A stretch of DNA of 64,000 bases, taken from a virus (lineage: Duplodnaviria > Caudoviricetes). Made by a program: the position numbers and the translations under genes. Of the stretch, positions 1-64,000 are shown piece by piece (positions within the stretch are counted from its first letter, which is position 1; every line of letters starts with the position of its first letter). The notes beneath the pieces were generated by a model. That model saw nothing but the letters and a program-made list of their open reading frames with translations. It ran no database searches and was not told the DNA's origin. The stretch is from IMG/VR virus record IMGVR_UViG_3300044613_001789, positions 202 through 64,201 of that record. One strand, 5' to 3'.

Positions 1-2
1 TG

Positions 3-812
3 GAAAATGAGCCCATCGAAATCGATCCTAAGTTCCTTAATGCCATTCGGCATACAGACAAGATGCGGTTCAAAGAATACCCAGAAGCAGCGGATTCAGA
101 CGCCGAAGAGTTTTCCATTAGCCAAACTAATAGAGTCGTGAACAACGGCTACTTCGGTTGTGCGATGGTACATCGCAATTTCGTACCGGAAGCCATCGAA
201 CTGAAGCCGTTGCCTACTCGCATTTTCGGCATCGGAGCCCATAAGACAGCGACTACGTCGCTGCATAATGCCTTCCAAATACTAGGCTACCCATCAGGAC
301 ATTGGAAAAATGCACATTGGGCAAAGTCCATCTACAACCAGATCCTCCAGGAAGGAAGATCTCTCACGCTAGAAAAGTGCTATGCACTTTGCGATCTACC
401 GATACCGTTTCTATTTCGCCAGCTCGATGTCGCCTATCCTCGCAGCAAGTTCATTTTGACTACACGTCCCGAGAAGGAATGGCTGGAGTCGGTCAGAAAG
501 CACTGGAATCCAGAGTTCAATCCACAGCAAGTGTATTGGAAGAACGATCCGTTCACTAAGATCATCCATAGGGCCGTGTACGGCCAGAACCACTTCGATC
601 CCGAAGTGATGATCCAAAAGTACCGCCAGCACAACGCAGACGTGCTAGAATACTTTAAGGATCGTCCCGACGATCTGTTGGTGATGGATATGGCAGACAC
701 TTCAACGAGCCCTTGGGCAAAGTTATGTCCGTTTTTAGGCGTCCGGGTGCCGAATTGCCAATATCCAACTTCCAACGTAGCCCCGGAAAAACAAACGGAA
801 TATGCAATATGA
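3..812 (+). CDS. Sulfotransferase-domain protein, 5'-truncated by the window edge (upstream part may be a glycosyltransferase domain)
   Basis: PAPS-loop-like GIGAHKTATTSL and KFILTTRPEKEWLES motifs; the frame is open from position 3, so ATG at 63 is probably internal. Confidence 0.85.
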   Translation, partial: ENEPIEIDPKFLNAIRHTDKMRFKEYPEAADSDAEEFSISQTNRVVNNGYFGCAMVHRNFVPEAIELKPLPTRIFGIGAHKTATTSLHNAFQILGYPSGHWKNAHWAKSIYNQILQEGRSLTLEKCYALCDLPIPFLFRQLDVAYPRSKFILTTRPEKEWLESVRKHWNPEFNPQQVYWKNDPFTKIIHRAVYGQNHFDPEVMIQKYRQHNADVLEYFKDRPDDLLVMDMADTSTSPWAKLCPFLGVRVPNCQYPTSNVAPEKQTEYAI

Positions 813-991
813 TGAGATATTTCCAAACGCTTTGGCTATCGGTCTACTTTTTCTTTGCCGATGAGCTTGGTCTATCTCCACATCGGGCTAGACCAAGCGT
901 CCGCCGTCGTAAGAAAAAGACGCGGCGGAGCCGCAGAGCGGCTTTGTGACGCAAATCGGAAACCTATCTGATTTCTGGGTAAAATTAGCCT

Positions 992-1369
992 ATGACTACT
1001 CCTGCCAAATTTGCATACGACGTGTGGGTGGGGAATCACAAGACGTTCCATTGGCGATTCGCAACTTACCTAGACGACACCGAAACCTCAACAACAGCCT
1101 ACCCCTTAACCGGAGTATCGGTGTTTTTCACCGTTTTTAACGGTGATACGAAACTGGTCGAGAAATCGACCACGGCAGGAACAGTGACGGTTTCCGGCAA
1201 CCAAGCGTCGGCTACGCTGACGCCGGCAGATACTCGCCTCATAGGCAACGCCGTCTATGAAGACGGCGTTAAGCCGACTTACGAAGTCGAGTTCCGGCAA
1301 GCCGGAATAGAGACTACGTGGCTTTACGGTAAACTTAACTTGAAGGGAGGAGATAACGAAGATGCCTGA
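992..1369 (+). CDS. Putative virion structural protein (BppU N-terminal-like beta fold)
   Basis: Thr-rich beta pattern ending YEVEF...TTWLYGKLNL; first gene of a fibre-like cluster. Confidence 0.5.
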   Translation: MTTPAKFAYDVWVGNHKTFHWRFATYLDDTETSTTAYPLTGVSVFFTVFNGDTKLVEKSTTAGTVTVSGNQASATLTPADTRLIGNAVYEDGVKPTYEVEFRQAGIETTWLYGKLNLKGGDNEDA

Positions 1370-1523
1370 TGTTATCGTAATTCCTGATACAACTAACGGT
1401 CCTGATGTAATTGTCATTGTGCAAGAAGGTCCGGTTGGACCGTCAGGCACGGTGATTACATTCGGAACAGCTCCACCGTCTGGCGGCAACGATGGCGATA
1501 TCTATCTACAGTATTCACCCTAA
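1362..1523 (+). CDS. Small fibre-associated protein (53 aa, not in ORF track)
   Basis: GGAGG upstream; MPDVIVIP...GPVGPSG...GTAPPSGGNDGDIYLQYSP, a short collagen stretch plus a GDIY motif seen in phage fibres. Confidence 0.7.
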   Translation: MPDVIVIPDTTNGPDVIVIVQEGPVGPSGTVITFGTAPPSGGNDGDIYLQYSP

Positions 1524-1537
1524 AGGAATAAAAACAA

Positions 1538-1957
1538 ATGGCAATTCAATTTAATGTTGCGACACGCAACGCAAGGCTTGACACAATCGAATCGACGAAC
1601 GGGACATCCTGTTCGCTGGAGATTCGTTCGGGTACTGTTCCAGCAAACTGTGCAGCAACACGGACTGGAACAGTGCTTGCCACAATCAACCTTCCATCCG
1701 ACTGGATGGCCGCAGCGTCATCGGGTGCGAAAGCCATTGCAGGAACTTGGCAAGACTTGAGTGCCGATGCTACTGGTACGGCAGGTCATTTCTGCGTCTA
1801 CAACTCGCAAGCGACAAAGGACGGAACAACTTGCTTTATCCAGGGAACAGTTACAGCAACTAGCGGCGGTGGCGACATGGAAGTTTCTTCGACTTCATTC
1901 ACCGCAGGTCAATCGTTCACGGTCAATACGTTTACCCTGACAGACGGCAACGCTTAA
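1538..1957 (+). CDS. Putative virion structural protein
   Basis: AAGGA RBS; small-residue-rich with ADATGTAGHF and QGTVTATSGGGDM motifs of a common phage family. Confidence 0.65.
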   Translation: MAIQFNVATRNARLDTIESTNGTSCSLEIRSGTVPANCAATRTGTVLATINLPSDWMAAASSGAKAIAGTWQDLSADATGTAGHFCVYNSQATKDGTTCFIQGTVTATSGGGDMEVSSTSFTAGQSFTVNTFTLTDGNA

Positions 1958-1959
1958 CC

Positions 1960-2451
1960 ATGCAGCTAACAACAGCACAGCAAACGACGCTTCGCAACTT
2001 CGTTCTAGCCGATCCTGTTTTTTCGGTTCAGCCGCAAACTAACAGTGGTGCTCTGTTCATTGCCGAGGCATTGAATCAACCGACAGAACCAGCGTTCATC
2101 GTGTGGAGGACATCTGTCTCCGTTGACGAGATTATGCGAAACGGCATGGACTGGGCACGAGTCGATAATCTTTCAGTAGGTAAGGCAAGAATCTGGGATT
2201 GGATGAGTCGCCTTGGTTCGTTCGATGCCAGCAAGCCGAACGTACGAGCGGGTATTGATGCTTGTTGGGTTGGTACAGCGGCAGATTTGGCAGTACGTGC
2301 TTCTGTTTACGTTCATTGCAAACGAACAGCCAACGGGGTTGAAAAGCTACTAGCCACAGGCACGGGTAGTAATGCTGTTCCTGCGGTTACTTCAGCCGAA
2401 GGAACGCTATCGTACTTAGACGTAGTTCAAGCTATGGGTTGGTTCTACTAA
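1960..2451 (+). CDS. Hypothetical phage protein
   Basis: Tightly packed ORF in the operon. Confidence 0.7.
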   Translation: MQLTTAQQTTLRNFVLADPVFSVQPQTNSGALFIAEALNQPTEPAFIVWRTSVSVDEIMRNGMDWARVDNLSVGKARIWDWMSRLGSFDASKPNVRAGIDACWVGTAADLAVRASVYVHCKRTANGVEKLLATGTGSNAVPAVTSAEGTLSYLDVVQAMGWFY

Positions 2452-2452
2452 T

Positions 2453-2944
2453 ATGCCAAGTAAAGTTTACAGAGCTACGGAAACTCCGATAGTTTTTCGC
2501 GATAGCGGTGGCGATGTCGTTATCACGCTGAATAACTTAGCATTCGGTGCTGGTCGCGTGTCGGCTCGTTATGATCGAGGTGCGGGTAGCCTAGCAGAGT
2601 CGCACGAGGTTACTGGAGTCTTTCAGTTTGAAACTGCACCAGCACTTGGTGAGGCTGTTGAGCTCTATCTATTCCAGTCCGATGGAACCTACATGGATGG
2701 AACGCTGGGCACGTCAGACGCTGCACTAACAGCGGACAAGAGACGCAACGGAATACTCATCGGTGCTGTGATTGTAGACACGACATCGACAGCCACGGAT
2801 ATAGTCGCACGTTTTCAAAACGTACCAATCACCAGTCGATACTATTCCATCGGTGTCTGGAACGCATCGGCAGGTGACAACTTAGAGAACACAGCCAACG
2901 CTTCACGAGTCATCGTTACACCAATGCCACCAGAGGCCCAATAA
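2453..2944 (+). CDS. Hypothetical phage protein (probable beta-sandwich structural protein)
   Basis: Tightly packed ORF, alternating hydrophobic pattern. Confidence 0.65.
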   Translation: MPSKVYRATETPIVFRDSGGDVVITLNNLAFGAGRVSARYDRGAGSLAESHEVTGVFQFETAPALGEAVELYLFQSDGTYMDGTLGTSDAALTADKRRNGILIGAVIVDTTSTATDIVARFQNVPITSRYYSIGVWNASAGDNLENTANASRVIVTPMPPEAQ

Positions 2945-2945
2945 C

Positions 2946-4256
2946 ATGCTGCTGACATCCACCAGCGATAAAATCCGATTGGTCACTTCCGTAGCTGGTG
3001 ATGTTCGCGTGCAAGCTAGCTACGTGGACCTCTCTGGTAGTACGGTTACACCTGGACGGCTTAACAGTTCTATCAGCACAGCTACGACGACCGATATAGT
3101 CGCAAGCCCTGCAAGTAGCACGCAACGAAAAATAAAGTACGTATCCATTTGGAACGACTCTAGCAGTTCAGCCAATTCGGTTACAGTGCAACACACTGAC
3201 GGGACGACAGTCGTCGATATTTACGTCGTCAGTCTGCCAAGCCAATCAGGATTGACCTACGTCGATGGGCAAGGCTGGACTGTAATCGGCAATTCTAGAC
3301 CGACAAACATTCAAACCTTTTCCGCAAGTGGCACATGGAACAAGCCGACCAGCTTCAACCCGGGCGTTGTTATGGTTCGCGTCTGGGGTGCAGGTGGCGG
3401 TGGCGGTGGGGGTTCGTCTCTGGCAACTGCGACCGTTACCAAGGGTGGCGGTGGCGGCGGCGGGGGTTGCTTTGTTGAAAGAATTTTCAGAGCATCTGAC
3501 CTTGGCGACGACGTATCGGTGACCATCGGTGCAGGAGGCTCAGCGGGCACGGGTGCAACGGCAGGCGGCTCCGGCGGCGATGGTGGCGTCGGCGGCAACA
3601 CGACATTTGGCTCACTGCTGACCGGCTACGGTGGCGGCGGCGGAAGAGGCGGGCAAAACTCTGCGCTTGCGACTGGCGGTGGCGGCGGCGGTGGCGGGCA
3701 CTCTGCCGGTCAAACAGCCACCGCAGCGGTGGGCGGCAACGGGGGGCAGCCAATTTCGTCCGGGCCGGGTTTTGACATTCAAGGCATCACGGGGGCGGTT
3801 GGCTCGGGTAATAGTTATTACGGTCACTTCGGCGGGGGCGGCGGTGGCGGCTCGACAAATGCTGCCGCTTCAACCTCTGGCGGCGGGTCGCTTTTTGGCG
3901 GCGGTGGCGGCGGCTCGGGCGGTGGAACAAGCGCAGTTCCTGCGGCAACCAGCCCGACGACCGGCGGCGGTTTTAGCTCGTCTGTTGGCGGCGGGGGAGC
4001 GGCGGGCGTCTCAGCGGGTCCATCAGGCCCGTCACCTCTGCCCGGCGATGCGGGCGGGGCAACCAACGGCACAACGGGTGGCGCGGGTGGCGGCGGTGGC
4101 GGCTCGACTGTGCAGGCTTCCGCCAACGGCGCAGCGGGCGGCGCAGGCGGGCTCGGCGGCGGCGGTGGCGGTGGTGGCGGGCGTGGCAGCAATCCGGGTC
4201 TTGGCGGCGCTGGTGGCATCGGTGGCGCTGGATACTGTGTCGTAATCTCTTGGTAA
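2946..4256 (+). CDS. Glycine-rich fibre/adhesin-like protein, paralog 1
   Basis: ~115-aa N-domain then QTFSASGTWNKP...VWGAGGGGG, many poly-Gly runs, ends GGAGYCVVISW. Confidence 0.8.
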   Translation: MLLTSTSDKIRLVTSVAGDVRVQASYVDLSGSTVTPGRLNSSISTATTTDIVASPASSTQRKIKYVSIWNDSSSSANSVTVQHTDGTTVVDIYVVSLPSQSGLTYVDGQGWTVIGNSRPTNIQTFSASGTWNKPTSFNPGVVMVRVWGAGGGGGGGSSLATATVTKGGGGGGGGCFVERIFRASDLGDDVSVTIGAGGSAGTGATAGGSGGDGGVGGNTTFGSLLTGYGGGGGRGGQNSALATGGGGGGGGHSAGQTATAAVGGNGGQPISSGPGFDIQGITGAVGSGNSYYGHFGGGGGGGSTNAAASTSGGGSLFGGGGGGSGGGTSAVPAATSPTTGGGFSSSVGGGGAAGVSAGPSGPSPLPGDAGGATNGTTGGAGGGGGGSTVQASANGAAGGAGGLGGGGGGGGGRGSNPGLGGAGGIGGAGYCVVISW

Positions 4257-4262
4257 TAAAAA

Positions 4263-5561
4263 ATGTACCTAACGTCAACCAGCGACAAAATCAGAGTCAC
4301 AACAAGTTTATCGAACAGCGTCCTAGTTCACGCTTCCTATGTGGACCTGTCCGGTAGTACAGTCACACCAGGCAGGCTCAACACGAGCATAGCAGCGGCA
4401 ACCACAACTGACGTAGTGGGCAGCCCTAGTGGGAGCGATAGCCGAGTCGTAAAGTTTCTATCGGTATGGAACGACCACAATTCAGCGGCTCAGACAATTA
4501 CAGTGCTGCATACGGATGGAACAACGACGGCGGATTTGTGGAGCGGTAGCATTCCTGCCCAGTCAGGATTGATTTTCGACGAAGCAAGCGGGTGGAAGGT
4601 GTCATCTCCGTTCCCTTCGGCGGACATTAAGACTTTTGATGCCCCGGGTGGAACGTGGACCAAGCCGACCGGTCCTCGCACCGGGCTGACCCTTATCCGG
4701 CTGTGGGGCGGCGGAGGCGGCGGCGGAGGCGGCGCGTCTCTGGCAACTGCAGTTGTCGCTAAAGGTGGATCGGGCGGCGGCGGGGGGCTGTGCGCCAGTC
4801 AGATTTTTCCGACCGATTCTCTGCCCGAAAAATTGACTGTCGTGATCGGATTGGGCGGCGGCGGTGGTGGCGGCGGCACGGCTGGCGCAGCGGGCTTGAG
4901 CCCGCTTTTTGGATCCCCGTCGTATGTTCGGGCAACGACCTACACGCTACTTTTCGCCCATGGCGGGGCTGCGGGGACGGGTGGTGCGATCAGCGCCGCG
5001 ACTTCCAACGGCGGCACCGGGGCGGGCACTCATGGCGCCAACCTAGGAGCCATAAACAGCGCGGGGGCATCGGGACAGCCTATCAACGGCAGCAATTCGA
5101 CTGCGTTTGGCCCTGCTTGGGAAGGCGGCGGTGGCGGTGGCGGGTCCAGCAACAGCGCAACCGTGCCTCTCGTAACTGCGGGTAGCACTGCCCGGTGGGG
5201 TGGCGGCGGTGGCGGCTCTGGCGGGTGTCACAGCAGCACCCCCACCACCATCGATGCATCGGCAGGCGGCGGCACAGGCAACAGCGTTGGCGCTACGGCG
5301 GGCGGGCTTGGCGGTGCAGCGGGCACGAGCGGTGCATCGCCTACGGCAGGCGCAAACGGCATTGACACTACCGGCATCGTAGGCGGCACAGGCGGAGGTG
5401 GTGGCGGAACGACTGTCACGGCATCTACTGCGGGCGCGGCTGGCGGCAACGGGGGCAAAGGTGGCGGCGGTGGTGGTGGTGGCGGTGTCGGCATGAACCC
5501 CGGCGTCGGTGGCCGGGGTGGCAACGGAGGCAACGGCTATGGGATCATAATATCATGGTGA
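4263..5561 (+). CDS. Glycine-rich fibre/adhesin-like protein, paralog 2
   Basis: Shares LTSTSDKIR and ASYVDLSGSTVTPGRLN with paralog 1; poly-Gly runs; ends GGNGYGIIISW. Confidence 0.8.
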   Translation: MYLTSTSDKIRVTTSLSNSVLVHASYVDLSGSTVTPGRLNTSIAAATTTDVVGSPSGSDSRVVKFLSVWNDHNSAAQTITVLHTDGTTTADLWSGSIPAQSGLIFDEASGWKVSSPFPSADIKTFDAPGGTWTKPTGPRTGLTLIRLWGGGGGGGGGASLATAVVAKGGSGGGGGLCASQIFPTDSLPEKLTVVIGLGGGGGGGGTAGAAGLSPLFGSPSYVRATTYTLLFAHGGAAGTGGAISAATSNGGTGAGTHGANLGAINSAGASGQPINGSNSTAFGPAWEGGGGGGGSSNSATVPLVTAGSTARWGGGGGGSGGCHSSTPTTIDASAGGGTGNSVGATAGGLGGAAGTSGASPTAGANGIDTTGIVGGTGGGGGGTTVTASTAGAAGGNGGKGGGGGGGGGVGMNPGVGGRGGNGGNGYGIIISW

Positions 5562-5752
5562 CACGTTGGGCGTTACTGACAGCATCAGGTCAAGTCTTTA
5601 ACGTGTGTGTTTGGGATGGGGTCGAGGCTTGGACTGCGCCGGTCCATCTCACTGTTATTGTGTGTCCCGATTACGCTGGCCCTGGTTGGCAATACGTCGA
5701 TTCGGAGTGGTCTCTGATTCCTCCTCCTGTTGAAGAAGGCGGGGGCGACTAA
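5555..5752 (+). CDS. Small fibre-associated/chaperone-like protein
   Basis: V.NVCVWDG...W..P and GPGWQY motifs of small genes that follow Gly-rich fibre genes. Confidence 0.6.
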   Translation: MVTRWALLTASGQVFNVCVWDGVEAWTAPVHLTVIVCPDYAGPGWQYVDSEWSLIPPPVEEGGGD

Positions 5753-5753
5753 A

Positions 5754-7598
5754 ATGGCGCGGATCGGTGCGTTTGATCGACATCTAGAACCGTTAGCATG
5801 GTGGGAAGCAGAACTGATTCCTGCGGGCTGGTACGTCGATGAATTGCTCGTCGAGCCAGCTTCAGGTGTAACAGGTACGCTGTCTCGAACTCTAGACGGG
5901 GCAACACTCGTCTCTAGCGGAGAGTTGGTTACGCCGAGCACTTCGTCTGCGATTCTTATCCCAAGCTCGAATAACCCGAGCTACCGAAGCGGTTTCTATT
6001 CTCCACGTCGCGGTGGCACACCGAAGTATCCAAGTCTATGGGACGGGTGCGTCGGTGCTTGGGCACCTTCGCTGGGGCAGTCGGGGTTGACAAGTATTTT
6101 TGATCAATCGCTGTATCAAAATCACGGAATCACAAGTTTAGCCAGTTCTGATTGGGTTGTTAGCGGCGGGGCAACAGCATTAAATCTAAATGGTACAGGC
6201 ACTACAATTACTAATGCCTTGCGTACTATATCTGGTAACCTGACTCTATCTTTTTGGTTCTACAATACGGGAAATTTTACTGCTTACGCAACACCGTTTG
6301 ACAGCGGTGTGTCACATTCAACTCGTGCCTGTTCTGTGTTTTTTGGTCCCAACAACAATTCAGTTTACTGTGCTTTTGGAGAGCCTGTCGGTGGTTCTGC
6401 CGTTGGTTCAGGTATGAATATGCAGCTGAATACATGGACTCACCTAGCAGTGACCGTAAGCGGAACGACTGCGACTATTTACAAAAACGGCGTATCGTTT
6501 GGTTCAGCTAGCTCGAATGTGGTTGGTTCAACATGGACAAATAACAGGTCAATTAGTATTGGAACGAATCCATCTGGTGGGGGGGCATCGTTCCAAGGTA
6601 ATGTCGATGACTTCCGTTTGTATAACAGAGTTTTGTCGGTACGCGAAATCCAACTCTTTGCCAGAAAACGCGGCATCGCATACGAGCGTGCAAGCAGAAA
6701 GCTATCTGTCTCTTCTGCTCCTGCTCCTACTGGTTCGGTATCGAGCACGTTAGCCAACGCCACCCTTTCCTCGTCGGGCACGTTAGCAAGTGGGTTGTCT
6801 GGTACGGTATCGGCAGTGCTAGCCGATGTTAGCTTGTCCTCAACAGGTACGCTTGCGTCTGGTGCAACGGGCACACTAACAAGCACGCTGGATGCAGCAA
6901 CAATAGCTTCCACTGGCACGGTCGGAAGTGGAGTAACGGCAACAGTATCGGTTACGCTAGCAGCGGCAACGGTATCGGCTTCTGGTACGCTTGAGGCTGG
7001 CTTAACTGGTAGCACCAATAGCACACTCACAAACGCAACGCTATCGTCTTCGGGCACTGTCGCTGCGGGTGCTTCAGGTACGGTAACGCGTACACTGGAC
7101 AACGCAACGCTATCAGCAACAGGTGGTGCGGCTGGTTCCGTAACTGGTTCAGTTTCGGCAAGCCTAGCGGCTGTTACTTGCTCGGCAACCGCAACGCTTG
7201 CGGCTGGACTAAGTGGTAGCGTCACAAGAACACTCGCTGACGTTGTAGCGTCGGCAACTGGCACATTAGCTGCCGGTGCATCAGGTAGCGTCACACGAAC
7301 ACTCGCAGATGCTACGTTATCGTCCACTGGTTCTTTCAGTGCTGGGCTAACAGCACAAGTCAACCGAGCACTTGATTCGTGCGTTGTATCGTCATCTGGT
7401 ACAGTCGCAAACGGTGCTACTGGTTCGTTATCAGTTCAGCTTGCATCGGCTACGTTGGTTAGCGGCAATGTTGCTCTGGGTGGCTTCCGGCTAAAGGTTG
7501 CGGGTGAATGGAAAGATGCGATGGCATTTGTAAAAGTAACCGGCACTTGGAAGAGTGCAACACCTTTCGTAAAAGTCAGCGGGGTTTGGAAACAGTGA
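5754..7598 (+). CDS. LamG (concanavalin A-like) domain fibre protein with ~25-aa Ser/Thr/Ala/Gly repeats
   Basis: LTLSFWF, WTHLAVT, FQGNVDDFRLYNRVLS; repeated SGTLASG.SG.V...LA.ATLS; C-terminal triple (V/L)KV.G.WK. Confidence 0.85.
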   Translation: MARIGAFDRHLEPLAWWEAELIPAGWYVDELLVEPASGVTGTLSRTLDGATLVSSGELVTPSTSSAILIPSSNNPSYRSGFYSPRRGGTPKYPSLWDGCVGAWAPSLGQSGLTSIFDQSLYQNHGITSLASSDWVVSGGATALNLNGTGTTITNALRTISGNLTLSFWFYNTGNFTAYATPFDSGVSHSTRACSVFFGPNNNSVYCAFGEPVGGSAVGSGMNMQLNTWTHLAVTVSGTTATIYKNGVSFGSASSNVVGSTWTNNRSISIGTNPSGGGASFQGNVDDFRLYNRVLSVREIQLFARKRGIAYERASRKLSVSSAPAPTGSVSSTLANATLSSSGTLASGLSGTVSAVLADVSLSSTGTLASGATGTLTSTLDAATIASTGTVGSGVTATVSVTLAAATVSASGTLEAGLTGSTNSTLTNATLSSSGTVAAGASGTVTRTLDNATLSATGGAAGSVTGSVSASLAAVTCSATATLAAGLSGSVTRTLADVVASATGTLAAGASGSVTRTLADATLSSTGSFSAGLTAQVNRALDSCVVSSSGTVANGATGSLSVQLASATLVSGNVALGGFRLKVAGEWKDAMAFVKVTGTWKSATPFVKVSGVWKQ

Positions 7599-8317
7599 CT
7601 TCTGACGCCGATTTAAGCTGGCAAATATATCGTGCAACGCTAAAGCACGGCGACGAAGCCAAAGTAGCCGAGTCCCTCGGCCTATCGCCGTTCGCCTTGA
7701 AGCAATTGTTAGCTGACGATCCCGTATTGCGGAACGCAATGGATGCTGCCTTAGCTGACCGGTTGCCGGCAGTTCTAAACGACTTGTCTGAGGAATCAAA
7801 AGCAATCTGGGCCAGTTTGTCGGGTCCGGTTACGGACGACGCCAAGCAAGCGGCTATGATTGCTCTGGCAGGAAAAGGAGAACGGGAGCGTAAGAAGCTG
7901 TTGGCCTGGGCTTTGCTAAACAATAATTTTGATGTAACCGGGGCTTGCCGTAATCTCAAGATAGCAATCCGAGAATTCGAACGCTGGAGTAAGAATGATC
8001 CAGAGTTCGCTGAGATGATTGCCGATATCCAGGCAGCCAAGCGGCATTTTGTCGAAGGCCGGTTGATGGGGCTTGTGTCGGCAGGATCGGAAAAGGCAAC
8101 TTTATTCGCTGCGGAACGCCTGATGAAAGATGTGTACGGTAAAGTCCTAACCGTAGAAGGAAATGTGAATATGCATCACAGTACCATCGACTTAGGCCGA
8201 CTGCCTATCTCAATTAAAAGCAGAATCTTCGAGTTACTCGAAGAAGCGAGCGTCATTACTCCGGACGGCTTAATTTCTTATGACCTAGTCGCAGAAGACG
8301 TAAAAAGACTGAATTAA
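7595..8317 (+). CDS. Putative terminase small subunit / HTH DNA-binding protein
   Basis: GTGA overlap with the upstream stop; DVTGACRNLKI...W...DPEFA...FVEGRLMGLV..G...ATLF pattern. Confidence 0.55.
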   Translation: MTSDADLSWQIYRATLKHGDEAKVAESLGLSPFALKQLLADDPVLRNAMDAALADRLPAVLNDLSEESKAIWASLSGPVTDDAKQAAMIALAGKGERERKKLLAWALLNNNFDVTGACRNLKIAIREFERWSKNDPEFAEMIADIQAAKRHFVEGRLMGLVSAGSEKATLFAAERLMKDVYGKVLTVEGNVNMHHSTIDLGRLPISIKSRIFELLEEASVITPDGLISYDLVAEDVKRLN

Positions 8318-8318
8318 C

Positions 8319-8414
8319 TAGACTTCTGCGACGATTTCTGTTAAAATGCGAAGAGCCGAAAGGTGTTCACCCTTTCGGCTCTTCTAAACACAAACGATAG
8401 GAAAAGTATCATCT
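8319..8414 (+). promoter_or_regulatory. Sigma70-type promoter plus 14-bp palindrome upstream of HNH gene 1
   Basis: TAGACT-N17-TAAAAT with extended TG, then GAAGAGCCGAAAGG-N7-CCTTTCGGCTCTTC. Confidence 0.8.
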
Positions 8415-9110
8415 ATGTCTAATTACATTCTAATACACGGCATCCGTATTGCCAAGACTTTCGAACCAGAAACCTTCGGTCGTCTCACGACCATCGGTCC
8501 TCGGTTTCTGCTTCCAGTAGGCACAAAATGGGAATATGCGCCTCGCCAAGTCTGTAGGTGTGTCTGCGGCAATATAACCATAGTGCACTCCGCTAGCCTA
8601 ATAACAGGAAACACAGAGAGTTGCGGCTGCAAACACAAAGAAAAAGTATACAGACATGGAGGAGTATCAGGTCGCAACAGGTCTGAGTACGCCAGTTATG
8701 TTAGTATGTTGTCACGATGCACGAACCCAAACACCAAAGATTATCCAAATTACGGAGGACGCGGAATCCGCGTCTGCGACCGATGGCGAGAACCCAACGG
8801 CCAAGGTTTCCTTAATTTCCTTTCAGATATGGGAGCAAAACCATTCAAGAATTTAACTGTAGAACGGAAATTAGTAAACGGTAATTATTGCCCAGAAAAC
8901 TGCTGTTGGGCTACGAATACAGAGCAAGCCAGAAACAGGCGAAGCAACCTGAACTTAACTCACGACGGAAAGACTCAGTGCTTAACTGCCTGGGCTGAAG
9001 AACTAGGCATGACGCGAAGCACACTGAAAAGCCGTCTACAAAGGGGTTGGTCAATCGAAGAAGTATTGACCGCCCCCGTTCGCAAACCTAAACAAAGTCC
9101 GAAACCGTGA
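8415..9110 (+). CDS. Free-standing HNH-type endonuclease, copy 1
   Basis: FGRLT, CxCxCG, SCGC, YGGRGIRVCDRW, NGNYCPENCCWAT, LTAWAEELG. Confidence 0.85.
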   Translation: MSNYILIHGIRIAKTFEPETFGRLTTIGPRFLLPVGTKWEYAPRQVCRCVCGNITIVHSASLITGNTESCGCKHKEKVYRHGGVSGRNRSEYASYVSMLSRCTNPNTKDYPNYGGRGIRVCDRWREPNGQGFLNFLSDMGAKPFKNLTVERKLVNGNYCPENCCWATNTEQARNRRSNLNLTHDGKTQCLTAWAEELGMTRSTLKSRLQRGWSIEEVLTAPVRKPKQSPKP

Positions 9111-9120
9111 AACGGCTTAC

Positions 9121-9462
9121 TTAATCCCCTAAAAGTTTAGCCAGATCGAGCTTTACCGGCACCCGTTGTACGACTTCCTCTTCTCCAAAAAGCGACGGCG
9201 CGTAATGAATCACGGCACCCAGATCCCCATTCGTTACACGAATCCAAGTGCTGTTTTCGTAAATTCGGGGCTCCGCATTGCCGCCACCGGCGGCGAATGT
9301 AGCCACTACTTCTTTGAGTGTGTCTACCGTCAATTGGGTTCCATACGGACTTCCCCCAAATACGTTGATTGTACAATCAATCCCCACGTCCCCGATATCC
9401 AATGTCTCCAGCTTGTCAGCTAATTCACGTAACTGGACTGCTAACTTTTTCATTCTTGCCAT
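9121..9462 (-). CDS. Hypothetical protein
   Basis: 113-aa ORF filling the gap between HNH genes. Confidence 0.65.
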   Translation of the reverse strand: MARMKKLAVQLRELADKLETLDIGDVGIDCTINVFGGSPYGTQLTVDTLKEVVATFAAGGGNAEPRIYENSTWIRVTNGDLGAVIHYAPSLFGEEEVVQRVPVKLDLAKLLGD

Positions 9463-9761
9463 TGTTTGTTCTTTCGATAGTAATTGAGCAGTCGTCGGCG
9501 ATGCCGACTATAGAATTCTGCCCGTCTGTTTTGTTGAGTCATCATCGGTTGATGGGTCACATTGTAGGTGACCGTCATCAGGATTACGGCATCCCCGCCG
9601 CGTTTACAAATGAAGTTATACAGCACGCAACGAACGTGGAACTCAGTGTCGTATTCAACCAAGGCACCGATTTTCAGAATTCGAGCTTCCGGTATCTCGA
9701 CTTCGCCGTTGACCCGCTCATGGATGCGGTCGTATGCATGGTCGCTGATTACGAGATACAT
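9450..9761 (-). CDS. Hypothetical protein
   Basis: Likely start MYLVISDHAYDRIHERV; the HA..R..ER motif is common in small phage proteins. Confidence 0.6.
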   Translation of the reverse strand: MYLVISDHAYDRIHERVNGEVEIPEARILKIGALVEYDTEFHVRCVLYNFICKRGGDAVILMTVTYNVTHQPMMTQQNRRAEFYSRHRRRLLNYYRKNKQWQE

Positions 9762-9785
9762 TGCATGGTCATCTCCTATTAAAAC

Positions 9786-9879
9786 TGGACATTTGGGTTG
9801 AGGTGTGGTAAAATGCGAAAAGCTAGTGAACGCGAATTCACTAGCTTTTCTAACCACGTAAAATAGGTAAGTATTTCAA
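9786..9879 (+). promoter_or_regulatory. Sigma70-type promoter plus 14-bp palindrome upstream of HNH gene 2
   Basis: TGGACA-N17-TAAAAT, then GAAAAGCTAGTGAA-N6-TTCACTAGCTTTTC. Confidence 0.8.
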
Positions 9880-10578
9880 ATGGCTGATTACATTGTAGTG
9901 CATTCGGTAAAAGTTGCAACGGAATTTGTCCCGCAGACCTTCGGTCGTTTAACGACCATTGGTCCGATATTCTGGTTGCCGGTCGGATCGACAAAAAAGC
10001 ATAGAAAGTACCAAGTGTGTCAGTGTGTTTGTGGGAATATAGTTTCATTAAGCGTGGCTGATTTAGTCACGTCACGAACGCAAAGTTGCGGCTGCCTCCA
10101 TAAAGAGAGACTGCGGCAACGTCTAACAAAACACGGAAGATCGCATACCCGCGAACACGTAGCATGGACATGCCTCATCCAACGATGCTATAACCCAAAT
10201 GACTGCGGATACGCTAACTACGGAGGACGCGGAATCCGCGTCTGCGATAGGTGGCTGGAACCGGACGGACAAGGGTTCATAAATTTCATCCAAGACATGG
10301 GTGAACGCCCATCTAAGGGACATAGCATCGATAGGATCGATGTAAATAGCCATTACTGCCCGGAAAACTGCCGATGGGCAACACGCACAGAACAGAACAG
10401 GAACCAAAGAACTAATCACGTATTGACTTTCAACGGTAAAACCCAATGCCTTGCAGCATGGGCAGAAGAGCTAGGGTACCACAAAGGTTTAATACGAGAC
10501 AGATTATGTTTACTAGGCTGGTCTATAGACAAAGCCCTAAAAACACCACCTCGTTCTCGTAAACAGAAACCACGTTAA
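9880..10578 (+). CDS. Free-standing HNH-type endonuclease, copy 2
   Basis: Same motif set as copy 1, with SIDRIDVNSHYCPENCRWAT. Confidence 0.85.
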   Translation: MADYIVVHSVKVATEFVPQTFGRLTTIGPIFWLPVGSTKKHRKYQVCQCVCGNIVSLSVADLVTSRTQSCGCLHKERLRQRLTKHGRSHTREHVAWTCLIQRCYNPNDCGYANYGGRGIRVCDRWLEPDGQGFINFIQDMGERPSKGHSIDRIDVNSHYCPENCRWATRTEQNRNQRTNHVLTFNGKTQCLAAWAEELGYHKGLIRDRLCLLGWSIDKALKTPPRSRKQKPR

Positions 10579-11222
10579 ATTTCGTCCCAGTGGTCGCGAT
10601 GGATAGCTATGCAGTCTCCCCAATCGACATCATTTAACATCTCTATGGCTTCCGCCATAGAGATCCAATTAGATGCCCAGTAGCGGCTCTCGGCGGCAAA
10701 TCGGTAGCGATATTTACTGCCCAGTAATCTAATCGCCTCTTCTGTCACCCCGGCAAGTGATTGCAACAAGCACTTGCCGCCGTGGTACTCAATTGATATT
10801 CTGGGAGGCTTTATATCTCCTAGTGATCTAATAACGGCGGGTTCCCCGCCTTCGCAGTCCACCTTGATAAAATCGAAGGGCCCGAATACCTGCCAAATGG
10901 TATCCAACCGCATGGTATCGACCTTTCGGATATCAATATGCCGATCCCAGCCAAAAGTTTTAGAGGCTTCATTAGGCCAGGATGGACTAGAGCTACTGAA
11001 TCGGTCGTCATGTCCTACATAAAATAGGATTCGGTCCTCCACGTCGCTTACAGCGACCGGCAGCACGACAGCGGCCCCGGCAGCCAACACCGCTTCGCGG
11101 TGCTCTGCTAAGGGCTCCGCCGCAATAACGGTAGCCCCGGCCTTGGCCGCTTCAGCGGTCCAAGCCCCGGTGTTCGCGCCTATGTCACAAACTAACCAAC
11201 CCGGTTTCAAATCAATCAGCAT
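10575..11222 (-). CDS. FkbM-family SAM-dependent methyltransferase
   Basis: DIGANTG, AEP, FIKVDCEGGE. Confidence 0.9.
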   Translation of the reverse strand: MLIDLKPGWLVCDIGANTGAWTAEAAKAGATVIAAEPLAEHREAVLAAGAAVVLPVAVSDVEDRILFYVGHDDRFSSSSPSWPNEASKTFGWDRHIDIRKVDTMRLDTIWQVFGPFDFIKVDCEGGEPAVIRSLGDIKPPRISIEYHGGKCLLQSLAGVTEEAIRLLGSKYRYRFAAESRYWASNWISMAEAIEMLNDVDWGDCIAIHRDHWDEI

Positions 11223-11291
11223 GTTATTTACCCTTTGAGAGCGCCGCGACCAGAAAGGCCCCGACTAGAAGTTCAATTATCACATCCATTT

Positions 11292-11609
11292 TCAATCCCC
11301 TTGATTCAGAATTTCATAACTGGTTTCCGACGCGGCCACTATAGCCGCATCAATCATCGCATCAAGTGCGATAGTGTCATTGGCCAAGGCACCGGAACGC
11401 CTAGCTCCGTATCGTTGCACAATGTGCCGTATAACCCAGTCTGGATGCATCCGGCTACTTTTGTGCATGTACGGCCACAGATGCGGTTCTACCGCATTTT
11501 GGAGCCTTTGGGCGGCCTTGTCTAGACGGTCCTGGGTTACTAGCGGCTTTAGCCGCTCTCTAACCAGGGACTCGTCGGCCATTGTTCGGTCGAATTGGAT
11601 TGAGTTCAT
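11292..11609 (-). CDS. Hypothetical early protein
   Basis: Start preceded by GGGGATTATTGAA motif. Confidence 0.65.
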   Translation of the reverse strand: MNSIQFDRTMADESLVRERLKPLVTQDRLDKAAQRLQNAVEPHLWPYMHKSSRMHPDWVIRHIVQRYGARRSGALANDTIALDAMIDAAIVAASETSYEILNQGD

Positions 11610-11610
11610 T

Positions 11611-11820
11611 TCAATAATCCCCATCGCAGAGTATTCGGACGTGCCGATGATGTGTCGGAAGCGGAACCAATTGTACCGGCTTGATAGTCTGCTGTAGGCC
11701 CATTTGAATCAATTGGGTTTCAACCATAGTGATAGCCAATTGTACATTGTCTGCCGTAACGACTAAAGCCGTCCCGACAGGGTAATGTCCCTTAAAATCT
11801 GTACAGGTCCAGGTTTTCAT
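11611..11820 (-). CDS. Hypothetical early protein
   Basis: MKTWTCTDFKGHYPVGTALVVTA...ILCDGDY; ATGA overlap. Confidence 0.7.
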   Translation of the reverse strand: MKTWTCTDFKGHYPVGTALVVTADNVQLAITMVETQLIQMGLQQTIKPVQLVPLPTHHRHVRILCDGDY

Positions 11821-12056
11821 CTGCGGTAAGTTCCTCTCCTTGCAATTGGGAAGTAAATCCAAGGCCGGACTTTCATTGCAGTCCGCCAATCCATCAAGCT
11901 GACGCAAAAGCAACCCGGTTGCCGGGTAGGCCAATTGAATTCCTCTAGGTCGTCATCCTTGCAGACATCGCCCCTAGTTCGTTTATATGCCATCAAGGCA
12001 GTTTCACCCTCTCGCCGGTATCGTTGATACCGGCTTAAATCGTCTTTATTCATCAT
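11817..12056 (-). CDS. Hypothetical early protein
   Basis: Overlaps neighbours; start uncertain. Confidence 0.5.
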   Translation of the reverse strand: MMNKDDLSRYQRYRREGETALMAYKRTRGDVCKDDDLEEFNWPTRQPGCFCVSLMDWRTAMKVRPWIYFPIARRGTYRR

Positions 12057-12297
12057 TTTCCTCGACTCCGTAAATCTCTTTCCTTGCGATAGCCGCCATT
12101 TTTTCATTGCGAGCGCGAACATGATTCATGTTGTTCGTGCCGTCGTTCGGTCGTTCAATCCAACCTGTAGTCCCGTTGCCTGTAACAGGCCCGATAAACG
12201 TAGCCTCAGGATCAATGAACCGAATGGACCGCTTAATCCGATTAGCGGCGGCTAGGGTGAATTTGCGTTGTGTCGAAAAAACGTAATACATTTTCAA
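12046..12297 (-). CDS. Hypothetical early protein
   Basis: AAGGA-type RBS; 83-aa ORF. Confidence 0.65.
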   Translation of the reverse strand: MKMYYVFSTQRKFTLAAANRIKRSIRFIDPEATFIGPVTGNGTTGWIERPNDGTNNMNHVRARNEKMAAIARKEIYGVEENDE

Positions 12298-12309
12298 ACT
12301 TCCTTCAAA

Positions 12310-12474
12310 TTAGAGACGGGAAACGAGGGCACCGAGCACGAAGCCGACCAAGCCGGCTATCAGTGCGGTGTAGTAAGTTAGGCGGCGGATGCCGTCTACG
12401 GAATACCGGCGTTCGGAAGCGGCATAGCCGCTTAGGTAGGCCGATTGTTCGATATCATCAATTGGGGTATTCAT
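12310..12474 (-). CDS. Small single-TM membrane protein (54 aa, not in ORF track)
   Basis: MNTPIDD...YTALIAGLVGFVLGALVSRL; ATGA overlap with upstream gene. Confidence 0.6.
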   Translation of the reverse strand: MNTPIDDIEQSAYLSGYAASERRYSVDGIRRLTYYTALIAGLVGFVLGALVSRL

Positions 12475-12686
12475 GTTGGGATTGCTTTCGGTTGGAGTCG
12501 AAGTAGAGCGGCAACCTTTGCTTGCTCTTTACTGTCAGCATAGACCGCGAAGCGGTCACGCCATTCGTGATCGGCGTTGCCGATTGGGCAGCATTCGGCA
12601 ACCCACCATCGATTGCGGATATCGATGTGTCTATCGGCTCTCCAATGGCGACCGTCGTCTAGTTTCCAGAATATGGTTGAGTTCAT
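12471..12686 (-). CDS. Hypothetical early protein
   Basis: ATGA overlaps at both ends. Confidence 0.6.
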   Translation of the reverse strand: MNSTIFWKLDDGRHWRADRHIDIRNRWWVAECCPIGNADHEWRDRFAVYADSKEQAKVAALLRLQPKAIPT

Positions 12687-12964
12687 GCGAAATTAGCCTC
12701 ATAACAGTAGTAATTGAGAATGGCTTTCGACAATCCGCGAACGGATCGCTTATTGGTCACCGCGACCAAACTTTGACCGTTGTAAACGGTCCCGTGAAAC
12801 TGGGCACAAGCTGACTCTGGCGAATCAGCTTCGACGATCAATACTAGGCTGAAGCGGTTCGCTTCGAAGCTGTTTTTAGGATTCGGGGATGCAGAACGCA
12901 TCGATTGGTTGGCGGCATTCCATCCGGTACGGATGACGTAGTAGGTTTTGAGTGGTTTCGGCAT
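12683..12964 (-). CDS. Hypothetical early protein
   Basis: AAGGA then MPKPLKTYYVIR. Confidence 0.6.
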   Translation of the reverse strand: MPKPLKTYYVIRTGWNAANQSMRSASPNPKNSFEANRFSLVLIVEADSPESACAQFHGTVYNGQSLVAVTNKRSVRGLSKAILNYYCYEANFA

Positions 12965-12968
12965 GGGT

Positions 12969-13211
12969 TTATCCTTTGTGTAGAGAATCCAAATTGACTT
13001 CAAGCCGTTTGCCGTCAATTTCTTGACGACCGCGAATACCAGCATCGTTCGAGCAATTGCACCCGGCGATACCGCACAAAGTACGCTTGGCTTTCTTGAT
13101 TTGGTTGGCGTTGGGATACGCCACGGCAGTATGGTAGATATGGCTGAGGACTTCGCAGCGTAGATTTACGCTGGTATTGTGGAAATCGTTGGTGAGGGTT
13201 ATTAGTCTCAT
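12969..13211 (-). CDS. Hypothetical early protein
   Basis: ITLTNDFHNT...LCGIAGCNC motif. Confidence 0.7.
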   Translation of the reverse strand: MRLITLTNDFHNTSVNLRCEVLSHIYHTAVAYPNANQIKKAKRTLCGIAGCNCSNDAGIRGRQEIDGKRLEVNLDSLHKG

Positions 13212-13417
13212 GTTGGGATTGCTTTCTGTAATAGGTTAGCGAATTCGGCGAACTGGGCTAGCGTCAGATCGGTATCGACAGCATCCGCGAACGGATGCGA
13301 CAGCCGCACGGAAACAAAATCCTTCGCGGGATTGTGCATATAGAAGCGAGTCACCGTCAGATCGCCCACTGAGGCGATCACTTCGCTTGATTTGACCGGG
13401 TTCAGGCGGTATCTCAT
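13208..13417 (-). CDS. Hypothetical early protein
   Basis: ATGA overlaps. Confidence 0.6.
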   Translation of the reverse strand: MRYRLNPVKSSEVIASVGDLTVTRFYMHNPAKDFVSVRLSHPFADAVDTDLTLAQFAEFANLLQKAIPT

Positions 13418-13692
13418 TCTGATTCCTTAAATCCTACTAATTGGCGAAATGTGATTGGGCAGAAATAGGCCGAGGTCTGTAGCCCGTGATGGACCGGCTT
13501 CCGGCGATACAATTCAAAGGCTTCCATCTGGACGCCACCGCAATAGGTGCCGGTAACCCGGCGAACGCCGTAATTTTGCATGGTATCCCCGAAAAACTTC
13601 ATGGCCGGGCGGCTAAAGAAGTTCGAGTTCGGATTGTATTCCTGGACGAAATACTTCAAATCAGAAGCGGTTTTAATTTGACTAGCTAACAT
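13414..13692 (-). CDS. Hypothetical early protein
   Basis: TTGGAGATTATTGGA start motif; FFSRPAMKFFGDTM motif. Confidence 0.7.
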   Translation of the reverse strand: MLASQIKTASDLKYFVQEYNPNSNFFSRPAMKFFGDTMQNYGVRRVTGTYCGGVQMEAFELYRRKPVHHGLQTSAYFCPITFRQLVGFKESE

Positions 13693-13777
13693 TCCAATAA
13701 TCTCCAAAAGGTGGGTAAGGTAAAACGGTAACCGGGACCGGCTAGCCGGGCGAGCTAGCCGGGAATCGGGTATCGTC

Positions 13778-14320
13778 TCAGTAATCCGAGAACAGGTCAC
13801 GCAATTCAGTCAATTCAGCTTCATTGAAGAATCGACGGAATTTCAGGGCAGTTTGCAGACAGGCTTCATAAACCTTAGCCGCCTTGCGGCTATCGGTATC
13901 GTGGCCCAATTCACTAGCCCAATCTTCAAAGCAAGCGAAGTACACCACATCGGAATCCATCAACAAGCAATAGAAAACATCGGCTTTCGCGGGAGGCGCT
14001 AACGGTTTCGCCCTTAACCTGCGATACATATCGTTTTTGTAGTCGATTGTATGATTCAGTCCGGTTTCGCACGTTTCGGCTACCGCATCGCGGTAGATAA
14101 CAAGGTTATTCCCGTGCTGATATTTAGGAATGTGCCCAACACCTTGCGAGTAATCGGTAGAGAATTCCGTCCGCCCGGCTTTCAGGGTTATAACCCAGTT
14201 GAGGTTGCATTGCTTTTCGTCGCGAGATCGCGACCTAGAAAACGGCACAAAGGTAGCCGAGTATTCGACTTTGGCGGTTAGCTCGTCGAAGCGAGCTTGG
14301 TTGAATGTTGCGGTTGTCAT
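13778..14320 (-). CDS. Hypothetical early protein
   Basis: TTGGAGATTATTGAA start motif; FEDWASELGHDTDSRKA motif typical of phage early genes. Confidence 0.75.
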   Translation of the reverse strand: MTTATFNQARFDELTAKVEYSATFVPFSRSRSRDEKQCNLNWVITLKAGRTEFSTDYSQGVGHIPKYQHGNNLVIYRDAVAETCETGLNHTIDYKNDMYRRLRAKPLAPPAKADVFYCLLMDSDVVYFACFEDWASELGHDTDSRKAAKVYEACLQTALKFRRFFNEAELTELRDLFSDY

Positions 14321-14351
14321 TTCAATAATCTCCAAGGAAAAAAGGGTTAAA

Positions 14352-14531
14352 TCAAGAATTGAACAGTTCAGGATACACATTAACGGGGTCCGTCCGATCA
14401 AGACCTCGCATCATTTCACTGACCACGGAAAACGGCATCCAATTAGGTAGTTCCAGTATTACGGCATCGGTAATGCCATAGAATACTTGCCATTTTCCGG
14501 TTGTCTCGCATTTGTGTGCGTGGTATTTCAT
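14352..14531 (-). CDS. Small hypothetical early protein
   Basis: TTGGAGATTATTGAA start motif. Confidence 0.55.
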   Translation of the reverse strand: MKYHAHKCETTGKWQVFYGITDAVILELPNWMPFSVVSEMMRGLDRTDPVNVYPELFNS

Positions 14532-14696
14532 TTCAATAATCTCCAAGTGTTAGTAGTAAACAGTCCAAAATCCGTTGAAGAAAATATCAACGGATTCAAT
14601 TCCGTCAAGGTCACTTAAATTCGGCGTGATTTTCCATTGTCCGTCAATCCATCCACGATAAAGCATAATTCGCAATCCTTTGCGGGGTAAAAAGTG

Positions 14697-14978
14697 TTAT
14701 CGGTAAATCTGCGAATGCTGGGCTTCCAGCCATGTCAGCATCGCTTCATCACTACAAGCGGCTAAAATAAGTCGGAGGTTCGGACTATCCTTGCCGTATT
14801 CAAGGCGATACCGAGACGTTACCAAATGCGCTTCATCCTCGTCGAGATGCTGAATTAGGATTTCGATTCCATCAGGTACGGATTCGCTTTCCCATCTCAT
14901 CACATAGCAGACATTCAGCATATCATCGACGCCCTTAATCCAGTTTGCGATGATTCGGTTGTAAACTAGCATTCGCAT
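14697..14978 (-). CDS. Hypothetical early protein
   Basis: GAGG RBS. Confidence 0.6.
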   Translation of the reverse strand: MRMLVYNRIIANWIKGVDDMLNVCYVMRWESESVPDGIEILIQHLDEDEAHLVTSRYRLEYGKDSPNLRLILAACSDEAMLTWLEAQHSQIYR

Positions 14979-15029
14979 TTTATTTCCCTCAAATTTGGGT
15001 TATCTCGTTAAATCGTCATTTTGGCCCAT

Positions 15030-15088
15030 TAGACGCGTTCCGCGTCTAACTGGTGTGGTTATAGCTATTCGGACGCGGAACGCGTCTA
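15030..15088. repeat. 17-bp inverted repeat whose arms are themselves palindromic
   Basis: TAGACGCGTTCCGCGTC (15030-15046) and GACGCGGAACGCGTCTA (15072-15088). Confidence 0.9.
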
Positions 15089-15340
15089 CGGTGCCAATTT
15101 GGAGGTTTGGAGGGCTTTTAAGTCCCCGCACTCGGCAGCATGGCAAAAACAATCGGAAAATTGTCGCATAGCGTCGGCTAGGTCGGTTGCCAGTTGCGTT
15201 TCCAGGCCATAGTGAACGGCGTAGCCGTTTCGATGTTTGGTGACATATAGCCGGATATCGTCCTGCCGGATAACAATCGTTCCGGTAACTTTGACTTCCT
15301 GTTGGATGCCTTGCCAGTCGCGGTAGTTGTATCGGTACAT
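15086..15340 (-). CDS. Hypothetical early protein
   Basis: AAGGAG RBS. Confidence 0.7.
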   Translation of the reverse strand: MYRYNYRDWQGIQQEVKVTGTIVIRQDDIRLYVTKHRNGYAVHYGLETQLATDLADAMRQFSDCFCHAAECGDLKALQTSKLAP

Positions 15341-15364
15341 TCAGTTTTCTCCTTTGTGTATTTC

Positions 15365-15784
15365 CTATCTTGCTGAATCGAGTTGATGTTGAAAATGGGC
15401 GGCTAGCTCTTGGGATAGCTGGGCGTTTCGGGCTTGCTGTTCAAAGTAGGCGTTTTCAAATTGTCCCGGCTTACATAGTCGCAGAGGATAAAAACTACCT
15501 AGTTGAGCATCCATTAGGATTTGCTTGGATTCCTCAAGGCTTGCCTTGCTGTATTCAGGCAATCTCTCACAAATCAAATCGTGGAGCATGTTGGCGAATC
15601 GGCACGCCGTTTGGAAGTAGTTGCAATGGGCGATACACGCCCCTGTATTCGGATCACTAACAGTGAAATCTTTAGCCCCTACTTCACGGACGACGAAAAA
15701 GCATCCGGGCACCCTATAGGCGGGGTAACTGATGCGAGTCAATCCATCTTCACATAAAACAGATAGAATTGTATTGGTTTTCAT
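15365..15784 (-). CDS. Hypothetical early protein
   Basis: 139-aa ORF in the leftward cluster. Confidence 0.6.
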   Translation of the reverse strand: MKTNTILSVLCEDGLTRISYPAYRVPGCFFVVREVGAKDFTVSDPNTGACIAHCNYFQTACRFANMLHDLICERLPEYSKASLEESKQILMDAQLGSFYPLRLCKPGQFENAYFEQQARNAQLSQELAAHFQHQLDSAR

Positions 15785-15793
15785 GATATTCCA

Positions 15794-16210
15794 TTAGCGT
15801 AAAACGAGCGGGTAAAAAGAGTACACTGGCAATCCGGCTTCCCGGCGTGCCATTGCATCAAGAGCTTTATAGCAATCATATTCCGAGTCGCCCCGGCTGG
15901 GTTCGCTTGACATTCCGGGCTTGAAAACTCGCCCGATGCTGCAAAGCGCCCGGTATTCGTCGGACCATTGGCCGGAATGCCATTGGGAGAGATGCCAATA
16001 CGCGGCGACTAGCAATGAATCCAGCGATACGTACGAGCTTTCACCTATGTAGATCCAATCGTCATTGTCGCCGGGATAGTCGCTTATCAGTCTCGCAAGC
16101 AAGTCTAATGCTTGCACTGTTTTGGCGTAGGTTAGCGGCGGGTTCCGGTGGAAGATCGATTTGTAGATTGCCGTATGCAATGCTTTGATTTTCGGAATGT
16201 GGTTTTTCAT
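15794..16210 (-). CDS. Hypothetical early protein
   Basis: AAGGA RBS; YWH...WHSGQWS..YRAL motif. Confidence 0.7.
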   Translation of the reverse strand: MKNHIPKIKALHTAIYKSIFHRNPPLTYAKTVQALDLLARLISDYPGDNDDWIYIGESSYVSLDSLLVAAYWHLSQWHSGQWSDEYRALCSIGRVFKPGMSSEPSRGDSEYDCYKALDAMARREAGLPVYSFYPLVLR

Positions 16211-16226
16211 TTCAAATTTCCTTGGT

Positions 16227-16556
16227 TTAGAGGTATCTTTCGGCAATATCGCCCCACGAACTCACAATAAATCGGCTTTTGTAGTAACAAATTGTGAGAT
16301 CGTAGGTTTCGCCGGTGTGGAGGTATTGGATAGTAAATACATCCTGCCCATAATCGCTAGTAGTGCCCTCAACTCCGAATGTACCCAAATCAGGGTATCG
16401 GGCTTCCGTTAATTGCAGGGCGTGAGCTACGGCATGCGATGGATGCGCATATCTGTATTCAGGGGAGATAATCAGTTTGTCGAATTGTCGCTTGGCATAG
16501 TTGCGGGCTTTCCGCAGATAGTCCAATCGGGATTGTGTGCTTTGTTGCTGGATCAT
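16227..16556 (-). CDS. Hypothetical early protein
   Basis: FGVEG, YL.TGETY..T, SSWGD motifs of a common phage early family. Confidence 0.7.
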   Translation of the reverse strand: MIQQQSTQSRLDYLRKARNYAKRQFDKLIISPEYRYAHPSHAVAHALQLTEARYPDLGTFGVEGTTSDYGQDVFTIQYLHTGETYDLTICYYKSRFIVSSWGDIAERYL

Positions 16557-16569
16557 GGTTTATTCCGTT

Positions 16570-16911
16570 CTAAAGTACGTTAGCTAGTGATTTTCGCAGC
16601 GACCGGAATATAGAAAGATGGAATTTCAAAGCGGATAGCATATCTTGAATTGTGCTGAATTGTTGCTCCAAAATACCGCAATTGTCCGCCATTTCGTTAT
16701 CGGTGGTATATTCCAGCAATACACGGAACCCGCCACCGTCGCGGGTATTTCTTTCCACTACTCCTGATATAGAATAGTTCGTGCGGATATAATACCGGCG
16801 TTCTATCGCCGAACTGTCACATTCGACAATGCATTCAGTATGTAGTCCGGATTCTATTAAGTGCGATTGTAATTTGTCCTGTACAGTATCGATACGGGTT
16901 TTGGTTGCCAT
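16570..16911 (-). CDS. Hypothetical early protein
   Basis: TTGGAG RBS. Confidence 0.65.
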   Translation of the reverse strand: MATKTRIDTVQDKLQSHLIESGLHTECIVECDSSAIERRYYIRTNYSISGVVERNTRDGGGFRVLLEYTTDNEMADNCGILEQQFSTIQDMLSALKFHLSIFRSLRKSLANVL

Positions 16912-16960
16912 GATATCTCCAATCTAAAGGTTAACAACGGTCGTCACATGACGACCCCAG

Positions 16961-17005
16961 AGCATACGGCGGGACTCGAACCCGCCGCTAACCGGCTTGT
17001 ATGCT
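16961..17005 (-). ncRNA. tRNA-like mini-element (acceptor-like stem plus T-arm, no anticodon arm)
   Basis: Minus strand AGCATAC-AAGCCGGTTAGC-GGCGGG-TTCGAGT-CCCGCC-GTATGCT. Confidence 0.55.
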
Positions 17006-17273
17006 ATACAATCCAATCGGCATAAGCGCCGACGCATCCATCCCGCCAACAATAATCGGAGCCCGCCCAGCTATCAACGGGCATTCCTTGGATTCCAAGA
17101 GCTTTCTTGATTCGTCGGCTTACGGTTCTATCGCTTGCGGTTGTAGGCACTACAACCGTGCGACGGCGCACCCAACAGTAGTTGCCACTCCAAGAGCCCC
17201 CTTCGTTCCAAAGGTCAGTACATTCGGCACGAATGAAGGCAATTGGGGTACTTTGTTCGCAGATCATTATCAT
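17004..17273 (-). CDS. Hypothetical early protein
   Basis: E.TD...G...NYCWVRR motif. Confidence 0.7.
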   Translation of the reverse strand: MIMICEQSTPIAFIRAECTDLWNEGGSWSGNYCWVRRRTVVVPTTASDRTVSRRIKKALGIQGMPVDSWAGSDYCWRDGCVGAYADWIV

Positions 17274-17518
17274 TTTCGGTTACTTTCTTGGAGTTCAGCC
17301 ATTATGTCGGCCAATTGGTTATCTAGTTCCGGATAGCTATTCCCATACAATTGCACAAATAAGCTGGGGTACAATTCAAAAACCGCAATCGCTTTGGTAT
17401 CGGCCAACAATCGATTCAGGCCAAATCTATTCCGTAGGTCACATACGTCAAGACGTAGGATAGGCATTCCGCCTATGCCTATATCTTCATTCGTGGCATA
17501 CCATATTTCTCCGTTCAT
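17270..17518 (-). CDS. Hypothetical early protein, first gene of the leftward cluster
   Basis: GGAG RBS; ATGA overlap with next gene. Confidence 0.6.
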   Translation of the reverse strand: MNGEIWYATNEDIGIGGMPILRLDVCDLRNRFGLNRLLADTKAIAVFELYPSLFVQLYGNSYPELDNQLADIMAELQESNRK

Positions 17519-17547
17519 TATTTACAATTCTCCAGTTGGAGTAAACG

Positions 17548-17577
17548 AAAAAAGGGAGCCAACAATTGGCTCCCTTG
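17548..17577 (-). terminator. Intrinsic terminator
   Basis: Minus strand AAGGGAGCCAA-TTG-TTGGCTCCCTT followed by a T run. Confidence 0.75.
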
Positions 17578-18074
17578 AAACCGACAATCTAGCATTGCAC
17601 TAGAAAGGAGCGGTCTAAACTGAATCGGATTAACTAATTCCTATCGTCTAGATTCTCATATCGGTGGGTTGTTTTGTATTTCGTAGTCTCTATTCCTATC
17701 GCCCATTCTGGGTTAGCAAACTGCTAACAATTCCTAGTTGCTAGCCATTACTTTGTTTGCTGTCATTTCCTTAATTCGATAGTTGGAGTCATTTTCGCGG
17801 ACTCCACAATACTTTCCCTATAGCTCTATTGTGGTGACATTGCCATATCGTAAGGTAGTCCCCTAAGAAAGGTTTGCTACGATATCGCCCACAATCGCTA
17901 ACTAGGTTATCCGTTCCCAAAATACGGCAGAACGAACAACCGAGAAACTATTGTTTCGCGACTAACGGGAGTGGACTACTTTTGAAGGTAATCCTATCGA
18001 CCCTCCCGATAGATTAGACGATATTGCTATTCGTCATTCCCCAACCAGTATATGGGGATTAGTGGCTATCCAAA

Positions 18075-18086
18075 TTGTCAAAGATC
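18075..18086 (-). promoter_or_regulatory. boxA-like antitermination site
   Basis: GATCTTTGACAA on the minus strand; the embedded TTGACA has no -10 at 17 bp. Confidence 0.55.
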
Positions 18087-18545
18087 GGACGGTTTACCAA
18101 TACAGCCAACTATTCGGTTGGGTAATACGGTGGGGTTGTTTCCCATGCGTAGGGTATCGGTAAACCAGGAATGGCGGACTAGGCCGGATGCGTAAGCAGT
18201 CGAAAGCGACTCCTATAACGAGTAATCGGTATATCGGAGATACTGGAAACCGCTTCCCGTATCCTAGGGCCTTTAGGCCCTTCGTCGCCTAAAGGCGACC
18301 CGGTTTCCATCAGCTTCTCAGCCGGTTTCCACCGCGTCACCGTTTCCCGGCGACGTATGCATGATATCGGCAGCCACTAGCCAAAGCAATAGCCAATATC
18401 CTAGAATTCTGCCAAGAATTACCAAAATAAGGCTCTGGACCAACAAAAACACTAGGAAACAATCTTCCCAGTGTTTTCTAAGATTCCCAGTACCATTCCT
18501 CACTAGACACTTAGTATTTGCGAAAGGGCTTAGAGGCCAAAAACC

Positions 18546-18570
18546 TAAGTCTTTACTACATAAAGACTTA
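18546..18570. repeat. Perfect 10-bp inverted repeat with 5-nt spacer
   Basis: TAAGTCTTTA-CTACA-TAAAGACTTA. Confidence 0.85.
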
Positions 18571-18611
18571 CGAAAAACGAGAAATAAAAATACCGGTCAA
18601 GGGGTAGCCTA

Positions 18612-18755
18612 GGCCTGCATAGCAGGCCTAGGCATAGAGGGCCTGCATAGCAGGCCTAGGCATAGAGGGCCTGCATAGCAGGCCTAGGCATAGAGGGCCT
18701 GCATAGCAGGCCTAGGCATAGAGGGCCTGCATAGCAGGCCTAGGCATAGCAGGCC
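18612..18755. repeat. 28-bp tandem repeat, about 5 copies, palindromic units
   Basis: GGCCTGCATAGCAGGCCTAGGCATAGAG starting at 18612, 18640, 18668, 18696, 18724. Confidence 0.97.
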
Positions 18756-19196
18756 ACATGGTAACCGAACTTAAGGTGCAAGGGAGTTAGGCAGATGCTG
18801 CATTCGTAGGCAAGGGGGGTCATATTAGCCGGGCTTATATCCGGCTTGCCGGATGGGCGGATGGTTCAGACCCCCTAATATTTTTATCAAAATATTAGAA
18901 ACACCGGCTCCTTGGACGGCTCCGCCGTCCTGGATACCGGCTTTCGGGACCGCTTCGCGGTCAGGTGATACCGACTCGTCTACCATCCACAAACCTATTA
19001 CCGTCTCGTTTGAAGCCGAATACGAGCCACAAATGTCCAGTTTTAGGCTTTACGGTGTAGAATCTTCCATTATTTTTTTATATTTAGAAAAATGAAAAGT
19101 GCCGAAATTGCAGGGATTATCACTCCCCACTCCTATGTCCGGTAGCCCTAGAACGCATTCTGCGTTAAGGCGAAAAGTACGCCGTAATTAGAATAC

Positions 19197-19225
19197 TTGC
19201 ATCAGTCGCCGGTAGTAGTTATCAT
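19197..19225 (+). promoter_or_regulatory. Sigma70-type promoter, probably leaderless transcript
   Basis: TTGCAT-N17-TATCAT with ATG 6 nt downstream and no RBS. Confidence 0.55.
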
Positions 19226-19231
19226 AATGCT

Positions 19232-19969
19232 ATGAGCACTTCAATCAGCGACTATACGGCTTTCAAGCAGGCGTGCTTGACTGCGGACCTGAACACCTTC
19301 AAGCAGCACCCGGATATCGTTCCGATATTCGAGCATACGTCTGCCGAGCAAGGAGAAGCGTATCTCCAGGTAATCAGGGAGCGGTATCCGCTCCTGCTGG
19401 CCGCCCTACCTAGACTGGTAGTCAATGATGAGATTGGCGGAGCCAATCGCTGTATCACCCTCAAGGATGGCCCTAGCGTGAGCCCTAGCACGCTCCGGTA
19501 CGTCAAGGTACTAGGAGACTTGATCTACGCTGGGCTAGCGTCAGGAGACGCTATAGTGGAGATTGGAGGGGGTTACGGTGGCCAAGCATTGGTCATCCGA
19601 AATAAGATACTCTGGCAGAGTTATACCATTTTTGATTTACCGGAAGCCGGATCGCTCCAGGAGCGATACTTAGCCGAGCACGACTTGACGGTAGAACATG
19701 GAGAATTGTTCGTCGGCAGCCGGGTTACTGATTGGGACTTCTGCATTAGCAACTATGCATTCTCCGAATGCAATAAGCAGATGCAGGATTGGTACTTGGA
19801 GCACGTAATCCTGAAGTCGAAGAAGGGTTATATGACCTGTAACTTCATCAGCAGCCAGTTTGGGGTCGATAGCTATTCGCAGGAGCAGCTACTTTCCCTT
19901 ATCCCGAATTCCTGGCTAGAAGCGGAGAATCCGCTAACGAGCCCCGCTAACGTCGTCATCCGTTGGTAG
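19232..19969 (+). CDS. Putative sugar O-methyltransferase (TIGR04371-like)
   Basis: SPSTLRYVKV, IVEIGGGYGGQ, YTIFDLPE, DFCISNYAFSEC. Confidence 0.85.
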   Translation: MSTSISDYTAFKQACLTADLNTFKQHPDIVPIFEHTSAEQGEAYLQVIRERYPLLLAALPRLVVNDEIGGANRCITLKDGPSVSPSTLRYVKVLGDLIYAGLASGDAIVEIGGGYGGQALVIRNKILWQSYTIFDLPEAGSLQERYLAEHDLTVEHGELFVGSRVTDWDFCISNYAFSECNKQMQDWYLEHVILKSKKGYMTCNFISSQFGVDSYSQEQLLSLIPNSWLEAENPLTSPANVVIRW

Positions 19970-20356
19970 AACAACCGGTTTGATGGTGTTTCGGTTGATT
20001 ACCGGCCACTTGAGTTGATCCCTACGTTCGGGATCAACTTGTGTCCAGGATTCCTTCAGCATAGGACTGGTTACCACCAGTAGCTTACCGTTGATATGCC
20101 ATATGACCTCGTAGACGCCCGGTGTACGGGTTCTTGGGCGTCGGTTGAAGTAGTCTTGATCGTCAACCAATACCCAGTCCTGTACCCGATACTTGCCGTT
20201 ACCCGGTATCTTCTCCCAGAAAATCACCTGGTCGTAGACGTGGACGCCCTTGGCGTCATAGTAGTGATTCAGTTCCAGCAAATCGACATTCCGTTGTTCT
20301 ACGCCTGGGCGTAGACCGGGAACGGAGCAGAATAGGCATAGGAACAGGATTTTCAC
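19934..20356 (-). CDS. Putative secreted hypothetical protein
   Basis: Signal-like N-terminus; VDLLELNHYYD..G..VYDQVIFWE motif. Confidence 0.65.
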   Translation of the reverse strand: MKILFLCLFCSVPGLRPGVEQRNVDLLELNHYYDAKGVHVYDQVIFWEKIPGNGKYRVQDWVLVDDQDYFNRRPRTRTPGVYEVIWHINGKLLVVTSPMLKESWTQVDPERRDQLKWPVINRNTIKPVVLPTDDDVSGAR

Positions 20357-20701
20357 CTAGTTATTCTCCGGATCAAAGCCTTCCATGAGTGACGAACGAA
20401 GGATAGCCATCATCGTCTCCGACGCTACCTTACCCGTGACGGCTTCGAACTGTTTACACAGTTCGATAGCCATCGTCTCGTATACCAGCTTCCGGGACTC
20501 CGATTCACCGAAATCAGGTGAAAAGCACGCAGCAATGAAGCTGGCAGCCACAGTACACATAGCGGCTGCCGCCGCTCCGGAGCGATTTGGATCGGCTTCC
20601 CGTTCGTCGAGACTTTGCATCACCGGAGACACGGATTCAGTCAATTCCGCAGCAAAAGACTCCACCATCTCTTCAAAAACCTGCTTATCATAATTCGACA
20701 T
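20357..20701 (-). CDS. Hypothetical protein
   Basis: 114-aa helical ORF. Confidence 0.6.
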   Translation of the reverse strand: MSNYDKQVFEEMVESFAAELTESVSPVMQSLDEREADPNRSGAAAAAMCTVAASFIAACFSPDFGESESRKLVYETMAIELCKQFEAVTGKVASETMMAILRSSLMEGFDPENN

Positions 20702-20764
20702 GCTATATTCCCTAATAGACTTTGTTCCAAAACCACCCTTACTATAGCGTATTAACTACCAGAG

Positions 20765-21409
20765 ATGGCCGCAAAAAAAGAAAAATCCGTCACAGTTGAG
20801 ACTATTTCGACCGCAATCGCCAAAAAGCTAGGCGCGAGCCGCGCCGAAGTGCACATGGTCGTCAAAGAAGTCTTCCCCGAGCTGTTTGCACAGCTCCAAG
20901 AAGTCGGATTAGTAAAAATCCCGCATTTCGGTAAGTTCCGCTTCAAAATTCCCATCAATTCCGGTCATCCTCGCCCTCTGATTACCTTCCGGCAGAGTCC
21001 TACATGGTCAAAATGGGCTAAAGCCACCATGAAAGACCCCAAATATAAGCCTTTCATCGAATTTATCGTCGAAAGAGATACCGCCGCCCACGATATCATC
21101 GAAAATCGCCGTGTACGGCGGGTTGAATGGATCAAAGGCATCCGACAAGCCGCCTGGGATCGTGAGCGAGTTCGCATTGCGACCAAGCTCGGAGAAATGC
21201 TAGGGCAGACTATCGATCCGAAAACCATCCCCCAAGAGGCGTTGACGCCTCCTCGCATCCGTTACATCCGGCTGCCGGATCATCCGGTGGGGCTACGTGA
21301 CATACTAGTAGCTCACGGAGTGTTGGAGCCGCTTGATCCACCCGTCCCTGAGAATCCAGAAGACGCCAACCAGCAGAATCTCCAACCAGTTGAAAACCCT
21401 CCCGAGTAA
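20765..21409 (+). CDS. HU/IHF-like DNA-binding protein with C-terminal extension
   Basis: AIAKKLG.S......VV...F...L.....VKIPHFGKF...ITFRQS. Confidence 0.65.
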   Translation: MAAKKEKSVTVETISTAIAKKLGASRAEVHMVVKEVFPELFAQLQEVGLVKIPHFGKFRFKIPINSGHPRPLITFRQSPTWSKWAKATMKDPKYKPFIEFIVERDTAAHDIIENRRVRRVEWIKGIRQAAWDRERVRIATKLGEMLGQTIDPKTIPQEALTPPRIRYIRLPDHPVGLRDILVAHGVLEPLDPPVPENPEDANQQNLQPVENPPE

Positions 21410-21698
21410 CCATCCTGTCCAGTTCCTCGAAAGCCGGGAAGAACTTCACCCAGTCGGTATCCACCGACGCTACTATGTTAATCAGATCAAAGGCCAGACG
21501 AGCACAACTACCATGCCGGTTCTCAAGCAACTGGCGAATGGCTAGCATCTCCGCTTCGCGGAGTTCAAGTCGGGTGTACTGTGTCCGCATACCGGTAATC
21601 GGCTTACCTTCCATCTTGTTCAGAAGGGCAGTGGCCCTTCTCTCGATAGATGCCAAATACTTTTCAGTGACTTTCTGATCCGGAACGAATTTAGCCAT
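21210..21698 (-). CDS. Hypothetical protein, overlaps the 3' end of the HU-like gene
   Basis: GAGG upstream of MAKFVP; fills an otherwise empty gap. Confidence 0.5.
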   Translation of the reverse strand: MAKFVPDQKVTEKYLASIERRATALLNKMEGKPITGMRTQYTRLELREAEMLAIRQLLENRHGSCARLAFDLINIVASVDTDWVKFFPAFEELDRMVTREGFQLVGDSAGWRLLDSQGRVDQAAPTLRELLVCHVAPPDDPAAGCNGCEEASTPLGGWFSDR

Positions 21699-21762
21699 TA
21701 TTATGCACCTCAAGTTAGATAAGAAAACCTTATCTTAACCAAAGTAGGGGTACTGTTCAACT

Positions 21763-23187
21763 ATGCAAATTGACTACTACAAAGAAAAGGCGGACTTGTG
21801 CCGCCAAAGCTACTTTCACTTCGTGAAAGCATTTTGGCCTTATGTCTCCACCGAGAAGCTACAAGTCAACTGGCATATTCCCTACCTTTGCGACGAAATC
21901 CAGCGAAATACCGAGCGAATCTTCGAAGGAAAGCCGAAAGAAGCGGATTTAATCTGCAATATCAGCCCCGGAACCTCAAAATCCTCGATTTTTACGGTCC
22001 TCTATGTCCCTTGGGTATGGACCCGGATGCCGGGATTTCGGTACATCGGAACCAGCTTTGCTGAAGATTTAGCCTTCGAATTGACGGTAAAAAGCCGCCG
22101 AATCATCCAATGCCCCCTATATCAGAAGCTATTTCCGGAAATAGTCCTCAGAGAAGACCTAAATAACAAGTCCATTTGGTCAAATACCCTCGGCGGCGAC
22201 AGATACGCCGCCGGTACGGGCGGTAATATCACAGGTCGCCACGCTCACTGTATCGGCATCGATGATCCTATCGATCCAAAAGGCGGGTGGTCGAAAGCAA
22301 AGCTGCTGGAAGCAGCCAAATACGTCTCAGAAACGCTTCCTAGCCGTAAGGTAGACAAAGCCGTCTCTTGGACGTACCTAGTGATGCAGCGTATCTCGAT
22401 CATGGACCCGACCGAGGTGATGCTAACCAAGTTCCCGAACATCAAGATTATCTGCCTCCCAGGCGAAAAGACCAGTGCTATCCATCCGCCGGAGCTAGCT
22501 GCTTACTATAAGGATGACTTATTTGATCCAGTCAGGTTAAGTAGAAGTGTTCTCAACAGTATCAGGCAGGAATTAGGGGAATATGGCTACGCCGGTCAGA
22601 TCTTACAGCAACCGATACCGCCCGGAGGCGGTGCCATTAAGGTAGATAGGATCATCACCGACCATATCGCGGCACCGGCAGACCGGGATTTCAAGAAAAT
22701 CGTCCGAGCATGGGATAGGGCATACCTCACCGAAGGTGGGGATTACACGGTAGGAGTAAAGCTAGGCATCCTAGAAAACGGCCAAGTATGGATTTTAGAT
22801 ATCAAACGGGGCCAATGGAGCACGGATGAACGAGAAAAGATCATCCTGCTGACGGCACATACGGACGGTAAATCCTGTAGAGTAGGCATGGAGCAAGAGC
22901 CCGGCTCCGCCGGGCAAGAAGCCGTAATCCACGCTAGCCGCCGGCTAATGGGCTTCATTGTCAACGTCGAGCGGTCATCCGCTCGCAAGGACATTCGGGC
23001 CGATTTATTTGCCACGCAAATAAATCTAGGCAATGTGCATACGGCGATACGCGGGAAGGTATGGGAAGAGTACGTCGAGGAGCTAAAACACTTCCCAGAC
23101 GGTATCCACGACGACCAAGTCGATGCCAGCTCGCTGGCTTTCCAGATCTTGACCAAGCCTACTGTACGCCTGGGCGTACTTAGATAG
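21763..23187 (+). CDS. terL: Terminase large subunit
   Basis: NISPGTSKS (Walker A), ITGRHA..IGIDDP (Walker B), MQR, WD.A...GDYTVG, HDDQVDA. Confidence 0.97.
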   Translation: MQIDYYKEKADLCRQSYFHFVKAFWPYVSTEKLQVNWHIPYLCDEIQRNTERIFEGKPKEADLICNISPGTSKSSIFTVLYVPWVWTRMPGFRYIGTSFAEDLAFELTVKSRRIIQCPLYQKLFPEIVLREDLNNKSIWSNTLGGDRYAAGTGGNITGRHAHCIGIDDPIDPKGGWSKAKLLEAAKYVSETLPSRKVDKAVSWTYLVMQRISIMDPTEVMLTKFPNIKIICLPGEKTSAIHPPELAAYYKDDLFDPVRLSRSVLNSIRQELGEYGYAGQILQQPIPPGGGAIKVDRIITDHIAAPADRDFKKIVRAWDRAYLTEGGDYTVGVKLGILENGQVWILDIKRGQWSTDEREKIILLTAHTDGKSCRVGMEQEPGSAGQEAVIHASRRLMGFIVNVERSSARKDIRADLFATQINLGNVHTAIRGKVWEEYVEELKHFPDGIHDDQVDASSLAFQILTKPTVRLGVLR

Positions 23188-23395
23188 GGTCTTCGGGAGG
23201 CGACAACAACGTCGTTATGATGGCTCCGGCAGCTACCGTAGCCAGTATCGGCCAAGTCAGAGCCATGCAGGCGGCAACCGTATGCCGCACGGCGGCATTC
23301 ACCCACGGCTCTCTGCCGGTGACATTAAGCACTCGCTCCAGCCTCAAGTACAGGAATACAACCCCGACCGCGTAAACAAAACCAAGTATAAGCAT
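23180..23395 (-). CDS. Small membrane protein
   Basis: Two hydrophobic segments; likely start MLILGFVY after AAGGA. Confidence 0.5.
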   Translation of the reverse strand: MLILGFVYAVGVVFLYLRLERVLNVTGREPWVNAAVRHTVAACMALTWPILATVAAGAIITTLLSPPEDPI

Positions 23396-23453
23396 AGTGT
23401 AATCCTTTCTGCCTACACTATAGCACAGTCGAGGCACCTTGGTAACGGAAAAA

Positions 23454-23482
23454 TTGCACATTAACCCTTGTTCTGTTACAAT
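23454..23482 (+). promoter_or_regulatory. Sigma70-type promoter for the head operon
   Basis: TTGCAC-N17-TACAAT with extended TG. Confidence 0.65.
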
Positions 23483-23516
23483 GCAGAATCAGAGTTCCTA
23501 ATCCAAGGCAGCCGCA

Positions 23517-25010
23517 ATGACACCGACTTTCCAATTCTTAACGAATCTATACGACCGTGCATTGGCAGGCATTCCCGTCATGGACGGGATTGACGGCACT
23601 CGGGATCTAGATAAAGAGTGTGGCTACCAGAACTTCATCAATGACAACGATTACGTGCGTATGTTTCGGAGAGGCGATGTCGCCTCCCGTGTTGTGACGC
23701 TAGAACCAGACGAATGCTGGCAACAATACCCCAAGATATACGAGACGGAAGAGGAACGAGATACCGAGTTCGAAAAGGCGGTAGACCGCCTAGAAGCCAA
23801 AACCCGGTTTTTCTCCTATCTTCACCGTTTAGACCGCATTAGCGGCATTCTCCGCTACGGCGTGATGCTCATCGGCATGGACGATGGAGCATCTCTGGAA
23901 ATACCGGCACCCGGCTACGACGAGCATAAAATGCTCGACGGTCCTGGCACCGACACAAATATTATCTACTACCGAGTCTTCACAGAGGCTTCCGTCAGCG
24001 TATTGGAGTGGGAGACAGATCCTACCAATCCACGGTTCAATCATCCTCTGTATTACAACCTGAACTTCAACGAAGTTACCAATTCTAGCAACACGTCGTA
24101 CACGACGGAGAGAGTCCACTGGTCCCGTATCCTCCATGCCGCAGACAATTTAATTGAGTCTGAAATCCTCGGCCAGCCGAGAATGGAGAATGTCTGGAAC
24201 CGGTTGATGGACTTACGCAAAGTCGTCGGAGGTTCCGGCGAGATGTTCTGGAAGGGCGGGTTCCCTGGACTATCCTTCGAAGTCGATCCAAAGCACGGTG
24301 AATTCTCCACCGAAGAGCGAGACGCTCTACGCGAAGACGTGAAGATGTATGCAGAGGGACTCCAGCGATACATCACTATGGTCGGAGTATCGGTCAAGTC
24401 AATTGCTCCGCAAATTGCGGACCCTACGAGCCACACTGACAATCTTCTAAAACTGATCGCCATGACTAAGGCGATCCCTATGCAGACTTTCATGGGCTCC
24501 CAGCAAGGGCAGCTAGATAGTCCGCAAGATACGATTACATGGCGTGAGCGGATCATGCTCCGAAAGGAGCGATACGTCACACCATCTTTGATCCGGCCAT
24601 TCATCGACCGGCTAATCCAGATCGGTGCTTTACCTACTCCAGTACCCCAAGAAGATCAACCGTTGCCTTACATGGTCAAGTGGGAGCCGATGGCTCCTCT
24701 TAACATCATGGAACAGGCCAAGGTCGCTAAGGACTTCTCCGAAGCCTTAGCCCGGTACGCTACTGCCGGTGCCGAAGCTATTATCCCTCGCCCTGAGTTC
24801 TTAGGCAAGGTGATGGGATACTCCGGCCAACAGGTACAGGCAATAGAGTCGGCTCCGCCGACTGAGCATTCGTTGGTATTCAAGCAACTTGAGGGCATGA
24901 CCGGCTCCGCCGGTGGAAATGCCCCTAGTTCTATACCAAAGGTGCCGAAACCAGGAAATAAACGCGACCCGTCCAAAACCCCAACCAACGCCGTCCAACG
25001 GTCGAGCTAA
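23517..25010 (+). CDS. Portal protein (DUF1073-like)
   Basis: Position after terL; DPTNPRF..P..Y, VHWSRILH, GGSGEMFW. Confidence 0.9.
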   Translation: MTPTFQFLTNLYDRALAGIPVMDGIDGTRDLDKECGYQNFINDNDYVRMFRRGDVASRVVTLEPDECWQQYPKIYETEEERDTEFEKAVDRLEAKTRFFSYLHRLDRISGILRYGVMLIGMDDGASLEIPAPGYDEHKMLDGPGTDTNIIYYRVFTEASVSVLEWETDPTNPRFNHPLYYNLNFNEVTNSSNTSYTTERVHWSRILHAADNLIESEILGQPRMENVWNRLMDLRKVVGGSGEMFWKGGFPGLSFEVDPKHGEFSTEERDALREDVKMYAEGLQRYITMVGVSVKSIAPQIADPTSHTDNLLKLIAMTKAIPMQTFMGSQQGQLDSPQDTITWRERIMLRKERYVTPSLIRPFIDRLIQIGALPTPVPQEDQPLPYMVKWEPMAPLNIMEQAKVAKDFSEALARYATAGAEAIIPRPEFLGKVMGYSGQQVQAIESAPPTEHSLVFKQLEGMTGSAGGNAPSSIPKVPKPGNKRDPSKTPTNAVQRSS

Positions 25011-25014
25011 TAAA

Positions 25015-25365
25015 ATGAAAGACTTCAACACACTAGCCGCATTATCAATGGCAGCCGCTCTCCGTCAAGGGGATCGTAGGGAGGCTTTAGCCTCCGCGTT
25101 GGACATCACCGATGACCTCGATGTGGTGAATTCAGGTATTGAGCCTGGGAAAAAGTACAATGATACTGAATTAGCTGACCTTATCGAGTCGCACATGCGA
25201 CAAATCGAGAAGGGCAACGCCAATATGAATTGGGCACTCTATATCCCCACCGTCGTCGGTGCTGTAGCTGCCTGGGTAGAAGATATCGCCACTGGAGAAT
25301 CTGATGGAAAAGCTGATAGCCAACCTTTCGAACAAAGTTCAAGAGAAGACTCTTCAGGGTCGTAG
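25015..25365 (+). CDS. Hypothetical head-region protein
   Basis: Between portal and protease. Confidence 0.55.
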   Translation: MKDFNTLAALSMAAALRQGDRREALASALDITDDLDVVNSGIEPGKKYNDTELADLIESHMRQIEKGNANMNWALYIPTVVGAVAAWVEDIATGESDGKADSQPFEQSSREDSSGS

Positions 25366-26530
25366 CTACCTCGTAGCTCCGGTTTCGATGTTGGTTGAAG
25401 GCGTTTGGCCCGGCTCCGCCGGGCCTGTGCTTTATGAAGAAAAAGACATCACCGCCTCTATTTCTGCTTGGAATGCTCGTCCAATTACCATCGGACACCC
25501 TGAAGATAATTCAGGTAACAAGGTTTCCGGATGCACGCCCGAGATGCTGGATAGTCGATCTATCGGCATGGTACTTAATACTAAGTACAACCGGAAGACC
25601 AAAAAGCTACAAGCCGAGGCTTGGTTCGATGCCGAAAGACTCAGCAAGGTCAAAGGGGCCGAAATAGTGCATTCTGCACTCTTGGCCAATACTAAGCTCG
25701 AAGTCAGCACCGGATTGTTTGTAGAAGCTCTCATGGCCAACGGCAACTACAACGGTAAAGATTACATCGCCAAGGCAACGGCTTTCAAGCCAGATCATCT
25801 AGCGATCATTCTTGAAGGTGAAGGGGCTTGTTCTCTCAAAGACGGAGCCGGGCTACTGGTCAACAAGTCGGCCAAGCCGACTAGAGCAGACGAAGTGCCT
25901 GTTTTGATTGCGAATGCAGTGAATGCCGCTTACGACAAATACGATCCTACCGGCGATTCTACTTGGGCGTATGCCCAAGATATCGACCAGAATTCTGTCA
26001 TTTTCTCGATGGTAGCCAATGGGCAGACAGAATACTTCAAACAAAATTATGAAATTGAAAATGAATCAGTTAAACTAATAGGAGAAAAGGTCAAGGTGAC
26101 CCGCAAGGTATCCTATTCCGTTCAGAACCAAAAAGAGAAGATGGAAACACAAGAAACCCCAGCCGCTCCAGCGGCACCTGTCGCAGAAGCCAAGCCGGTG
26201 AAGCTAGTGTGCAATTCGGTTGCAGAGCTACTTGAACATGCCGCACCTTCCGTTAAGAACCAAATCGATGATGCAATGGCAGTAGTCGCGAAGAGTCGCG
26301 AAGAACTGATTAACAAGATCATCGCTAACAGCAAGGACACTTTCACTTCCGACGAACTCGCATCTTTGCCTACAGCACAGTTGCAAAAGTTCGCAAGTGT
26401 TATCAGTTCTGCTGTAGCTCCAGCCGCTCCTGCTAAAGCACCTGTCTATGCAGGTGAAGCATTCGTCGGCAACCAAGCTGCTCCGGCCAAGGTCGAAGTA
26501 AGCCCCCTTGTTCCACTCTCCACATTCTAA
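25304..26530 (+). CDS. Prohead protease/scaffold (DUF2213-like)
   Basis: WNARPITIGHP, EVSTG, PDHLAI...GACS..DGAG; Ala/Pro-rich C-terminus. Confidence 0.88.
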   Translation: MEKLIANLSNKVQEKTLQGRSYLVAPVSMLVEGVWPGSAGPVLYEEKDITASISAWNARPITIGHPEDNSGNKVSGCTPEMLDSRSIGMVLNTKYNRKTKKLQAEAWFDAERLSKVKGAEIVHSALLANTKLEVSTGLFVEALMANGNYNGKDYIAKATAFKPDHLAIILEGEGACSLKDGAGLLVNKSAKPTRADEVPVLIANAVNAAYDKYDPTGDSTWAYAQDIDQNSVIFSMVANGQTEYFKQNYEIENESVKLIGEKVKVTRKVSYSVQNQKEKMETQETPAAPAAPVAEAKPVKLVCNSVAELLEHAAPSVKNQIDDAMAVVAKSREELINKIIANSKDTFTSDELASLPTAQLQKFASVISSAVAPAAPAKAPVYAGEAFVGNQAAPAKVEVSPLVPLSTF

Positions 26531-26560
26531 TTTCCAGAACCAGAGGAATTTGATACTACT

Positions 26561-27025
26561 ATGGCATTAGCAGCAGCAAACACAATTTTGAAGGATTCGT
26601 TCGGTCTGGATGTTCCTGACGTAGAACGACCTATCAGCGCCGGAACGACAACCGCTCCGCTCAAGCCGGGCAATCTTGTCCGAGTTTTGTCGAGCGGTTC
26701 GTATGATCTCCAAAACACAGCAATCGGCCAAGCGGCTACGATTTTGTTGTGCGAAGACAAGTTCCAAGGCGATCATACAACCGGCGGCGGCGTAGACAAG
26801 ATTTACGCATCTGGAGCACGAGCAAGAGCAGTGCATCCAATGCCCGGTATGCTCGGTTACGTCCGAGTCCCTACATCCCAGACTTTGGTCGTAGGCGATG
26901 AAATGATGTACAACAACGCAGGTCAGTTGGTCAAAGCCAGCGGTTCTCCGTTGAAGATCGTTGCTATCTCCGAAGAAGCGATCACAACCACAGCCGAAGA
27001 CCTCGTACTCGTTCGCTTCGCGTAA
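26561..27025 (+). CDS. Capsid decoration protein
   Basis: 154-aa beta-rich gene directly before the capsid gene. Confidence 0.7.
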   Translation: MALAAANTILKDSFGLDVPDVERPISAGTTTAPLKPGNLVRVLSSGSYDLQNTAIGQAATILLCEDKFQGDHTTGGGVDKIYASGARARAVHPMPGMLGYVRVPTSQTLVVGDEMMYNNAGQLVKASGSPLKIVAISEEAITTTAEDLVLVRFA

Positions 27026-27058
27026 CCCACAATCAAGAAAGAACCAAAAACAAGAATC

Positions 27059-28180
27059 ATGGAAACACAAGTTCAAGTTGATAGCGGATTCTCGGCAACG
27101 GACAACGGCTTGATTGCCAACGGTTCCGTCGCCCAGAGACTCCTTTCCACTGGCGGTAACTACGACTCCCTTCGACCATACGTTGGCGAAGACGGAAAGT
27201 CGTATATTTCCGTGCATAACGGAAAATACGACAGCAACGGCAAGCCGTTGTACGAAGCAAAGTTCATCGGTAATGCCGGTGCGGTTCTTTCGAAGAACGA
27301 ATGGCAATACCTAGATGCCGCCGTTGTTCGCGTAGCGAAGCCTCGGTTGCAGTTGGTAAACTCTATGCGTGCCGCTGGGATGACTGAATCTTTCGCGAAC
27401 GCATACAACTTCGGCGTATATCAATACGAACGAGTTAGCGATATCGACGATGCGTCGGTTTCGATGAGTCCGAAGAGTCGTTCGACGATTGATCGTCCTA
27501 CGACCGACATCGTCAACTTGCCTTTGCCGATTGTTCACAAGGAATTGTCCTTTGAAGCTCGCGAATTGGCTATCAGCCGAAATCGCGGTCAAGCGATCAG
27601 CACAACCACTTTGGAAATGGCTTCCGAGCGAGTTGCTGAAACCATCGAGAAGATGGCTTTAGGAACTTGGGGCACATACGCATACGGTGGCGGAACTCTC
27701 TACGGTTTGACGAACTTCCCAGGTCGTCAAACAGGAGCGTTCTTGAACCCAACAGTTGGTGGATGGACTCCTCAGATGTTGTACAACAGCGTCATCGAGA
27801 TGGTTAAGAAGCAACAGGATCAAAACCAGTTCGGTACATACGATTTGTACTTCAGCACCGGTTTGATGCAGTACATGCTTCGCGATTACTCTGCCAACTA
27901 CTCCGGAAGCAACTTGCAGAACAAGATCGCCGAACTTTCGGTTATCAACAGTGTTCAACAACTTGACTACCTTACCGGAAACCAGTTGGTTTTGGTTCGC
28001 CGAAGCCCACAAACTGCTTCGATCCTCGTCGGAATGGACATGCGATTGGTTCAGTGGAACACCGATGGCGGCGAGACACTCAACATGCGGTTGATGGCTT
28101 TGATGGTTCCTTTGATTCGTCAAGACAAGAATTCGCAATCAGGTATCGTTCACTACACCGGCAACGCAACTACTGCCTAA
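27059..28180 (+). CDS. Major capsid protein (HK97 fold, linocin/encapsulin-like)
   Basis: EWQYLDAAV, LPIVHKE..F.AREL..SR, YGLTNFP; followed by a terminator. Confidence 0.92.
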   Translation: METQVQVDSGFSATDNGLIANGSVAQRLLSTGGNYDSLRPYVGEDGKSYISVHNGKYDSNGKPLYEAKFIGNAGAVLSKNEWQYLDAAVVRVAKPRLQLVNSMRAAGMTESFANAYNFGVYQYERVSDIDDASVSMSPKSRSTIDRPTTDIVNLPLPIVHKELSFEARELAISRNRGQAISTTTLEMASERVAETIEKMALGTWGTYAYGGGTLYGLTNFPGRQTGAFLNPTVGGWTPQMLYNSVIEMVKKQQDQNQFGTYDLYFSTGLMQYMLRDYSANYSGSNLQNKIAELSVINSVQQLDYLTGNQLVLVRRSPQTASILVGMDMRLVQWNTDGGETLNMRLMALMVPLIRQDKNSQSGIVHYTGNATTA

Positions 28181-28212
28181 GCAGTAGTTGAAAGTTGACC
28201 AGTTTTCAATCG

Positions 28213-28253
28213 AACCACTCGGTATGAGTTATAATTGTACCGAGTGGTTTTTT
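28213..28253 (+). terminator. Intrinsic terminator after the capsid gene
   Basis: AACCACTCGGTA-N13-TACCGAGTGGTT plus T run. Confidence 0.8.
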
Positions 28254-28276
28254 CTTACGTTTGTAGGTAATTTGCA

Positions 28277-29641
28277 ATGGCCGATACAATTCGAACCAAA
28301 CGGGGCACCACAAGTGCCTGGAATGCTGCTAATCCAGTGCTCGCCTTGGGCGAGCAGGGGTATGATACGACTACCAAGCAAATGAAAATTGGGGATGGGG
28401 TGACGGCTTGGAATTCGTTGGCGTACTTGGACATATCGGCAACGAATCTAACGACTGGTACGCTACCTGATGCTAGGTTGTCGGCAAAGGTTAAATCCCT
28501 GGCTGACCTAGCAACACCAGCATCGACTAGCCTGCTTGCGATGAATGCGAGTGGGGCTTTGGTTGCTGGTGAGAGTGTCGGCATGAACACCGAAGCTGCT
28601 GGCGTAACCGTTTTAGATATTGGCCTTGCTACTTCAGGATGGCCATCTTTTAAACACATTTTGCAATCGATTGCAAATGATGGTGCACCGGGAACATTTA
28701 ATCACATCTACGCTATCGGACTCAATACGAGCGTTGAATCCTTTCACGGCAACACAATACCGGGAAAACCGACGGCTATACTTGCTTTCGAAAGCAACTA
28801 CCCCGATGTTGACGGGCTTGGCCCTGAAATGTATATGGAGTTTGCAAACCTCCAACGACCGTTTTACGCTCGCTCAATCTTCGATCCTGCAACCACAACT
28901 ATCGCGGCAGGAAGCAACGGAGCATCGCTCCCTCAATCAACAATCAATGTTGCTTCGACAACGAAGTTTCCGCAGTACGGATGGATAAAGATCGGTTCAA
29001 ACACGATTGAGTACACAGGAAAGACATCGACTAGTTTTACGGGTTGCACTGGAGGTACTGGATCGCTTGCAACTGGAAACGCTGTCGAGAGTTTGTTTCG
29101 CGATAACTCAACAGTGCACATTGATATTGGCACTGACGGCCAGGGTTCGTTTTCTCTTTTTGCAGGAAAGCTAAATCCTTCGAAACTAGCATACGCTCCT
29201 CAGTCTGGAGGCTTTTTCTTTCGCGATAACGTATCGCTCCAAAGTGGTGGCGTTTTGGTGCTTTCGGCTGCTTCGATTCCTGTACTGAACGCTAATGGTT
29301 CAAGCTATTCTCCTGCTCGTCGGTACTACTCTGAAGACTTTGCCGGCGACTCGACAATCACAATCACTGCTGATTTCGTTGACGTATTTCGTGCTCGGAT
29401 CACAACTTCTGGTACACCGATCTTCGCTGCACCAACCAATCCAACAACCGGCCAAGAACTTACGATCATACTGTCGAATCGATTCGGTGGCACGACGATC
29501 AGTGGGCCAACTTGGGATGCAGTTTTTAAGATGGCTGCGTGGGGGACTAATCCAAGCCCTGGTGCGAATCGGAAGATAACGTTTGTTTATGACGGAACGA
29601 ATTGGACTGAGATATCGAGATCGGAGTTGATTGCAAACTAA
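28277..29641 (+). CDS. Fibre protein with Mtd/hyaluronidase-type N-terminal attachment domain
   Basis: KRGT...W...NPVLALGEQGYDT...KIGDG.TAWNSL.Y; TINVASTT.FP..G.IKIG; C-terminal FVYDGTNWTE. Confidence 0.85.
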   Translation: MADTIRTKRGTTSAWNAANPVLALGEQGYDTTTKQMKIGDGVTAWNSLAYLDISATNLTTGTLPDARLSAKVKSLADLATPASTSLLAMNASGALVAGESVGMNTEAAGVTVLDIGLATSGWPSFKHILQSIANDGAPGTFNHIYAIGLNTSVESFHGNTIPGKPTAILAFESNYPDVDGLGPEMYMEFANLQRPFYARSIFDPATTTIAAGSNGASLPQSTINVASTTKFPQYGWIKIGSNTIEYTGKTSTSFTGCTGGTGSLATGNAVESLFRDNSTVHIDIGTDGQGSFSLFAGKLNPSKLAYAPQSGGFFFRDNVSLQSGGVLVLSAASIPVLNANGSSYSPARRYYSEDFAGDSTITITADFVDVFRARITTSGTPIFAAPTNPTTGQELTIILSNRFGGTTISGPTWDAVFKMAAWGTNPSPGANRKITFVYDGTNWTEISRSELIAN

Positions 29642-29929
29642 TGTCAACCCTCACAGACCTAGCAGACCGAACTAACTAAACACGGAACAAACTATGGCTT
29701 GGACATCATCAGACCCGGAAACAAATCAACTACTTTCTGCTTTGCCAATCGACCTCGCAGATGTTGCTACGTCTGATGATACCCCCCCCGTACTCAAAGG
29801 TACTTCCATGCACAAGACAAGACCAATCGCGACCGAAGGCCGACCGTAGCCAAAACCCCCTCTACGCCTAGGGCGTAGCTATAATAGTATACGTTTCCAA
29901 TTCCACCCTCTAGCCTTCTCAAAAGTATT

Positions 29930-30127
29930 ATGGCAAAAGAAGTAGTAGAAAAAGCCCCGAAGCGAAAGTTTGAACTCCTCGGTGGTTTGCACCACGTTGG
30001 AGATAAAACTTTCAAAGCTCCCGCAGTGGTCGAAAGCGACGATGACCTCGTCAAGATTTACGGACCTGAGAAGTTCCGCGAAGCCTTCGCACCCGTAGTG
30101 TCGGAGCCGGTAAAGGAACCCAGCTAA
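29930..30127 (+). CDS. Small hypothetical protein
   Basis: 65-aa ORF; TATAAT about 50 nt upstream. Confidence 0.6.
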   Translation: MAKEVVEKAPKRKFELLGGLHHVGDKTFKAPAVVESDDDLVKIYGPEKFREAFAPVVSEPVKEPS

Positions 30128-30402
30128 TGTTTTTCGGTCGCAGAGCCAACAGGCTATCCAATTCCGAGCGCCTCCTAGCAGTTCGCGTAGGGCGAGAAAA
30201 GCTAGCCGCTGCCGGCGGAAATAGCGTCGAATTCGAAAGGCTTGTGAAATCAGATGCTCGGACACAAGCAATTGATCCGGCATTAGTCGCACTGTTCATT
30301 CAGATAGCGATAGCTGTGTTTAAGTATTACATGAGTCGTAACGCCTCAGCATCGGCTATTGCCGATGAGACAGATGCTCAACTTTTGAAAAAGGTAACCT
30401 AA
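30127..30402 (+). CDS. Small membrane protein
   Basis: IDPALVALFIQIAIAVF hydrophobic helix. Confidence 0.65.
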   Translation: MFFGRRANRLSNSERLLAVRVGREKLAAAGGNSVEFERLVKSDARTQAIDPALVALFIQIAIAVFKYYMSRNASASAIADETDAQLLKKVT

Positions 30403-30405
30403 GCT

Positions 30406-30729
30406 ATGGATTTACAGCAAATCATCACATGGGCAGGCGGATTGTTGATAGGCACCGGTGTTGTGTGGACCGCTTGGCGGTACATTCAACCGTTGCTTCC
30501 GGCCAACAAAGACCGAGATGCGACCATCGAGAAACTTATCCAAACCGTCAATCGCCTTACAGAAGACCCAACCGCCCCCGATGTCATCTCGGTCCCTGAC
30601 CGAGCTACAGCCTTGGCTTACTGCGAAGCGATTCTCCGTCACCTAGAAAAGAAACCTGACCCCAAGAAAGGCGTAGACGCCTTGATTGTTGTCATGTCCC
30701 AAATAGCGGCTCCCGCTCCGAAGGAGTAA
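30406..30729 (+). CDS. Membrane protein (holin-like candidate)
   Basis: N-terminal TM helix. Confidence 0.6.
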   Translation: MDLQQIITWAGGLLIGTGVVWTAWRYIQPLLPANKDRDATIEKLIQTVNRLTEDPTAPDVISVPDRATALAYCEAILRHLEKKPDPKKGVDALIVVMSQIAAPAPKE

Positions 30730-30734
30730 TTGCC

Positions 30735-31118
30735 GTGAAAGAGTTATTCCCGAAAGGGGCTATGATACTAGGTGGTCTGTTGTTGATAGCGGCAGGCCGC
30801 TTTCCTGCGACTGGGCCTAGTGGTCCCGTAGCTGCATTCAAAGATCAGACGTTGTTTGTGCTCTACGAGAAACAAACACCAACGGTCGATCAAGTGATTG
30901 CTATCCGAGGAGCAAAGGATTTCGTTTCCTCTGCCGGATTTGCTGGTTATTTATTGATCGACGACGATAACGCCGCTTTCAGCGGTCTAATTAACAAAGC
31001 CAAGGAAAGGGGCGTAGAGCCTCCATTTTTGGCTGCCGGAAAGCCGGAAGCCGGGAAGATCAAAGAGTTTAAGAAAGTAGTGCCGTGGAAAACTGGATTC
31101 GAGGATATCCTGAAATGA
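30735..31118 (+). CDS. Membrane-anchored/secreted protein
   Basis: N-terminal hydrophobic segment, Pro/Gly linker, small alpha/beta domain. Confidence 0.6.
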   Translation: MKELFPKGAMILGGLLLIAAGRFPATGPSGPVAAFKDQTLFVLYEKQTPTVDQVIAIRGAKDFVSSAGFAGYLLIDDDNAAFSGLINKAKERGVEPPFLAAGKPEAGKIKEFKKVVPWKTGFEDILK

Positions 31119-32029
31119 ACGACGAACAAGAACCATTGCAATTGTTCGACGGTGCTGCTGTCGGCACCGGGCTTCTTATGCCCACTGCCGAGGCTGTCAA
31201 GGAATCCCTCAAAGCAGAGGAATACCCGGAAGACTGGTTCCTCGAAGATAAGGACATCGAAAAGTCGCTCAAAGGCGACACATACAAGACTTTTCGCAGA
31301 ATGCGAAGTGGTTTAATCATTAACCAAGGGTCAATCGGTAAATGCAATGCAAGTGCAGTTGTGGCTGCTATGCATAACACCCGTATGCGTGACGGTATGA
31401 CCGGCACCTTGTTTGCTGATAGCCACCTCTACATGAATATTAATCGAGGCGTAGACGGAGGCTCTCAGTTAGTAGACGCATTGCATTGGTTGACATCCAA
31501 GGGCGTATCTCCCGTCAATCTGCAAGTCAACGGTCGTGTGGTCAAGTTCCCTCTGACGGCTTTTAGCCGTCGCCAAGTCGCTCCAGCGGTCCTACAAGCA
31601 GCGGACGCCGCTGCTCCGACCTTTCAGACCTGGGAGCCGTATCGCGTGCCTGTAAGCTCTTACGAGCGGTTTAACAGGGCCGTAGCATCGGCCTTAGCCA
31701 GAGATCACCAAATTATCATCGCGTTACACGCGAGCAATGCCTTTATGTCGTTAGATAGCAAAGGTTACATTCGCCAAGGTCAAGGATACGGGAACCATGC
31801 CCTAGTCGCACATAGTGCGAAGTGGGTAGGTTCCAAGGACGATCTCGTCCATCCTGACATCCAGAACTCTTGGGGGCCGGCTAAGAATCCAGATCTAGGC
31901 CGCGTTGGCGGCCAAGGATGGGGCGAAGACGGATTCGGAAAAATCACGATGCGCAGCTTGTGGCAATGTGCCAAAACCCACGTATTCTGGGTCTACACTG
32001 GCTCCAAATTCAATCCAGGTGCCGCATGA
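31115..32029 (+). CDS. Papain-like (C1) cysteine peptidase
   Basis: NQGSIGKC (Gln, Cys), GNHAL (His), QNSWG (Asn), WGEDGFG. Confidence 0.92.
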   Translation: MNDEQEPLQLFDGAAVGTGLLMPTAEAVKESLKAEEYPEDWFLEDKDIEKSLKGDTYKTFRRMRSGLIINQGSIGKCNASAVVAAMHNTRMRDGMTGTLFADSHLYMNINRGVDGGSQLVDALHWLTSKGVSPVNLQVNGRVVKFPLTAFSRRQVAPAVLQAADAAAPTFQTWEPYRVPVSSYERFNRAVASALARDHQIIIALHASNAFMSLDSKGYIRQGQGYGNHALVAHSAKWVGSKDDLVHPDIQNSWGPAKNPDLGRVGGQGWGEDGFGKITMRSLWQCAKTHVFWVYTGSKFNPGAA

Positions 32030-32580
32030 AATATTTGCTACTTTTCCTTTGTCTGCTGTCGGTAGGATGCATTCCTGTTGTTGCCGACAACCCGCTCGTC
32101 CTAGACGAGCCTATTGTTCTGACTTCCGATACGCTGGTTGCTCCTGAAGTTACCCCGCAAGTTACCCCGCAAGTGGAGCCGCCTAAATCCAAAGTAGAGC
32201 CGGTAGTCGTTAAGCCTGCTTACCGTTGGACGTATCCGGGCGACCTGGGTACACATCTACGAAGTGTACACGGAGTAGATGTAATCGGTATGTCGCGAAG
32301 CGAGATGCTGCAAATACACGACGATCTCCACAATTCGCAGCTAGCAGTAAAAGCCCCGGCAGCCGAGGAATATATCGTCATCCAGTATACAATAGACTCT
32401 TGCGGTTGGTGTAAGTATGACGAGAAGAACATATTCCCTAAGTGGGCAGCCCATGGGTGGAAGTTCCAAAAAGTCAACGAAACAGCTAACCCGCGAGGCG
32501 TTTACCCTCGCTATGAGATCCGGTGGGTAGGCGGTAAGACGGCGACACACTCAGGCTCTTTGAGCACCTGGAAGAACTAA
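32026..32580 (+). CDS. Lipoprotein with C-terminal thioredoxin-like CxxC domain
   Basis: MKYLLLFLCLLSVGC lipobox; YTIDSCGWC; GVYPRY. Confidence 0.75.
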   Translation: MKYLLLFLCLLSVGCIPVVADNPLVLDEPIVLTSDTLVAPEVTPQVTPQVEPPKSKVEPVVVKPAYRWTYPGDLGTHLRSVHGVDVIGMSRSEMLQIHDDLHNSQLAVKAPAAEEYIVIQYTIDSCGWCKYDEKNIFPKWAAHGWKFQKVNETANPRGVYPRYEIRWVGGKTATHSGSLSTWKN

Positions 32581-32972
32581 TGCCAGCAACGACAACCGAA
32601 GAAGCAGTACAAAGAATCATCCAATACGATGCGTCCGTCATCCCTGACGTACAGCCGTTTATTGATGATGCTATTTTGATTGTGAATGCGGTTATCGGCA
32701 CAAGTTCATCGCTGTCGGATGCCCAGTTGGAATTGGTAGTTCGCTACATTGCGGCCCACCTTATGGCGGTTACCGACGTTCGGGTATCGATGGAACAGGT
32801 CAAGAGTCTGATGGTGCGGTACAACCAGCACCTAGACAAAGGCTTAGGGATCACGACTTACGGCACCACGGCTATGTTGCTGGATACCACCGGCAAGCTA
32901 GCAGCTTGGAATAACCGAGTTATTACAGGCGGGGGCATGAAGCAATTCTTCTGGGCAGGAGAAGCATCGTAA
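32580..32972 (+). CDS. Head-tail adaptor
   Basis: PFIDDA..IV, YIAAHL, T.YG..AMLLDTTG.L. Confidence 0.8.
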   Translation: MPATTTEEAVQRIIQYDASVIPDVQPFIDDAILIVNAVIGTSSSLSDAQLELVVRYIAAHLMAVTDVRVSMEQVKSLMVRYNQHLDKGLGITTYGTTAMLLDTTGKLAAWNNRVITGGGMKQFFWAGEAS

Positions 32973-33440
32973 ATGCAAATTATCAAAACCGTTCAAAAGG
33001 ATAGTCTTGTCTACTGGCCGTATGCCGGTGCTGATATGTACGGGCAACCGATCTACGGCGCTCCGGTCGTCATCAAATGCCGATGGGACGAATGCTTGAA
33101 ACAAGTATTCGACGCTGACGGTTCCCCGGTATTCTCTAAGATTGAACTTATAACCCAGATTCGGTTAGCACCGAAAGGATTAATCAAGAAGGGCAAAACG
33201 ATTCCGGTAGACGATTCCGGCTACAACGGTGAAACCCCCAGCTCCGTCATGGACGGAGACGTGTTAGACGGAGGCGGCCCTGGCGACCCGTCTACTGCTA
33301 CTTATGACGGCGGGGAGCCGGACACGATAGTCTACGCATACAACCCGAGAAACCATCCCGATGTTTTTGAGATCATAGCAGTGGAGGTTACGCCGATGCT
33401 ACGACGACGAAACGTAACATTATTTGAGGCATACGCATGA
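32973..33440 (+). CDS. Head closure protein with acidic insertion
   Basis: VYW....DMYGQP.YG.PV.IKCRW. Confidence 0.75.
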   Translation: MQIIKTVQKDSLVYWPYAGADMYGQPIYGAPVVIKCRWDECLKQVFDADGSPVFSKIELITQIRLAPKGLIKKGKTIPVDDSGYNGETPSSVMDGDVLDGGGPGDPSTATYDGGEPDTIVYAYNPRNHPDVFEIIAVEVTPMLRRRNVTLFEAYA

Positions 33441-34096
33441 CATGGCTAAATCAACTAAAAGGATGCGACGATCTCAAAGCGTTTCTTCATCATATGTCTG
33501 TCTGCGTCATTGTGTCAAAACCAGGCGGAGCCATTTTGTGGACAAACAAGGCATTTGAAGAATGGAGTGGTTATTCCTCCGAGGAGTTACAAAGAGCAGG
33601 CTGGAAACAAATAGTCGTATCCGGCGCTGATTTTGACCGTGATCCGGATGCCTCAGAACAATGGGAAGCATATTCCCCAATATACAGTATACGGACACGA
33701 TACAACAGAAAAGATGCATCGCCTTGTTGGGGTACTCTAACCGCTATGCGGTTCCCTCCGATAGGTGACATTGAGTTTTGTGTGTGTACGTGGATTCCTC
33801 ATCAAGAAACAACCAATGCGGCGTTAGACACCGCTTTGGCCGCCATCCAGAAATCAGAGAAAGCCACCAAAGAACTAAGTGATTCATTCGCCGCCTACTC
33901 GCAAATAAGCACGGAGCAACGATTTATCGTGACCGCTACAGAACTAGCTAAGAAGTACCCGAAAGTTACGTGGGCTATCATAGCTTTCGGTTTCGGATTG
34001 TTTGGGTTGAACAATGCTCTAGAGATCCTCAAAACCATCCATTTAGTGCCACCTGTCGTCACTTTGACGGCACCGACTATCCCCCAATCACCATGA
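33437..34096 (+). CDS. PAS-domain membrane protein
   Basis: GAILWTNKAFEEWSGYSSEEL...W, RYNRKD...W; coiled coil then TM helix. Confidence 0.8.
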   Translation: MTWLNQLKGCDDLKAFLHHMSVCVIVSKPGGAILWTNKAFEEWSGYSSEELQRAGWKQIVVSGADFDRDPDASEQWEAYSPIYSIRTRYNRKDASPCWGTLTAMRFPPIGDIEFCVCTWIPHQETTNAALDTALAAIQKSEKATKELSDSFAAYSQISTEQRFIVTATELAKKYPKVTWAIIAFGFGLFGLNNALEILKTIHLVPPVVTLTAPTIPQSP

Positions 34097-34482
34097 AAAT
34101 AAAAGCCAAGGTCGAGGGTATTAAGGAGCTGCGAGCAGCTCTGGCAAAATACAACAAAGACTCGGCTAAGGCATACCGGGAAGGGCTAGCTATCGTAGCT
34201 AGGGAATTGCTCCGCAATGCCCAGTTCAATACTCCAGTGGATACCGGAGCCCTCAAGGCGTCCGGGCAGTGGTGGATTATGGGTTCTGGGTGGAATTCAG
34301 TAGCCGTAGTCGGCTTTGGTAACCCGGTAACTGGCTTTGTGAAGAATGGACGCCCCCGCGTCCCTGCGGACTATGCGGTTTTCCAGCACGATCTCCCGTA
34401 TGAGCGAAAATATCTAGAAGAGGCCGTAAACGACATCGAAGACAGAGCAACCACCCTTTTCTGGCAAATTCTAGCAGTATGA
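34093..34482 (+). CDS. HK97 gp10-like tail completion protein
   Basis: VEGIKEL, TPVDTGALKAS, YAVFQH, KYLE. Confidence 0.85.
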   Translation: MKIKAKVEGIKELRAALAKYNKDSAKAYREGLAIVARELLRNAQFNTPVDTGALKASGQWWIMGSGWNSVAVVGFGNPVTGFVKNGRPRVPADYAVFQHDLPYERKYLEEAVNDIEDRATTLFWQILAV

Positions 34483-34874
34483 CAATTCGCACCCCAGCGG
34501 AAGTATTCCGCTCCGTAATTCTGACTAGAGCCACCCAATTGGGATATACGGTTTACGTCAACCACATGCAGGATACCCCCGACAAAGCCATTGTCGTCGT
34601 AGACGAAAGGGGGCTCCTCGACCAACGCACTCTCAGAGACACACAAACGGCCCAGGATCGCGTCGAAGTCCAGGTACGTGCCCAGAGCCACGTTGACGCC
34701 GGGAACGTGTTACCGACGCTCTGGGAAGACGTATTGAGGCACGTTTCCGCCACGTCCACTTATGGCGGAATCGTGCAATGTATCACGAAAGCTAATACAA
34801 TGGGATGCATGGGGCAAGAGCCGCAAACTCGCCGTTGGCGATTCAATCAAGCGTTTTTCATGGTGATATCTTAG
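34479..34874 (+). CDS. Tail terminator protein
   Basis: Position; DTPDKAIVV.D, VEVQVRA. Confidence 0.75.
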   Translation: MTIRTPAEVFRSVILTRATQLGYTVYVNHMQDTPDKAIVVVDERGLLDQRTLRDTQTAQDRVEVQVRAQSHVDAGNVLPTLWEDVLRHVSATSTYGGIVQCITKANTMGCMGQEPQTRRWRFNQAFFMVIS

Positions 34875-34875
34875 T

Positions 34876-35331
34876 ATGTCGAACACAATCCTTCGTAACG
34901 GCCATCGTACCTTAATCGAAATCGTCGGTTTGACTGCCCGATTCGAAGAAGTTTCGCTCAACCCATTCGGGATTGAGGCGGACGATTCGGTCGAACAGAC
35001 CAACATGCGAACGAACAACTGGCGAGGATTCCTCGGCGGTGCTCTTTTGACTGCGACCGAAATGTCGGTCAAGGTGCATTACGCACCCGGTGCTATCGAG
35101 CAAATAGTTCCAATTCTACGAACTAATCGCGCCGTCCGAGTGATTTTCCCAGACGGTGCTAACGTACTCGTCTATGCCATCGTCCAGTCGTTCGTCCCAG
35201 ACGAACACACAACCAACGAAAAGCCAACGGCTACGTTGACCTTACGTCCGTCCAACCTCACAACCAGCAACCCACCTGCCGAAATTGGACCTGTTTACGC
35301 TACCGGAACTACAACAACTGTAGCTCCGTAA
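34876..35331 (+). CDS. Major tail tube protein
   Basis: Position; VEQTNM....WR, V.FPDG; Thr-rich C-terminal tail. Confidence 0.8.
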   Translation: MSNTILRNGHRTLIEIVGLTARFEEVSLNPFGIEADDSVEQTNMRTNNWRGFLGGALLTATEMSVKVHYAPGAIEQIVPILRTNRAVRVIFPDGANVLVYAIVQSFVPDEHTTNEKPTATLTLRPSNLTTSNPPAEIGPVYATGTTTTVAP

Positions 35332-35352
35332 TCTTTTCTCTTTACGGACAGT

Positions 35353-35712
35353 GTGATGTTAAAGTTTAGTGCTAAGACCAAGTTTGAGGAAGTAACCTTG
35401 GAGAGTGACGCTGGCGAAGTGGTTTACACCATTCACCAGCTTACCGGAGCCCAAGCTGACGACTATAGAGCCGCCCAGGCGGCTAAGTTGAAGTTAGACG
35501 GTGCCGGTAATGTGATCGAAATCACCGATTTCAAGGGTCAGTTCACAGAGCTTCTCAAGCGATGCGTCAAGGGGCCGGATGGTAAGTTAGTCGAGTTCTC
35601 GACTCTAGGCGGATGGCCTGATGAGACGCTTCAAGGGCTTCACGAAATCGCCTTGAAGATCAATAAGATGAATCAGGACAAAGACGAGGAAGTTGACCCA
35701 AAAAAGTCCTAA
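35353..35712 (+). CDS. Tail assembly chaperone (G)
   Basis: Between tube and tape measure; ends at slippery A AAA AAG. Confidence 0.85.
   Translation: MMLKFSAKTKFEEVTLESDAGEVVYTIHQLTGAQADDYRAAQAAKLKLDGAGNVIEITDFKGQFTELLKRCVKGPDGKLVEFSTLGGWPDETLQGLHEIALKINKMNQDKDEEVDPKKS
35700..35706 (+). other. Programmed -1 frameshift slippery site
   Basis: A AAA AAG one codon before TAA; the -1 frame is open into 35739..36020. Confidence 0.85.
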
Positions 35713-36020
35713 GTGACTCAGAGTACCTTTGGTACTACGTGGCACACGAAACAGGCTGTCCAAGTGTCCAAATCCTCAAGGAGTATCTTACTTACGAGGA
35801 TCTGGAAAAATGGATGGCCTATTTTTATAGACGGAAGCAGGAACGCGAAAAGCAGGACTGGTACTTAGCGTCTATTGCTCACATAGTAGCATGTACGATG
35901 GGTCAGAGTAAAACGAAGATCGAAGACCACTTACTGAAATTCAGCAATGAAACTCCAGCCCCTAACCCCGACGCCTCTAAGGCGATGTGGTTGAAGGCTC
36001 TAGGGATTAAAGAAATATGA
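35706..36020 (+). CDS. Tail assembly chaperone frameshift extension (T)
   Basis: -1 frame reads VLSDSEYLWYYVAHETG...WMAYF...DWYLASIA. Confidence 0.8.
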   Translation, partial: VLSDSEYLWYYVAHETGCPSVQILKEYLTYEDLEKWMAYFYRRKQEREKQDWYLASIAHIVACTMGQSKTKIEDHLLKFSNETPAPNPDASKAMWLKALGIKEI

Positions 36021-38332
36021 GCGGCCCATCTCGCGAACTACCTCCATTAGTCGTAAAGATTACGGCGGATCCGTCTGTATATCTCAAGGCGTTAGATAAA
36101 ATGGTCCGGGCTACGCAGAAAGCAGCGGCCCAGATAGAGAAGAGTTTGGGCAAGGCGGCTAAAGGCGGAGGTCCGGGCGGCCCTCCGCGAGGTCCAGGAG
36201 GCGGAGGTAAGTTAGGTTGGCGAACAGAGGTTAAATGGCTCGGCAAGCACTTAGACGGCAGACGTAAGTTCGGTCAAGATTTATCTAAGATGATCGACAA
36301 ACAGACCAGAGAGCAAGCCCAACAGCACTCCAAGAACCTCGGAGACGAGATATCCCGCGAACTCAAAGCTCAGCGCAGTCGCAAACAGATATCCGATCAG
36401 CGTGCCGCTGAAGAACACCGGCAGCTCCGTCGCCAACGGATGCGACAAGTAAGCCGTCTGAAGGAAAAGGGAGTTACCGGACGCAAGGCCCGCATGGCGG
36501 GCGGCGGGCGTATGGGTGCCATGATGCAGGGTCTAGACGGCGGTAGTATGATGGGTGCCCGTGCTGATATGTACATGCATAAGCAGTCATTAGGCGGCCT
36601 TTTAGGCGGTGTGGCTAGCTTCCTGAAACCAGCAGCGGAGATGGAAACCTACGCCATAACAATCGGTCAATTTTCTAAGAGTGCCGAAGAAGCTAAAGCC
36701 ACCTTAGCTGAGATGCAGGAATTTGCATTGATATCTCCATACTCTATGGAATCCGTAGTCCAAGGCACATCTCTGATGATGCGATACGGCATGGCTGCTG
36801 GTGATGCTGTCAAGATGACTAAGATGCTGGGTGAGGTAGCCGGAGGCAATAGTGCCAAGATGGAACTGTTGGCTCTCGCAGTCGGCCAGACGACTTCTAT
36901 GGGTAAGCTAATGGGGCAAGAACTCCGTCAGATGACGGAGCACGGCTTCAATCCATTACAGATAGCAGCGGAGCAAATGCTAGGACCGCTCGCCGATCCT
37001 AAGGCCGTCAAGGAGAAGGTGCTAGAACTCAGCAAGTTGATGCGAGCAGGTAAGATCGACGCCGGATTGGTCACTGCCGCATTGGAGATATCTACATCCA
37101 AGGGAGGTAAATACGCCGGGCAAATGGAGAAGCAGGCTAATAGCGTATCCGGCCTAACTTCACAGATCGTAGAGTCGCTCAAGATAGCAGCAGCAGTGAT
37201 AGGTCAAATATTCGAGGATGATACTAAAAAAGCATTAAAGTCCGTGCTTAAGTATGTTACTGATATCATTAAATACTTACGTGACCCCAAGAATAGGGAA
37301 TTTATTAAGGCATGGGGATACTTCGTCATTAAAGTAATTGCTGCTATAGCTGCGTTTCACGCACTAGGATATGTTATAGCTAAGGTCAAATGGCTTTTCG
37401 GGTCATTGGTAATGGTGTTGCAACTGTTGCTTCCGTTGTTTAATTTACTTAAATGGGCAGTGATGGGAATAGCTAGAGCTGCTATCGGCCCTGTAGTAGC
37501 CTCATTCTTTACTATGTACGGGGCTATTATTGCAACAACTGTCGTTGCATTAGCATTAGGGGCGGCTCTCGCCTATGTAATGTATCATGCAAACGCAGAC
37601 ATCCAGAAATACAATGAAGAGCTAAAGAAATCCAATGAACTAACAGATAAGTTATCCAAGCATCATGCATCAAAACACGTACAAACGATGCTTGAGATCC
37701 GCACCGAAAAAGATCCTGCCAAACGCAAGGAGCTAGCAGAGAATGCCTTGAAATCGGCCAAAATAGAACTACAAGGCAAGGAGAGCCAGATATCGCAACA
37801 AGAGCAGCTAGTAGCCAGCTTAGAGCCTACGATAGCGTCAGCATATCAAGGTGGACGTAAAGTATGGGAAGGAGAATCCGCTACTTTAGAGCAACTGAAA
37901 CAACAGAGAGAAGCCCAGGCTAAACGAGTCGCAGAACTACAAGGCATTGTATCACCAGCCGCCCCCGGTGCCGGAGGATTGGTGACCCCGGATGCCCCAG
38001 ACTGGGCTAAAGACCCAGCTAGTGCCGCAGCACACTTCAAGTCGTTCCTTGGAGGAGGGGATGCCGAAGACGGCGACAACATGCCCAGTACACAATCTGC
38101 TTACCGTAGAGGATCAAGCGAGCACGCTCTAGCCCTATACAACCACGATGCGATGAGTATAGGTGAATCTGCTGCTGCTCGCGAAGAAGCAGAGAAGAAG
38201 CAGAAGGAAAAAGAAAAGATCGATTTACTACAGCAAATCGCAACTAACACTAAAATACAGGCTGGATTAAATTCAGTAGGTACGGTAGCCGGTGACATGG
38301 TCGCTGGTTTCCTGTCCGGAGGTAGAAAATGA
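36017..38332 (+). CDS. Tape measure protein
   Basis: A.GQ....GKLMGQELRQM...GFNPL domain, hydrophobic segment, coiled coils. Confidence 0.93.
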   Translation: MSGPSRELPPLVVKITADPSVYLKALDKMVRATQKAAAQIEKSLGKAAKGGGPGGPPRGPGGGGKLGWRTEVKWLGKHLDGRRKFGQDLSKMIDKQTREQAQQHSKNLGDEISRELKAQRSRKQISDQRAAEEHRQLRRQRMRQVSRLKEKGVTGRKARMAGGGRMGAMMQGLDGGSMMGARADMYMHKQSLGGLLGGVASFLKPAAEMETYAITIGQFSKSAEEAKATLAEMQEFALISPYSMESVVQGTSLMMRYGMAAGDAVKMTKMLGEVAGGNSAKMELLALAVGQTTSMGKLMGQELRQMTEHGFNPLQIAAEQMLGPLADPKAVKEKVLELSKLMRAGKIDAGLVTAALEISTSKGGKYAGQMEKQANSVSGLTSQIVESLKIAAAVIGQIFEDDTKKALKSVLKYVTDIIKYLRDPKNREFIKAWGYFVIKVIAAIAAFHALGYVIAKVKWLFGSLVMVLQLLLPLFNLLKWAVMGIARAAIGPVVASFFTMYGAIIATTVVALALGAALAYVMYHANADIQKYNEELKKSNELTDKLSKHHASKHVQTMLEIRTEKDPAKRKELAENALKSAKIELQGKESQISQQEQLVASLEPTIASAYQGGRKVWEGESATLEQLKQQREAQAKRVAELQGIVSPAAPGAGGLVTPDAPDWAKDPASAAAHFKSFLGGGDAEDGDNMPSTQSAYRRGSSEHALALYNHDAMSIGESAAAREEAEKKQKEKEKIDLLQQIATNTKIQAGLNSVGTVAGDMVAGFLSGGRK

Positions 38333-39345
38333 CGACAACCCCACTCCCAACAACGACGTTTCCGCCGTTGCCGTTTAATCCACTAATTACACCCAGAGTC
38401 GTAGGCCCGCTAGCCACTCGCTTCCAGCGAGACGAAGACGGCCACCGCACCTACGAGATCGACTGGCACGTACAGACGGCGTTATATGAGCATAATATAG
38501 CTCATATTCTAGCTAACTGGCCGTTGTTTGGAGTTGGGCATCCGTACCAATTATCGCCATTATGGCCAGAAAGCATCGGCGTAGATACCTGGGCGTTCTT
38601 GACGCCCACTCTCAACATCGCCCCGCATCCCGACGTAGCCGAGTATTCGAAATGTCGTGACTGGGTAGTCACGCAGGTGTGGACTACGAAGCATTCATGG
38701 CGGTGTAACGTATTCCCAGTGGAGAATCCCCTTCTGGAGCCTGTTCATTTAACAGGTGATTTCGTTCACGAAACCCGAGAGATGACGGTAGACAAAGACG
38801 GTAAGCCGCTACGATTCCCGAACTTCGAGCCGATTACCGGCCCTCTTACTGAGAATAGAATATCCTATCCTACGCTCAGTATTACATTCAACTCTGCCGG
38901 ACTGCCTATCACAACGTACACCCTATTGATGAATAACGTCAATGATGCGGTACTTTGGGGCTTACCTCCGCGATGCGTTCGGTTTGTGGATGCTAAGTGG
39001 GAACGAAAGGTGTACGGTCGCTGCGGCTACTATTTCACAATCACCTACACATTTGAAATAAATCAAAACACATTCGACAATGAGATTCCGGCTCAAGGTT
39101 CTATGGAAAGGGTCAACTTGTCCGCTGACTATATGAACCCAGAAAGTTTCATCCGAGCCAAGTCAAAAAGTGGAGAGAACATTTCTGTTCCGTTGGATAT
39201 CAACGGAAGCCGCCTTGAAAAGATAGGTATGACTCCGGGCGGCGATCCTATCTGGAGATACCCGCAGCACATCCTTAAACCAAAAATCTACAAGGAAGGT
39301 AACCTACTTCTCCTTGGCATTCCATCGGATATTTCAAGTCTATAA
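38329..39345 (+). CDS. Tail tip/distal tail protein
   Basis: Directly after TMP; NPLLEP, VND...WG.PPR.V; Thr/Pro N-terminus. Confidence 0.65.
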   Translation: MTTTPLPTTTFPPLPFNPLITPRVVGPLATRFQRDEDGHRTYEIDWHVQTALYEHNIAHILANWPLFGVGHPYQLSPLWPESIGVDTWAFLTPTLNIAPHPDVAEYSKCRDWVVTQVWTTKHSWRCNVFPVENPLLEPVHLTGDFVHETREMTVDKDGKPLRFPNFEPITGPLTENRISYPTLSITFNSAGLPITTYTLLMNNVNDAVLWGLPPRCVRFVDAKWERKVYGRCGYYFTITYTFEINQNTFDNEIPAQGSMERVNLSADYMNPESFIRAKSKSGENISVPLDINGSRLEKIGMTPGGDPIWRYPQHILKPKIYKEGNLLLLGIPSDISSL

Positions 39346-39824
39346 TGTCACATCATGAATCCGTCAATCCGTCTCAAATAGGTGCTTCCGGCGACCGGGC
39401 TACTTTCATCCTGAAAGCCGTTTACCAAGAATACGCCACCTCGCGGGCGATATCCGTCACACATGCTTACGACTTCGTAAACGAGGACGAGGAGTCTGCT
39501 TGGCAGACTGTACAGCGTATCAGTCCGTCGAAAGAACAACCGATCAATTTAGGGCATCTAGAAGGAAAGTATCCTATACTGGTACTTTCCCACGACTTAC
39601 CGAAGCTCGCTCCAAATACCCCGGATATCCTCAAAAACGCACAGGAAGCCAACACCATCGTCCTCACCAACGCCGATGGCGTTGTTGTCGGACTGTTACG
39701 GGCAAAGCGGTCTACGGTAGTCGAATATCCATTTCCAGTATTCGCCAAGTCCACTACGGCGACCACCCTTTTAAGCATTACTGCGATCCCGGTGAAGCCG
39801 TATGAAAACATACCGACTAAGTGA
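39345..39824 (+). CDS. Putative tail protein
   Basis: Coupled ORF in the tail operon. Confidence 0.55.
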   Translation: MSHHESVNPSQIGASGDRATFILKAVYQEYATSRAISVTHAYDFVNEDEESAWQTVQRISPSKEQPINLGHLEGKYPILVLSHDLPKLAPNTPDILKNAQEANTIVLTNADGVVVGLLRAKRSTVVEYPFPVFAKSTTATTLLSITAIPVKPYENIPTK

Positions 39825-42222
39825 AGCGGATCGCCAGCTATTAGAAAATTTACTTAGACAAGATGGCGCTGCGCCTCCTACTCGTCCACGCGGTGATAGC
39901 GAGATAGAGGTAGCGGTAGACGAGAACGAATACTGGGCAAAGCCGCCTGCTGGTTCCGGTATTCCGGGTGCCGTGTCTGTCGGAGGCACAGTGACGCCCT
40001 CCGGAGTCTATTGCGCCATCTACAAGCGGAGACTAGGCGAACCGAATCTAGTTCAGATGAAGTACCCGGACAATACTCCGGTACTTCGCCCCGTCTACAA
40101 CTATTCTCCTGTCGGTGTTATGGATATGTCTCCCATATCCCAACACAACGACGGGACTTGGGTTGTAGGAGCTACTCCGGTACGCCCATCCCGCAACTGC
40201 GGCTGTTCGGGCTACGGAGTTTGGGTCGCCAACTCTAATTTGATTTGGGAATGGCCTACCGGTCAGTGCGGTGACGCTACGACTACTGCCGCACCCGGAA
40301 CTACGGCAGCACCGTCTTCAACAACAACGACTACTAGCCTTCCTGTTCCTACGACGCCTAGTTCGTATTGCCAAGACTATCGCTGCATGCTGGTATGCGG
40401 CACACCGTCGCCGCCTACGGCGGCTCCTACGACCACAGGAAGCGGAACAACCAGCGAAGCCCCTCCGACTACTACATTCGCTCCCGGATTGATCTACTAC
40501 TTAGCGTCAGGAGCATCCTGTCCTGGTGGCTGTACCTGCTACGGTTTAGGAGATCCTTGTTGGGAAGAAGCGGCGGAAGTGTTATCTGTCTGCGGCGGAG
40601 TCATTACAACTCTTCCGCCGACTACCTGGAACCCTTCGGATAACGCATGCGCTTGGGCAGTAACAGCTATCGGAACTATCCCGCCGCTCACACGGCGATA
40701 CGCCCATAAGATGCCGGATGAGGCATGGGCACTATGCGGCCCGACGCTCACATCCTACGGTGAGATCTATCCGCTCGGGTTCGATCAAGCCGGCTACCAG
40801 AAGCACAATAATCAAGATAAAGTAGGTATCTACCAAACCGGCTACGTCTTGATGGCAGCGAAACATAGTGCCGTCACCGACAAAAAGCTAATATACGCAA
40901 TGTCCTATTCAGGACAAACGGCCAGTTGGTCCGGCAGTCCATACATCATCACCGATGCAGCTACCAGCACTTATCGAGTCTACTGGGAATCCACAGGCGA
41001 ATCCCTACGGCCCATCGGGCACCATGTGCCCCCGGTATGGCTACCGCAAAGCCCGTCTGCTGATTACCTCAAGAGTGTCGGCATTACGCAAATCAATTCA
41101 TCCGTCTACGCCTTTGACGCCAGCTTCGCAGGCGAGGGGCGATACGGCGATGAGGTATTAGCGGAAGGGTTCCTACAAACGCCGGTGCTTACTCAGCCTC
41201 AGTTAGCGAGACACGCTACCGTGTCGAGCCCCGGTAACTGCGGCTTCGTTCGTCCTGATTTCTGTCCTACTGCCGCCGGTGAATGCTGGGTAGGTCCGTG
41301 TGCTCCCGGCGCTAACCACCTGACTCCTACCGATCAGATTTGTTTCCTAGATAAGTGGCCTAGAGGGACGACTACTGGCGGACCCTACTTAAATCCATGC
41401 GTAGACGTAGACGGTAATATTTGCAACTGCCCTACGACCTTCCCGCCCGCTGCTACTTCGGCGTGTCCGCCGACTACTTCCCTCGGGCCGGTGCCGTGTG
41501 CCGGTTACTGTGAGTACCTAAGTGACGGTATCCGATGGAACTTGATGAAGCCGGGATGCTCTAGTGAACTTTCGTGGTGCGGGTGCGCTCAGCCTAGCTG
41601 CGAAGTCGCAGCACCTAATTCTAAAACTTACACCCTGTGCTACGATACCAGGACACCGACTACCTCCGCCCCGACGTGCAAATGTTGCACGCCGACAACC
41701 ACTATCGGTCCTACCTGCTCCCATTCGCTCTGTCATTACGAAGTATCCGCAGGTAAATGGACGCTAGTAACGGCTAAAGGTACCTGTCCTCCTGAATGCC
41801 CTTGCCCTGAACCGGAAACCCTGTTACCGCCAATCCACTCCTGTAGCAAACTAAAGCTAAGGTGCGGACCCGCACCTGACTACCGGGAAATCAAGATTAC
41901 GTTTATCGACTGGGTAGAAGTCACTGATGTTAAGTCGCCGTTCTTCGGTAAGAAAAAGGCTACCGGCACCGTATTTTGGGCTACCAATCCTAAGTTACTT
42001 GGTAAGACGGTAACGCTGTACGATCATTGGTGCATCCTGGATGCACCTAGCGAAGACTTAGAGGGCTTCAAAATGATCGCATCGTGGGGCGTCACGGAAT
42101 CCGAGGCGTGCAATGCCGCCCCCGGCGATCCGACTCCGTATCACTGGTCGCTCACCGACCGCTGCTGCGACGGTATTTCTGGTTCGCCTGGAGGAAACAA
42201 CATCGACGGAGGTGGTCCGTAA
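39802..42222 (+). CDS. Cys-rich, Thr/Pro-rich tail-tip protein
   Basis: Repeated small Cys modules (CPGGCTC, CGFVRPDFC, CGCAQPSC, CPPECPCPEP) separated by TTTAAP-type linkers. Confidence 0.8.
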   Translation: MKTYRLSEADRQLLENLLRQDGAAPPTRPRGDSEIEVAVDENEYWAKPPAGSGIPGAVSVGGTVTPSGVYCAIYKRRLGEPNLVQMKYPDNTPVLRPVYNYSPVGVMDMSPISQHNDGTWVVGATPVRPSRNCGCSGYGVWVANSNLIWEWPTGQCGDATTTAAPGTTAAPSSTTTTTSLPVPTTPSSYCQDYRCMLVCGTPSPPTAAPTTTGSGTTSEAPPTTTFAPGLIYYLASGASCPGGCTCYGLGDPCWEEAAEVLSVCGGVITTLPPTTWNPSDNACAWAVTAIGTIPPLTRRYAHKMPDEAWALCGPTLTSYGEIYPLGFDQAGYQKHNNQDKVGIYQTGYVLMAAKHSAVTDKKLIYAMSYSGQTASWSGSPYIITDAATSTYRVYWESTGESLRPIGHHVPPVWLPQSPSADYLKSVGITQINSSVYAFDASFAGEGRYGDEVLAEGFLQTPVLTQPQLARHATVSSPGNCGFVRPDFCPTAAGECWVGPCAPGANHLTPTDQICFLDKWPRGTTTGGPYLNPCVDVDGNICNCPTTFPPAATSACPPTTSLGPVPCAGYCEYLSDGIRWNLMKPGCSSELSWCGCAQPSCEVAAPNSKTYTLCYDTRTPTTSAPTCKCCTPTTTIGPTCSHSLCHYEVSAGKWTLVTAKGTCPPECPCPEPETLLPPIHSCSKLKLRCGPAPDYREIKITFIDWVEVTDVKSPFFGKKKATGTVFWATNPKLLGKTVTLYDHWCILDAPSEDLEGFKMIASWGVTESEACNAAPGDPTPYHWSLTDRCCDGISGSPGGNNIDGGGP

Positions 42223-42797
42223 TGGGAACGAAGCGATGTTGCTGCGGGTGTCCGCTAATCACTAAGCCGTGGAGACGGGCTAGCCTCAACTTTTTAGGAA
42301 TGGATTTCGAAGTGGAATTTCCAGAAACCCCAGATGAGGCTTGCTGTCAGCAAGAAATAAGCGTTTGTAAGGATATCGGGGAGCCGGTGCTGCTCGGAGA
42401 CTGCTACATAGATGCCTATGATTGGACGCTCATTAATCCCGGTGACTACCTAAGCATGACTGGTCCTTGGTGCGATTGGCCTTTAGTTGTTCTGCCGCTT
42501 ACGGCAGTGGACTCCTGCTGTAATTCGTCTAACTATAGGATTGAATGGAAAGGGAGAAATAGGATCAGATTTTGGGTTTGGAAACAGGCTTATGTTAGAT
42601 TCACTATCTGCTATTGCCGAACGGCAGATGGTAAGCCGGGCTACCGGATGAAGGTGGAGATAAATTGGCGTATAACTTTAATCCAAAATCTTTCCCGGTT
42701 AATTAAGTACCGGCACCGTAAGTACACTCGCGTTTGTTGTGAATCCGGTACCACAGACGGTCCTGAACCTACCACCAACGCTCCTGAGCCACAATAA
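42222..42797 (+). CDS. Cys-rich putative tail-tip protein
   Basis: TAATG overlap; starts MGTKRCCCGC. Confidence 0.7.
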   Translation: MGTKRCCCGCPLITKPWRRASLNFLGMDFEVEFPETPDEACCQQEISVCKDIGEPVLLGDCYIDAYDWTLINPGDYLSMTGPWCDWPLVVLPLTAVDSCCNSSNYRIEWKGRNRIRFWVWKQAYVRFTICYCRTADGKPGYRMKVEINWRITLIQNLSRLIKYRHRKYTRVCCESGTTDGPEPTTNAPEPQ

Positions 42798-42805
42798 GGT
42801 AATAA

Positions 42806-43960
42806 ATGTCTACTATATGTTGCGAAGGTACCTGTGAATGGATCTGGTTGGCCGCCTCTAGCACCTGGATCGAAGAAACCTTTAACTGTAATGTCGGGGA
42901 GAATGGTTGTACGTGCCCCGACGGACCTCCGCCAACTCCAGGTAGCGAGGATCTAGAGCGGCAGGTATACGGATTGTGTCAAGGTGAATGCGAGGGGTGG
43001 ACAACCACCCCTGCGCCGACGACTACGCCGGCTCCTACGACGACGCCGGAGGCGACGACTACTGAGACTCCTACTACGACGCCGGAGGCGACGACGACGC
43101 CGGCTCCTACGACGACGCCGGAGGCGACGACTACTGAGACTCCTACGACGACGCCGGAGGCGACGACTACTGAGACTCCTACTACGACGCCGGAGGCGAC
43201 GACTACACCGGCTCCCACGACGACCGAAGAGCCTTGGACGACTACTTCTACAACCACGACAACAAAACCCCCGACGACGCCGGAGGCGACGACTACACCG
43301 GCTCCTACTACGACGCCGGAGGCGACGACCACGCCGGCTCCTACTACCCAGCCACCGACTACGCCCCCCGGAGGAACCACAACGTGCGAGCCGGGGTCGC
43401 AGTCATGTATCTCTGATCCTCCGGAGCCGGGGTGGACAGACAATAGCGGAGACAACATACCGAATACTCCGTTCTTACGACATGGACAACTGGGTATGAC
43501 GCCTTGCTCTACCCGACCGCCTCTGATTCCAGTCTTCGATCCTGCTTGCATCGGATCTTGCTCCGAGATCGCTTTGATACCTGGATGCCTAGATCCGGCC
43601 AACTTCTATGTCGAGCAGTACTGCACTGACGAAGAGGTCGTCACTTGTTTCGGAACAGGCACTATCCGTGTACCGTCTCGCTGGAACATAGTAGGCTTCG
43701 ACGGATTCGGCCAGACGAATTTCGATAGAGCCGGTACATGGGAATCCGGGATACTAGAGCTTACTCCTTCGTGCAACGAAGACGAAGGCGATAATCCTAT
43801 GATAATCGAGGTATCTCGATTAGCGGAAGATATCATCTTGGTCGAAGATTGCAAAGATGTCTACGGGGCCAGCATAGGGCCACTAAAAATTAGCATTCCT
43901 GATATTATTCAAGTCTGCGTCACCCGAGACGGAACAACGTCAGCACCATGTCCGATCTAA
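42806..43960 (+). CDS. Mucin-like Cys-rich protein
   Basis: Central TTTPAP/TTTPEA/TTTETP array flanked by Cys-rich domains. Confidence 0.85.
   Translation: MSTICCEGTCEWIWLAASSTWIEETFNCNVGENGCTCPDGPPPTPGSEDLERQVYGLCQGECEGWTTTPAPTTTPAPTTTPEATTTETPTTTPEATTTPAPTTTPEATTTETPTTTPEATTTETPTTTPEATTTPAPTTTEEPWTTTSTTTTTKPPTTPEATTTPAPTTTPEATTTPAPTTQPPTTPPGGTTTCEPGSQSCISDPPEPGWTDNSGDNIPNTPFLRHGQLGMTPCSTRPPLIPVFDPACIGSCSEIALIPGCLDPANFYVEQYCTDEEVVTCFGTGTIRVPSRWNIVGFDGFGQTNFDRAGTWESGILELTPSCNEDEGDNPMIIEVSRLAEDIILVEDCKDVYGASIGPLKISIPDIIQVCVTRDGTTSAPCPI
43001..43384 (+). repeat. Degenerate 18-bp coding tandem repeat
   Basis: ACGACGACGCCGGAGGCG, ACGACTACGCCGGCTCCT, ACGACTACTGAGACTCCT units. Confidence 0.95.
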
Positions 43961-44349
43961 GTCCGCTAGAGCAATATATCACCCAAATGCTGGCCAAGCA
44001 TAACCTAACTGCCGGGGCCGTATCGCTTATGCCTGAAGTAGTGGCGGCAGAGCCGCCTGCTATGTCGGCGACGGCGTTAGGGCCACAGTTATGGCGAGAG
44101 CTATTCCTTCAGGTGTTTACACCTTCTGAATTGATGAGCTGGAAGAGCCGAATTCCTCGCTACGGGTGCTCCTGTAGTTCGTTCTATGGCAACTGGGAAA
44201 AGTCGAATCCTCCGACTTTTCCGTTGACGTTTAGTTGGAAATACCGGCTCAAGGCTGCTGTCAACGAGAAGTTGAAGCAGCCGCAGTTGACGGAAGAACA
44301 GGCTAGGGAGTATTGGCGCAGTCAAGGATTACTTGACTCTACTATCTAG
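43948..44349 (+). CDS. Erv1/Alr-like sulfhydryl oxidase homolog (divergent)
   Basis: LGPQLW..L, IP..GCSC..FY, NPP, F.W...L...VNEKL..P...EEQA...W follow Erv spacing, but CxC replaces CxxC and KA replaces HN. Confidence 0.6.
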   Translation: MSDLSPLEQYITQMLAKHNLTAGAVSLMPEVVAAEPPAMSATALGPQLWRELFLQVFTPSELMSWKSRIPRYGCSCSSFYGNWEKSNPPTFPLTFSWKYRLKAAVNEKLKQPQLTEEQAREYWRSQGLLDSTI

Positions 44350-44361
44350 ATTAGCTATACT
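44333..44361 (+). promoter_or_regulatory. Sigma70-type promoter for the GT2 fusion gene
   Basis: TTGACT-N17-TATACT. Confidence 0.7.
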
Positions 44362-44393
44362 GATCCTTTCTACTTCCACAACAAGGATATCTT

Positions 44394-46418
44394 ATGCCTC
44401 GATACACGATAACTATGGCAACTTTCGATGACTTTTCGGGAGTTTTCTTTTCTATTCAGGCTCTTAGGATGTACCACGATCTCACGGATTGTGAGATCGT
44501 CATCCTAGACAACAATCCAAAAGGACCGCACGGTCAAGACTTAAGAAACTTCGTCAACAACTCCCAGAACGCTTCTGTTCCTATTCGTTACCACGAATTT
44601 GCGGAGAGCGTCGGCACATCGGCTACCCGGCATAAATTATTTGATTTAGCTCAAGGGGAACTCGTTGTTGTTATGGACTGCCACGTCCTCCTAAAAGCTG
44701 GTGCCATTGCGAAGATGAAGCAGTTCTGGGAGTCTGCGGACGCCGACATGAAGAAGAATATGTTCACAGGTCCATTGCTCATGGACTGTATGCAACATCA
44801 CCAGACGCATTTCGAGTGCATTTGGCGGGCGGAGATGAACGGCGTGTGGACGACCGCTTGGCGCAAGGAGGGTAAGTATTGGATAGCTTCCGAAGCCGAA
44901 AACGGCACCAAGGTCCAGATGCGAGAACTCCTAACCGGTAAACTCGGTTTTGAGTTCAAGCATACGTGGTCCGGTCACGAGCACGCAGCGAAGAAGCTCG
45001 GCTTCGAGTTGGCCGGATGGGGTGACGATAATGATATCTTCGAGGTGCCGGCACAAGGGCTTGGTATGTTCGCTGCCGCGAAAGAACACTGGTTAGGTTT
45101 TAATCCGCACCATAAACATTTTGGAGGTGAGGAGTGCTACATCCACGAAAAGTACCGGCAAGCCGGTAGGAAGACCTACTGCCTACCTTGGATGGCTTGG
45201 AACCACCGTTTTGGTCGCCCCGAAGGACCGAGATACCCGATTACCCGCGAAGGTAAGATGCGGAACTACGTGCTTGAGTTCCAAGAGCTAGGGCTTGACC
45301 TAGAGCCTATACGCCACCACTTCATCGATGAGATCAAACTCAAGCCGGAGTTATGGGATAAGCTAATCGCTGATCCCATTAACTTTGACCCCTATTCTGG
45401 GTGGGCGGCTAACACCGCCCCCGAAACCATGAAGCCGGTGCTGAAGTCGAATTTCGGTATGCCGTTGCCGTTAAACATCGACGATCTCAACAGCATGGCC
45501 GTTGAGATCTCCGCCAATAAGCGAGATCTAGAAAACCACTTTCAGAAGTTCTATGAATACGGCGGACTGTGTAATTCAGCGTTGGAAATCAGTAAGCGTC
45601 GTGAAACGACGATGTGGTTGGCTGCTGCCTTGGTTCAGGGGGCCAAACGCTGTGATCGCACCAAGTGCGATAAGGAGAAGTGCGATAAGCAATGCCGGAT
45701 GCCTCGGCTAGTGTCGTACCAAGCGGAGCGAGATACGCTCCTAGAGCTTATCAAGGAAGCCGTCGAAGGGAAGCTCCAGTATACGGATGTTGATAATCCA
45801 ATCACCAATCCAGTGCCGAAGGTAGAAGGTAGGTTTGATTGTCTGTATATTCACTCCCGGCATACCTTCGCCGACTTGTCGGCGCAGTTAGCCGAATTCG
45901 GTCCCCGAATCGATAAGTACATCATGCTTAACGGTACTTCCGGTAGCGGCGGCTCCGGCATCAAGGGAGAGGACGGAAAGACGCCATCGATGCTACATGC
46001 CATCAAGATGTTCGTCAAGACGAACCCAGAATGGTTTGTCGTCTATCATACGGAAGCCCAGTACGGGATGACGGTGCTGTCTAGGGTGCAAGAGGACCGT
46101 GGAACGGTCATTACGCCTTGGCCGATGACGGATGATAACGGGGTTGCATGTGGTCCCGGCGCAGAGCTTAAAAAGATCCTAAAAACGATAGGCATCGAGT
46201 CTACTGCTGATTGCGCCTGCAACCGACATGCGGCTAAGATGGACGCAGACGGGCCTGATCTATGCGAGAAAAACATAGAAGAAATCCTCGATACTTTGAA
46301 GAAGGAAGCCGATAACCGGGGACTGGGTACCGTATTCGTCAGGCCGTTCGTCAAGATGGCAGTCATGCGAGCCATTAAGAAGGCTCGCAAAAAGATTGCT
46401 TCTGGTGAGTGCGGCTAA
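44394..46418 (+). CDS. GT2 glycosyltransferase fused to a degenerate class I methyltransferase-like domain and a Cys-containing C-terminal domain
   Basis: IVILDNNP, VVMDCHV, GFNP....FGGEE.YIHEKYR, W.HRF; then DCLYIHSRHT...KYIMLNGT; then GPGAELKKIL...CACN. Confidence 0.85.
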   Translation: MPRYTITMATFDDFSGVFFSIQALRMYHDLTDCEIVILDNNPKGPHGQDLRNFVNNSQNASVPIRYHEFAESVGTSATRHKLFDLAQGELVVVMDCHVLLKAGAIAKMKQFWESADADMKKNMFTGPLLMDCMQHHQTHFECIWRAEMNGVWTTAWRKEGKYWIASEAENGTKVQMRELLTGKLGFEFKHTWSGHEHAAKKLGFELAGWGDDNDIFEVPAQGLGMFAAAKEHWLGFNPHHKHFGGEECYIHEKYRQAGRKTYCLPWMAWNHRFGRPEGPRYPITREGKMRNYVLEFQELGLDLEPIRHHFIDEIKLKPELWDKLIADPINFDPYSGWAANTAPETMKPVLKSNFGMPLPLNIDDLNSMAVEISANKRDLENHFQKFYEYGGLCNSALEISKRRETTMWLAAALVQGAKRCDRTKCDKEKCDKQCRMPRLVSYQAERDTLLELIKEAVEGKLQYTDVDNPITNPVPKVEGRFDCLYIHSRHTFADLSAQLAEFGPRIDKYIMLNGTSGSGGSGIKGEDGKTPSMLHAIKMFVKTNPEWFVVYHTEAQYGMTVLSRVQEDRGTVITPWPMTDDNGVACGPGAELKKILKTIGIESTADCACNRHAAKMDADGPDLCEKNIEEILDTLKKEADNRGLGTVFVRPFVKMAVMRAIKKARKKIASGECG

Positions 46419-47023
46419 TGCCATGCACCACAAGCGCACGGACCTTCATCCATATCGCAACGGATACCTCCGTTGCTTCTATAGGTAGCGGCAGGTAGGT
46501 CTTCTTTCTTGTACCGGAGATCGAGCAGCAATTGCTGCTCATCTCCAAAGTCGAACTGATTGTCGTTGCACATTCGCCCGTAAACCGCAAACTCTTCTAT
46601 CCTATCAATAGCTCGTAACGCGATCCCGTCGCTAACAACGTCTCCGACGTTCCAACCGCGAATACGGCAGACTTCGGCAGAACTTAGGTTCCAGCCGTCC
46701 GCAATCACGATAGGATTCTTAGCGTCGATCCAATAGACCGGCTTGCCGGTCTTAATAAGTGATTTCACGAATCCTAGGGGGACTCCCTCTACCGCCACCA
46801 CTACTACGGCATCAATATCCATCTCAATGCTGACACCTAAATCAAACAATCTGATTTCGTAACTGTTCTGTAAATGACCAACAACCACGCCCTTCATTCC
46901 GTTCATGTAGCAGACTGTTTTAATCTTATCGGCAAAAGGTAACGCAGCCAAGGCCGCCTTGACGGCGGCCACTTGATCCGGGTGCCGTAAGTTGTAGATA
47001 TTGCCGGTTAGCAGTATTCTCAC
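46415..47023 (-). CDS. Hypothetical protein
   Basis: 202-aa ORF at the end of the leftward operon. Confidence 0.55.
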   Translation of the reverse strand: MRILLTGNIYNLRHPDQVAAVKAALAALPFADKIKTVCYMNGMKGVVVGHLQNSYEIRLFDLGVSIEMDIDAVVVVAVEGVPLGFVKSLIKTGKPVYWIDAKNPIVIADGWNLSSAEVCRIRGWNVGDVVSDGIALRAIDRIEEFAVYGRMCNDNQFDFGDEQQLLLDLRYKKEDLPAATYRSNGGIRCDMDEGPCACGAWH

Positions 47024-47757
47024 TGCATACCTCCCCTGAAAATGGATGCCATCTCATAAATGCTTTTCATAACAGCACTATAGCCCGGTTTCACCGGGCC
47101 AGTGACCCGAGCTTCCGGAATTTCTCGATATTTCCAGACGCCTGCGTCAATATGTCCGGATGAATGGTTGTCACCGGTAGCTTCCCAGTTGTAGATGTAA
47201 CTAGGATACTTCTGCTGCCGAGGACCGCCGAAGCGGTCTTGTAGCCGTTGGAGGAAATGCGTATCGAAATCCGCTCGCAGGGTATCTTGGTTCAGATACC
47301 CTCCGATCTCCTCTAAGGCATCAGTGCGGTACGCACTACTAGCCCAGAAGCGACCGCCGGATTGCTCTATCTGCATCCGTCCGCCCCAGGACGAGAACAC
47401 TTCCTTCGGATACGACCACGGATGATCCTTTAGGATCGCTGCGTGCTGGGAGAGGTGGTCCGGCAGGTATCCGTCGTCATCGTCCATGACGCAGACGTAA
47501 TCGTAGTGCAGGCCAACACTGTTGAAGCCTAGATCATACTTCGCCATTAGCGATCCTGCTCGCATTGCCATAGGCTCGAAAAATACTGCCCTGCCCTTTA
47601 CGTCCATCATCGCTTTATCCGGCAGTGGATTCACCCGGTCGTCTACGACGACCAAGGTAGCCGGTCCATCGTAATCCTGATCGTAGAATGCCTGAATCAA
47701 GGATTCCAGCCATTCTTGGCGATGGTTGTAAACTGCCGTCAAACATAAGAAGCTCAT
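47020..47757 (-). CDS. GT2 (GT-A fold) glycosyltransferase
   Basis: CLTAVYN, QDY, LVVVDD, VMDDDDGYLPDHL. Confidence 0.85.
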   Translation of the reverse strand: MSFLCLTAVYNHRQEWLESLIQAFYDQDYDGPATLVVVDDRVNPLPDKAMMDVKGRAVFFEPMAMRAGSLMAKYDLGFNSVGLHYDYVCVMDDDDGYLPDHLSQHAAILKDHPWSYPKEVFSSWGGRMQIEQSGGRFWASSAYRTDALEEIGGYLNQDTLRADFDTHFLQRLQDRFGGPRQQKYPSYIYNWEATGDNHSSGHIDAGVWKYREIPEARVTGPVKPGYSAVMKSIYEMASIFRGGMQ

Positions 47758-48056
47758 AAATACTTTTCTTTCAATAGGGTTGCGTTGATGCTTTCCAGCA
47801 AGGTGCCGGTAGCCGGAACCTTGATGCCGAGTCCCTCGAATCCGTTCACGTCGAGCGGATTGAAGATTGGTTCGTTACGTGATGCCCGTAGCCGGTAGAC
47901 TTCTACCCTAGCCTTGCTGCCGGGTATCGTGTCTGTAGGTTCCTGGTACAGAGGCAGCTCCTCGCTGCCGATTGTACCGAACACTAGCAAGGCTTCCGCC
48001 TTGCTGGCGGGGATATGCCGTTGGTGCGTAGGTAGGAAATCGTGATGCGTTGGCAT
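47754..48056 (-). CDS. Hypothetical protein
   Basis: Coupled ORF starting MPTHHDF. Confidence 0.55.
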   Translation of the reverse strand: MPTHHDFLPTHQRHIPASKAEALLVFGTIGSEELPLYQEPTDTIPGSKARVEVYRLRASRNEPIFNPLDVNGFEGLGIKVPATGTLLESINATLLKEKYL

Positions 48057-48640
48057 TAGAGTTCGATTACATTTCCTTTGGAGAATTCTGGGAAGTGAGT
48101 GACCATGATTATCTGGAAACCGGTTTCTTGACACAAGGACTCTAGTAGATTTACTAATCTAGGCCGGTGCCCGGCAGACAGGAACCTAAAGGGCTCATCC
48201 AAGATGAGCACCTTGCTAGGTTGCGGTACGCTTAGGATTAGCGTAGCTAATCGCAGAGCGAATGATATCACATCTACTACTCCACCGCCACAGGCGGTGA
48301 GTGGGTCGTATTCGTTACCGGCAGCGTCATTAAGAACGCAACGGGCTTCGGTTTGTTCTCGCTTCTGCTCGAACACCAAAGCAAACCGATAGCGGTTCTC
48401 AGGGAAGACGGCTTCTAGGCATCGGGTAACCAAGGCAGATATGGAGTGCTGGCACTCCTGCTGACAGGCTACCGCAATATCCGTTACCTTTGATCCTACG
48501 GCGGCTAGAGCGGTTTTCCGCTCTTGTAGCCACAGGATCTCGGTTTCGGTATCCTGGAGTTTCTGGAGCAGGGCGTCTCTAGCCGCTACCTTAGTCGCCA
48601 AGGCGACTGCTTCGGTTTTGAGGTAGTGTTCGAGTTCCAT
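48056..48640 (-). CDS. Rad50/SbcC-like ATPase, C-terminal half
   Basis: CGGG signature, LILDEPF Walker B, IMVTH. Confidence 0.9.
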   Translation of the reverse strand: MELEHYLKTEAVALATKVAARDALLQKLQDTETEILWLQERKTALAAVGSKVTDIAVACQQECQHSISALVTRCLEAVFPENRYRFALVFEQKREQTEARCVLNDAAGNEYDPLTACGGGVVDVISFALRLATLILSVPQPSKVLILDEPFRFLSAGHRPRLVNLLESLCQETGFQIIMVTHFPEFSKGNVIEL

Positions 48641-48862
48641 CTATACGATAGCCCGGTATTCGTTTCTTAGTTTGCCAATCTCTTCGCTCAGTTGATCCAG
48701 CTCCTTTTCGGCCTTGCCGATTTCAGCTACGGCCTCTTCAAGAGACTGAATGCCGAAATCGGCATTCAGTCGCTCCATGAGCGACTTCTGCCTACCGATG
48801 ATCTGGTCCCGTTCTGACTTGAGCTGTTCCAGCTCCTTCTTGACTTTATCCAGGCTTTCCAC
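48641..48862 (-). CDS. Small coiled-coil protein
   Basis: Heptad pattern, adjacent to the Rad50 C-half. Confidence 0.7.
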   Translation of the reverse strand: MESLDKVKKELEQLKSERDQIIGRQKSLMERLNADFGIQSLEEAVAEIGKAEKELDQLSEEIGKLRNEYRAIV

Positions 48863-49022
48863 AACCGCAATCCTGTTTCACTAGGGTACACTTACCGTTA
48901 TGTTTGAATGGACAAGGTATCGACCTAGCCATTGGTATTTCGCAGGTCGCTTTAGCGACTACTTCGAGGCATTCTACGCAAATGACTTCTACTTGGAAAT
49001 CGGTATTAGGCGGATTGGTCAT
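48846..49022 (-). CDS. Small Cys-rich protein (58 aa, not in ORF track)
   Basis: MTNPPNTDFQVEVICVEC...CPF...C...DCGCGKPG; ATGA overlap. Confidence 0.5.
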   Translation of the reverse strand: MTNPPNTDFQVEVICVECLEVVAKATCEIPMARSIPCPFKHNGKCTLVKQDCGCGKPG

Positions 49023-49339
49023 AGCGTGACTCTCTTTACGATCTCACGACATTCTTTAATATGTAGATTCAGCTCTGTCAGTCCCATCCATTCGACAGTC
49101 GCAAATCGCTGGATGATCTTAAACATGTCAGGTGCCGCAGCAATCAACTTAGCATCGGGACCGTGAACGTCAATGTCCGCTCCATACTCTCCGCACGCTG
49201 ATCCGTCACTATGGATTTGCGGCTCAACCTTGTCGCCATTGGAATGGAAACCGTAATCGCCAATCGCAACCAATTTGTAACAGTCTAAATTATCATAGTA
49301 CTTCCACACCCACGGTCCCGGCGTATGTTTACTTTCCAT
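49019..49339 (-). CDS. Hypothetical phage protein
   Basis: HTPGPW...DAKLIAAAPDM motif. Confidence 0.8.
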   Translation of the reverse strand: MESKHTPGPWVWKYYDNLDCYKLVAIGDYGFHSNGDKVEPQIHSDGSACGEYGADIDVHGPDAKLIAAAPDMFKIIQRFATVEWMGLTELNLHIKECREIVKRVTL

Positions 49340-50222
49340 TTACCAGATGCTCCAATAGATCTACGTAGACAACTCGTTCCTGTCCGGTACTATGCTCCAC
49401 CTGAGCAGCAAGCTGCTCCCGGAAGCTGGCTTTCGTTACCTGTAGAGTAGCCAAAGAATCGGTTACCGATTCTTCTGCCTTAGCCGTTACGCTCTCTTGC
49501 CACTTAGGCTCTAGCTCAGGGAAGCGTACCGCTTCATAGGAGCCGTCTGCGTAGACTAGCCCTAGCAGCGGTATATGGTCCTGTTGTGCTGACGTGGTCG
49601 CAAATAGCGACCCGTGGTTCAAGAACTTACCGGCTTGCCATGCAATATGGTTATCGCCTACAGCGATGAGATTAAAGTATTGCATCAATTCGGTAGCCTT
49701 GCTGACGTTGCTCTCGTCGGTTACACCGACGTAGGCATTGGCCGCCGTTGCCCACATATACTTGTGAATCAGGCATACGGCAGGTACGCCTTCTAGAGCA
49801 GACTCGCCCGGAGGCGAGTAGTGCTCCCAGGGCATACTGAACAAGGCTACGGCATTCCGCATGTTGCCTATTACGCGCCAAGTGTTGGCCGGTATGTCGA
49901 AGACAATACCGGCTTTCACTAACGCGCCGTAAGCTCCTTGCATACGGTCTTCGTAGCGATGGTTGATGAGGTCGTGCTGACCGGGTATGACGTATAACTC
50001 GAAATCCTTGAGGGCGGAGATTGCCCAGGAAACAAGGGAGCTAGGCGTATCAGCACGATCAAAAAGATCGCCGGCGACGGCAATCGGGATGGACGGGTAG
50101 GCGGTTCGGAGTTGATGGAACCGGGCTTCCATTACGTCGTACCAGGACTTCTCGGCCCGTGAAACGGGCACGGTAGACCGAAGGTGCCAGTCGGAATTTG
50201 TGATTAGGATGGGAATTTTCAT
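49329..50222 (-). CDS. Mre11/SbcD-like metallophosphoesterase nuclease
   Basis: SDWH, AGDLFD, PGQHD, GDNH, NHGS. Confidence 0.9.
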   Translation of the reverse strand: MKIPILITNSDWHLRSTVPVSRAEKSWYDVMEARFHQLRTAYPSIPIAVAGDLFDRADTPSSLVSWAISALKDFELYVIPGQHDLINHRYEDRMQGAYGALVKAGIVFDIPANTWRVIGNMRNAVALFSMPWEHYSPPGESALEGVPAVCLIHKYMWATAANAYVGVTDESNVSKATELMQYFNLIAVGDNHIAWQAGKFLNHGSLFATTSAQQDHIPLLGLVYADGSYEAVRFPELEPKWQESVTAKAEESVTDSLATLQVTKASFREQLAAQVEHSTGQERVVYVDLLEHLVNGK

Positions 50223-50434
50223 GGTACTTTCGGTGTCTCCGGTAACGGCATCCAGTGAGTGCAGGGATACCATCCGTCGTGTGTTTCCATTGCGATAGCA
50301 TCACCCTCTGTTTTGTGTCCTTCGTACCAACCAAACTCAACGTCGCCAAATCCTTCTTCGTCGATGCGGCAGCAGAACAAAACGAATTCGTGTTCTTTTG
50401 GTAACTTTTCGGTTATAGGTATCCAGTTGCTCAT
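50219..50434 (-). CDS. DUF551-like protein
   Basis: WIPITEKLP...THWMPLPE.P. Confidence 0.85.
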   Translation of the reverse strand: MSNWIPITEKLPKEHEFVLFCCRIDEEGFGDVEFGWYEGHKTEGDAIAMETHDGWYPCTHWMPLPETPKVP

Positions 50435-50604
50435 TGTCTGTCCTTACTAAGTTCGTACCAGATGAAAAAAGCATTAGCCAAGGAATAACAAAACCACGCT
50501 CCCGCGTGCGGGTAGTCCTTGTCCACGTAGTTACCTACGGCAACTATCAGATAGAGGACTATGGAAATCGCCATAGCTGCCGTGGTTAGGGTTGCTGTGC
50601 TCAT
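50431..50604 (-). CDS. Small two-TM membrane protein (57 aa, not in ORF track)
   Basis: IVLYLIVAVG...AWFCYSLANAFF. Confidence 0.6.
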   Translation of the reverse strand: MSTATLTTAAMAISIVLYLIVAVGNYVDKDYPHAGAWFCYSLANAFFIWYELSKDRQ

Positions 50605-50607
50605 ACT

Positions 50608-51825
50608 TTACTCCACAGTAAATTTGTCAATTTTAGTAAAACAACCGGCAGGATTTGCACCTGCGAATTTAGTCTTGTCGATCTGCCTAATGCTTCCGGC
50701 TTCGGTTGTTGGAACCCACCCACACCGTTCACACGGTGCCGGTTTACTTAATTCCCTGACCGATTCCTCGGTCTTCTGAATCCTACCTGCTAAAACCGTC
50801 AGATCGATTTCCTGGATCGTTTCGATGATCCCTTTGAGCACCGAAATCTTTTGTTTGGACGGAATTACTATAGCGTCCAATCCGGCCAACGTATCCAGAA
50901 TTTGGCGATTTTTCGACATAATTTGGATGCCGGCTTCCTGGTGGTCGGATGCGATGACGGCTAATCTGTCTCGGTAGCTTCGCACCCCGATAAACCCCTC
51001 TAGCTTCGCGATTCTCGCGTCCAGAGACGGCAGTGAGTCAAAGGCCGCCTGGGCGGCCAGAATCGATTCTAGCCCCTGTTTTGTGGCTTTACGGGCATCT
51101 ACCGCTGCGGCATACGCTCGGATGGAATCCAGGCACTGGATCTTGGCGTTTAGGAGCCGTATCGACCACGCATAAGTCTCGCATTCGGTATTCGCCGCTG
51201 CTAAATCGGCACGCCGATTACTTAGCTCCGACTCTTGTTGCGCCAAATCCTGTAATTGCTTTAGCAATTCCTGCTTCCGGTCTAGGTTCTGGTACGGCAG
51301 CAAGTCAATCTTGTATCGGATTAGCTTATGTTGTTCGCTGTCAATTAGAGTTCCTAATTTGGCAGACTGCGTCCGGAGCCAACTAATCGACTTGTCGATG
51401 TCGTCGAGGGCTACTATGCGGTTTATTTCCTTAGCTAACTGCCCGCCAGTCAACGCTAACAGAAATACGGAATCCATTTGACTCTGAAAATTAACGTCAG
51501 TTAGCATTAGCCGATCTGATACTGCTTTCGGCTGCTGCTTGGCACAGGCTAAGAACTTTTCTTGTCCTACCTTATAGCCGTATTCCTTGGCGTTCTTGAA
51601 TCTGATGACTCCGCCGGCTTTCGTCAGGACGCCCACTTGGAGCGAGGTTTCGCCGTGGGTCACTAATCCGCTTGAGGATTCGTGCAACGCAATGAACCTC
51701 AAAGCACGAATGATAGCTGATTTCCCGGTGTCGGAGGCACCGACCACTACGTTAAGTCCTGGGTTTACCGTCAGCAACAAATCCCGGTGAGCCTGAAAAT
51801 TGACTAGTTTGATCTGGCGAATCAT
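50608..51825 (-). CDS. Rad50/SbcC-like ATPase, N-terminal half
   Basis: NFQAH, GASDTGKSAIIRA Walker A, Q-loop, coiled coil, CERC hook-like motif. Confidence 0.9.
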   Translation of the reverse strand: MIRQIKLVNFQAHRDLLLTVNPGLNVVVGASDTGKSAIIRALRFIALHESSSGLVTHGETSLQVGVLTKAGGVIRFKNAKEYGYKVGQEKFLACAKQQPKAVSDRLMLTDVNFQSQMDSVFLLALTGGQLAKEINRIVALDDIDKSISWLRTQSAKLGTLIDSEQHKLIRYKIDLLPYQNLDRKQELLKQLQDLAQQESELSNRRADLAAANTECETYAWSIRLLNAKIQCLDSIRAYAAAVDARKATKQGLESILAAQAAFDSLPSLDARIAKLEGFIGVRSYRDRLAVIASDHQEAGIQIMSKNRQILDTLAGLDAIVIPSKQKISVLKGIIETIQEIDLTVLAGRIQKTEESVRELSKPAPCERCGWVPTTEAGSIRQIDKTKFAGANPAGCFTKIDKFTVE

Positions 51826-53042
51826 AGGATTTCTCCATATTGATAAAAGCTCTGCTTCGGTAGGTTCCGTGTCCAGAAAGCCCGTTGCAGACCAGCCTCA
51901 TACATCTGCAAGATCCCCAGATCCAATTCGGCTAGCGAATCGATGCCGTTGTACAGCATCAACTCCCGGCGGTTGGCCAAGTGTACCTTGTTCAGGCCAT
52001 AGGTGTCAGAGTCCTCAAAATACTTATCCACGTTGTGGGCGTAAAACGCCTGTCCCAGGCGAGCAAACGCCTGAAACTTCAAACCGGCTACGCCCGGTTG
52101 CGGGTCGTGCATGTGGGCAGCGATCACGTTATCCCATACCCAGTTCTTAACCGTTACCCCGTATTTCGTTCTCGACCATCGGTCTTCGAACTTCAAGTTA
52201 GCCGCTATCTTCCGGCAGTCGGAAGTCAGGTACGCCTTCCAGGCGTCTACTAGAGCATCCGTCATACTGAATGCCACGCACCTAGTCTCGTCTCCGACGA
52301 GCCACGCTACCGAAGCCGTATAGACTTTAGATGCCTGCCTCTCTGGCTTCAGGCTATTGGTTTCGTAGTCGAATGCCGTAAGCGGCGATAAGCTCGCTTC
52401 GGCGAGCAGTTCCTTGATCTCGGCTATCGACTCTGGCATCTGAACCATCTTGGCGTAGTCAGCTATGTGGTCGCCGTAAGGGCGACCCTCAGAATTAAAC
52501 GCCTTTAGCATTTGGCGGGTATGGTAGATTTCGCTGACGGCTGGATTCTTACCTAACGCTATTCTGCCAATAGGGAATACCCAGGCATTCAGTTCCTTGC
52601 TAGGAATCCCTTGCCAAAACCATCGATCTGGCATCTCGGCATTCTGATCCCATAGCCAATGGATGACGGATTTCAATGCCGTCTTCCCCCAGATCAATAC
52701 CTTCTCCGGTTGTAGGCGTTTGATCTCGGAGATTAGCAGTGGTTGGCAATGTTTCCAGGGTTCTTCTCCCGCCGTGTCGGATTCGGAGTAGCAGGCTTGG
52801 GCAGGAACGATCACTAATTCGCGTAGCGAATGTCCGATCTTTCGCAGGTTGCCTTCTATCCGTTCGTATTGTGCCGGTGAGATGTTGCGGTCAGCACTAG
52901 GCTTATCGACCACTATGACGGCTTTAGCCGTCCCTGGTCTGGCTTTCTGCATCCCGTGGGTGCATTTGCGGAGCAGGCCACATGCTCCGCATGCCGGGGC
53001 TATCGGTTTCGATTTGGTGTGTTGGGTGAAAAATGTGAACAT
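51822..53042 (-). CDS. Uracil-DNA glycosylase family 4-like domain fused to a DnaQ-like 3'-5' exonuclease
   Basis: CGACGL...C, C...LISEI..LQP; AFDYET (ExoI), NLKFEDRW (ExoII), YNGID (ExoIII). Confidence 0.8.
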   Translation of the reverse strand: MFTFFTQHTKSKPIAPACGACGLLRKCTHGMQKARPGTAKAVIVVDKPSADRNISPAQYERIEGNLRKIGHSLRELVIVPAQACYSESDTAGEEPWKHCQPLLISEIKRLQPEKVLIWGKTALKSVIHWLWDQNAEMPDRWFWQGIPSKELNAWVFPIGRIALGKNPAVSEIYHTRQMLKAFNSEGRPYGDHIADYAKMVQMPESIAEIKELLAEASLSPLTAFDYETNSLKPERQASKVYTASVAWLVGDETRCVAFSMTDALVDAWKAYLTSDCRKIAANLKFEDRWSRTKYGVTVKNWVWDNVIAAHMHDPQPGVAGLKFQAFARLGQAFYAHNVDKYFEDSDTYGLNKVHLANRRELMLYNGIDSLAELDLGILQMYEAGLQRAFWTRNLPKQSFYQYGEIL

Positions 53043-54077
53043 CTATGACTGGATTACCTCCGCACTTACGCAATAGCAGCAACCGTCACTCTTTACCCGA
53101 ATCATGGTTTCGCATACCTCTATCGGAGCTGCGTACCGCAGCACGTTAGGCAGGACTTCCGGGTTGGTTTTCACCAACAACGTAGGGCCGGTATAGTCTA
53201 AATCCCTATCCTCTTCGAACCAACCGCTACCACTGTCGGCCCGAACTAACAGGTTTCCGTTCGATAGGGTGAATTCAATCTGCTTTCCTTCTGCCTTCTC
53301 TGCGACGAACGGCATCGCCCTGGCGATGATATCAGCAACGGATACCGGCAGCAATACAGACTGCTTGGCAGTCTCCGTGAAAATGGCGCCGATGTTCGGG
53401 TACGCTTCGGCTATTAGCCGAACTGATACTATGACGCCTGCATAAGTTCTGAAGTGAACCCAGTTATCGCCATAGGCGATAGCCGCTAGCCCCAAGCCAT
53501 CTAAGCCTTTCAGGCTTTCGGCTCTCACTAGCACGGCTCCCTCTTTGCGACCTGTCGCAACTAGAAACCGGATTGCCTGACGGCAATCGGTAGCCTGGAT
53601 GCCCTTGGGGCCAAATGCTACACAAGTCAAAGCGAATGTAGCCGAATCCTTTGCCGCACATGGTGCGACCCTGGCTATGGCTTCCCCGAAGATAGGCGGA
53701 AGATCGACGTATTCGGTAGCCTGCTCGACTTCTTCGAGCGGTAGGACGATATCGTCCATCTTCGGGATCTGTTGTTTGCGGCGGTCGGAGCCGCCTTTTA
53801 GCTTAATTTTGTCAGCTTCGCAGGTAATCTCTATTTCGTCATCTGGAGATTTGCGTAAGGTTTGTAGTAGGGTTTTCGAAGGAACGGCACCGTAGCAGTC
53901 GAAAGGAACGCCCTCGGCGTTCGCTAGGGGACTGGAGCAGCATATCTCGCCGTTGTAGGTATGGACAATTCCGTTCCGGAATACGAAGCAGGAACTTTGC
54001 TCCATGTTGTCCTTGCTACTTAGCCCCAGCGAACACGCTTCCAGCGTGCGTAGCAAATCGGCTCTAACGAACTTCAT
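53043..54077 (-). CDS. DNA polymerase III beta clamp-like protein
   Basis: Length and motifs L..V, ATD, S.RLI...YP. Confidence 0.75.
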   Translation of the reverse strand: MKFVRADLLRTLEACSLGLSSKDNMEQSSCFVFRNGIVHTYNGEICCSSPLANAEGVPFDCYGAVPSKTLLQTLRKSPDDEIEITCEADKIKLKGGSDRRKQQIPKMDDIVLPLEEVEQATEYVDLPPIFGEAIARVAPCAAKDSATFALTCVAFGPKGIQATDCRQAIRFLVATGRKEGAVLVRAESLKGLDGLGLAAIAYGDNWVHFRTYAGVIVSVRLIAEAYPNIGAIFTETAKQSVLLPVSVADIIARAMPFVAEKAEGKQIEFTLSNGNLLVRADSGSGWFEEDRDLDYTGPTLLVKTNPEVLPNVLRYAAPIEVCETMIRVKSDGCCYCVSAEVIQS

Positions 54078-54573
54078 CGGGAGGGCTCCAGCGGAAAGTA
54101 ATGGCGTTGCCATTCTCAAGTTCGGGATACTTGTTCGTTTTTATAGGAAGCTCGGCCATAAAGCCGAGCGACCGGAAAAACAACTGCATCTCGGTGTAGT
54201 CTTCTGGAACATCGGCTTCGTATTCCTGGATGCCGTGTAAGTTGCCGGTTGCGTAGAGCGGCAATAGGATTCGGGTGCCGATACGGTTACGACGTACTTC
54301 TGGGTGAATAAGGATTCGGGCTATCCGAATCACGGGGCGGTTAAGCACCGCCGCGACCACTACACCGACGATGTTGTTGGTAGCGCCGTGTACGGCGACT
54401 ACAACTATGTACCGGTTGCGTTCATCCTCAACATCTAGCTTCGATGCCCACCATCTACGGGTTTTCGGGGCTTCGGAGAACAAATGGTCGAACTCCTCGA
54501 TACCGGGGAGATCGACCATTTGGGCCTCGCGATAGTGCGCATAGCATGCTAACGAAGGTTTGTCATCTTGCAT
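54064..54573 (-). CDS. GNAT-family acetyltransferase
   Basis: IHPEVRRNRIGT.IL, FFRSLGF. Confidence 0.8.
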   Translation of the reverse strand: MQDDKPSLACYAHYREAQMVDLPGIEEFDHLFSEAPKTRRWWASKLDVEDERNRYIVVVAVHGATNNIVGVVVAAVLNRPVIRIARILIHPEVRRNRIGTRILLPLYATGNLHGIQEYEADVPEDYTEMQLFFRSLGFMAELPIKTNKYPELENGNAITFRWSPPDEVR

Positions 54574-54582
54574 CGTTGTTAC

Positions 54583-55266
54583 CTATTTTTTCCTGAACGC
54601 TGTGTTCGCTGGTGTATTCAAAGCTCTTTCCACCGACCATCCTCTTCGTAGTCTTTCCTCTAAGGTTCCTTTATTGATGCCTTTTTCCGCAGCCCAGTCC
54701 GCTTTGCATTGCGTCCTGCCGTCAATTGTCCAATTGCGGTTACGTCTTGTGTTGCGGCTTTGCTCCCAGTCAGTAGCCCACCTACAGTTACCCGGCTCAT
54801 AGTTGCCATTCACGTCTATTCTATCTATCGAATGCTTATCGGTAGGTCTTAATCCAATGTCCTCTAGGAAATTCAGGAAACCTTTTTCCTGGTCTAGCCA
54901 TCGGTCACAGACGCGGATTCCGCGTCCTCCGTAGTCTGCATATCCGTTTCTGTTCGGGTTCGTGCATCTTTGTAGCATATTTTGCCATATAGAATATTCT
55001 GGTAGATGCCTTTTTCTGTGTTTGGTCGTCCTTGCTATTGTTACATCCCTTTTGAGGCAGCCGCAGCTTTTAGTGTTCCGCGAGACAAGCGAACTAGTCT
55101 CCACTACTAGGATGTTCCCGCATTCGCATTGGCATACTTGGAAAGATCTGTCTTGTCCACGTCTGGGTAAAATGAATTTAGGACCGATAGTTGTCAAACG
55201 GTGTGTAGTCGCAGGAACAAATTCCGTTGCAACGCGAACGGAATGGATTACAATGTATGTAGCCAT
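54583..55266 (-). CDS. Free-standing HNH-type endonuclease, copy 3
   Basis: Same motif set as copies 1 and 2. Confidence 0.85.
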   Translation of the reverse strand: MATYIVIHSVRVATEFVPATTHRLTTIGPKFILPRRGQDRSFQVCQCECGNILVVETSSLVSRNTKSCGCLKRDVTIARTTKHRKRHLPEYSIWQNMLQRCTNPNRNGYADYGGRGIRVCDRWLDQEKGFLNFLEDIGLRPTDKHSIDRIDVNGNYEPGNCRWATDWEQSRNTRRNRNWTIDGRTQCKADWAAEKGINKGTLEERLRRGWSVERALNTPANTAFRKK

Positions 55267-55341
55267 CTGAAATACTACCTTATTTTATGTGGTTAGAATA
55301 CCCAAGCGGTTGACTCCCGCTTGGGTATTCGCATTATAACA
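55267..55341 (-). promoter_or_regulatory. Extended -10 promoter plus 14-bp palindrome upstream of HNH gene 3
   Basis: Minus strand TGT-TATAAT-GC-GAATACCCAAGCGG-N7-CCGCTTGGGTATTC-TAACCAC. Confidence 0.8.
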
Positions 55342-55350
55342 CAAAAAGGC

Positions 55351-55887
55351 TTATCGTCTTCCATTTTCAATCGCAGATTTGAGTAGTGTTTTGAGCGAGG
55401 GGTCCGTTAGGAACAGGTGGTAATTATGCGCTATCAGGGCGTCTTCCGGCGATTCTTCGCCGAAGTCGCTGACTAATCCCAGGGCTGCCGCCGGCATCAC
55501 GATTACGGCGTCCCGGCGATCCCGTTTGTGGATGACGGCCCAATATGGAGTACCAGCGAGGGATGCCGATTTCTTGGCCTGATCGATAAAGTCCCAGAAG
55601 CCTCCAGAAGTCTTTTCATAGAGATCCGCTACGCTAACTCTGGGGTAGCCTCGCTTCAGTTCCCAAGTCGTGTAATCCAGCAGCACTTGAGCCTCGCCGC
55701 ACTGGGCGGCAATATCACCTGCTGCATTGATTGTGGTCTGCCCGTTCTTAGCCCGTTGGGTAGCCCTACCGCCCGACTGACTGGATCTCCAGAACCAATC
55801 ATCATTAGTTCCGTCGCTCCACCACAGCGAGATTTCGCGGCACACGTCTCTTTCAAACTGGCCACCCTTGCCATGCCCTTTAGCCAT
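55351..55887 (-). CDS. Holliday junction resolvase (PD-(D/E)xK type)
   Basis: KG..FER, SGG, GDI, ELK. Confidence 0.8.
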   Translation of the reverse strand: MAKGHGKGGQFERDVCREISLWWSDGTNDDWFWRSSQSGGRATQRAKNGQTTINAAGDIAAQCGEAQVLLDYTTWELKRGYPRVSVADLYEKTSGGFWDFIDQAKKSASLAGTPYWAVIHKRDRRDAVIVMPAAALGLVSDFGEESPEDALIAHNYHLFLTDPSLKTLLKSAIENGRR

Positions 55888-56182
55888 TGTTAATGGACTC
55901 CCACTTCGCCTTAACCAGAGGTCGCTCCTCGACCATTTGCTCGATCATCTCCCGCCGGTACATGGCAGCATAACGAGCGTGGTTACGCTCACTCAGCGTA
56001 CCGCAAAGGAACTGAAGCAAGTGCCGGTCCTTGATACGCATTACGTGCGTAATCATCTGTGGCCGAGGCTGTTGTTTTTTCTCCAGCTTATTCCAAATGC
56101 GTAGGTTCCGGCGAACCTGTGCCTTCAGTTTAATTTCATCCTGCTTTCGGATGATTTCCTTCAGCCGTTTCTTCTCATTCAT
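55880..56182 (-). CDS. Hypothetical basic protein
   Basis: Coupled ORF. Confidence 0.55.
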   Translation of the reverse strand: MNEKKRLKEIIRKQDEIKLKAQVRRNLRIWNKLEKKQQPRPQMITHVMRIKDRHLLQFLCGTLSERNHARYAAMYRREMIEQMVEERPLVKAKWESINNG

Positions 56183-57017
56183 AGCTAGGCATTCCTAATT
56201 CGTAATAAGCGCCGATGTTATCGGCTAGTCGCAACCATTGAATCCTACTGGTCTGCTCGACCAAAGGTTTGATCTCCGCACCCTTGAGCGGCAAGTATAC
56301 CAGCGGCATGTTCTTACTATAGACCGATAAGTTGTCTACAAAGGTCTTGTATTTGGAATTTTCTTCCTTTATTTGACCCCGTAGCCATTTGCAGGCGGTC
56401 TTCTCCGCAACGCCCGGCAAGCCGGGCACATTGTCACTGTCGCATCCTGCCCATGCCTTAGCACTTGCCCACTGTACCGGCGGAATGTCCCATTCCGTAA
56501 TGAAATCGACTTCGGTGTAGAGATTACCCTTAACCGGATTATAGAGCCGAACATTCGGCTTTAGGCATTGATACAAGTCTTTATCGGACGATACCATTAC
56601 AAATTCTAATTCCGGATGCTTTTGGATGGCTGCCGCCATCATGTCGTCGGCTTCGTAGCCTCTCTGCATCAGAAGGTTCTTAGCACCCATCATGTGCAAT
56701 AGGCCAGGAAGCTGATCGATTTGCTGATACATCCCCTGACGCTTCTCAGCGTCACTAGGACTCTCTTGGGCTCGCTTGGCTTCCCGGTTGCCTTTGTATT
56801 CCGGGTACAATTCCTTCCGTTTGCTGTGTTTAGAATCGAAGCAGAATGCGAGATTCCAAGTATCGAACCGCCGTTCTAGCTGTTCGCAGGTCTTCCATAT
56901 CTGGAAGAGAGCACCCGTGAAACGGGTAGGGTCATCAGGGTGCGTCAAATCGCCGACAGTAAACAAGGCTCTGTGTGCCAGATTGTTCACGTCGATAAGG
57001 ATAAAAGGTTTATTCAT
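56175..57017 (-). CDS. 5'-3' exonuclease / flap endonuclease
   Basis: ID.NNL.HR, RKELYPEYKGNR, EADD, SSDKDLYQ, G..SDNVPG. Confidence 0.93.
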   Translation of the reverse strand: MNKPFILIDVNNLAHRALFTVGDLTHPDDPTRFTGALFQIWKTCEQLERRFDTWNLAFCFDSKHSKRKELYPEYKGNREAKRAQESPSDAEKRQGMYQQIDQLPGLLHMMGAKNLLMQRGYEADDMMAAAIQKHPELEFVMVSSDKDLYQCLKPNVRLYNPVKGNLYTEVDFITEWDIPPVQWASAKAWAGCDSDNVPGLPGVAEKTACKWLRGQIKEENSKYKTFVDNLSVYSKNMPLVYLPLKGAEIKPLVEQTSRIQWLRLADNIGAYYELGMPSYE

Positions 57018-58074
57018 AGCGGTTTTTCCGAATTACTTGCATTTGGCTCATGTAGTCCGTGAAGCTGGCTGTCAGGAGATCCTGAAGCTGTGCTTCCTTA
57101 TCTTCAGATTCGATGCGAGAGATCAACTCTTCTCGGTAGTAGGTCTTCTCTCCAAACAGCTCCGGTATCTTGTACCGTCCGCCGGTAATGTACTTATTAT
57201 CGACCAGCCACTTAAGAGAGCTGCCGATATTGTCGATCCCGTGAGTCGGGTAGAACTCCTCGTCGAATATTAGCTTCATCCCATTCACCCGGTTCTTATG
57301 TACCTTGACAGATACGTCGTCCCCAATTTGGACTTTCTTTCCGTTGATTTCCCTCTCGATCTTAGTCTTTAACTTGGTTTCGAGTTCTACGTGAGCCCAG
57401 AACTTGATAGCCCGTCCGCCCGGTACAACGTCTTTCGGTGAGTAGGGGTTGGCTTTCTGTACGTTATCTCGGTGTTGACTAATTCCTATCAAGATAGAAT
57501 TAGTCTTAACTAGCTTCGGCACTAGTAACCGCAAGCGGTTAGAGTGGATTTTACCGTGCTCCATTGCGTAGGAGCCGTCTGGATCTTTATCCTCTGCCCG
57601 TTTCTTGCTGTCCTCTCCGATCTTTTTGATCGCCGACGCCGGTAGCCATGCTTCGAAGGAATCGACCACGATTACAGAAGGAGTCTTGATGATCTCGTCT
57701 AACGCATCGTAGAGGTGATCTAAGCTCTTTGCTTCCATCGCCTCTAGCTTCGCAGCTAGCTTCGATCCGAAAAACTTCTCGCAGTTGAAGTTCGACCCGT
57801 TCTCCCCGTCGAATATGACGCAGCGATGATCGGCGTAGAGCGGCGAGTTCGCCGCCTCCGCCATTAGCATCTTGGCGTGAAAGGATTTCCCGCTGCCGGA
57901 ATCCCCGTGCAACCAGACAAACATGCCCGGCGATACGGATTTACCGATCTGGCCGGAGACGTGGAGATCCATCACGTCGCATCCGAGGCTCAGGTCTGGG
58001 GATGATAGTGCCGTCGTGGACGGCATCGCGGCGACGGCGTCTTCTAGTTGTTCGATATTTGATTTCTTAGCCAT
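57010..58074 (-). CDS. recA: RecA/UvsX-like recombinase
   Basis: GDSGSGKS, VVDS, ISQHR, PGGRAIKFWA, KNR. Confidence 0.88.
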   Translation of the reverse strand: MAKKSNIEQLEDAVAAMPSTTALSSPDLSLGCDVMDLHVSGQIGKSVSPGMFVWLHGDSGSGKSFHAKMLMAEAANSPLYADHRCVIFDGENGSNFNCEKFFGSKLAAKLEAMEAKSLDHLYDALDEIIKTPSVIVVDSFEAWLPASAIKKIGEDSKKRAEDKDPDGSYAMEHGKIHSNRLRLLVPKLVKTNSILIGISQHRDNVQKANPYSPKDVVPGGRAIKFWAHVELETKLKTKIEREINGKKVQIGDDVSVKVHKNRVNGMKLIFDEEFYPTHGIDNIGSSLKWLVDNKYITGGRYKIPELFGEKTYYREELISRIESEDKEAQLQDLLTASFTDYMSQMQVIRKNRYE

Positions 58075-58273
58075 TGTTTTCCTCTACCAGTCTGATTAAG
58101 CCTTGTTCCAAGGCAGTTGGGATATGGACGTGTTTATTAAAGCTGTCTTCCGGATCGTCGTAGAGTGCTTTGTCGTCCACTAGCCCAGGAAACCACTTAC
58201 CCTTCCAATAGAACATATCAGGGCGTTTCTCTAGCCGAGCACCTGTAGCCACCACAACGTATTTCTTTTCCAT
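58067..58273 (-). CDS. Hypothetical protein
   Basis: GAGG RBS. Confidence 0.6.
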   Translation of the reverse strand: MEKKYVVVATGARLEKRPDMFYWKGKWFPGLVDDKALYDDPEDSFNKHVHIPTALEQGLIRLVEENNG

Positions 58274-58285
58274 AATTTCCTCGAT

Positions 58286-58321
58286 AAAAAAAGCCGCCTG
58301 CCTATTCCTAAGCAGGCGGCT
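58286..58321 (-). terminator. Intrinsic terminator after the SSB gene
   Basis: AGCCGCCTGC-N10-GCAGGCGGCT plus T run on the minus strand. Confidence 0.85.
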
Positions 58322-58353
58322 CAACCCACCAACACACAACTCACACAGTTGTA

Positions 58354-59187
58354 CTACTTATCCCAGTCCGCGTCAAACGGTGCCGAGTCGTCGGCTGTGG
58401 CGATAGCCGCCACAGCCTCTTCCTTAGCGGCCTGAACCGCTTTGCTCTGTCCTGCTGCTGCCATTGGCGAGCAGTCGATAAATCGACTCTTAGCCTCGTC
58501 ATACGGTAGCTTCTTCAGGCAAGCATCGAGGTCAACGGCATCCTTGATAAGATCCGATACCTTCACCGTTTTACCGGTAGATAAGGTGATCGAGCCGCCG
58601 TGCTTGTCGAAATCAAACGACGTAGCCTTATAGAACGTCTTACCCTCGAAGCTGGCAGCTTCCCAGTTGAAGGTAATGATGCTACCTTCAGTCGGATGCA
58701 TGAAAGCCTTAGCATGCTGTTGATTCGGGCGCTTCGCCTTGTTGACGGCGGCCTTCATCAGTTCTTCGGTGAAGTTGCGGTACGAGTGATCGAGTACCAG
58801 CAACTTCTCTACGGGCGTGTCGTCGTAAGTGATAACAAAGACGTTGAACATCCCCAAACGCTGTGCGCGTTTCTTGATGTTGTGCGACCGAAGATAGTCT
58901 TCGATAGGACATTTCTCGCCGAACGTCTGAACACAATCGAAGTAGCGGTTCTTGCGATCTGGTCCCAGATCCCGGTGCAGGTAGCAATCTCGTGTGTAGT
59001 ACAACTTTCCCGGTTCCGTCCGTGGGGAGTTCGTCGTGACGTAAGGCACGACCACCAACTGAACCAAACCCGCCTTGTCTACCTTCCATCGGCGATCCTT
59101 GGGAATATCGACAGGGTAATAGCTCTGTCCTCCTCCCATACGAGGAAGTTCGCCTTCCAAATTCAAATCATCAAATTCGTTACTCAT
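58354..59187 (-). CDS. Single-stranded DNA-binding protein (gp32-like)
   Basis: H...C..TFGEKCPI, acidic C-terminus PFDADWDK, context next to recA. Confidence 0.75.
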   Translation of the reverse strand: MSNEFDDLNLEGELPRMGGGQSYYPVDIPKDRRWKVDKAGLVQLVVVPYVTTNSPRTEPGKLYYTRDCYLHRDLGPDRKNRYFDCVQTFGEKCPIEDYLRSHNIKKRAQRLGMFNVFVITYDDTPVEKLLVLDHSYRNFTEELMKAAVNKAKRPNQQHAKAFMHPTEGSIITFNWEAASFEGKTFYKATSFDFDKHGGSITLSTGKTVKVSDLIKDAVDLDACLKKLPYDEAKSRFIDCSPMAAAGQSKAVQAAKEEAVAAIATADDSAPFDADWDK

Positions 59188-59593
59188 CCGAGTCAACTCC
59201 GTATTGGCCGGTTGTAAATCCACGAATCACCAGTTCGGCCAAATACTTACTGGCGCTTCGTTTAACGTCGAGTGCGTTAACAATAGCTTTTGTGCCGTTC
59301 ACGGCAAGTTTAGCCTCGATGACTGCATCTGTCAACGCAACCACCTGAGCATCACATTCAATTCGGGAGGCGATGCCTCCCTCTGTGACTTTCGCAATCC
59401 CGTATTCAATTGGTGCGGCACGCACCTTCATTTCCAACTGGGCCTTGAACAAGCCCAAGGCTTGTTCGGCCTTGTGTAACTTGTACAGGTCATCTGCAAG
59501 AGACGATTCCCATGCTCCTGTGTCGCTAGCTAGCGACGAGAGAGCTTCAGGTAACTTGTCTACGGTAAGATCTAAATCTACTGTTTTCGTCAT
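59180..59593 (-). CDS. UvsY-like recombination mediator
   Basis: Helical, KVTEGGI, context. Confidence 0.55.
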   Translation of the reverse strand: MTKTVDLDLTVDKLPEALSSLASDTGAWESSLADDLYKLHKAEQALGLFKAQLEMKVRAAPIEYGIAKVTEGGIASRIECDAQVVALTDAVIEAKLAVNGTKAIVNALDVKRSASKYLAELVIRGFTTGQYGVDSDE

Positions 59594-59645
59594 TGTATCA
59601 ATCCTCTTGGACTAGGTTGGTCATGGGCTAACGGTAATACTATAG

Positions 59646-60587
59646 CTACCTACTTGCCCAAGCAAGGTAATAATTTGCTAAAAATCCCGGTTTTTTTGAA
59701 TCGAAGAACGGATTCTTCATTGCCGTGATGACTTTCGCCGCCCTGGCGGCGTTTTTGCCCTCTTTCATGCAAGTCGCTGCGTACCGCAGCAGCATCCACC
59801 GGGCAGTCTCGACTTCGTCGTCCGTCATCTTGGATAGGTAGTCGGTGTAGAGGCTCTCCCAAGACTCCTTGCCCGGCCACATGATCGCCTTGCAAATGGG
59901 AAACAGGTCGTGAGATTCATCGCTGTCGATAGCACAGATCCGTTTCACGGATTCGGATTCGAAGCCGGCTGCGATGCATTGCTCCAGTAGCACTAATGCT
60001 CGGCGTGCCGAGCCTTGTGCGGAAGAGGCAATTACCTGTAGCGTCTCTCCAGAAAAGTCGTTAGCTCGGGCTTCCGTCTCTAGAACGCGTTGCATTAGAT
60101 TCACTAATTCGGCAGTAGTTAAATTAGCTAACGGCATGCCAGTGATCCGCGAGCGGATCGCCTTGTCGATTTTCTCCGGTTGCGAGGTGCAGACGAAGAA
60201 GTAGACGTAAGCCGGGGTGTCTTCAAACACCTTCAGAAGCCCCTGGAACGCTTGCTTAGAGCATGAGTGGAACTCATCGAGAATATACACCCAAGGACCG
60301 CCTCCGAGCGGCTTATAGGCCATGTTGTCCTGTATCGACCGGATATCATCGATACCGGTCTTCTGGCCCATGTTCATCTCGATTATGTTTCTAGGGTCGG
60401 TGCAACCGACCTCTGCTGCCATAATCCTGGCTAATGTTGTCTTGCCTACGCCAGGCTCCCCGTAGAAGCCGAGAACGTGAGGCACGTTCTTGTCCTTGAT
60501 GAACTGCTTCAACTGGCTAACGGCAACGGCTTGGCCGATGACGGCATCGAGGGACTTTGGCCGGTATTTTTTGTATAGTTCAAGCAT
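59646..60587 (-). CDS. Clamp loader AAA+ ATPase (DnaX/RFC-like)
   Basis: LYKKYRP...VIGQ, GEPGVGKTT, ILDEFH, IRSR, GSARRA. Confidence 0.92.
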   Translation of the reverse strand: MLELYKKYRPKSLDAVIGQAVAVSQLKQFIKDKNVPHVLGFYGEPGVGKTTLARIMAAEVGCTDPRNIIEMNMGQKTGIDDIRSIQDNMAYKPLGGGPWVYILDEFHSCSKQAFQGLLKVFEDTPAYVYFFVCTSQPEKIDKAIRSRITGMPLANLTTAELVNLMQRVLETEARANDFSGETLQVIASSAQGSARRALVLLEQCIAAGFESESVKRICAIDSDESHDLFPICKAIMWPGKESWESLYTDYLSKMTDDEVETARWMLLRYAATCMKEGKNAARAAKVITAMKNPFFDSKKPGFLANYYLAWASR

Positions 60588-61176
60588 ACTCTCTCCAAAA
60601 CAAATAGGCATCAATTACTCGTTCTAGTTCCGCTTCTAAGTCTAGAAGCGTACCGTCATTCCGTATAATGTAGTCGGATTCCTTGACGGGGTCTATGGCT
60701 ACCTCGGATTCGTGTGTCGGGTCAGCCGGCTGTTCTCGCGTGCTTTGCACGCATATCAGCAGGCTGTCGGGTTGTGCGCGGAGGAAGGATACTTCGTTTG
60801 GGAAACGGATGCCCTGGATCGCTGTCCGTTCGTCGAGTCGCATTCGGGTATCCATGATCTTCAACCAGCAGTCTTCGCCGTGGAAACGGCGACCGCATTC
60901 GGTGCCGAGGAGCCGTAGATAGCGTCGAACGTCATCTGAATGACGTTTGACGTAATCGACCCCGAACACTGTCACCGCTGTGTTAAATTCCTCTGATGTA
61001 TAAGTAACGTCGTGATCGTTCACTCGTATGACTGGATTTAGGATCGCTAGCTGTTCGTAAACCGGATCACTGAAGCCCCGAACGGTGAAGCCGTATTTCT
61101 TATGCAGGATCTTGCAGCACTCGTCTTTTCCTGCATTCCGGTTTCCGCAGAATCCGATTACTTTGGGTAGGTTCAT
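60580..61176 (-). CDS. Deoxynucleoside monophosphate kinase
   Basis: G...AGKD, R..L..LGTE.GR, RFPNE, HESE, NDGT. Confidence 0.88.
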   Translation of the reverse strand: MNLPKVIGFCGNRNAGKDECCKILHKKYGFTVRGFSDPVYEQLAILNPVIRVNDHDVTYTSEEFNTAVTVFGVDYVKRHSDDVRRYLRLLGTECGRRFHGEDCWLKIMDTRMRLDERTAIQGIRFPNEVSFLRAQPDSLLICVQSTREQPADPTHESEVAIDPVKESDYIIRNDGTLLDLEAELERVIDAYLFWREYA

Positions 61177-61394
61177 GGCAGCTCTCTATGCTTGCGTAGA
61201 AGTTTCACGGCATTGTATATGACTTTGAGATCCTCCCCTCGCATGGCCATTCCTGTGTTTACACAGGGCAGTTCCAGCATATCCTGTAAGGCATCCAAGA
61301 GACGCGGAGCGTCTTTTTTTAACTCCTCCGTGTTCGTTGGTCCGAAGCAGACGGTATACGGTTCTAGGTTACAGGTTATTTTTGTTGGCATCAC
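61173..61394 (-). CDS. Hypothetical protein
   Basis: APRLLDAL motif. Confidence 0.55.
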   Translation of the reverse strand: MMPTKITCNLEPYTVCFGPTNTEELKKDAPRLLDALQDMLELPCVNTGMAMRGEDLKVIYNAVKLLRKHRELP

Positions 61395-62788
61395 TTCTCA
61401 TCTCCTCTGTAAGCTACTTTGTCGCTCCAACTAACGTCGCTGACTTCTACTTCTACCTTTAGATCCAGAATCAACCAAGGCCATTTTTTCCTGAGCTTGG
61501 TTGTCATAATCTCGCTGGCCATGCCAACATATTCATGCAACTCTGCTCTCGGCACTAGGGCCAAGAGCGAATCGTGGATCTCCATAAACGGACGCGATAG
61601 CATCTTCCTCTCCTCAATCTCCTTCTGGATATCGATAATGGATTGGAGTAGGCAGTGAAAACTACTCCCCTGAACCGGGGCATTGATGATGAAATTCCGT
61701 GTCTCTACGCCCCGCCAAAGGAATCCGGTCAAGTTGTAGAAGTACCCCTTAGCCAGATACTCCCGATACCAGTCTTTCTTCCACTGTGCATACGTCCGAT
61801 ACCGTTTGCCCCAGAAGTCGTCTTCGACCGACTTGATATGCGAGACGAAGGTGTCACTGTCCATGTTAGCCACCCATTTCTGTTCGCCTTCGTCGAACTC
61901 AATGCCCAGTCGCTTGATGCCCACCGACGAGAGATGCTCCAGCATCCCAGTCTTCCCTGCCGTCTTCCATAACCTCCTAGCCACATCAACGTAGTAGTTG
62001 CCGTAGAACCAACCGAACACTGCATCTCCTTTGGCTGCGGTACGCAGCGTTTTGGCTAATGCCTTGTTCTCGGTAGCCCAGTTATCATCATATTTGAAGC
62101 ACTGCTTCGCGGTAGCCGAATGCATATCGAAACCACTTTCGAGGTTATCGATCATCGTTGTGTCTTTGTGGTAGCAGGCGGCTACGTGAACTTCTAGAGC
62201 CGAGTAGTCGATTTCGACTATGTACCACCCTTCCGGGGGGCATACGCATCCTTTGACGTACTTAGTGACTGACTTGTTACGGGAAGGCAGATTGTTGAGG
62301 TTCGGGCTGTCTGCGGAACCTCTGAATGATTTCACGTTGTGTAGGTTCAAGAACCCGTGCACCCGCCCCTTAACGCAATCGCGTTCTAGGGCATCGAGGT
62401 AGGTTCCTTTTAGCTTGTAGAGTTTTTGCAACTGCAAAAACTCAGCGACGTAGTCAGAGTCGAGAAGTAGCAATGCATCCTCATCGAGGATGTATTTCTT
62501 AGACTTTTTTGACTTCTTAGCTCCCGGTAGCTTTAGAAAATCATACAAAACCCATCCCAGTTGATCTCTGGAGTTCAGGTTGCATTCCGCACCATAGCGT
62601 CTCTGCTGGATTCCGTAATACTCATGCTTACGGAGCTTGGATTCGCGTTCGCGAATTTCAGCCTGGACTTCGCGTTGGGCTACGGCAAGTTTGTCTACAC
62701 TGACCGGCAACCCTTCGGATTCTATTTTCGAAAGGGCGATGGCCCCTTGCGTGAACAAGCGGTATGCGCTTCGCGTTGCTGGTTTCAT
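61391..62788 (-). CDS. Family A DNA polymerase, polymerase domain only
   Basis: PNLNNLP, DYSALE (A), RTAAKGDAVFGWFYG (B), NAPVQG, IHDS (C). Confidence 0.95.
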   Translation of the reverse strand: MKPATRSAYRLFTQGAIALSKIESEGLPVSVDKLAVAQREVQAEIRERESKLRKHEYYGIQQRRYGAECNLNSRDQLGWVLYDFLKLPGAKKSKKSKKYILDEDALLLLDSDYVAEFLQLQKLYKLKGTYLDALERDCVKGRVHGFLNLHNVKSFRGSADSPNLNNLPSRNKSVTKYVKGCVCPPEGWYIVEIDYSALEVHVAACYHKDTTMIDNLESGFDMHSATAKQCFKYDDNWATENKALAKTLRTAAKGDAVFGWFYGNYYVDVARRLWKTAGKTGMLEHLSSVGIKRLGIEFDEGEQKWVANMDSDTFVSHIKSVEDDFWGKRYRTYAQWKKDWYREYLAKGYFYNLTGFLWRGVETRNFIINAPVQGSSFHCLLQSIIDIQKEIEERKMLSRPFMEIHDSLLALVPRAELHEYVGMASEIMTTKLRKKWPWLILDLKVEVEVSDVSWSDKVAYRGDEK

Positions 62789-63045
62789 ACTTCAGGCCAC
62801 CCAAGCAATGTCCTTAATTTATTCCTTACAGAAGAAAGCCTAATCAAGTCCTTCTCGTATGACTCGGTAACGAATTTCTCTCGTTTGTTTCGATAGGAAT
62901 TTTGTGATCTCAACGACTGCAAACACGCATGGGTGTTCTCAATGGCTGTATCGCACGCAACTATTGCCTCGCGTATGATTTCTGCATCAACGCTAACGAA
63001 TGTAGGTTGATGCCCTTGCATGGGTATAAGTGGGTGTCCTTCCAC
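62785..63045 (-). CDS. Hypothetical protein
   Basis: Coupled ORF. Confidence 0.5.
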   Translation of the reverse strand: MEGHPLIPMQGHQPTFVSVDAEIIREAIVACDTAIENTHACLQSLRSQNSYRNKREKFVTESYEKDLIRLSSVRNKLRTLLGWPEV

Positions 63046-63047
63046 GG

Positions 63048-63278
63048 CTATTTCTTTCCTATCTGCCCGCGTGCGTTCCGCACGGTTGCCGTATTTCCCT
63101 TCACCGTGACGCTACCTGCTAGACGCCCTCGGGCGTCCCTTAACTGAATCGTCGATTGCTTTACGGTAGCCGTGGCGATGATTCGACCTTGGCTATCGCG
63201 GAAACGGATTCGGTCATCGGCGGAAGCCGATGCTGTGAATAGTATCACAAATGATACAAAAGTGATTAGTGTTTTCAT
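63048..63278 (-). CDS. Small secreted protein with RDxxGR repeats
   Basis: Signal peptide ending ASA; RDSQGR, RDARGR, RNARGQ. Confidence 0.7.
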   Translation of the reverse strand: MKTLITFVSFVILFTASASADDRIRFRDSQGRIIATATVKQSTIQLRDARGRLAGSVTVKGNTATVRNARGQIGKK

Positions 63279-63634
63279 CAGTATTTCTTTCCTCCGACCT
63301 TGGCCCGATTCTCGGGCTTGTGGTCAAGTCGCTGTTGGTTGTAGGCTGCCTTTTCTTCTAAGATCGTGCCGAGAGGTATGCCTAAGAACCCGGCCAGATC
63401 GAATACACGGATCAAAACGTCAGCAAGTTCGACGGCGACCATCTCCCGGTGCGGGAGCTTGTCGTCTTTAAGTCCTTTGCGATGTCCTTCGAGAGCTTCC
63501 GCACATTCGCTAACGATCAATGCCAACTTGGTTGGCACCACTAGCGGATTGAACTCTTGGTCCCACCAACCGGCTTTACGGTTGTTCTCGTGCGTCTCGA
63601 CGCATAGTTTGTCTAATACTTCTGCTGTATTCAT
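63278..63634 (-). CDS. MazG-like nucleotide pyrophosphohydrolase
   Basis: LALIVSECAEALE..RK, ELADVLIR.FD, K..YN..R. Confidence 0.88.
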   Translation of the reverse strand: MNTAEVLDKLCVETHENNRKAGWWDQEFNPLVVPTKLALIVSECAEALEGHRKGLKDDKLPHREMVAVELADVLIRVFDLAGFLGIPLGTILEEKAAYNQQRLDHKPENRAKVGGKKY

Positions 63635-64000
63635 TAAATGAACCTTGAAATTAAATGGAATCGCCCACGATGTGGGCTACCGGCAACCGCCACATATTTC
63701 GAAGGCAACTCGCCCAGAAACTCCTGCTCTCGCAGTACGATATAGTTTAGCCGGCATATCTGGCTGTCTCTCTCGAATTCCGACATATTTATCCCAATTG
63801 CTGCGTTAGCATGTGCCCAGATGCCTTTTGAGCCGGTAAAATTGACTTTGGAGAGATACCAGCTATTATATCCCTCCTTATTCACCTGACTTGCCGTCAG
63901 CAATAGTATCTTGAACTCAGAACTGATTGCCCGTAGGTTCTTCCAAATATGATCGTGGGCTTCGTGTCCTTCTGTATGCGGGGATTTGGCGATCAATCCT
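63634..64000 (-). CDS. DnaB-like replicative helicase, C-terminal part (truncated by the window edge)
   Basis: W..LR.IS....LLTASQ.N, then a Gly-Ile/Arg-finger-like region. Confidence 0.7.
   Translation of the reverse strand, partial: GLIAKSPHTEGHEAHDHIWKNLRAISSEFKILLLTASQVNKEGYNSWYLSKVNFTGSKGIWAHANAAIGINMSEFERDSQICRLNYIVLREQEFLGELPSKYVAVAGSPHRGRFHLISRFI

Follow-up and report, generated by a model that had tools for sequence, protein, structure and literature searches.

The window examined here (the whole stretch of 64,000 nt) comes from an IMG/VR virus record of 64.2 kb (estimated completeness, 92%), nearly all of which it covers, and from its sequence the phage looks like a siphovirus. The plus strand carries the genes for the large terminase (21763 to 23187), portal (23517 to 25010), capsid protein (27059 to 28180), and tape measure (36017 to 38332), and a replication block with a family A polymerase, a RecA-like protein, exonucleases, and a clamp-loader-like protein starts at ca. 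46 kb on the minus strand. Between positions 17520 and 19230 there is a 1.7-kb gap, flanked on one side by leftward small genes without assigned function and on the other by a rightward gene for a putative sugar O-methyltransferase (TIGR04371). This gap holds the RNA unit described here (17548 to 18091, minus strand), which runs from a boxA at its head to the T run of an intrinsic terminator, is ORF free and conserved, and has ends that coincide with break points in related contigs. The same noncoding region contains a 10-bp palindrome and a perfect tandem array (28 bp × 4.9), the repeats lying ca. 520 nt outside the unit, and the terminase gene is ca. 3.7 kb away. All 24 runs carrying the region from 16500 to 20000 were lake or freshwater DNA, and none was RNA. 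One further IMG/VR record with the same region (hereafter L002) was found by means of the methyltransferase.

Coding potential of the region and its neighbors

The absence of ORFs from the unit, already indicated in the initial annotation, extends to the whole gap, which has no ORF longer than 61 aa (translation table 11) and in which reading TAG, TGA, or TAA as sense still opened no long frame. That the region encodes one or more small proteins is highly improbable. There is a 43-aa sense ORF in the window and a 47-aa antisense ORF (17874 to 18017, plus strand) that is open in both phages and is the sole ORF kept in L002. However, the former is lost in L002, and the latter, mostly located within an identical block, takes six amino acid changes from few substitutions. 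The neighboring small proteins gave no family matches in Pfam, PHROGs, or NCBIfam, and no tRNAs were found, hence none adjoining the unit. A guide or scaffold RNA of a neighboring enzyme (retron, omega RNA, or bridge RNA) was considered and discarded, since the adjacent enzyme gene that it requires was not found; reverse transcriptase, IscB/TnpB, and recombinase domains were absent from 63 different ORFs (Pfam, E value up to 0.001).

An rRNA-type boxA at the head of the unit

The unit begins with the element GATCTTTGACAATTTGGA (18086 to 18069, minus strand), the only site of this kind in the 64-kb window, located on the same strand as the terminator and separated from it by 510 ORF-free nucleotides. 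What had been noted as a boxA-like site proved to be a genuine one, as 17 of its 18 bases are those of an 18-mer found in the 16S leaders of many phyla. This reference 18-mer (GCTCTTTGACAATTTGGA, with C at position 2) was matched exactly at least 120 times in bacterial genomes, spread over many phyla, against a chance expectation of ca. 17 by our own arithmetic, and among the matches listed were Planctomycetota, Acidobacteriota, Alphaproteobacteria, Desulfobacterota, and others. The flanks of 80 listed loci were mutually unrelated. An Rfam scan of four loci placed a 16S rRNA gene downstream of the 18-mer, on its strand, in three of them, at distances of 112, 187, and 220 nt, and the fourth (Bacillus) had no rRNA nearby. 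The window boxA also fits 9 of the 11 positions of GYTCTTTAANA, the gammaproteobacterial consensus reported in PMC5725501. At position 2 the window has A where this consensus has C or T, and L002 has the permitted T. Comparison of the module with rRNA and with 120 rrn-leader loci gave similarity limited to 20 to 24 nt at boxA, and GCGATCGC, looked for in tracing the host, was absent.

A TTGACA at 18081 to 18076 was evaluated as a −35 box and rejected, as no −10 box is found at a workable spacing and the hexamer is more readily taken as part of boxA. Since the 18-mer is located in rRNA leaders and before phage tRNA arrays (see below), TTGACA is therefore to be read as an RNA signal. No promoter was located near boxA in a consensus scan, whose closest candidate on the minus strand is at 19098 to 19069. 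boxA is described as bound by the Nus complex and as preceding long noncoding RNAs such as 16S (PMC7862264), and a position before CRISPR arrays has also been reported for it (Stringer et al. 2020, cited in PMC7862264). By analogy, we infer that the element in the phage would bind NusB-S10 and confer resistance to Rho.

Conservation and substitution pattern

The 539-nt core (18086 to 17548) aligned to L002 without gaps at 91.3% identity (47 substitutions), making the unit the best-conserved segment of the region, as the flanking genes are 89 to 90.5% identical and the 400 nt upstream only ca. 65 to 70% (estimated by eye). We also compared contigs from four lake DNA runs at a likeness of 80% or more. 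Divergent contigs, with 25 and 50 differences over ca. 340 to 360 nt, lost similarity at 18091, and others stopped matching at 17548, 17536, or 17520. Because similarity is lost at its two ends, the unit can be regarded as a block whose surroundings vary.

The substitutions were evaluated by predicting a fold from the window alone and threading L002 through it, with 10,000 random placements as the null. Eight pairs were compensatory in L002, compared to 0.53 expected (maximum, 4), six were kept as wobble pairs, and six were broken, compared to 23.4 expected (minimum, 12). Predicting the fold from L002 instead gave the same picture. Two 539-nt pieces of the neighboring 245-aa gene, used as a coding control, behaved like the null, with 29 broken pairs versus 30.4 expected and 18 versus 19.6, and 3 compensatory pairs versus 1.6 and 1 versus 0.5. 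A two-sequence consensus computed with RNAalifold kept 165 of 165 pairs, 9 of them double changed, in four helices (H2, helix 14 with five, helix 23 with two, and the terminator), and sliding the partners by one to three columns left only zero to two double-changed pairs. These compensation figures rest on two full-length sequences and differ from covariation statistics of the R-scape type. The remaining 20 of the 24 helices were never double changed (14 invariant and 6 changed on one side only), the helix that closes the unit among them, and are thus neither backed nor opposed by the comparison. Five of the nine double changes fall in one hairpin and could have originated in a single event.

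The module also folds better than shuffled controls, with a minimum free energy z-score of −5.8 over 17548 to 18086 and of −5.0 without the terminator (a separate control run gave −4.6). However, eight windows taken from coding sequence of this phage ranged from 0.0 to −4.64, and one of the eight equals the module, so that stability cannot by itself decide the matter. The substitution pattern is stronger evidence for structure than the folding energy, and the conserved structure is apparent from compensatory changes in four helices between the window and L002.

It is very unlikely that the unit is a recently shared stretch without function, whose conservation and compensation derive from recombination between close phages. 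The full sequences number two, the five-pair block might be one exchanged patch, and the z-score is not unique within the genome. Nevertheless, the compensation is spread over four distinct helices, broken pairs are fewer than expected by a factor of four with no such effect in the adjacent gene, and the unit holds 91% identity while its upstream flank is at ca. 65 to 70% (by eye).

A comparably small probability attaches to an element acting at the DNA level, for instance an origin of replication or a site for packaging, with hairpins in the DNA and incidental transcription. The 1.7-kb noncoding setting with its array and palindrome, at ca. 3.7 kb from the terminase, would suit such an element; both strands fold better than shuffles, and Watson-Crick compensation is strand symmetric. 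Yet the plus-strand fold keeps pairs worse (10 broken versus 6), many of the G-U pairs in the consensus would be A-C on the other strand, and a boxA that acts in RNA and a one-directional terminator bracket the unit exactly, with the repeats well outside it. Assignment to the minus strand follows from the poorer plus-strand fold, the many G-U pairs, and the fact that boxA and terminator are both read on that strand.

Predicted fold

The consensus fold comprises ca. 24 helices and 165 pairs, many of them G-U. The 10 pairings listed in the initial annotation are all present, letter for letter, in the window (plus-strand letters and coordinates are used for these). Hairpin H1 (18038 to 18058), the first after boxA, has a 6-bp stem (TCCCCA at 18038 to 18043 and TGGGGA at 18053 to 18058) with a 9-nt loop and is invariant in L002. 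It is followed by H2 (18017 to 18035, GACGA...TCGTC), with a GCAA tetraloop on the RNA strand and an A-U pair that becomes G-C in L002, and by a confirmed hairpin at 17989 to 18016. Helix 11 is a long 15-bp hairpin (17905 to 17941), invariant and placed inside an 84-nt block that is identical in L002. Helix 14 (17842 to 17888), which contains ATATCGTA at 17845 to 17852 and TACGATAT at 17878 to 17885, is the hairpin with five double-changed pairs, all of which are still paired. The pairings CCACAATA/TATTGTGG (17804 to 17834), TGGAGTC/GACTCCA (17784 to 17806), CTAG-TTG-CTAG (17734 to 17744), and TCTAG...CTAGA (17588 to 17604) were also confirmed. The inner helix 23 of the 3′ domain (17627 to 17641) has two pairs double changed in L002.

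Two of the proposed pairings did not survive the comparison with L002 intact. GTTAGCA/TGCTAAC (17712 to 17728) is present in the window at these positions but loses a pair in L002, and that same change strengthens the alternative pairing of the consensus, where a G-U pair becomes G-C. A pseudoknot between GTAGTCC (17855 to 17861) and GGACTAC (17973 to 17979) was discarded: the letters are there on the plus strand, but one of the seven pairs is lost in L002 through an uncompensated G-to-A change at 17860, and in contigs of run X19 a pair is likewise broken, with no compensated pair seen.

The ends of the RNA are predicted to be joined by a closing helix, P1, of 12 pairs (alignment columns 29 to 40 with 518 to 529 of the RNAalifold consensus). 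Its 5′ strand, UUGACAAUUUGG (18070 to 18081), overlaps boxA, and its 3′ strand, CUAGAUUGUCGG (17581 to 17592), is located 4 nt ahead of the terminator, both strands being invariant. The end-to-end duplex has −18.1 kcal/mol versus −9.8 for shuffled 3′ partners, and it was equaled by 1 of 300 shuffles for the window and 0 of 300 for L002. Within it, P2 pairs CACUA (18060 to 18064) with UAGUG (17598 to 17602), again invariant. In several segments, partners compete for the same bases: CCACAAU has one upstream and one downstream, and there are five CUAUCG/CGAUAG motifs. Parts of the model may thus represent one of two states.

Terminator, downstream operon, and upstream stretch

The intrinsic terminator (17546 to 17576, minus strand) is real, with an 11-bp stem (17576 to 17552) in which 6 of 11 pairs are G-C, a 3-nt UUG loop, and then TTTTTTCGTTT. 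The stem is kept by compensatory change, as both L002 and contigs from runs X19, X21, and X23 have U-A in place of an A-U pair. In the window and L002 alike, the first downstream gene has a ribosome-binding site beginning ca. 10 nt past the T run, within a putative mini-hairpin (CUCC-AACU-GGAG, 17530 to 17541, minus strand) that is conserved in L002 with a changed loop, and the ATG of this gene is at 17518 to 17516. The next ORF after the unit codes for 82 aa in the window and is missing in L002, where an 89-aa ORF follows directly. No promoter was found between the T run and the first downstream gene, and transcription of the leftward genes would most simply be supplied by read-through.

On the other side, the fast-evolving stretch at 18092 to 18370 (minus strand) possibly belongs to the same transcript. 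When the fold predicted from the window alone was threaded with L002 over these 280 nt, 23 pairs were broken versus 33.9 expected (P = 0.0016) and 8 were compensatory versus 3.85 (P = 0.027), which hints weakly at RNA structure in this model. Together with the lack of a promoter beside boxA, these signs of a fold indicate that the RNA may start further upstream or be part of a longer transcript.

The candidate put forward in the initial annotation, a structured noncoding RNA of ca. 540 nt on the minus strand, extending from boxA to the terminator and without an assignable family, was upheld in all parts that could be tested. On balance we favor, with no great certainty, the interpretation of 18091 to 17548 as an untranslated, multidomain RNA headed by boxA, protected by Nus factors, released by its terminator, and read through into the operon. 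The nascent boxA would load host NusB-S10 together with NusA and NusG onto RNA polymerase, as in rRNA operons, and this loading would keep Rho from aborting a long transcript free of ribosomes. The RNA is predicted to fold into its ca. 24 helices, with bases adjacent to boxA pairing just before the terminator and so joining the ends. From the layout, the strong terminator would then release a discrete, stable RNA, and those polymerases that read through would enter the abutting leftward operon of small genes, in which case the same RNA would also form the leader of the operon.

A purely cis-acting leader, i.e., a nut-like or attenuator device that sets passage past the terminator (17576 to 17552) into the leftward early operon, with no further role for the folded RNA, is a possible but less probable explanation, the initial annotation having offered an antitermination leader as its alternative. 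It is kept alive by the ribosome-binding site so close to the T run and without a promoter of its own, an arrangement that a free-standing gene fits no better. Phage nut sites are likewise built of a boxA with hairpins after it, and the mutually exclusive partners of CCACAAU and of the five CUAUCG/CGAUAG motifs would suit such a device. A candidate anti-terminator is also present, as GCUCCUUU, ca. 30 nt upstream, could pair with the 5′ arm of the terminator, although this proposed pairing lacks covariation support. However, the antitermination and attenuator leaders known so far need much less than half a kilobase with ca. 165 conserved pairs, identity is higher in the unit (91%) than in the genes it would control (89% and 90.5%), and the gene directly after it differs, the 82-aa ORF being absent from L002. 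No Rfam leader matched, and no arginine-rich N-like antiterminator was recognized among the neighboring small proteins in searches that divergent N proteins could escape.

Searches for families and further copies

That no known family can be assigned, as the initial annotation had said, agrees with a scan of the whole window against Rfam 15, which gave no matches at the gathering score. Over 17000 to 19500, with E values up to 10, Rfam returned just nine chance-level matches (E values of 0.2 to 7), and none of the covariance models of GOLLD, ROOL, HEARO, OLE, and raiA matched. In the open-access literature searched we found no description of a boxA-headed large phage RNA. A new family of large phage RNA is the best reading of the unit.

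Its distribution is very narrow, with two IMG/VR records. Among viral contigs, exact 19- to 23-mers and a gapped pattern of boxA and closing strand retrieved only the record of L002 for the element, a 22-mer found one metagenome contig, identical to the window, and a 21-mer gave no match among genome contigs. There was no blastn match in 50,697 phage records. A two-sequence nhmmer profile found nothing in six distant loci related by terminase and nothing beyond boxA in 54 boxA loci (see below), and no related locus was retrieved with a neighboring 113-aa protein as the query. Within the window, the best match for an antisense target was a 15-mer at 1304 to 1318 (E value of 0.027), which we treated as chance.

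boxA in other phages and a second RNA family

A 19-mer from the window boxA was also found in three unrelated phage records. In L020 and L021 the element reads GCTC..., is preceded by a promoter (TTGACA-N17-TATAGT), and precedes a tRNA array, with 16 nt between it and the first tRNA. More broadly, the 18-mer, allowing C or T at position 2, is present in 54 IMG/VR stretches, where our own arithmetic predicts a handful by chance, and no rRNA-like sequence was found within 2.5 kb downstream of these sites, several of the loci being short. One family accounts for 24 of the loci, with boxA in the 5′ untranslated region of a gene of ca. 80 aa, and another, family B, for 14. The remainder are two pairs and 12 singletons. 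These singletons include a locus with a twister-P5 ribozyme ca. 950 nt downstream on the same strand (L190), one with a permuted tmRNA and tRNAs around boxA (L151), and two with ORF-poor stretches (L161 and L171).

Family B (e.g., L147, L153, and L182) is headed by boxA and located upstream of gp32-like genes in AT-rich phages, with ca. 430 to 435 ORF-free nucleotides from boxA to a terminator. Of its 136 predicted pairs, 39 are double changed (12 rows, five haplotypes), and it has no Rfam match. It thus shares with the 540-nt RNA the 18-mer boxA and an ORF-free covarying structure up to the terminator, but there is no sequence similarity between them beyond boxA, and family B, unlike the 540-nt RNA, has an AT-rich spacer between the terminator and the next gene. 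A pairing of the two ends in family B looked real by eye and was rejected, as it fell within shuffled controls (0.047 to 0.183 in five haplotypes). A published catalogue of viral structured RNAs contains motifs of 29 to 151 nt, each in at least three IMG/VR regions (PMC10690425), and might include fragments of either RNA.

These loci suggest a wider rule, in that ORF-poor phage sequence behind a boxA contains tRNA arrays, a twister ribozyme, or another covarying RNA (family B). Because boxA heads noncoding sequence in phages, a search for it could cheaply reveal phage noncoding RNA genes. A more speculative idea, which we consider rather doubtful, is that "pseudo-rRNA operons" have arisen repeatedly in phages, in the form of large folded RNAs using the boxA signal of the host for high-level untranslated synthesis, the 540-nt RNA and family B being two instances. 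Such an RNA could soak up NusB-S10 or other factors of rRNA transcription and assembly, diverting the ribosome-making machinery of the host during infection, or alternatively could assemble into an RNA-only particle, like GOLLD and ROOL.

Comparison with known systems

Large structured RNAs without an assigned function are rare, and every new class has brought new RNA biology. At its head the unit resembles the rRNA operon leader, with which it shares the same 18-nt element bar one base, on the transcribed strand and before a long untranslated structured RNA. The sequence on the boxA side is here predicted to pair with the far end of the RNA, like the leader-trailer helix, and the unit ends at an intrinsic terminator. 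However, the rRNA operon measures 5 kb and the unit 0.5 kb, and the unit is phage borne and has no similarity beyond boxA.

In lambdoid nut sites, boxA is followed by hairpins, and the arrangement in a phage early region, with boxA, hairpins, and a terminator before early genes, is common to both. In a nut site a boxB hairpin would closely follow boxA; here H1, with its 9-nt loop, and H2, with its GCAA loop, start 15 and 38 nt after it, and either could only tentatively be called a protein-binding boxB. Unlike the lambdoid system, the phage has no recognizable N-like protein and no second site in the genome, and its boxA is separated from the terminator by ca. 500 nt of conserved structure. 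As nothing more than a leader, the unit would be exceptionally large and elaborate. CRISPR arrays with boxA have in common with it that boxA heads an untranslated transcript, presumably avoiding Rho-dependent termination (PMC7862264), but their product is made of repeats and spacers, whereas that of the phage unit would be one folded RNA.

Finally, the unit has in common with GOLLD, ROOL, and other large ornate RNAs of bacteria or phages (10.1101/2024.12.08.627333) a size of several hundred nucleotides, a multidomain organization, a phage genome as carrier, an unassigned function, and an origin in lake water. The unit differs from them in having no covariance-model match, no adjacent tRNA, and only two IMG/VR records. 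It also offers a mechanistic handle that other large RNAs lack, the rrn-type boxA at its head, from which a need for Nus factors and a response to Rho can be predicted.

Repeats within and upstream of the proposed structured RNA

The proposed untranslated structured RNA (the module) carries a short motif on its own (minus) strand, twice as CGAUAGGAAU and once as CGAUAGGAUU (window positions 17637-17646, 17692-17701 and 17990-17999). These copies represent three of the five exact matches found in the whole 64 kb, and one copy of the motif is changed in L002, the IMG/VR record that holds the single full-length relative of the module. The motif may be a recurring protein-binding or pairing element.

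Upstream of the module, a perfect tandem repeat of 4.9 copies of a 28-bp unit spans positions 18612-18749, each unit containing the palindrome GGCCTGC...GCAGGCC. Its counterpart in L002 is made up of two unit types, which are mixed, and the summed contig depth over the array was ca. 5 to 10 times that of its neighbourhood in four lake runs. These repeats could be iterons, operators or a repeat RNA. Farther upstream, at 18860-18900, there is a perfect 10-bp palindrome, CTAATATTTT-GATA-AAAATATTAG, located within a block of about 150 nt that is near-identical in L002. This palindrome may serve as an operator or belong to an origin.

Protein-coding genes elsewhere in the window

Two ORFs separated by 8 kb, at 51822-53042 (-) and 61391-62788 (-), match one DNA polymerase profile and cover consecutive positions of phrog_17 (552-820 and 836-1239), an arrangement that suggests a split family A polymerase. 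Three ORFs of ~230 amino acids (aa), at 8415-9110 (+), 9880-10578 (+) and 54583-55266 (-), share common DNA stretches with 72 to 82% identity (repeats D8, D12, D13 and I1-I3); two are found in tandem and the third is inverted 45 kb away, and a Pfam scan of the three gave no match. The protein encoded at 28277-29641 (+) has the N-terminal domain of the major tropism determinant (Mtd_N; E value of 8.6e-13), and neither a reverse transcriptase nor a template repeat was seen anywhere in the window. Finally, two adjacent ORFs of ~435 aa at 2946-5561 (+) have a G+C content of 61 to 63%, versus ~50% elsewhere; they are rich in GGC/GGT repeats and match glycine-rich families resembling tail fibre assembly proteins.

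Other boxA-headed loci

Among the other phage loci with the boxA 18-mer, family B (L147, L153, L163, L181, L182, L187 and eight further loci; for example, L153:3500-4130, minus strand) comprises an ORF-free RNA with boxA at its head that runs ca. 430 to 435 nt to its own terminator. The phages that carry it are AT-rich, and gp32-like genes lie downstream of it. Double changes affect 39 of its 136 predicted pairs, no match was found in Rfam, and it looks like a separate large phage RNA not described before.

At L190:1034-2084 (minus strand), in a 125-kb phage record, boxA is followed by ~1 kb of ORF-poor sequence with a twister-P5 ribozyme match on the boxA strand (48.6 bits versus a threshold of 37.6). 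In the 226-kb phage record L151 (L151:1433-4744), a tRNA and then a permuted tmRNA (102.8 bits) precede boxA (2547-2564), after which come ~1.8 kb of ORF-poor and G+C-rich sequence and further tRNAs.

In family A (L150, L174, L168 and 21 further loci), the 18-mer sits in the 5' untranslated region of an ORF of ~80 to 100 aa, with GGAG and ATG at most ~10 nt away, and the ORF is followed by a terminator. The family A boxA would be located on a protein-coding gene, as reported for the boxA of suhB (PMC5725501).

Follow-up and report, generated by a model that had tools for sequence, protein, structure and literature searches.

Two candidate modification systems, an Erv-like protein and a GT2 fusion, beside Cys-rich tail-end genes of a probable planctomycete phage

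The tail region of a lake-water phage, whose hosts are probably planctomycete bacteria, encodes two putative enzymes next to Cys-rich tail-end proteins: a protein assigned by its family profile to the Erv1/ALR family, and a GT2 fusion. Each was found beside a Cys-rich partner in many other viral loci. We estimate at about 0.5 the probability that these pairings reflect cytoplasmic O-glycosylation of Thr arrays together with enzymatic disulfide formation in the tail-end proteins. The window, that is the whole stretch of 64,000 nucleotides analysed, comes from a 64-kb record that is 92% complete.

The metagenomes that yielded the phage again were lake-water and freshwater samples, and the DNA of the region had no match among 50,697 phage records. 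Terminase, portal and capsid matches were found in the module that holds the Cys-rich genes. No gene of sheath size is present and the genes of interest lie directly 3' of the tape-measure gene, as in a siphovirus tail-tip module. This module begins with the following genes:

34876..35331, plus strand: g151, probable major tail tube protein, a role taken solely from its position before chaperone-like ORFs and the tape-measure gene
36017..38332, plus strand: tape-measure protein (TMP), 0 Cys; PF20155 E 5.1e-19, PHROG 9959 E 8.9e-24
38329..39345, plus strand: g338, conserved post-TMP tail-end protein with a Thr-rich N-terminus (MTTTPLPTTT)
39345..39824, plus strand: g159, conserved small tail-end protein

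The order TMP-g338-g159-g806 was kept in relatives. Since the tip proteins had no Pfam or PHROG matches (g338 belongs to neither a Pfam nor a PHROG family), their roles are deduced from position. None of the nine non-TMP proteins scanned matched a PHROG, and the only NCBIfam matches were to EPS transferases, all sub-threshold. Thr-rich stretches in the window were confined to tail-module proteins and one fibre-like ORF. The C-terminal tail of g151 (YATGTTTTVAP) contains a Thr-rich 10-aa window and is a possible further glycosylation site. P0161 (1792 aa, 11 stretches) was discarded by eye as a repeat-driven false positive.

A preliminary description of this DNA had placed three Cys-rich proteins where a siphovirus has its tail-tip and receptor-binding genes, one of them with a Thr array of about 125 aa between Cys-rich domains. 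Both features were recovered:

39802..42222, plus strand: g806, modular protein rich in Cys, with Thr-rich linkers, 806 aa, 44 Cys (5.5%)
42222..42797, plus strand: g191, Cys-rich protein with the N-terminus MGTKRCCCGCP, 15 Cys in 191 aa
42806..43960, plus strand: g384, Cys-rich N-domain, Thr/Pro array and Cys-rich C-domain, 20 Cys (5.2%)
43001..43384, plus strand: Thr/Pro array TTTPAP/TTTPEA/TTTETP, g384 aa 66-193

The median Cys content of the 71 window ORFs of at least 100 aa was 1.5%. The array measured 128 aa and contains 68 Thr, 29 Pro and 0 Cys, with Trp144 as its sole interruption; it includes six TTTPAP, six TTTPEA and three TTTETP units, and 8 Cys precede it in the protein while 12 follow it. 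Its DNA is a tandem repeat with a period of 36/108 and 84-94% matches (TRF). Short-read contigs of four runs end abruptly at the array, and one divergent strain carries a 15-nt in-frame insertion within it, after position 43342. Inspection by eye of g806, g191 and g384 revealed no hydrophobic N-terminal signal, in agreement with the preliminary description.

The Thr-rich linkers of g806 lie at aa 159-179, 200-225 and 618-625. It is one of a group of large proteins, rich in Cys and Thr, whose genes lie upstream of the GT2 fusion in other phages, and its phmmer matches include such proteins, of 897-1173 aa. Its first ~130-200 aa likely form a tail adaptor; at one locus (L167) this N-terminal part is a separate 216-aa gene. 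The ATG of g191 overlaps the stop codon of g806 (TAATG). At two loci with an Erv-like gene, L010 and L011, g191 corresponds to the N-terminal half of a single 362-aa Erv-partner protein (phmmer E 4e-76, L011) and the C-domain of g384 to its C-terminal half (phmmer E 8e-81). The N-terminal motif MG..CCC.C of g191 is common to most proteins encoded upstream of Erv-like genes. A 194-aa protein of locus L009, without array, also matched g384 (phmmer E 3.6e-46); at L009, L010 and L011, where no GT2 fusion was seen, the g384 homologues lack the array.

The gene that follows g384 had been described as Erv1/Alr-like, and the family profile bears this out:

43948..44349, plus strand: g133, divergent Erv1/ALR-family protein (by family profile), 133 aa, Cys74-x-Cys76; 13-nt overlap with the end of g384

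On its own, g133 gave no PF04777 match even at E 10 and no other Pfam match, and a word-based homologue search returned the protein itself alone. In the ESM Atlas it had no Erv-like match (best score 0.85; pLDDT of its own model 0.41), nor did a canonical member (from locus L029) give a usable match, and the family had no match among 50,697 GenBank phage records. At E<=1e-3, 209 relatives were retrieved (representative clusters), and the family is spread over 279 plus 23 viral contigs. The family profile matched ALR (3mbg, E 4.5e-13), 2hj3 (E 1.7e-10), ASFV pB119L (3gwl, E 1.2e-11) and mimivirus R596 (E 8e-4), and 55 of 75 relatives matched PF04777 at E<=1. The profile of the g133 subfamily by itself reached ALR with no better than E 0.038, and this subfamily aligned to the canonical one with hhalign 99.9% (E 2.4e-35). 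The sequence evidence thus identifies g133 transitively, via the family profile, as a divergent homologue of the Erv1/ALR sulfhydryl oxidases.

Across 75 aligned family sequences W49, C74 and C76 are invariant, the Cys pair also in the F/K subfamily. The pair reads C74-S-C76 in g133 and aligns with the CEEC of ALR minus one residue. Among 130 parsed relatives the spacing was CxC in 117, CxxC in 9 and Cx3C in 4. The FAD-proximal CxxC of Erv1/ALR, to our knowledge the spacing of all described Erv active sites, is therefore not found in g133. In yeast Erv1, W95, Y128, H162 and K171, among others, contact FAD, and the "invariable" His162 sandwiches Trp95 and the adenine ring (PMC4721541). g133 retains equivalents of G91, W95, Y128, W157, V165 and N166, with W49, Y72, W97, V105 and N106 at FAD-contact positions. 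K102 replaces H162, A103 replaces N163, Q111 replaces K171, and F53 stands in place of the WxxxH His. The canonical subfamily retains H, N and K at the FAD-contact positions; the FAD-stacking His is present in 98 of the 130 parsed relatives and lost in the subfamily of g133. FAD binding by g133 is doubtful, because the equivalents of H162, K171 and the WxxxH His are replaced, and with CxC rather than CxxC and a Lys for the FAD-stacking His the protein is at most a putative oxidase. In some phages the Erv-like protein is fused to an extra domain of ~270 aa, and the genes for these fused forms (371-431 aa) come last in the tail module.

We surveyed the neighbourhood of the Erv-like gene, covering the top 80 among 279 Erv contigs and leaving six loci cut at the locus end out of the counts. 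With crude ORF calling and thresholds chosen after the data had been seen, 95 of the 97 viral loci that could be read had a partner ORF on the same strand, ending at the Erv start and containing 3.8-9.1% Cys; these loci cover 16 of 17 clusters (70% identity). The Cys background was a median of 1.26%, and 4.9% of 574 ORFs reached at least 4%. The start of the Erv-like gene overlaps the stop codon of its partner. Alignment of 59 unique partners (median identity 22%) revealed 20 Cys columns conserved in at least 90%, and conservation was 0.89 for Cys columns versus 0.40 for the others. The partners contain 31-44 Cys each, distributed over their whole length. An ORF reaching 40% Thr was detected in only 3 of 95 Erv loci without a GT2 fusion. 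Prophage copies with the same arrangement are present in two complete Pirellulaceae genomes; as the Erv-like gene was not found in 300 other genomes of the phylum, we regard it as a phage gene. Much of the synteny, in this pairing and in the GT2 pairing described below, may reflect shared descent and not repeated association.

The second putative enzyme had been read as a 674-aa GT2 fusion, which the Pfam match supports, and a second GT2-like gene lies nearby:

44394..46418, plus strand: g674, GT2 fusion, 674 aa; PF00535 E 8.5e-7, aa 26-118
47020..47757, minus strand: g245, second GT2-like protein; PF00535 E 0.0021, below the curated cut-off

The PF00535 match of g674 is above cut-off and was present in 35/35 relatives. 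The protein starts with a GT2 domain (aa ~1-330), continues at aa ~380-570 with a degenerate domain resembling CmcI/rhamnosyl-O-methyltransferases and has a CxC...C domain at its C-terminus. The acidic metal-binding motif of GT2 enzymes is represented by the invariant D39, D95-x-H97 and F243-G-G-E-E247. The middle domain matched PF04989 in 13, PF13578 in 12 and PF19668 in 7 of 35 relatives. The window protein gave no PF04989 match and departs from the conserved Asp and His-Asp positions (D487 to H, in 1 of 35 sequences; HD513-514 to NG), and judging from these residues the domain looks inactive in g674 and intact in many relatives. The best PDB matches of the GT2 family profile were TarP (6h1j, E 3.7e-8) and TarS, both spanning the generic nucleotide-binding half alone (aa 2-120). 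A kinship with GT27/ppGalNAc-T was considered and found no support: the GT-domain profile found no such PDB chain at E<=1, and PF02709 matched only 3 of 22 GT-domain members (best E 0.014). The DxH and FGGEE motifs presumably resemble those of GT27/GT7.

The GT2-fusion family occurs on at least 582 IMG/VR contigs. From the best 80 of these, 79 loci were examined, of which 69 had a GT2 ORF and 65 a readable upstream gene; 10 GT2 loci and 21 genome loci whose GT gene was missed by the greedy ORF caller were dropped before counting. A partner was defined by at least 4% Cys and a 30-aa window with at least 40% Thr, thresholds that here too were chosen with the data in view. In this sample the directly upstream gene had both properties in 53 of 65 readable loci, and one of the two upstream genes in 58 of 65, versus 2 of 291 other ORFs of at least 300 aa. 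The pairing was seen in 17/19 GT2 clusters (50% identity), in 27/31 loci without a g338 homologue and in 38/44 loci whose partner is not detectably related to g806. Partners had a median of 7 Thr-rich segments per protein, with 57% Thr and 11.5% Pro. At L167 the GT2 fusion is present and the locus has no Thr array. Homologues of g245 (phmmer) were found in 39 of the 79 loci, of g338 (phmmer) in 37 loci, of g151 in 18 and of g159 in 23, the last invariably between a g338-like gene and the Cys/Thr-rich gene. In cellular genomes, where the homologues consist of the GT domain only, one of the two genes ahead of it encoded a Thr-array protein at 12 of 35 loci, compared with 4 of 236 other ORFs, and several of these neighbours have Tat-like signals and Cys-rich domains. 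Because of these frequencies, in phages and in cells, the pairings are hard to explain unless protein Thr is the acceptor. No nucleotide-sugar gene was recognised among the phage ORFs scanned.

The preliminary description had united substrate, oxidase and transferase in one cassette. The association of each enzyme with its own partner stood; that between the two enzymes did not. An Erv-like gene was found in 2 of the 79 GT2 loci examined (best 80 of at least 582 contigs) and a GT2 fusion in 2 of the 103 Erv loci examined; among these loci, only the window lineage and one other hold both. In the other 77 GT2 loci, the partners reach 13% Cys with no Erv-like gene within about 10 kb. Two 58%-identical relatives, L004 and L005, carry a g806 homologue followed by the GT2 gene and lack g191, g384 and the Erv-like gene. 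Cys-rich partners thus do not, as a rule, need an Erv-like enzyme, and, as L004 and L005 skip all three genes, g191-g384-g133 is a module of its own that was inserted into a tail end of the GT2 type.

We propose that two phage-encoded systems would modify the tail-end proteins of this siphovirus-like Planctomycetota phage late in infection, in the host cytoplasm. The GT2 domain of g674 would transfer sugar from a nucleotide sugar to Thr hydroxyls of g384 and g806, within their arrays and linkers, and perhaps to those in the termini of g338 and g151; g245 may extend the glycan. The Cys-x-Cys pair of g133 would introduce or rearrange disulfides in the partner protein, split in the window into g191 and g384; canonical family members would presumably hand electrons to FAD and O2, like Erv enzymes. 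Together they would yield a fibre at the end of the tail, built like beads on a string, held by covalent staples and coated with glycan. The analysis shows the sequences, the homologies and the conserved gene pairings; the place in the virion, the O-glycosylation, the disulfides, the cofactor and the cytoplasmic site of action are parts of this scheme that we infer. On a broader reading, advanced tentatively and with more doubt than confidence, tailed phages of Planctomycetota would possess their own cytoplasmic oxidative folding and mucin-type decoration, through a CxC Erv-lineage oxidase, of a lineage so far known solely from eukaryotes and their large DNA viruses, and a Thr-tract GT2. In Chloroflexota and other bacteria the GT family would also serve Cys-rich proteins that have Thr arrays and are exported by Tat, and it would be a new class of cytoplasmic protein O-glycosyltransferases.

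The GT2 fusion and g245 might instead modify a host envelope polymer or lipid-linked glycan, possibly for receptor masking against superinfection or to aid release, like the prophage enzyme TarP, the Thr/Pro arrays being unglycosylated spacers. The closest solved GT domains, those of TarP and TarS, act on polymers and not proteins, linkers of Thr and Pro often serve as unmodified spacers, the phage ORFs scanned yielded no genes for sugar activation, and the fusion of L167 has no Thr arrays nearby. However, the PDB matches cover only the generic half of the domain, and the pairing with Thr arrays is tight and recurs beside unrelated cellular proteins, so that a host glycan is an unlikely target.

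Concerning the Cys clusters, binding of Zn or Fe-S, with the Erv-like protein as an assembly factor or chaperone whose redox function was lost at least in the F/K subfamily, would agree with the metal-site appearance of the CCCxC N-terminal clusters, the lack of the FAD-stacking His and of Lys171 in g133, the Fe-S cluster carried by the phage lambda tail-tip protein gpL, and the equally Cys-rich partners of GT2-type phages that have no Erv-like gene. We consider this improbable, as the Cys pair is invariant in 75/75 aligned members, the His and CxC are kept in most parsed relatives, and 31-44 Cys along the whole partner fit disulfide-rich modules better. It is very unlikely that the Erv-like protein and the Cys-rich end of the tail form an entry device that exchanges thiols and disulfides with a Cys-rich proteinaceous envelope of planctomycetes so as to bind or breach it. 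The hosts are probably Pirellulaceae, the 371-431-aa fusion closes the tail module, and planctomycete cell-wall preparations are reported to contain Cys-rich YTV proteins (PMC8567305); yet a place in the virion is conjectural for the Erv-like protein, Erv enzymes form disulfides and do not break them, and none of the tail proteins matched YTV in Pfam.

Among viruses, Erv oxidases are described as a trait typical of large eukaryotic DNA viruses (PMC10598087, PMC3509050), and a full-text literature search for such oxidases in tailed phages yielded no paper. If the proposed modification of tail-end proteins is true, virus-driven cytoplasmic disulfide formation would extend to bacteria. The family would offer enzymologists natural variants of the Erv active site with CxC, of use also for making disulfide-rich proteins in the bacterial cytoplasm. 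The GT2 fusion, carried by at least 582 viral contigs, suggests that receptor-binding structures of phages are widely glycosylated and that there is a protein glycosyltransferase family directed at Thr tracts. Both systems are directly testable, because Erv-module prophages reside in two Pirellulaceae strains that are in culture and have complete genomes, and they would give a first molecular handle on phage dealings with the unusual planctomycete envelope.

Among known systems, the Erv oxidases ASFV pB119L, mimivirus R596 and baculovirus Ac92/P33 have a domain homologous to the g133 family; vaccinia E10R is another Erv-family sulfhydryl oxidase of a large DNA virus. Like these, the g133 family is virus-encoded and adjoins genes of Cys-rich, putative virion proteins; in contrast, it belongs to tailed phages of bacteria, is mostly CxC and, in g133, lacks the FAD-stacking His. 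Erv oxidases of large DNA viruses are reported to serve virion disulfide formation, and compact viral forms to possess the FAD-proximal disulfide alone (PMC3509050), g133 being likewise small with a single Cys pair. Unlike the cytoplasmic disulfide relay of poxviruses, the window has no thioredoxin-fold carrier: neither PF00085 nor PF00462 (thioredoxin/glutaredoxin) matched at E<=1 in the 92% complete record. Cellular Erv1/ALR (yeast Erv1, human/rat ALR) are the best solved relatives, and g133 lacks their shuttle disulfide and CX16C structural disulfide.

For the glycosylation system, TarP and TarS differ in that their acceptor is poly-ribitol-phosphate and that they have no Thr-array neighbours, TarP being prophage-encoded. 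Chlorovirus PBCV-1 A064R combines a GT-A transferase and a sugar methyltransferase in one polypeptide for virion protein glycosylation; its likeness to g674 is one of architecture, as it makes N-linked capsid glycans in an algal virus. Mucins have the same Cys-rich/Pro-Thr array/Cys-rich architecture as g384, by analogy only (no Pfam match to mucin, VWD or CysD); here the proposed site is cytoplasmic and not secretory, and the sequence gives no evidence that the GT domain is of GT27 type. The glycosylated S/T-rich IDRs reported for streptococci (PMC12041528) are likewise an analogy. In mycobacteriophages, glycans are reported on capsid and tail-tube subunits (PMC12619734, citing Freeman 2023); according to the same source, phage-encoded glycosyltransferases probably act in the cytoplasm on virion proteins, the glycans lying at terminal stretches of the subunits. 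The C-terminal Thr tail of g151 is comparable, whereas the genes studied here suggest, as main targets, Cys-rich tail-end proteins with long Thr arrays in their interior, the GT2-methyltransferase-like fusion adjoins its putative target, and the probable hosts are planctomycetes.

Immediately downstream of the tape-measure gene (36017-38332) the genes of the window follow in the order g338, g159, g806, g191, g384, g133 and g674, each named by the length of its product in aa; g133 is an Erv1/ALR-like protein and g674 a GT2 fusion. The claim that this tail end encodes Cys-rich proteins with a Thr/Pro array was borne out by their composition. g806 has 44 Cys and three Thr-rich linkers. g191, which starts at an ATG within a TAATG overlap, has 15 Cys and the N-terminus MGTKRCCCGCP, and g384 has 20 Cys; the median over the 71 window ORFs of at least 100 aa is 1.5% Cys. 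In g384 an array at aa 66-193 (68 Thr, 29 Pro, no Cys; units TTTPAP, TTTPEA and TTTETP) lies between two Cys-rich ends. Its coding DNA is a tandem repeat, at which short-read contigs break in four runs, and a divergent strain carries a 15-nt in-frame insertion within it. Thr-rich stretches in the window are limited to the g151 C-terminus, the g338 N-terminus, g159, g806, g384 and one fibre-like ORF.

The window covers nearly all of a 64.2-kb IMG/VR virus record, whose completeness is estimated at 92%. The plus strand carries the terminase, portal, capsid and tape-measure genes, and a replication block with PolA, RecA-like, clamp-loader and SbcCD-like genes occupies the minus strand; no tRNAs were found in the window. 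Its DNA matched none of 50,697 deposited phage records. The same stretch was present in 24 lake-water or freshwater metagenome runs, two of which may be the source of the record, and 19 of the 24 contained at least half of the sampled words. Other features observed in the window were the following.

2946-4256, 4263-5561 and 5730-7598 (+): block with raised G+C (0.56-0.63), encoding a glycine-rich-domain protein and a 622-aa Laminin_G_3 (ConA-like) protein
8415-9110 (+), 9880-10578 (+) and 15365-15784 (-): three ORFs without a Pfam family, each 4.8-5.6% Cys
28277-29641 (+): 454-aa protein just after the capsid gene, with an N-terminal Mtd_N match (major tropism determinant N-terminal, E 8.6e-13)
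33437-34096 (+): 219-aa protein in the head-tail connector region, with a PAS_9 match (E 4.2e-5; 24.2 bits against a curated cut-off of 27)

A PAS_9-like protein is unusual in a structural module. The proteins of the raised-G+C block probably represent additional fibres or receptor-binding proteins; host recognition need therefore not be confined to g806, g191 and g384.

Direct searches with g133 of Pfam (E up to 10), PHROGs, NCBIfam, PDB sequences and the ESM Atlas, as well as a word-based homologue search, gave no informative match. An exhaustive HMMER search recovered 209 representatives at E<=1e-3, 45 of them at E<=1e-10. The alignment of 75 relatives gave the consensus LWxELH...IPxYGCxCxxFY...W...LHNAVNxKLGKP, with W49, C74 and C76 invariant. 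Compared with solved structures, the 75-member profile matched ALR best (3mbg, E 4.5e-13), followed by ASFV pB119L (3gwl, E 1.2e-11); plant and yeast Erv1 (E about 1e-10), Erv2 (E 1.7e-5) and mimivirus R596 (E 8e-4) were matched as well. Since 55 of the 75 relatives also match PF04777 at E<=1, the label 'Erv1/Alr-like' in the preliminary description was right at the level of homology. The family nevertheless departs from described Erv enzymes, in which, according to PMC3509050, the FAD-proximal pair is CxxC and CxC is known from shuttle disulfides only: among the 130 parsable of 150 relatives listed, the pair is CxC in 117, CxxC in nine and Cx3C in four.

About a quarter of the relatives form the subfamily of g133, with its own set of invariant residues. 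Phe replaces the His of WxxxH, Lys102 the equivalent of yeast Erv1 His162 (Lys at this site in 30 of the same 130) and Gln or His the equivalent of Lys171, whereas His162 is termed invariable in PMC4721541 and stacks on Trp95 and the adenine. The profile of this subfamily alone matched ALR at only E 0.038. Aligned with the canonical subfamily, which keeps the FAD-stacking His, it gave 99.9% and E 2.4e-35 in hhalign, and by this comparison the two are clearly related. As the Cys pair is invariant, thiol chemistry appears to be still under selection in the g133 subfamily. Some Erv-like genes are fused to an extra stretch of about 270 aa without known family. Two relatives, P0123 and P0151, carry the Erv-like domain fused to other domains; in P0151 a phosphoribosyltransferase-like IVIVDDSSCSG motif was seen by eye after the Erv-like part.

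Pattern scans of IMG/VR placed the g133-type subfamily on 23 contigs and the canonical subfamily on 279; from the latter, the 80 best entered the locus counts. Six of the resulting 103 Erv loci were cut inside the gene and left out. In the synteny check that the preliminary description had called for, 95 of the remaining 97 loci have a same-strand ORF of at least 100 aa whose end meets the beginning of the Erv-like gene; the other two cases lie at the locus start. Cys makes up 3.8-9.1% of these upstream partners, usually as 31-44 residues in 430-510 aa, and most of the proteins begin with MG..G.CCC.CC, the motif of g191. The upstream median was at least 4% Cys in 16 of 17 Erv clusters (70% identity), against a median of 1.26% in the other ORFs of at least 150 aa in Erv loci (n=574), 4.9% of which reach 4%. 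The 59 unique partners have a median pairwise identity of 22%, and each of 20 Cys columns is conserved in at least 90% of them; conservation is 0.89 for Cys columns versus 0.40 for the rest. The usual order is tape-measure gene, about 290 aa, about 110 aa, Cys-rich partner, Erv-like gene and then early or replication genes.

When prokaryotes were scanned with a single genome for each species, five relatives of the g133 subfamily turned up, every one of them in Pirellulaceae or Pirellula. They come from the complete genomes of two cultured Pirellulaceae strains, one of which holds two copies, and from two MAGs. The tail-end arrangement of the Pirellulaceae copies is the same as in the phages. 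Of 301 sampled genomes of Planctomycetota, the starting genome alone matched at E<=1e-5, indicating that the gene belongs to phages and prophages and not to cells. Searches of deposited phage genomes with g133 and a canonical member gave no phage match, the sole match in the collection being a giant virus.

For the GT2 fusion g674 at least 356 relatives were found, and its family is present on at least 582 viral contigs. The GT2 domain is shared by all 35 relatives in the alignment; RMNT_CmcI was matched in 13, Methyltransf_24 in 12 and DUF6171 in seven. The family invariants D39, D95-x-H97 and FGGEE fit a metal-dependent GT-A enzyme. The methyltransferase-like domain of g674 is probably inactive, because family-conserved residues are replaced (D487 to H, HD to NG) and it has no Pfam match. 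The solved chains closest to the GT domain are TarP and TarS, the match covering the nucleotide-binding half only. Kinship with mucin-type GalNAc transferases was sought by sequence comparison and not found.

In 79 GT2 loci the GT gene was kept by a simple ORF caller in 69, and 65 had a readable upstream gene. A partner was defined by at least 4% Cys and a 30-aa window with at least 40% Thr; typical values were 6-13% Cys and 50-100% Thr. The directly upstream gene qualified in 53 of the 65 loci and one of the two upstream genes in 58, compared with only 2 of 291 other ORFs of at least 300 aa, so that the expected synteny of the GT2 fusion with Thr-repeat genes was confirmed. The seven exceptions include four near-threshold proteins and one locus with the protein three genes upstream; the true exceptions are L167 and L172. 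The pairing holds in 17 of 19 GT2 clusters (50% identity). It is also seen in 27 of 31 loci that lack a g338 homologue and, where no relationship between the partner and g806 can be detected, in 38 of 44. The 54 unique partners resemble beads on a string, with a median of seven Thr-rich segments of median length 16 aa (57% Thr, 11.5% Pro, 11% Ser). The fusion has another GT2-like gene, g245, as a companion in 39 of the 79 loci. Three further window genes were observed in this connection.

63-812 (+): sulfotransferase (PF17784, E 1e-33)
10575-11222 (-): FkbM-type methyltransferase (PF05050, E 7.7e-15)
46415-47023 (-): g202, between two glycosyltransferase genes

The sulfotransferase and the methyltransferase could decorate a glycan further by sulfation and methylation, or have another target; no homologues of either were found in the 79 GT2 loci. 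g202 is 68% identical in phages whose neighbouring genes are 97-99% identical, and the related locus L005 has an unrelated 200-aa protein in its place; exchange thus has a local hot spot at this position.

Among genome assemblies, full-length fusions occur mostly in Planctomycetota, with a Thr-array neighbour in 12 of 18 readable loci. Homologues of the GT domain only are found in Chloroflexota, Proteobacteria and others; a Thr-array protein lies within two upstream genes in 12 of 35 such loci, versus 4 of 236 other ORFs. Upstream of the GT-domain homologues at L216, L225, L238, L248 and others (Chloroflexota and other bacteria), several of these small neighbours have a Tat-like RRQALK signal together with a Cys-rich domain and long poly-Thr arrays. 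This cellular pairing looks like a counterpart of that in phages.

The preliminary description had joined substrates, oxidase and transferase into one cassette. Each enzyme is indeed paired with a partner. However, by blastp the GT2 fusion occurs in only 2 of the 103 Erv loci, both near-identical relatives of the window (at least 2.5 kb beyond the Erv gene was available in 48 of 97), and 77 of the 79 GT2 loci have no Erv-like gene within about 10 kb. Only three of 95 Erv loci without the fusion contain any ORF reaching 40% Thr. g338, g159 and g806 are homologous to the three genes that lie ahead of the GT2 fusion elsewhere, and no homologues of them were found among Erv partners. g191 and g384 correspond to the two halves of a single 362-aa Erv partner in L010 and L011 (E 4e-76 and 8e-81); the split is real, since it recurs in L002 and L009. 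None of the g384 homologues observed apart from a neighbouring GT2 fusion contains a Thr array. In L004 and L005 (GT2 fusion 58% identical) the g806 homologue is directly followed by the GT2 gene, and in near-identical phages (GT2 97%) the Erv-like gene shares just 50% identity with g133, while the g384 homologue is 434 aa long and its array 155 aa. Gene order and these homologies thus point to a GT2-type tail end with an inserted and exchanged Erv-type module, g191-g384-g133. The most economical reading is the earlier idea split into two systems; much of the synteny may reflect inheritance and not independent assembly. At L167 (6000-9075, minus strand) a 216-aa gene of its own corresponds to the N-terminal part of g806, and after it come genes for a 435-aa MARLGKCCC protein and a 371-aa Erv fusion. 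A GT2 fusion and a g245-like gene are found some 2 kb away in convergent orientation, and the locus contains no Thr arrays.

In the two-system reading, a Thr-directed glycosylation system (g674, perhaps g245) would act on the linkers of tail-end proteins, and an Erv-derived thiol oxidase or isomerase (g133) would act on its Cys-rich partner, g191 plus g384. Both would work in the cytoplasm, because by eye these proteins have no signal peptide and tails assemble there. The GT2 system might act on host glycans instead; recurrence of the pairing beside unrelated proteins is the best argument, from gene neighbourhoods, for protein Thr as the acceptor. Against the proposed thiol function, key FAD residues are missing from g133, and most GT2-type partners, in loci that mostly lack an Erv-like gene, are even more Cys-rich. 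The Cys residues could instead bind metal and the Erv-like protein be a non-redox relic, a view to be set beside its invariant Cys pair. A third alternative is a thiol-exchange entry device aimed at the planctomycete envelope, which is Cys-rich according to PMC8567305. Neither a carrier thioredoxin nor sugar-activation genes were found in the phage, and the window gave no thioredoxin match. In the structural module of the relative L005, positions 169-600 encode a lipoprotein-like protein of 143 aa (MRILLLCLMLCSYGC...), whose CSWC motif resembles, by eye, that of thioredoxin-fold proteins.

In PMC10598087 and PMC3509050, Erv oxidases are described from eukaryotes, large DNA viruses and baculoviruses. 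Full-text literature on sulfhydryl oxidases and phages, judged largely from titles and abstracts, yielded no Erv-type oxidase of a tailed phage, and disulfides of phage tails and capsids are described without any phage oxidase in the accessible text of PMC13576161. Among the papers listed on O-glycosylated Thr-rich phage tail proteins there was likewise no report of such proteins; the nearest precedent for the glycosylation system proposed here is the glycosylation of mycobacteriophage virions.
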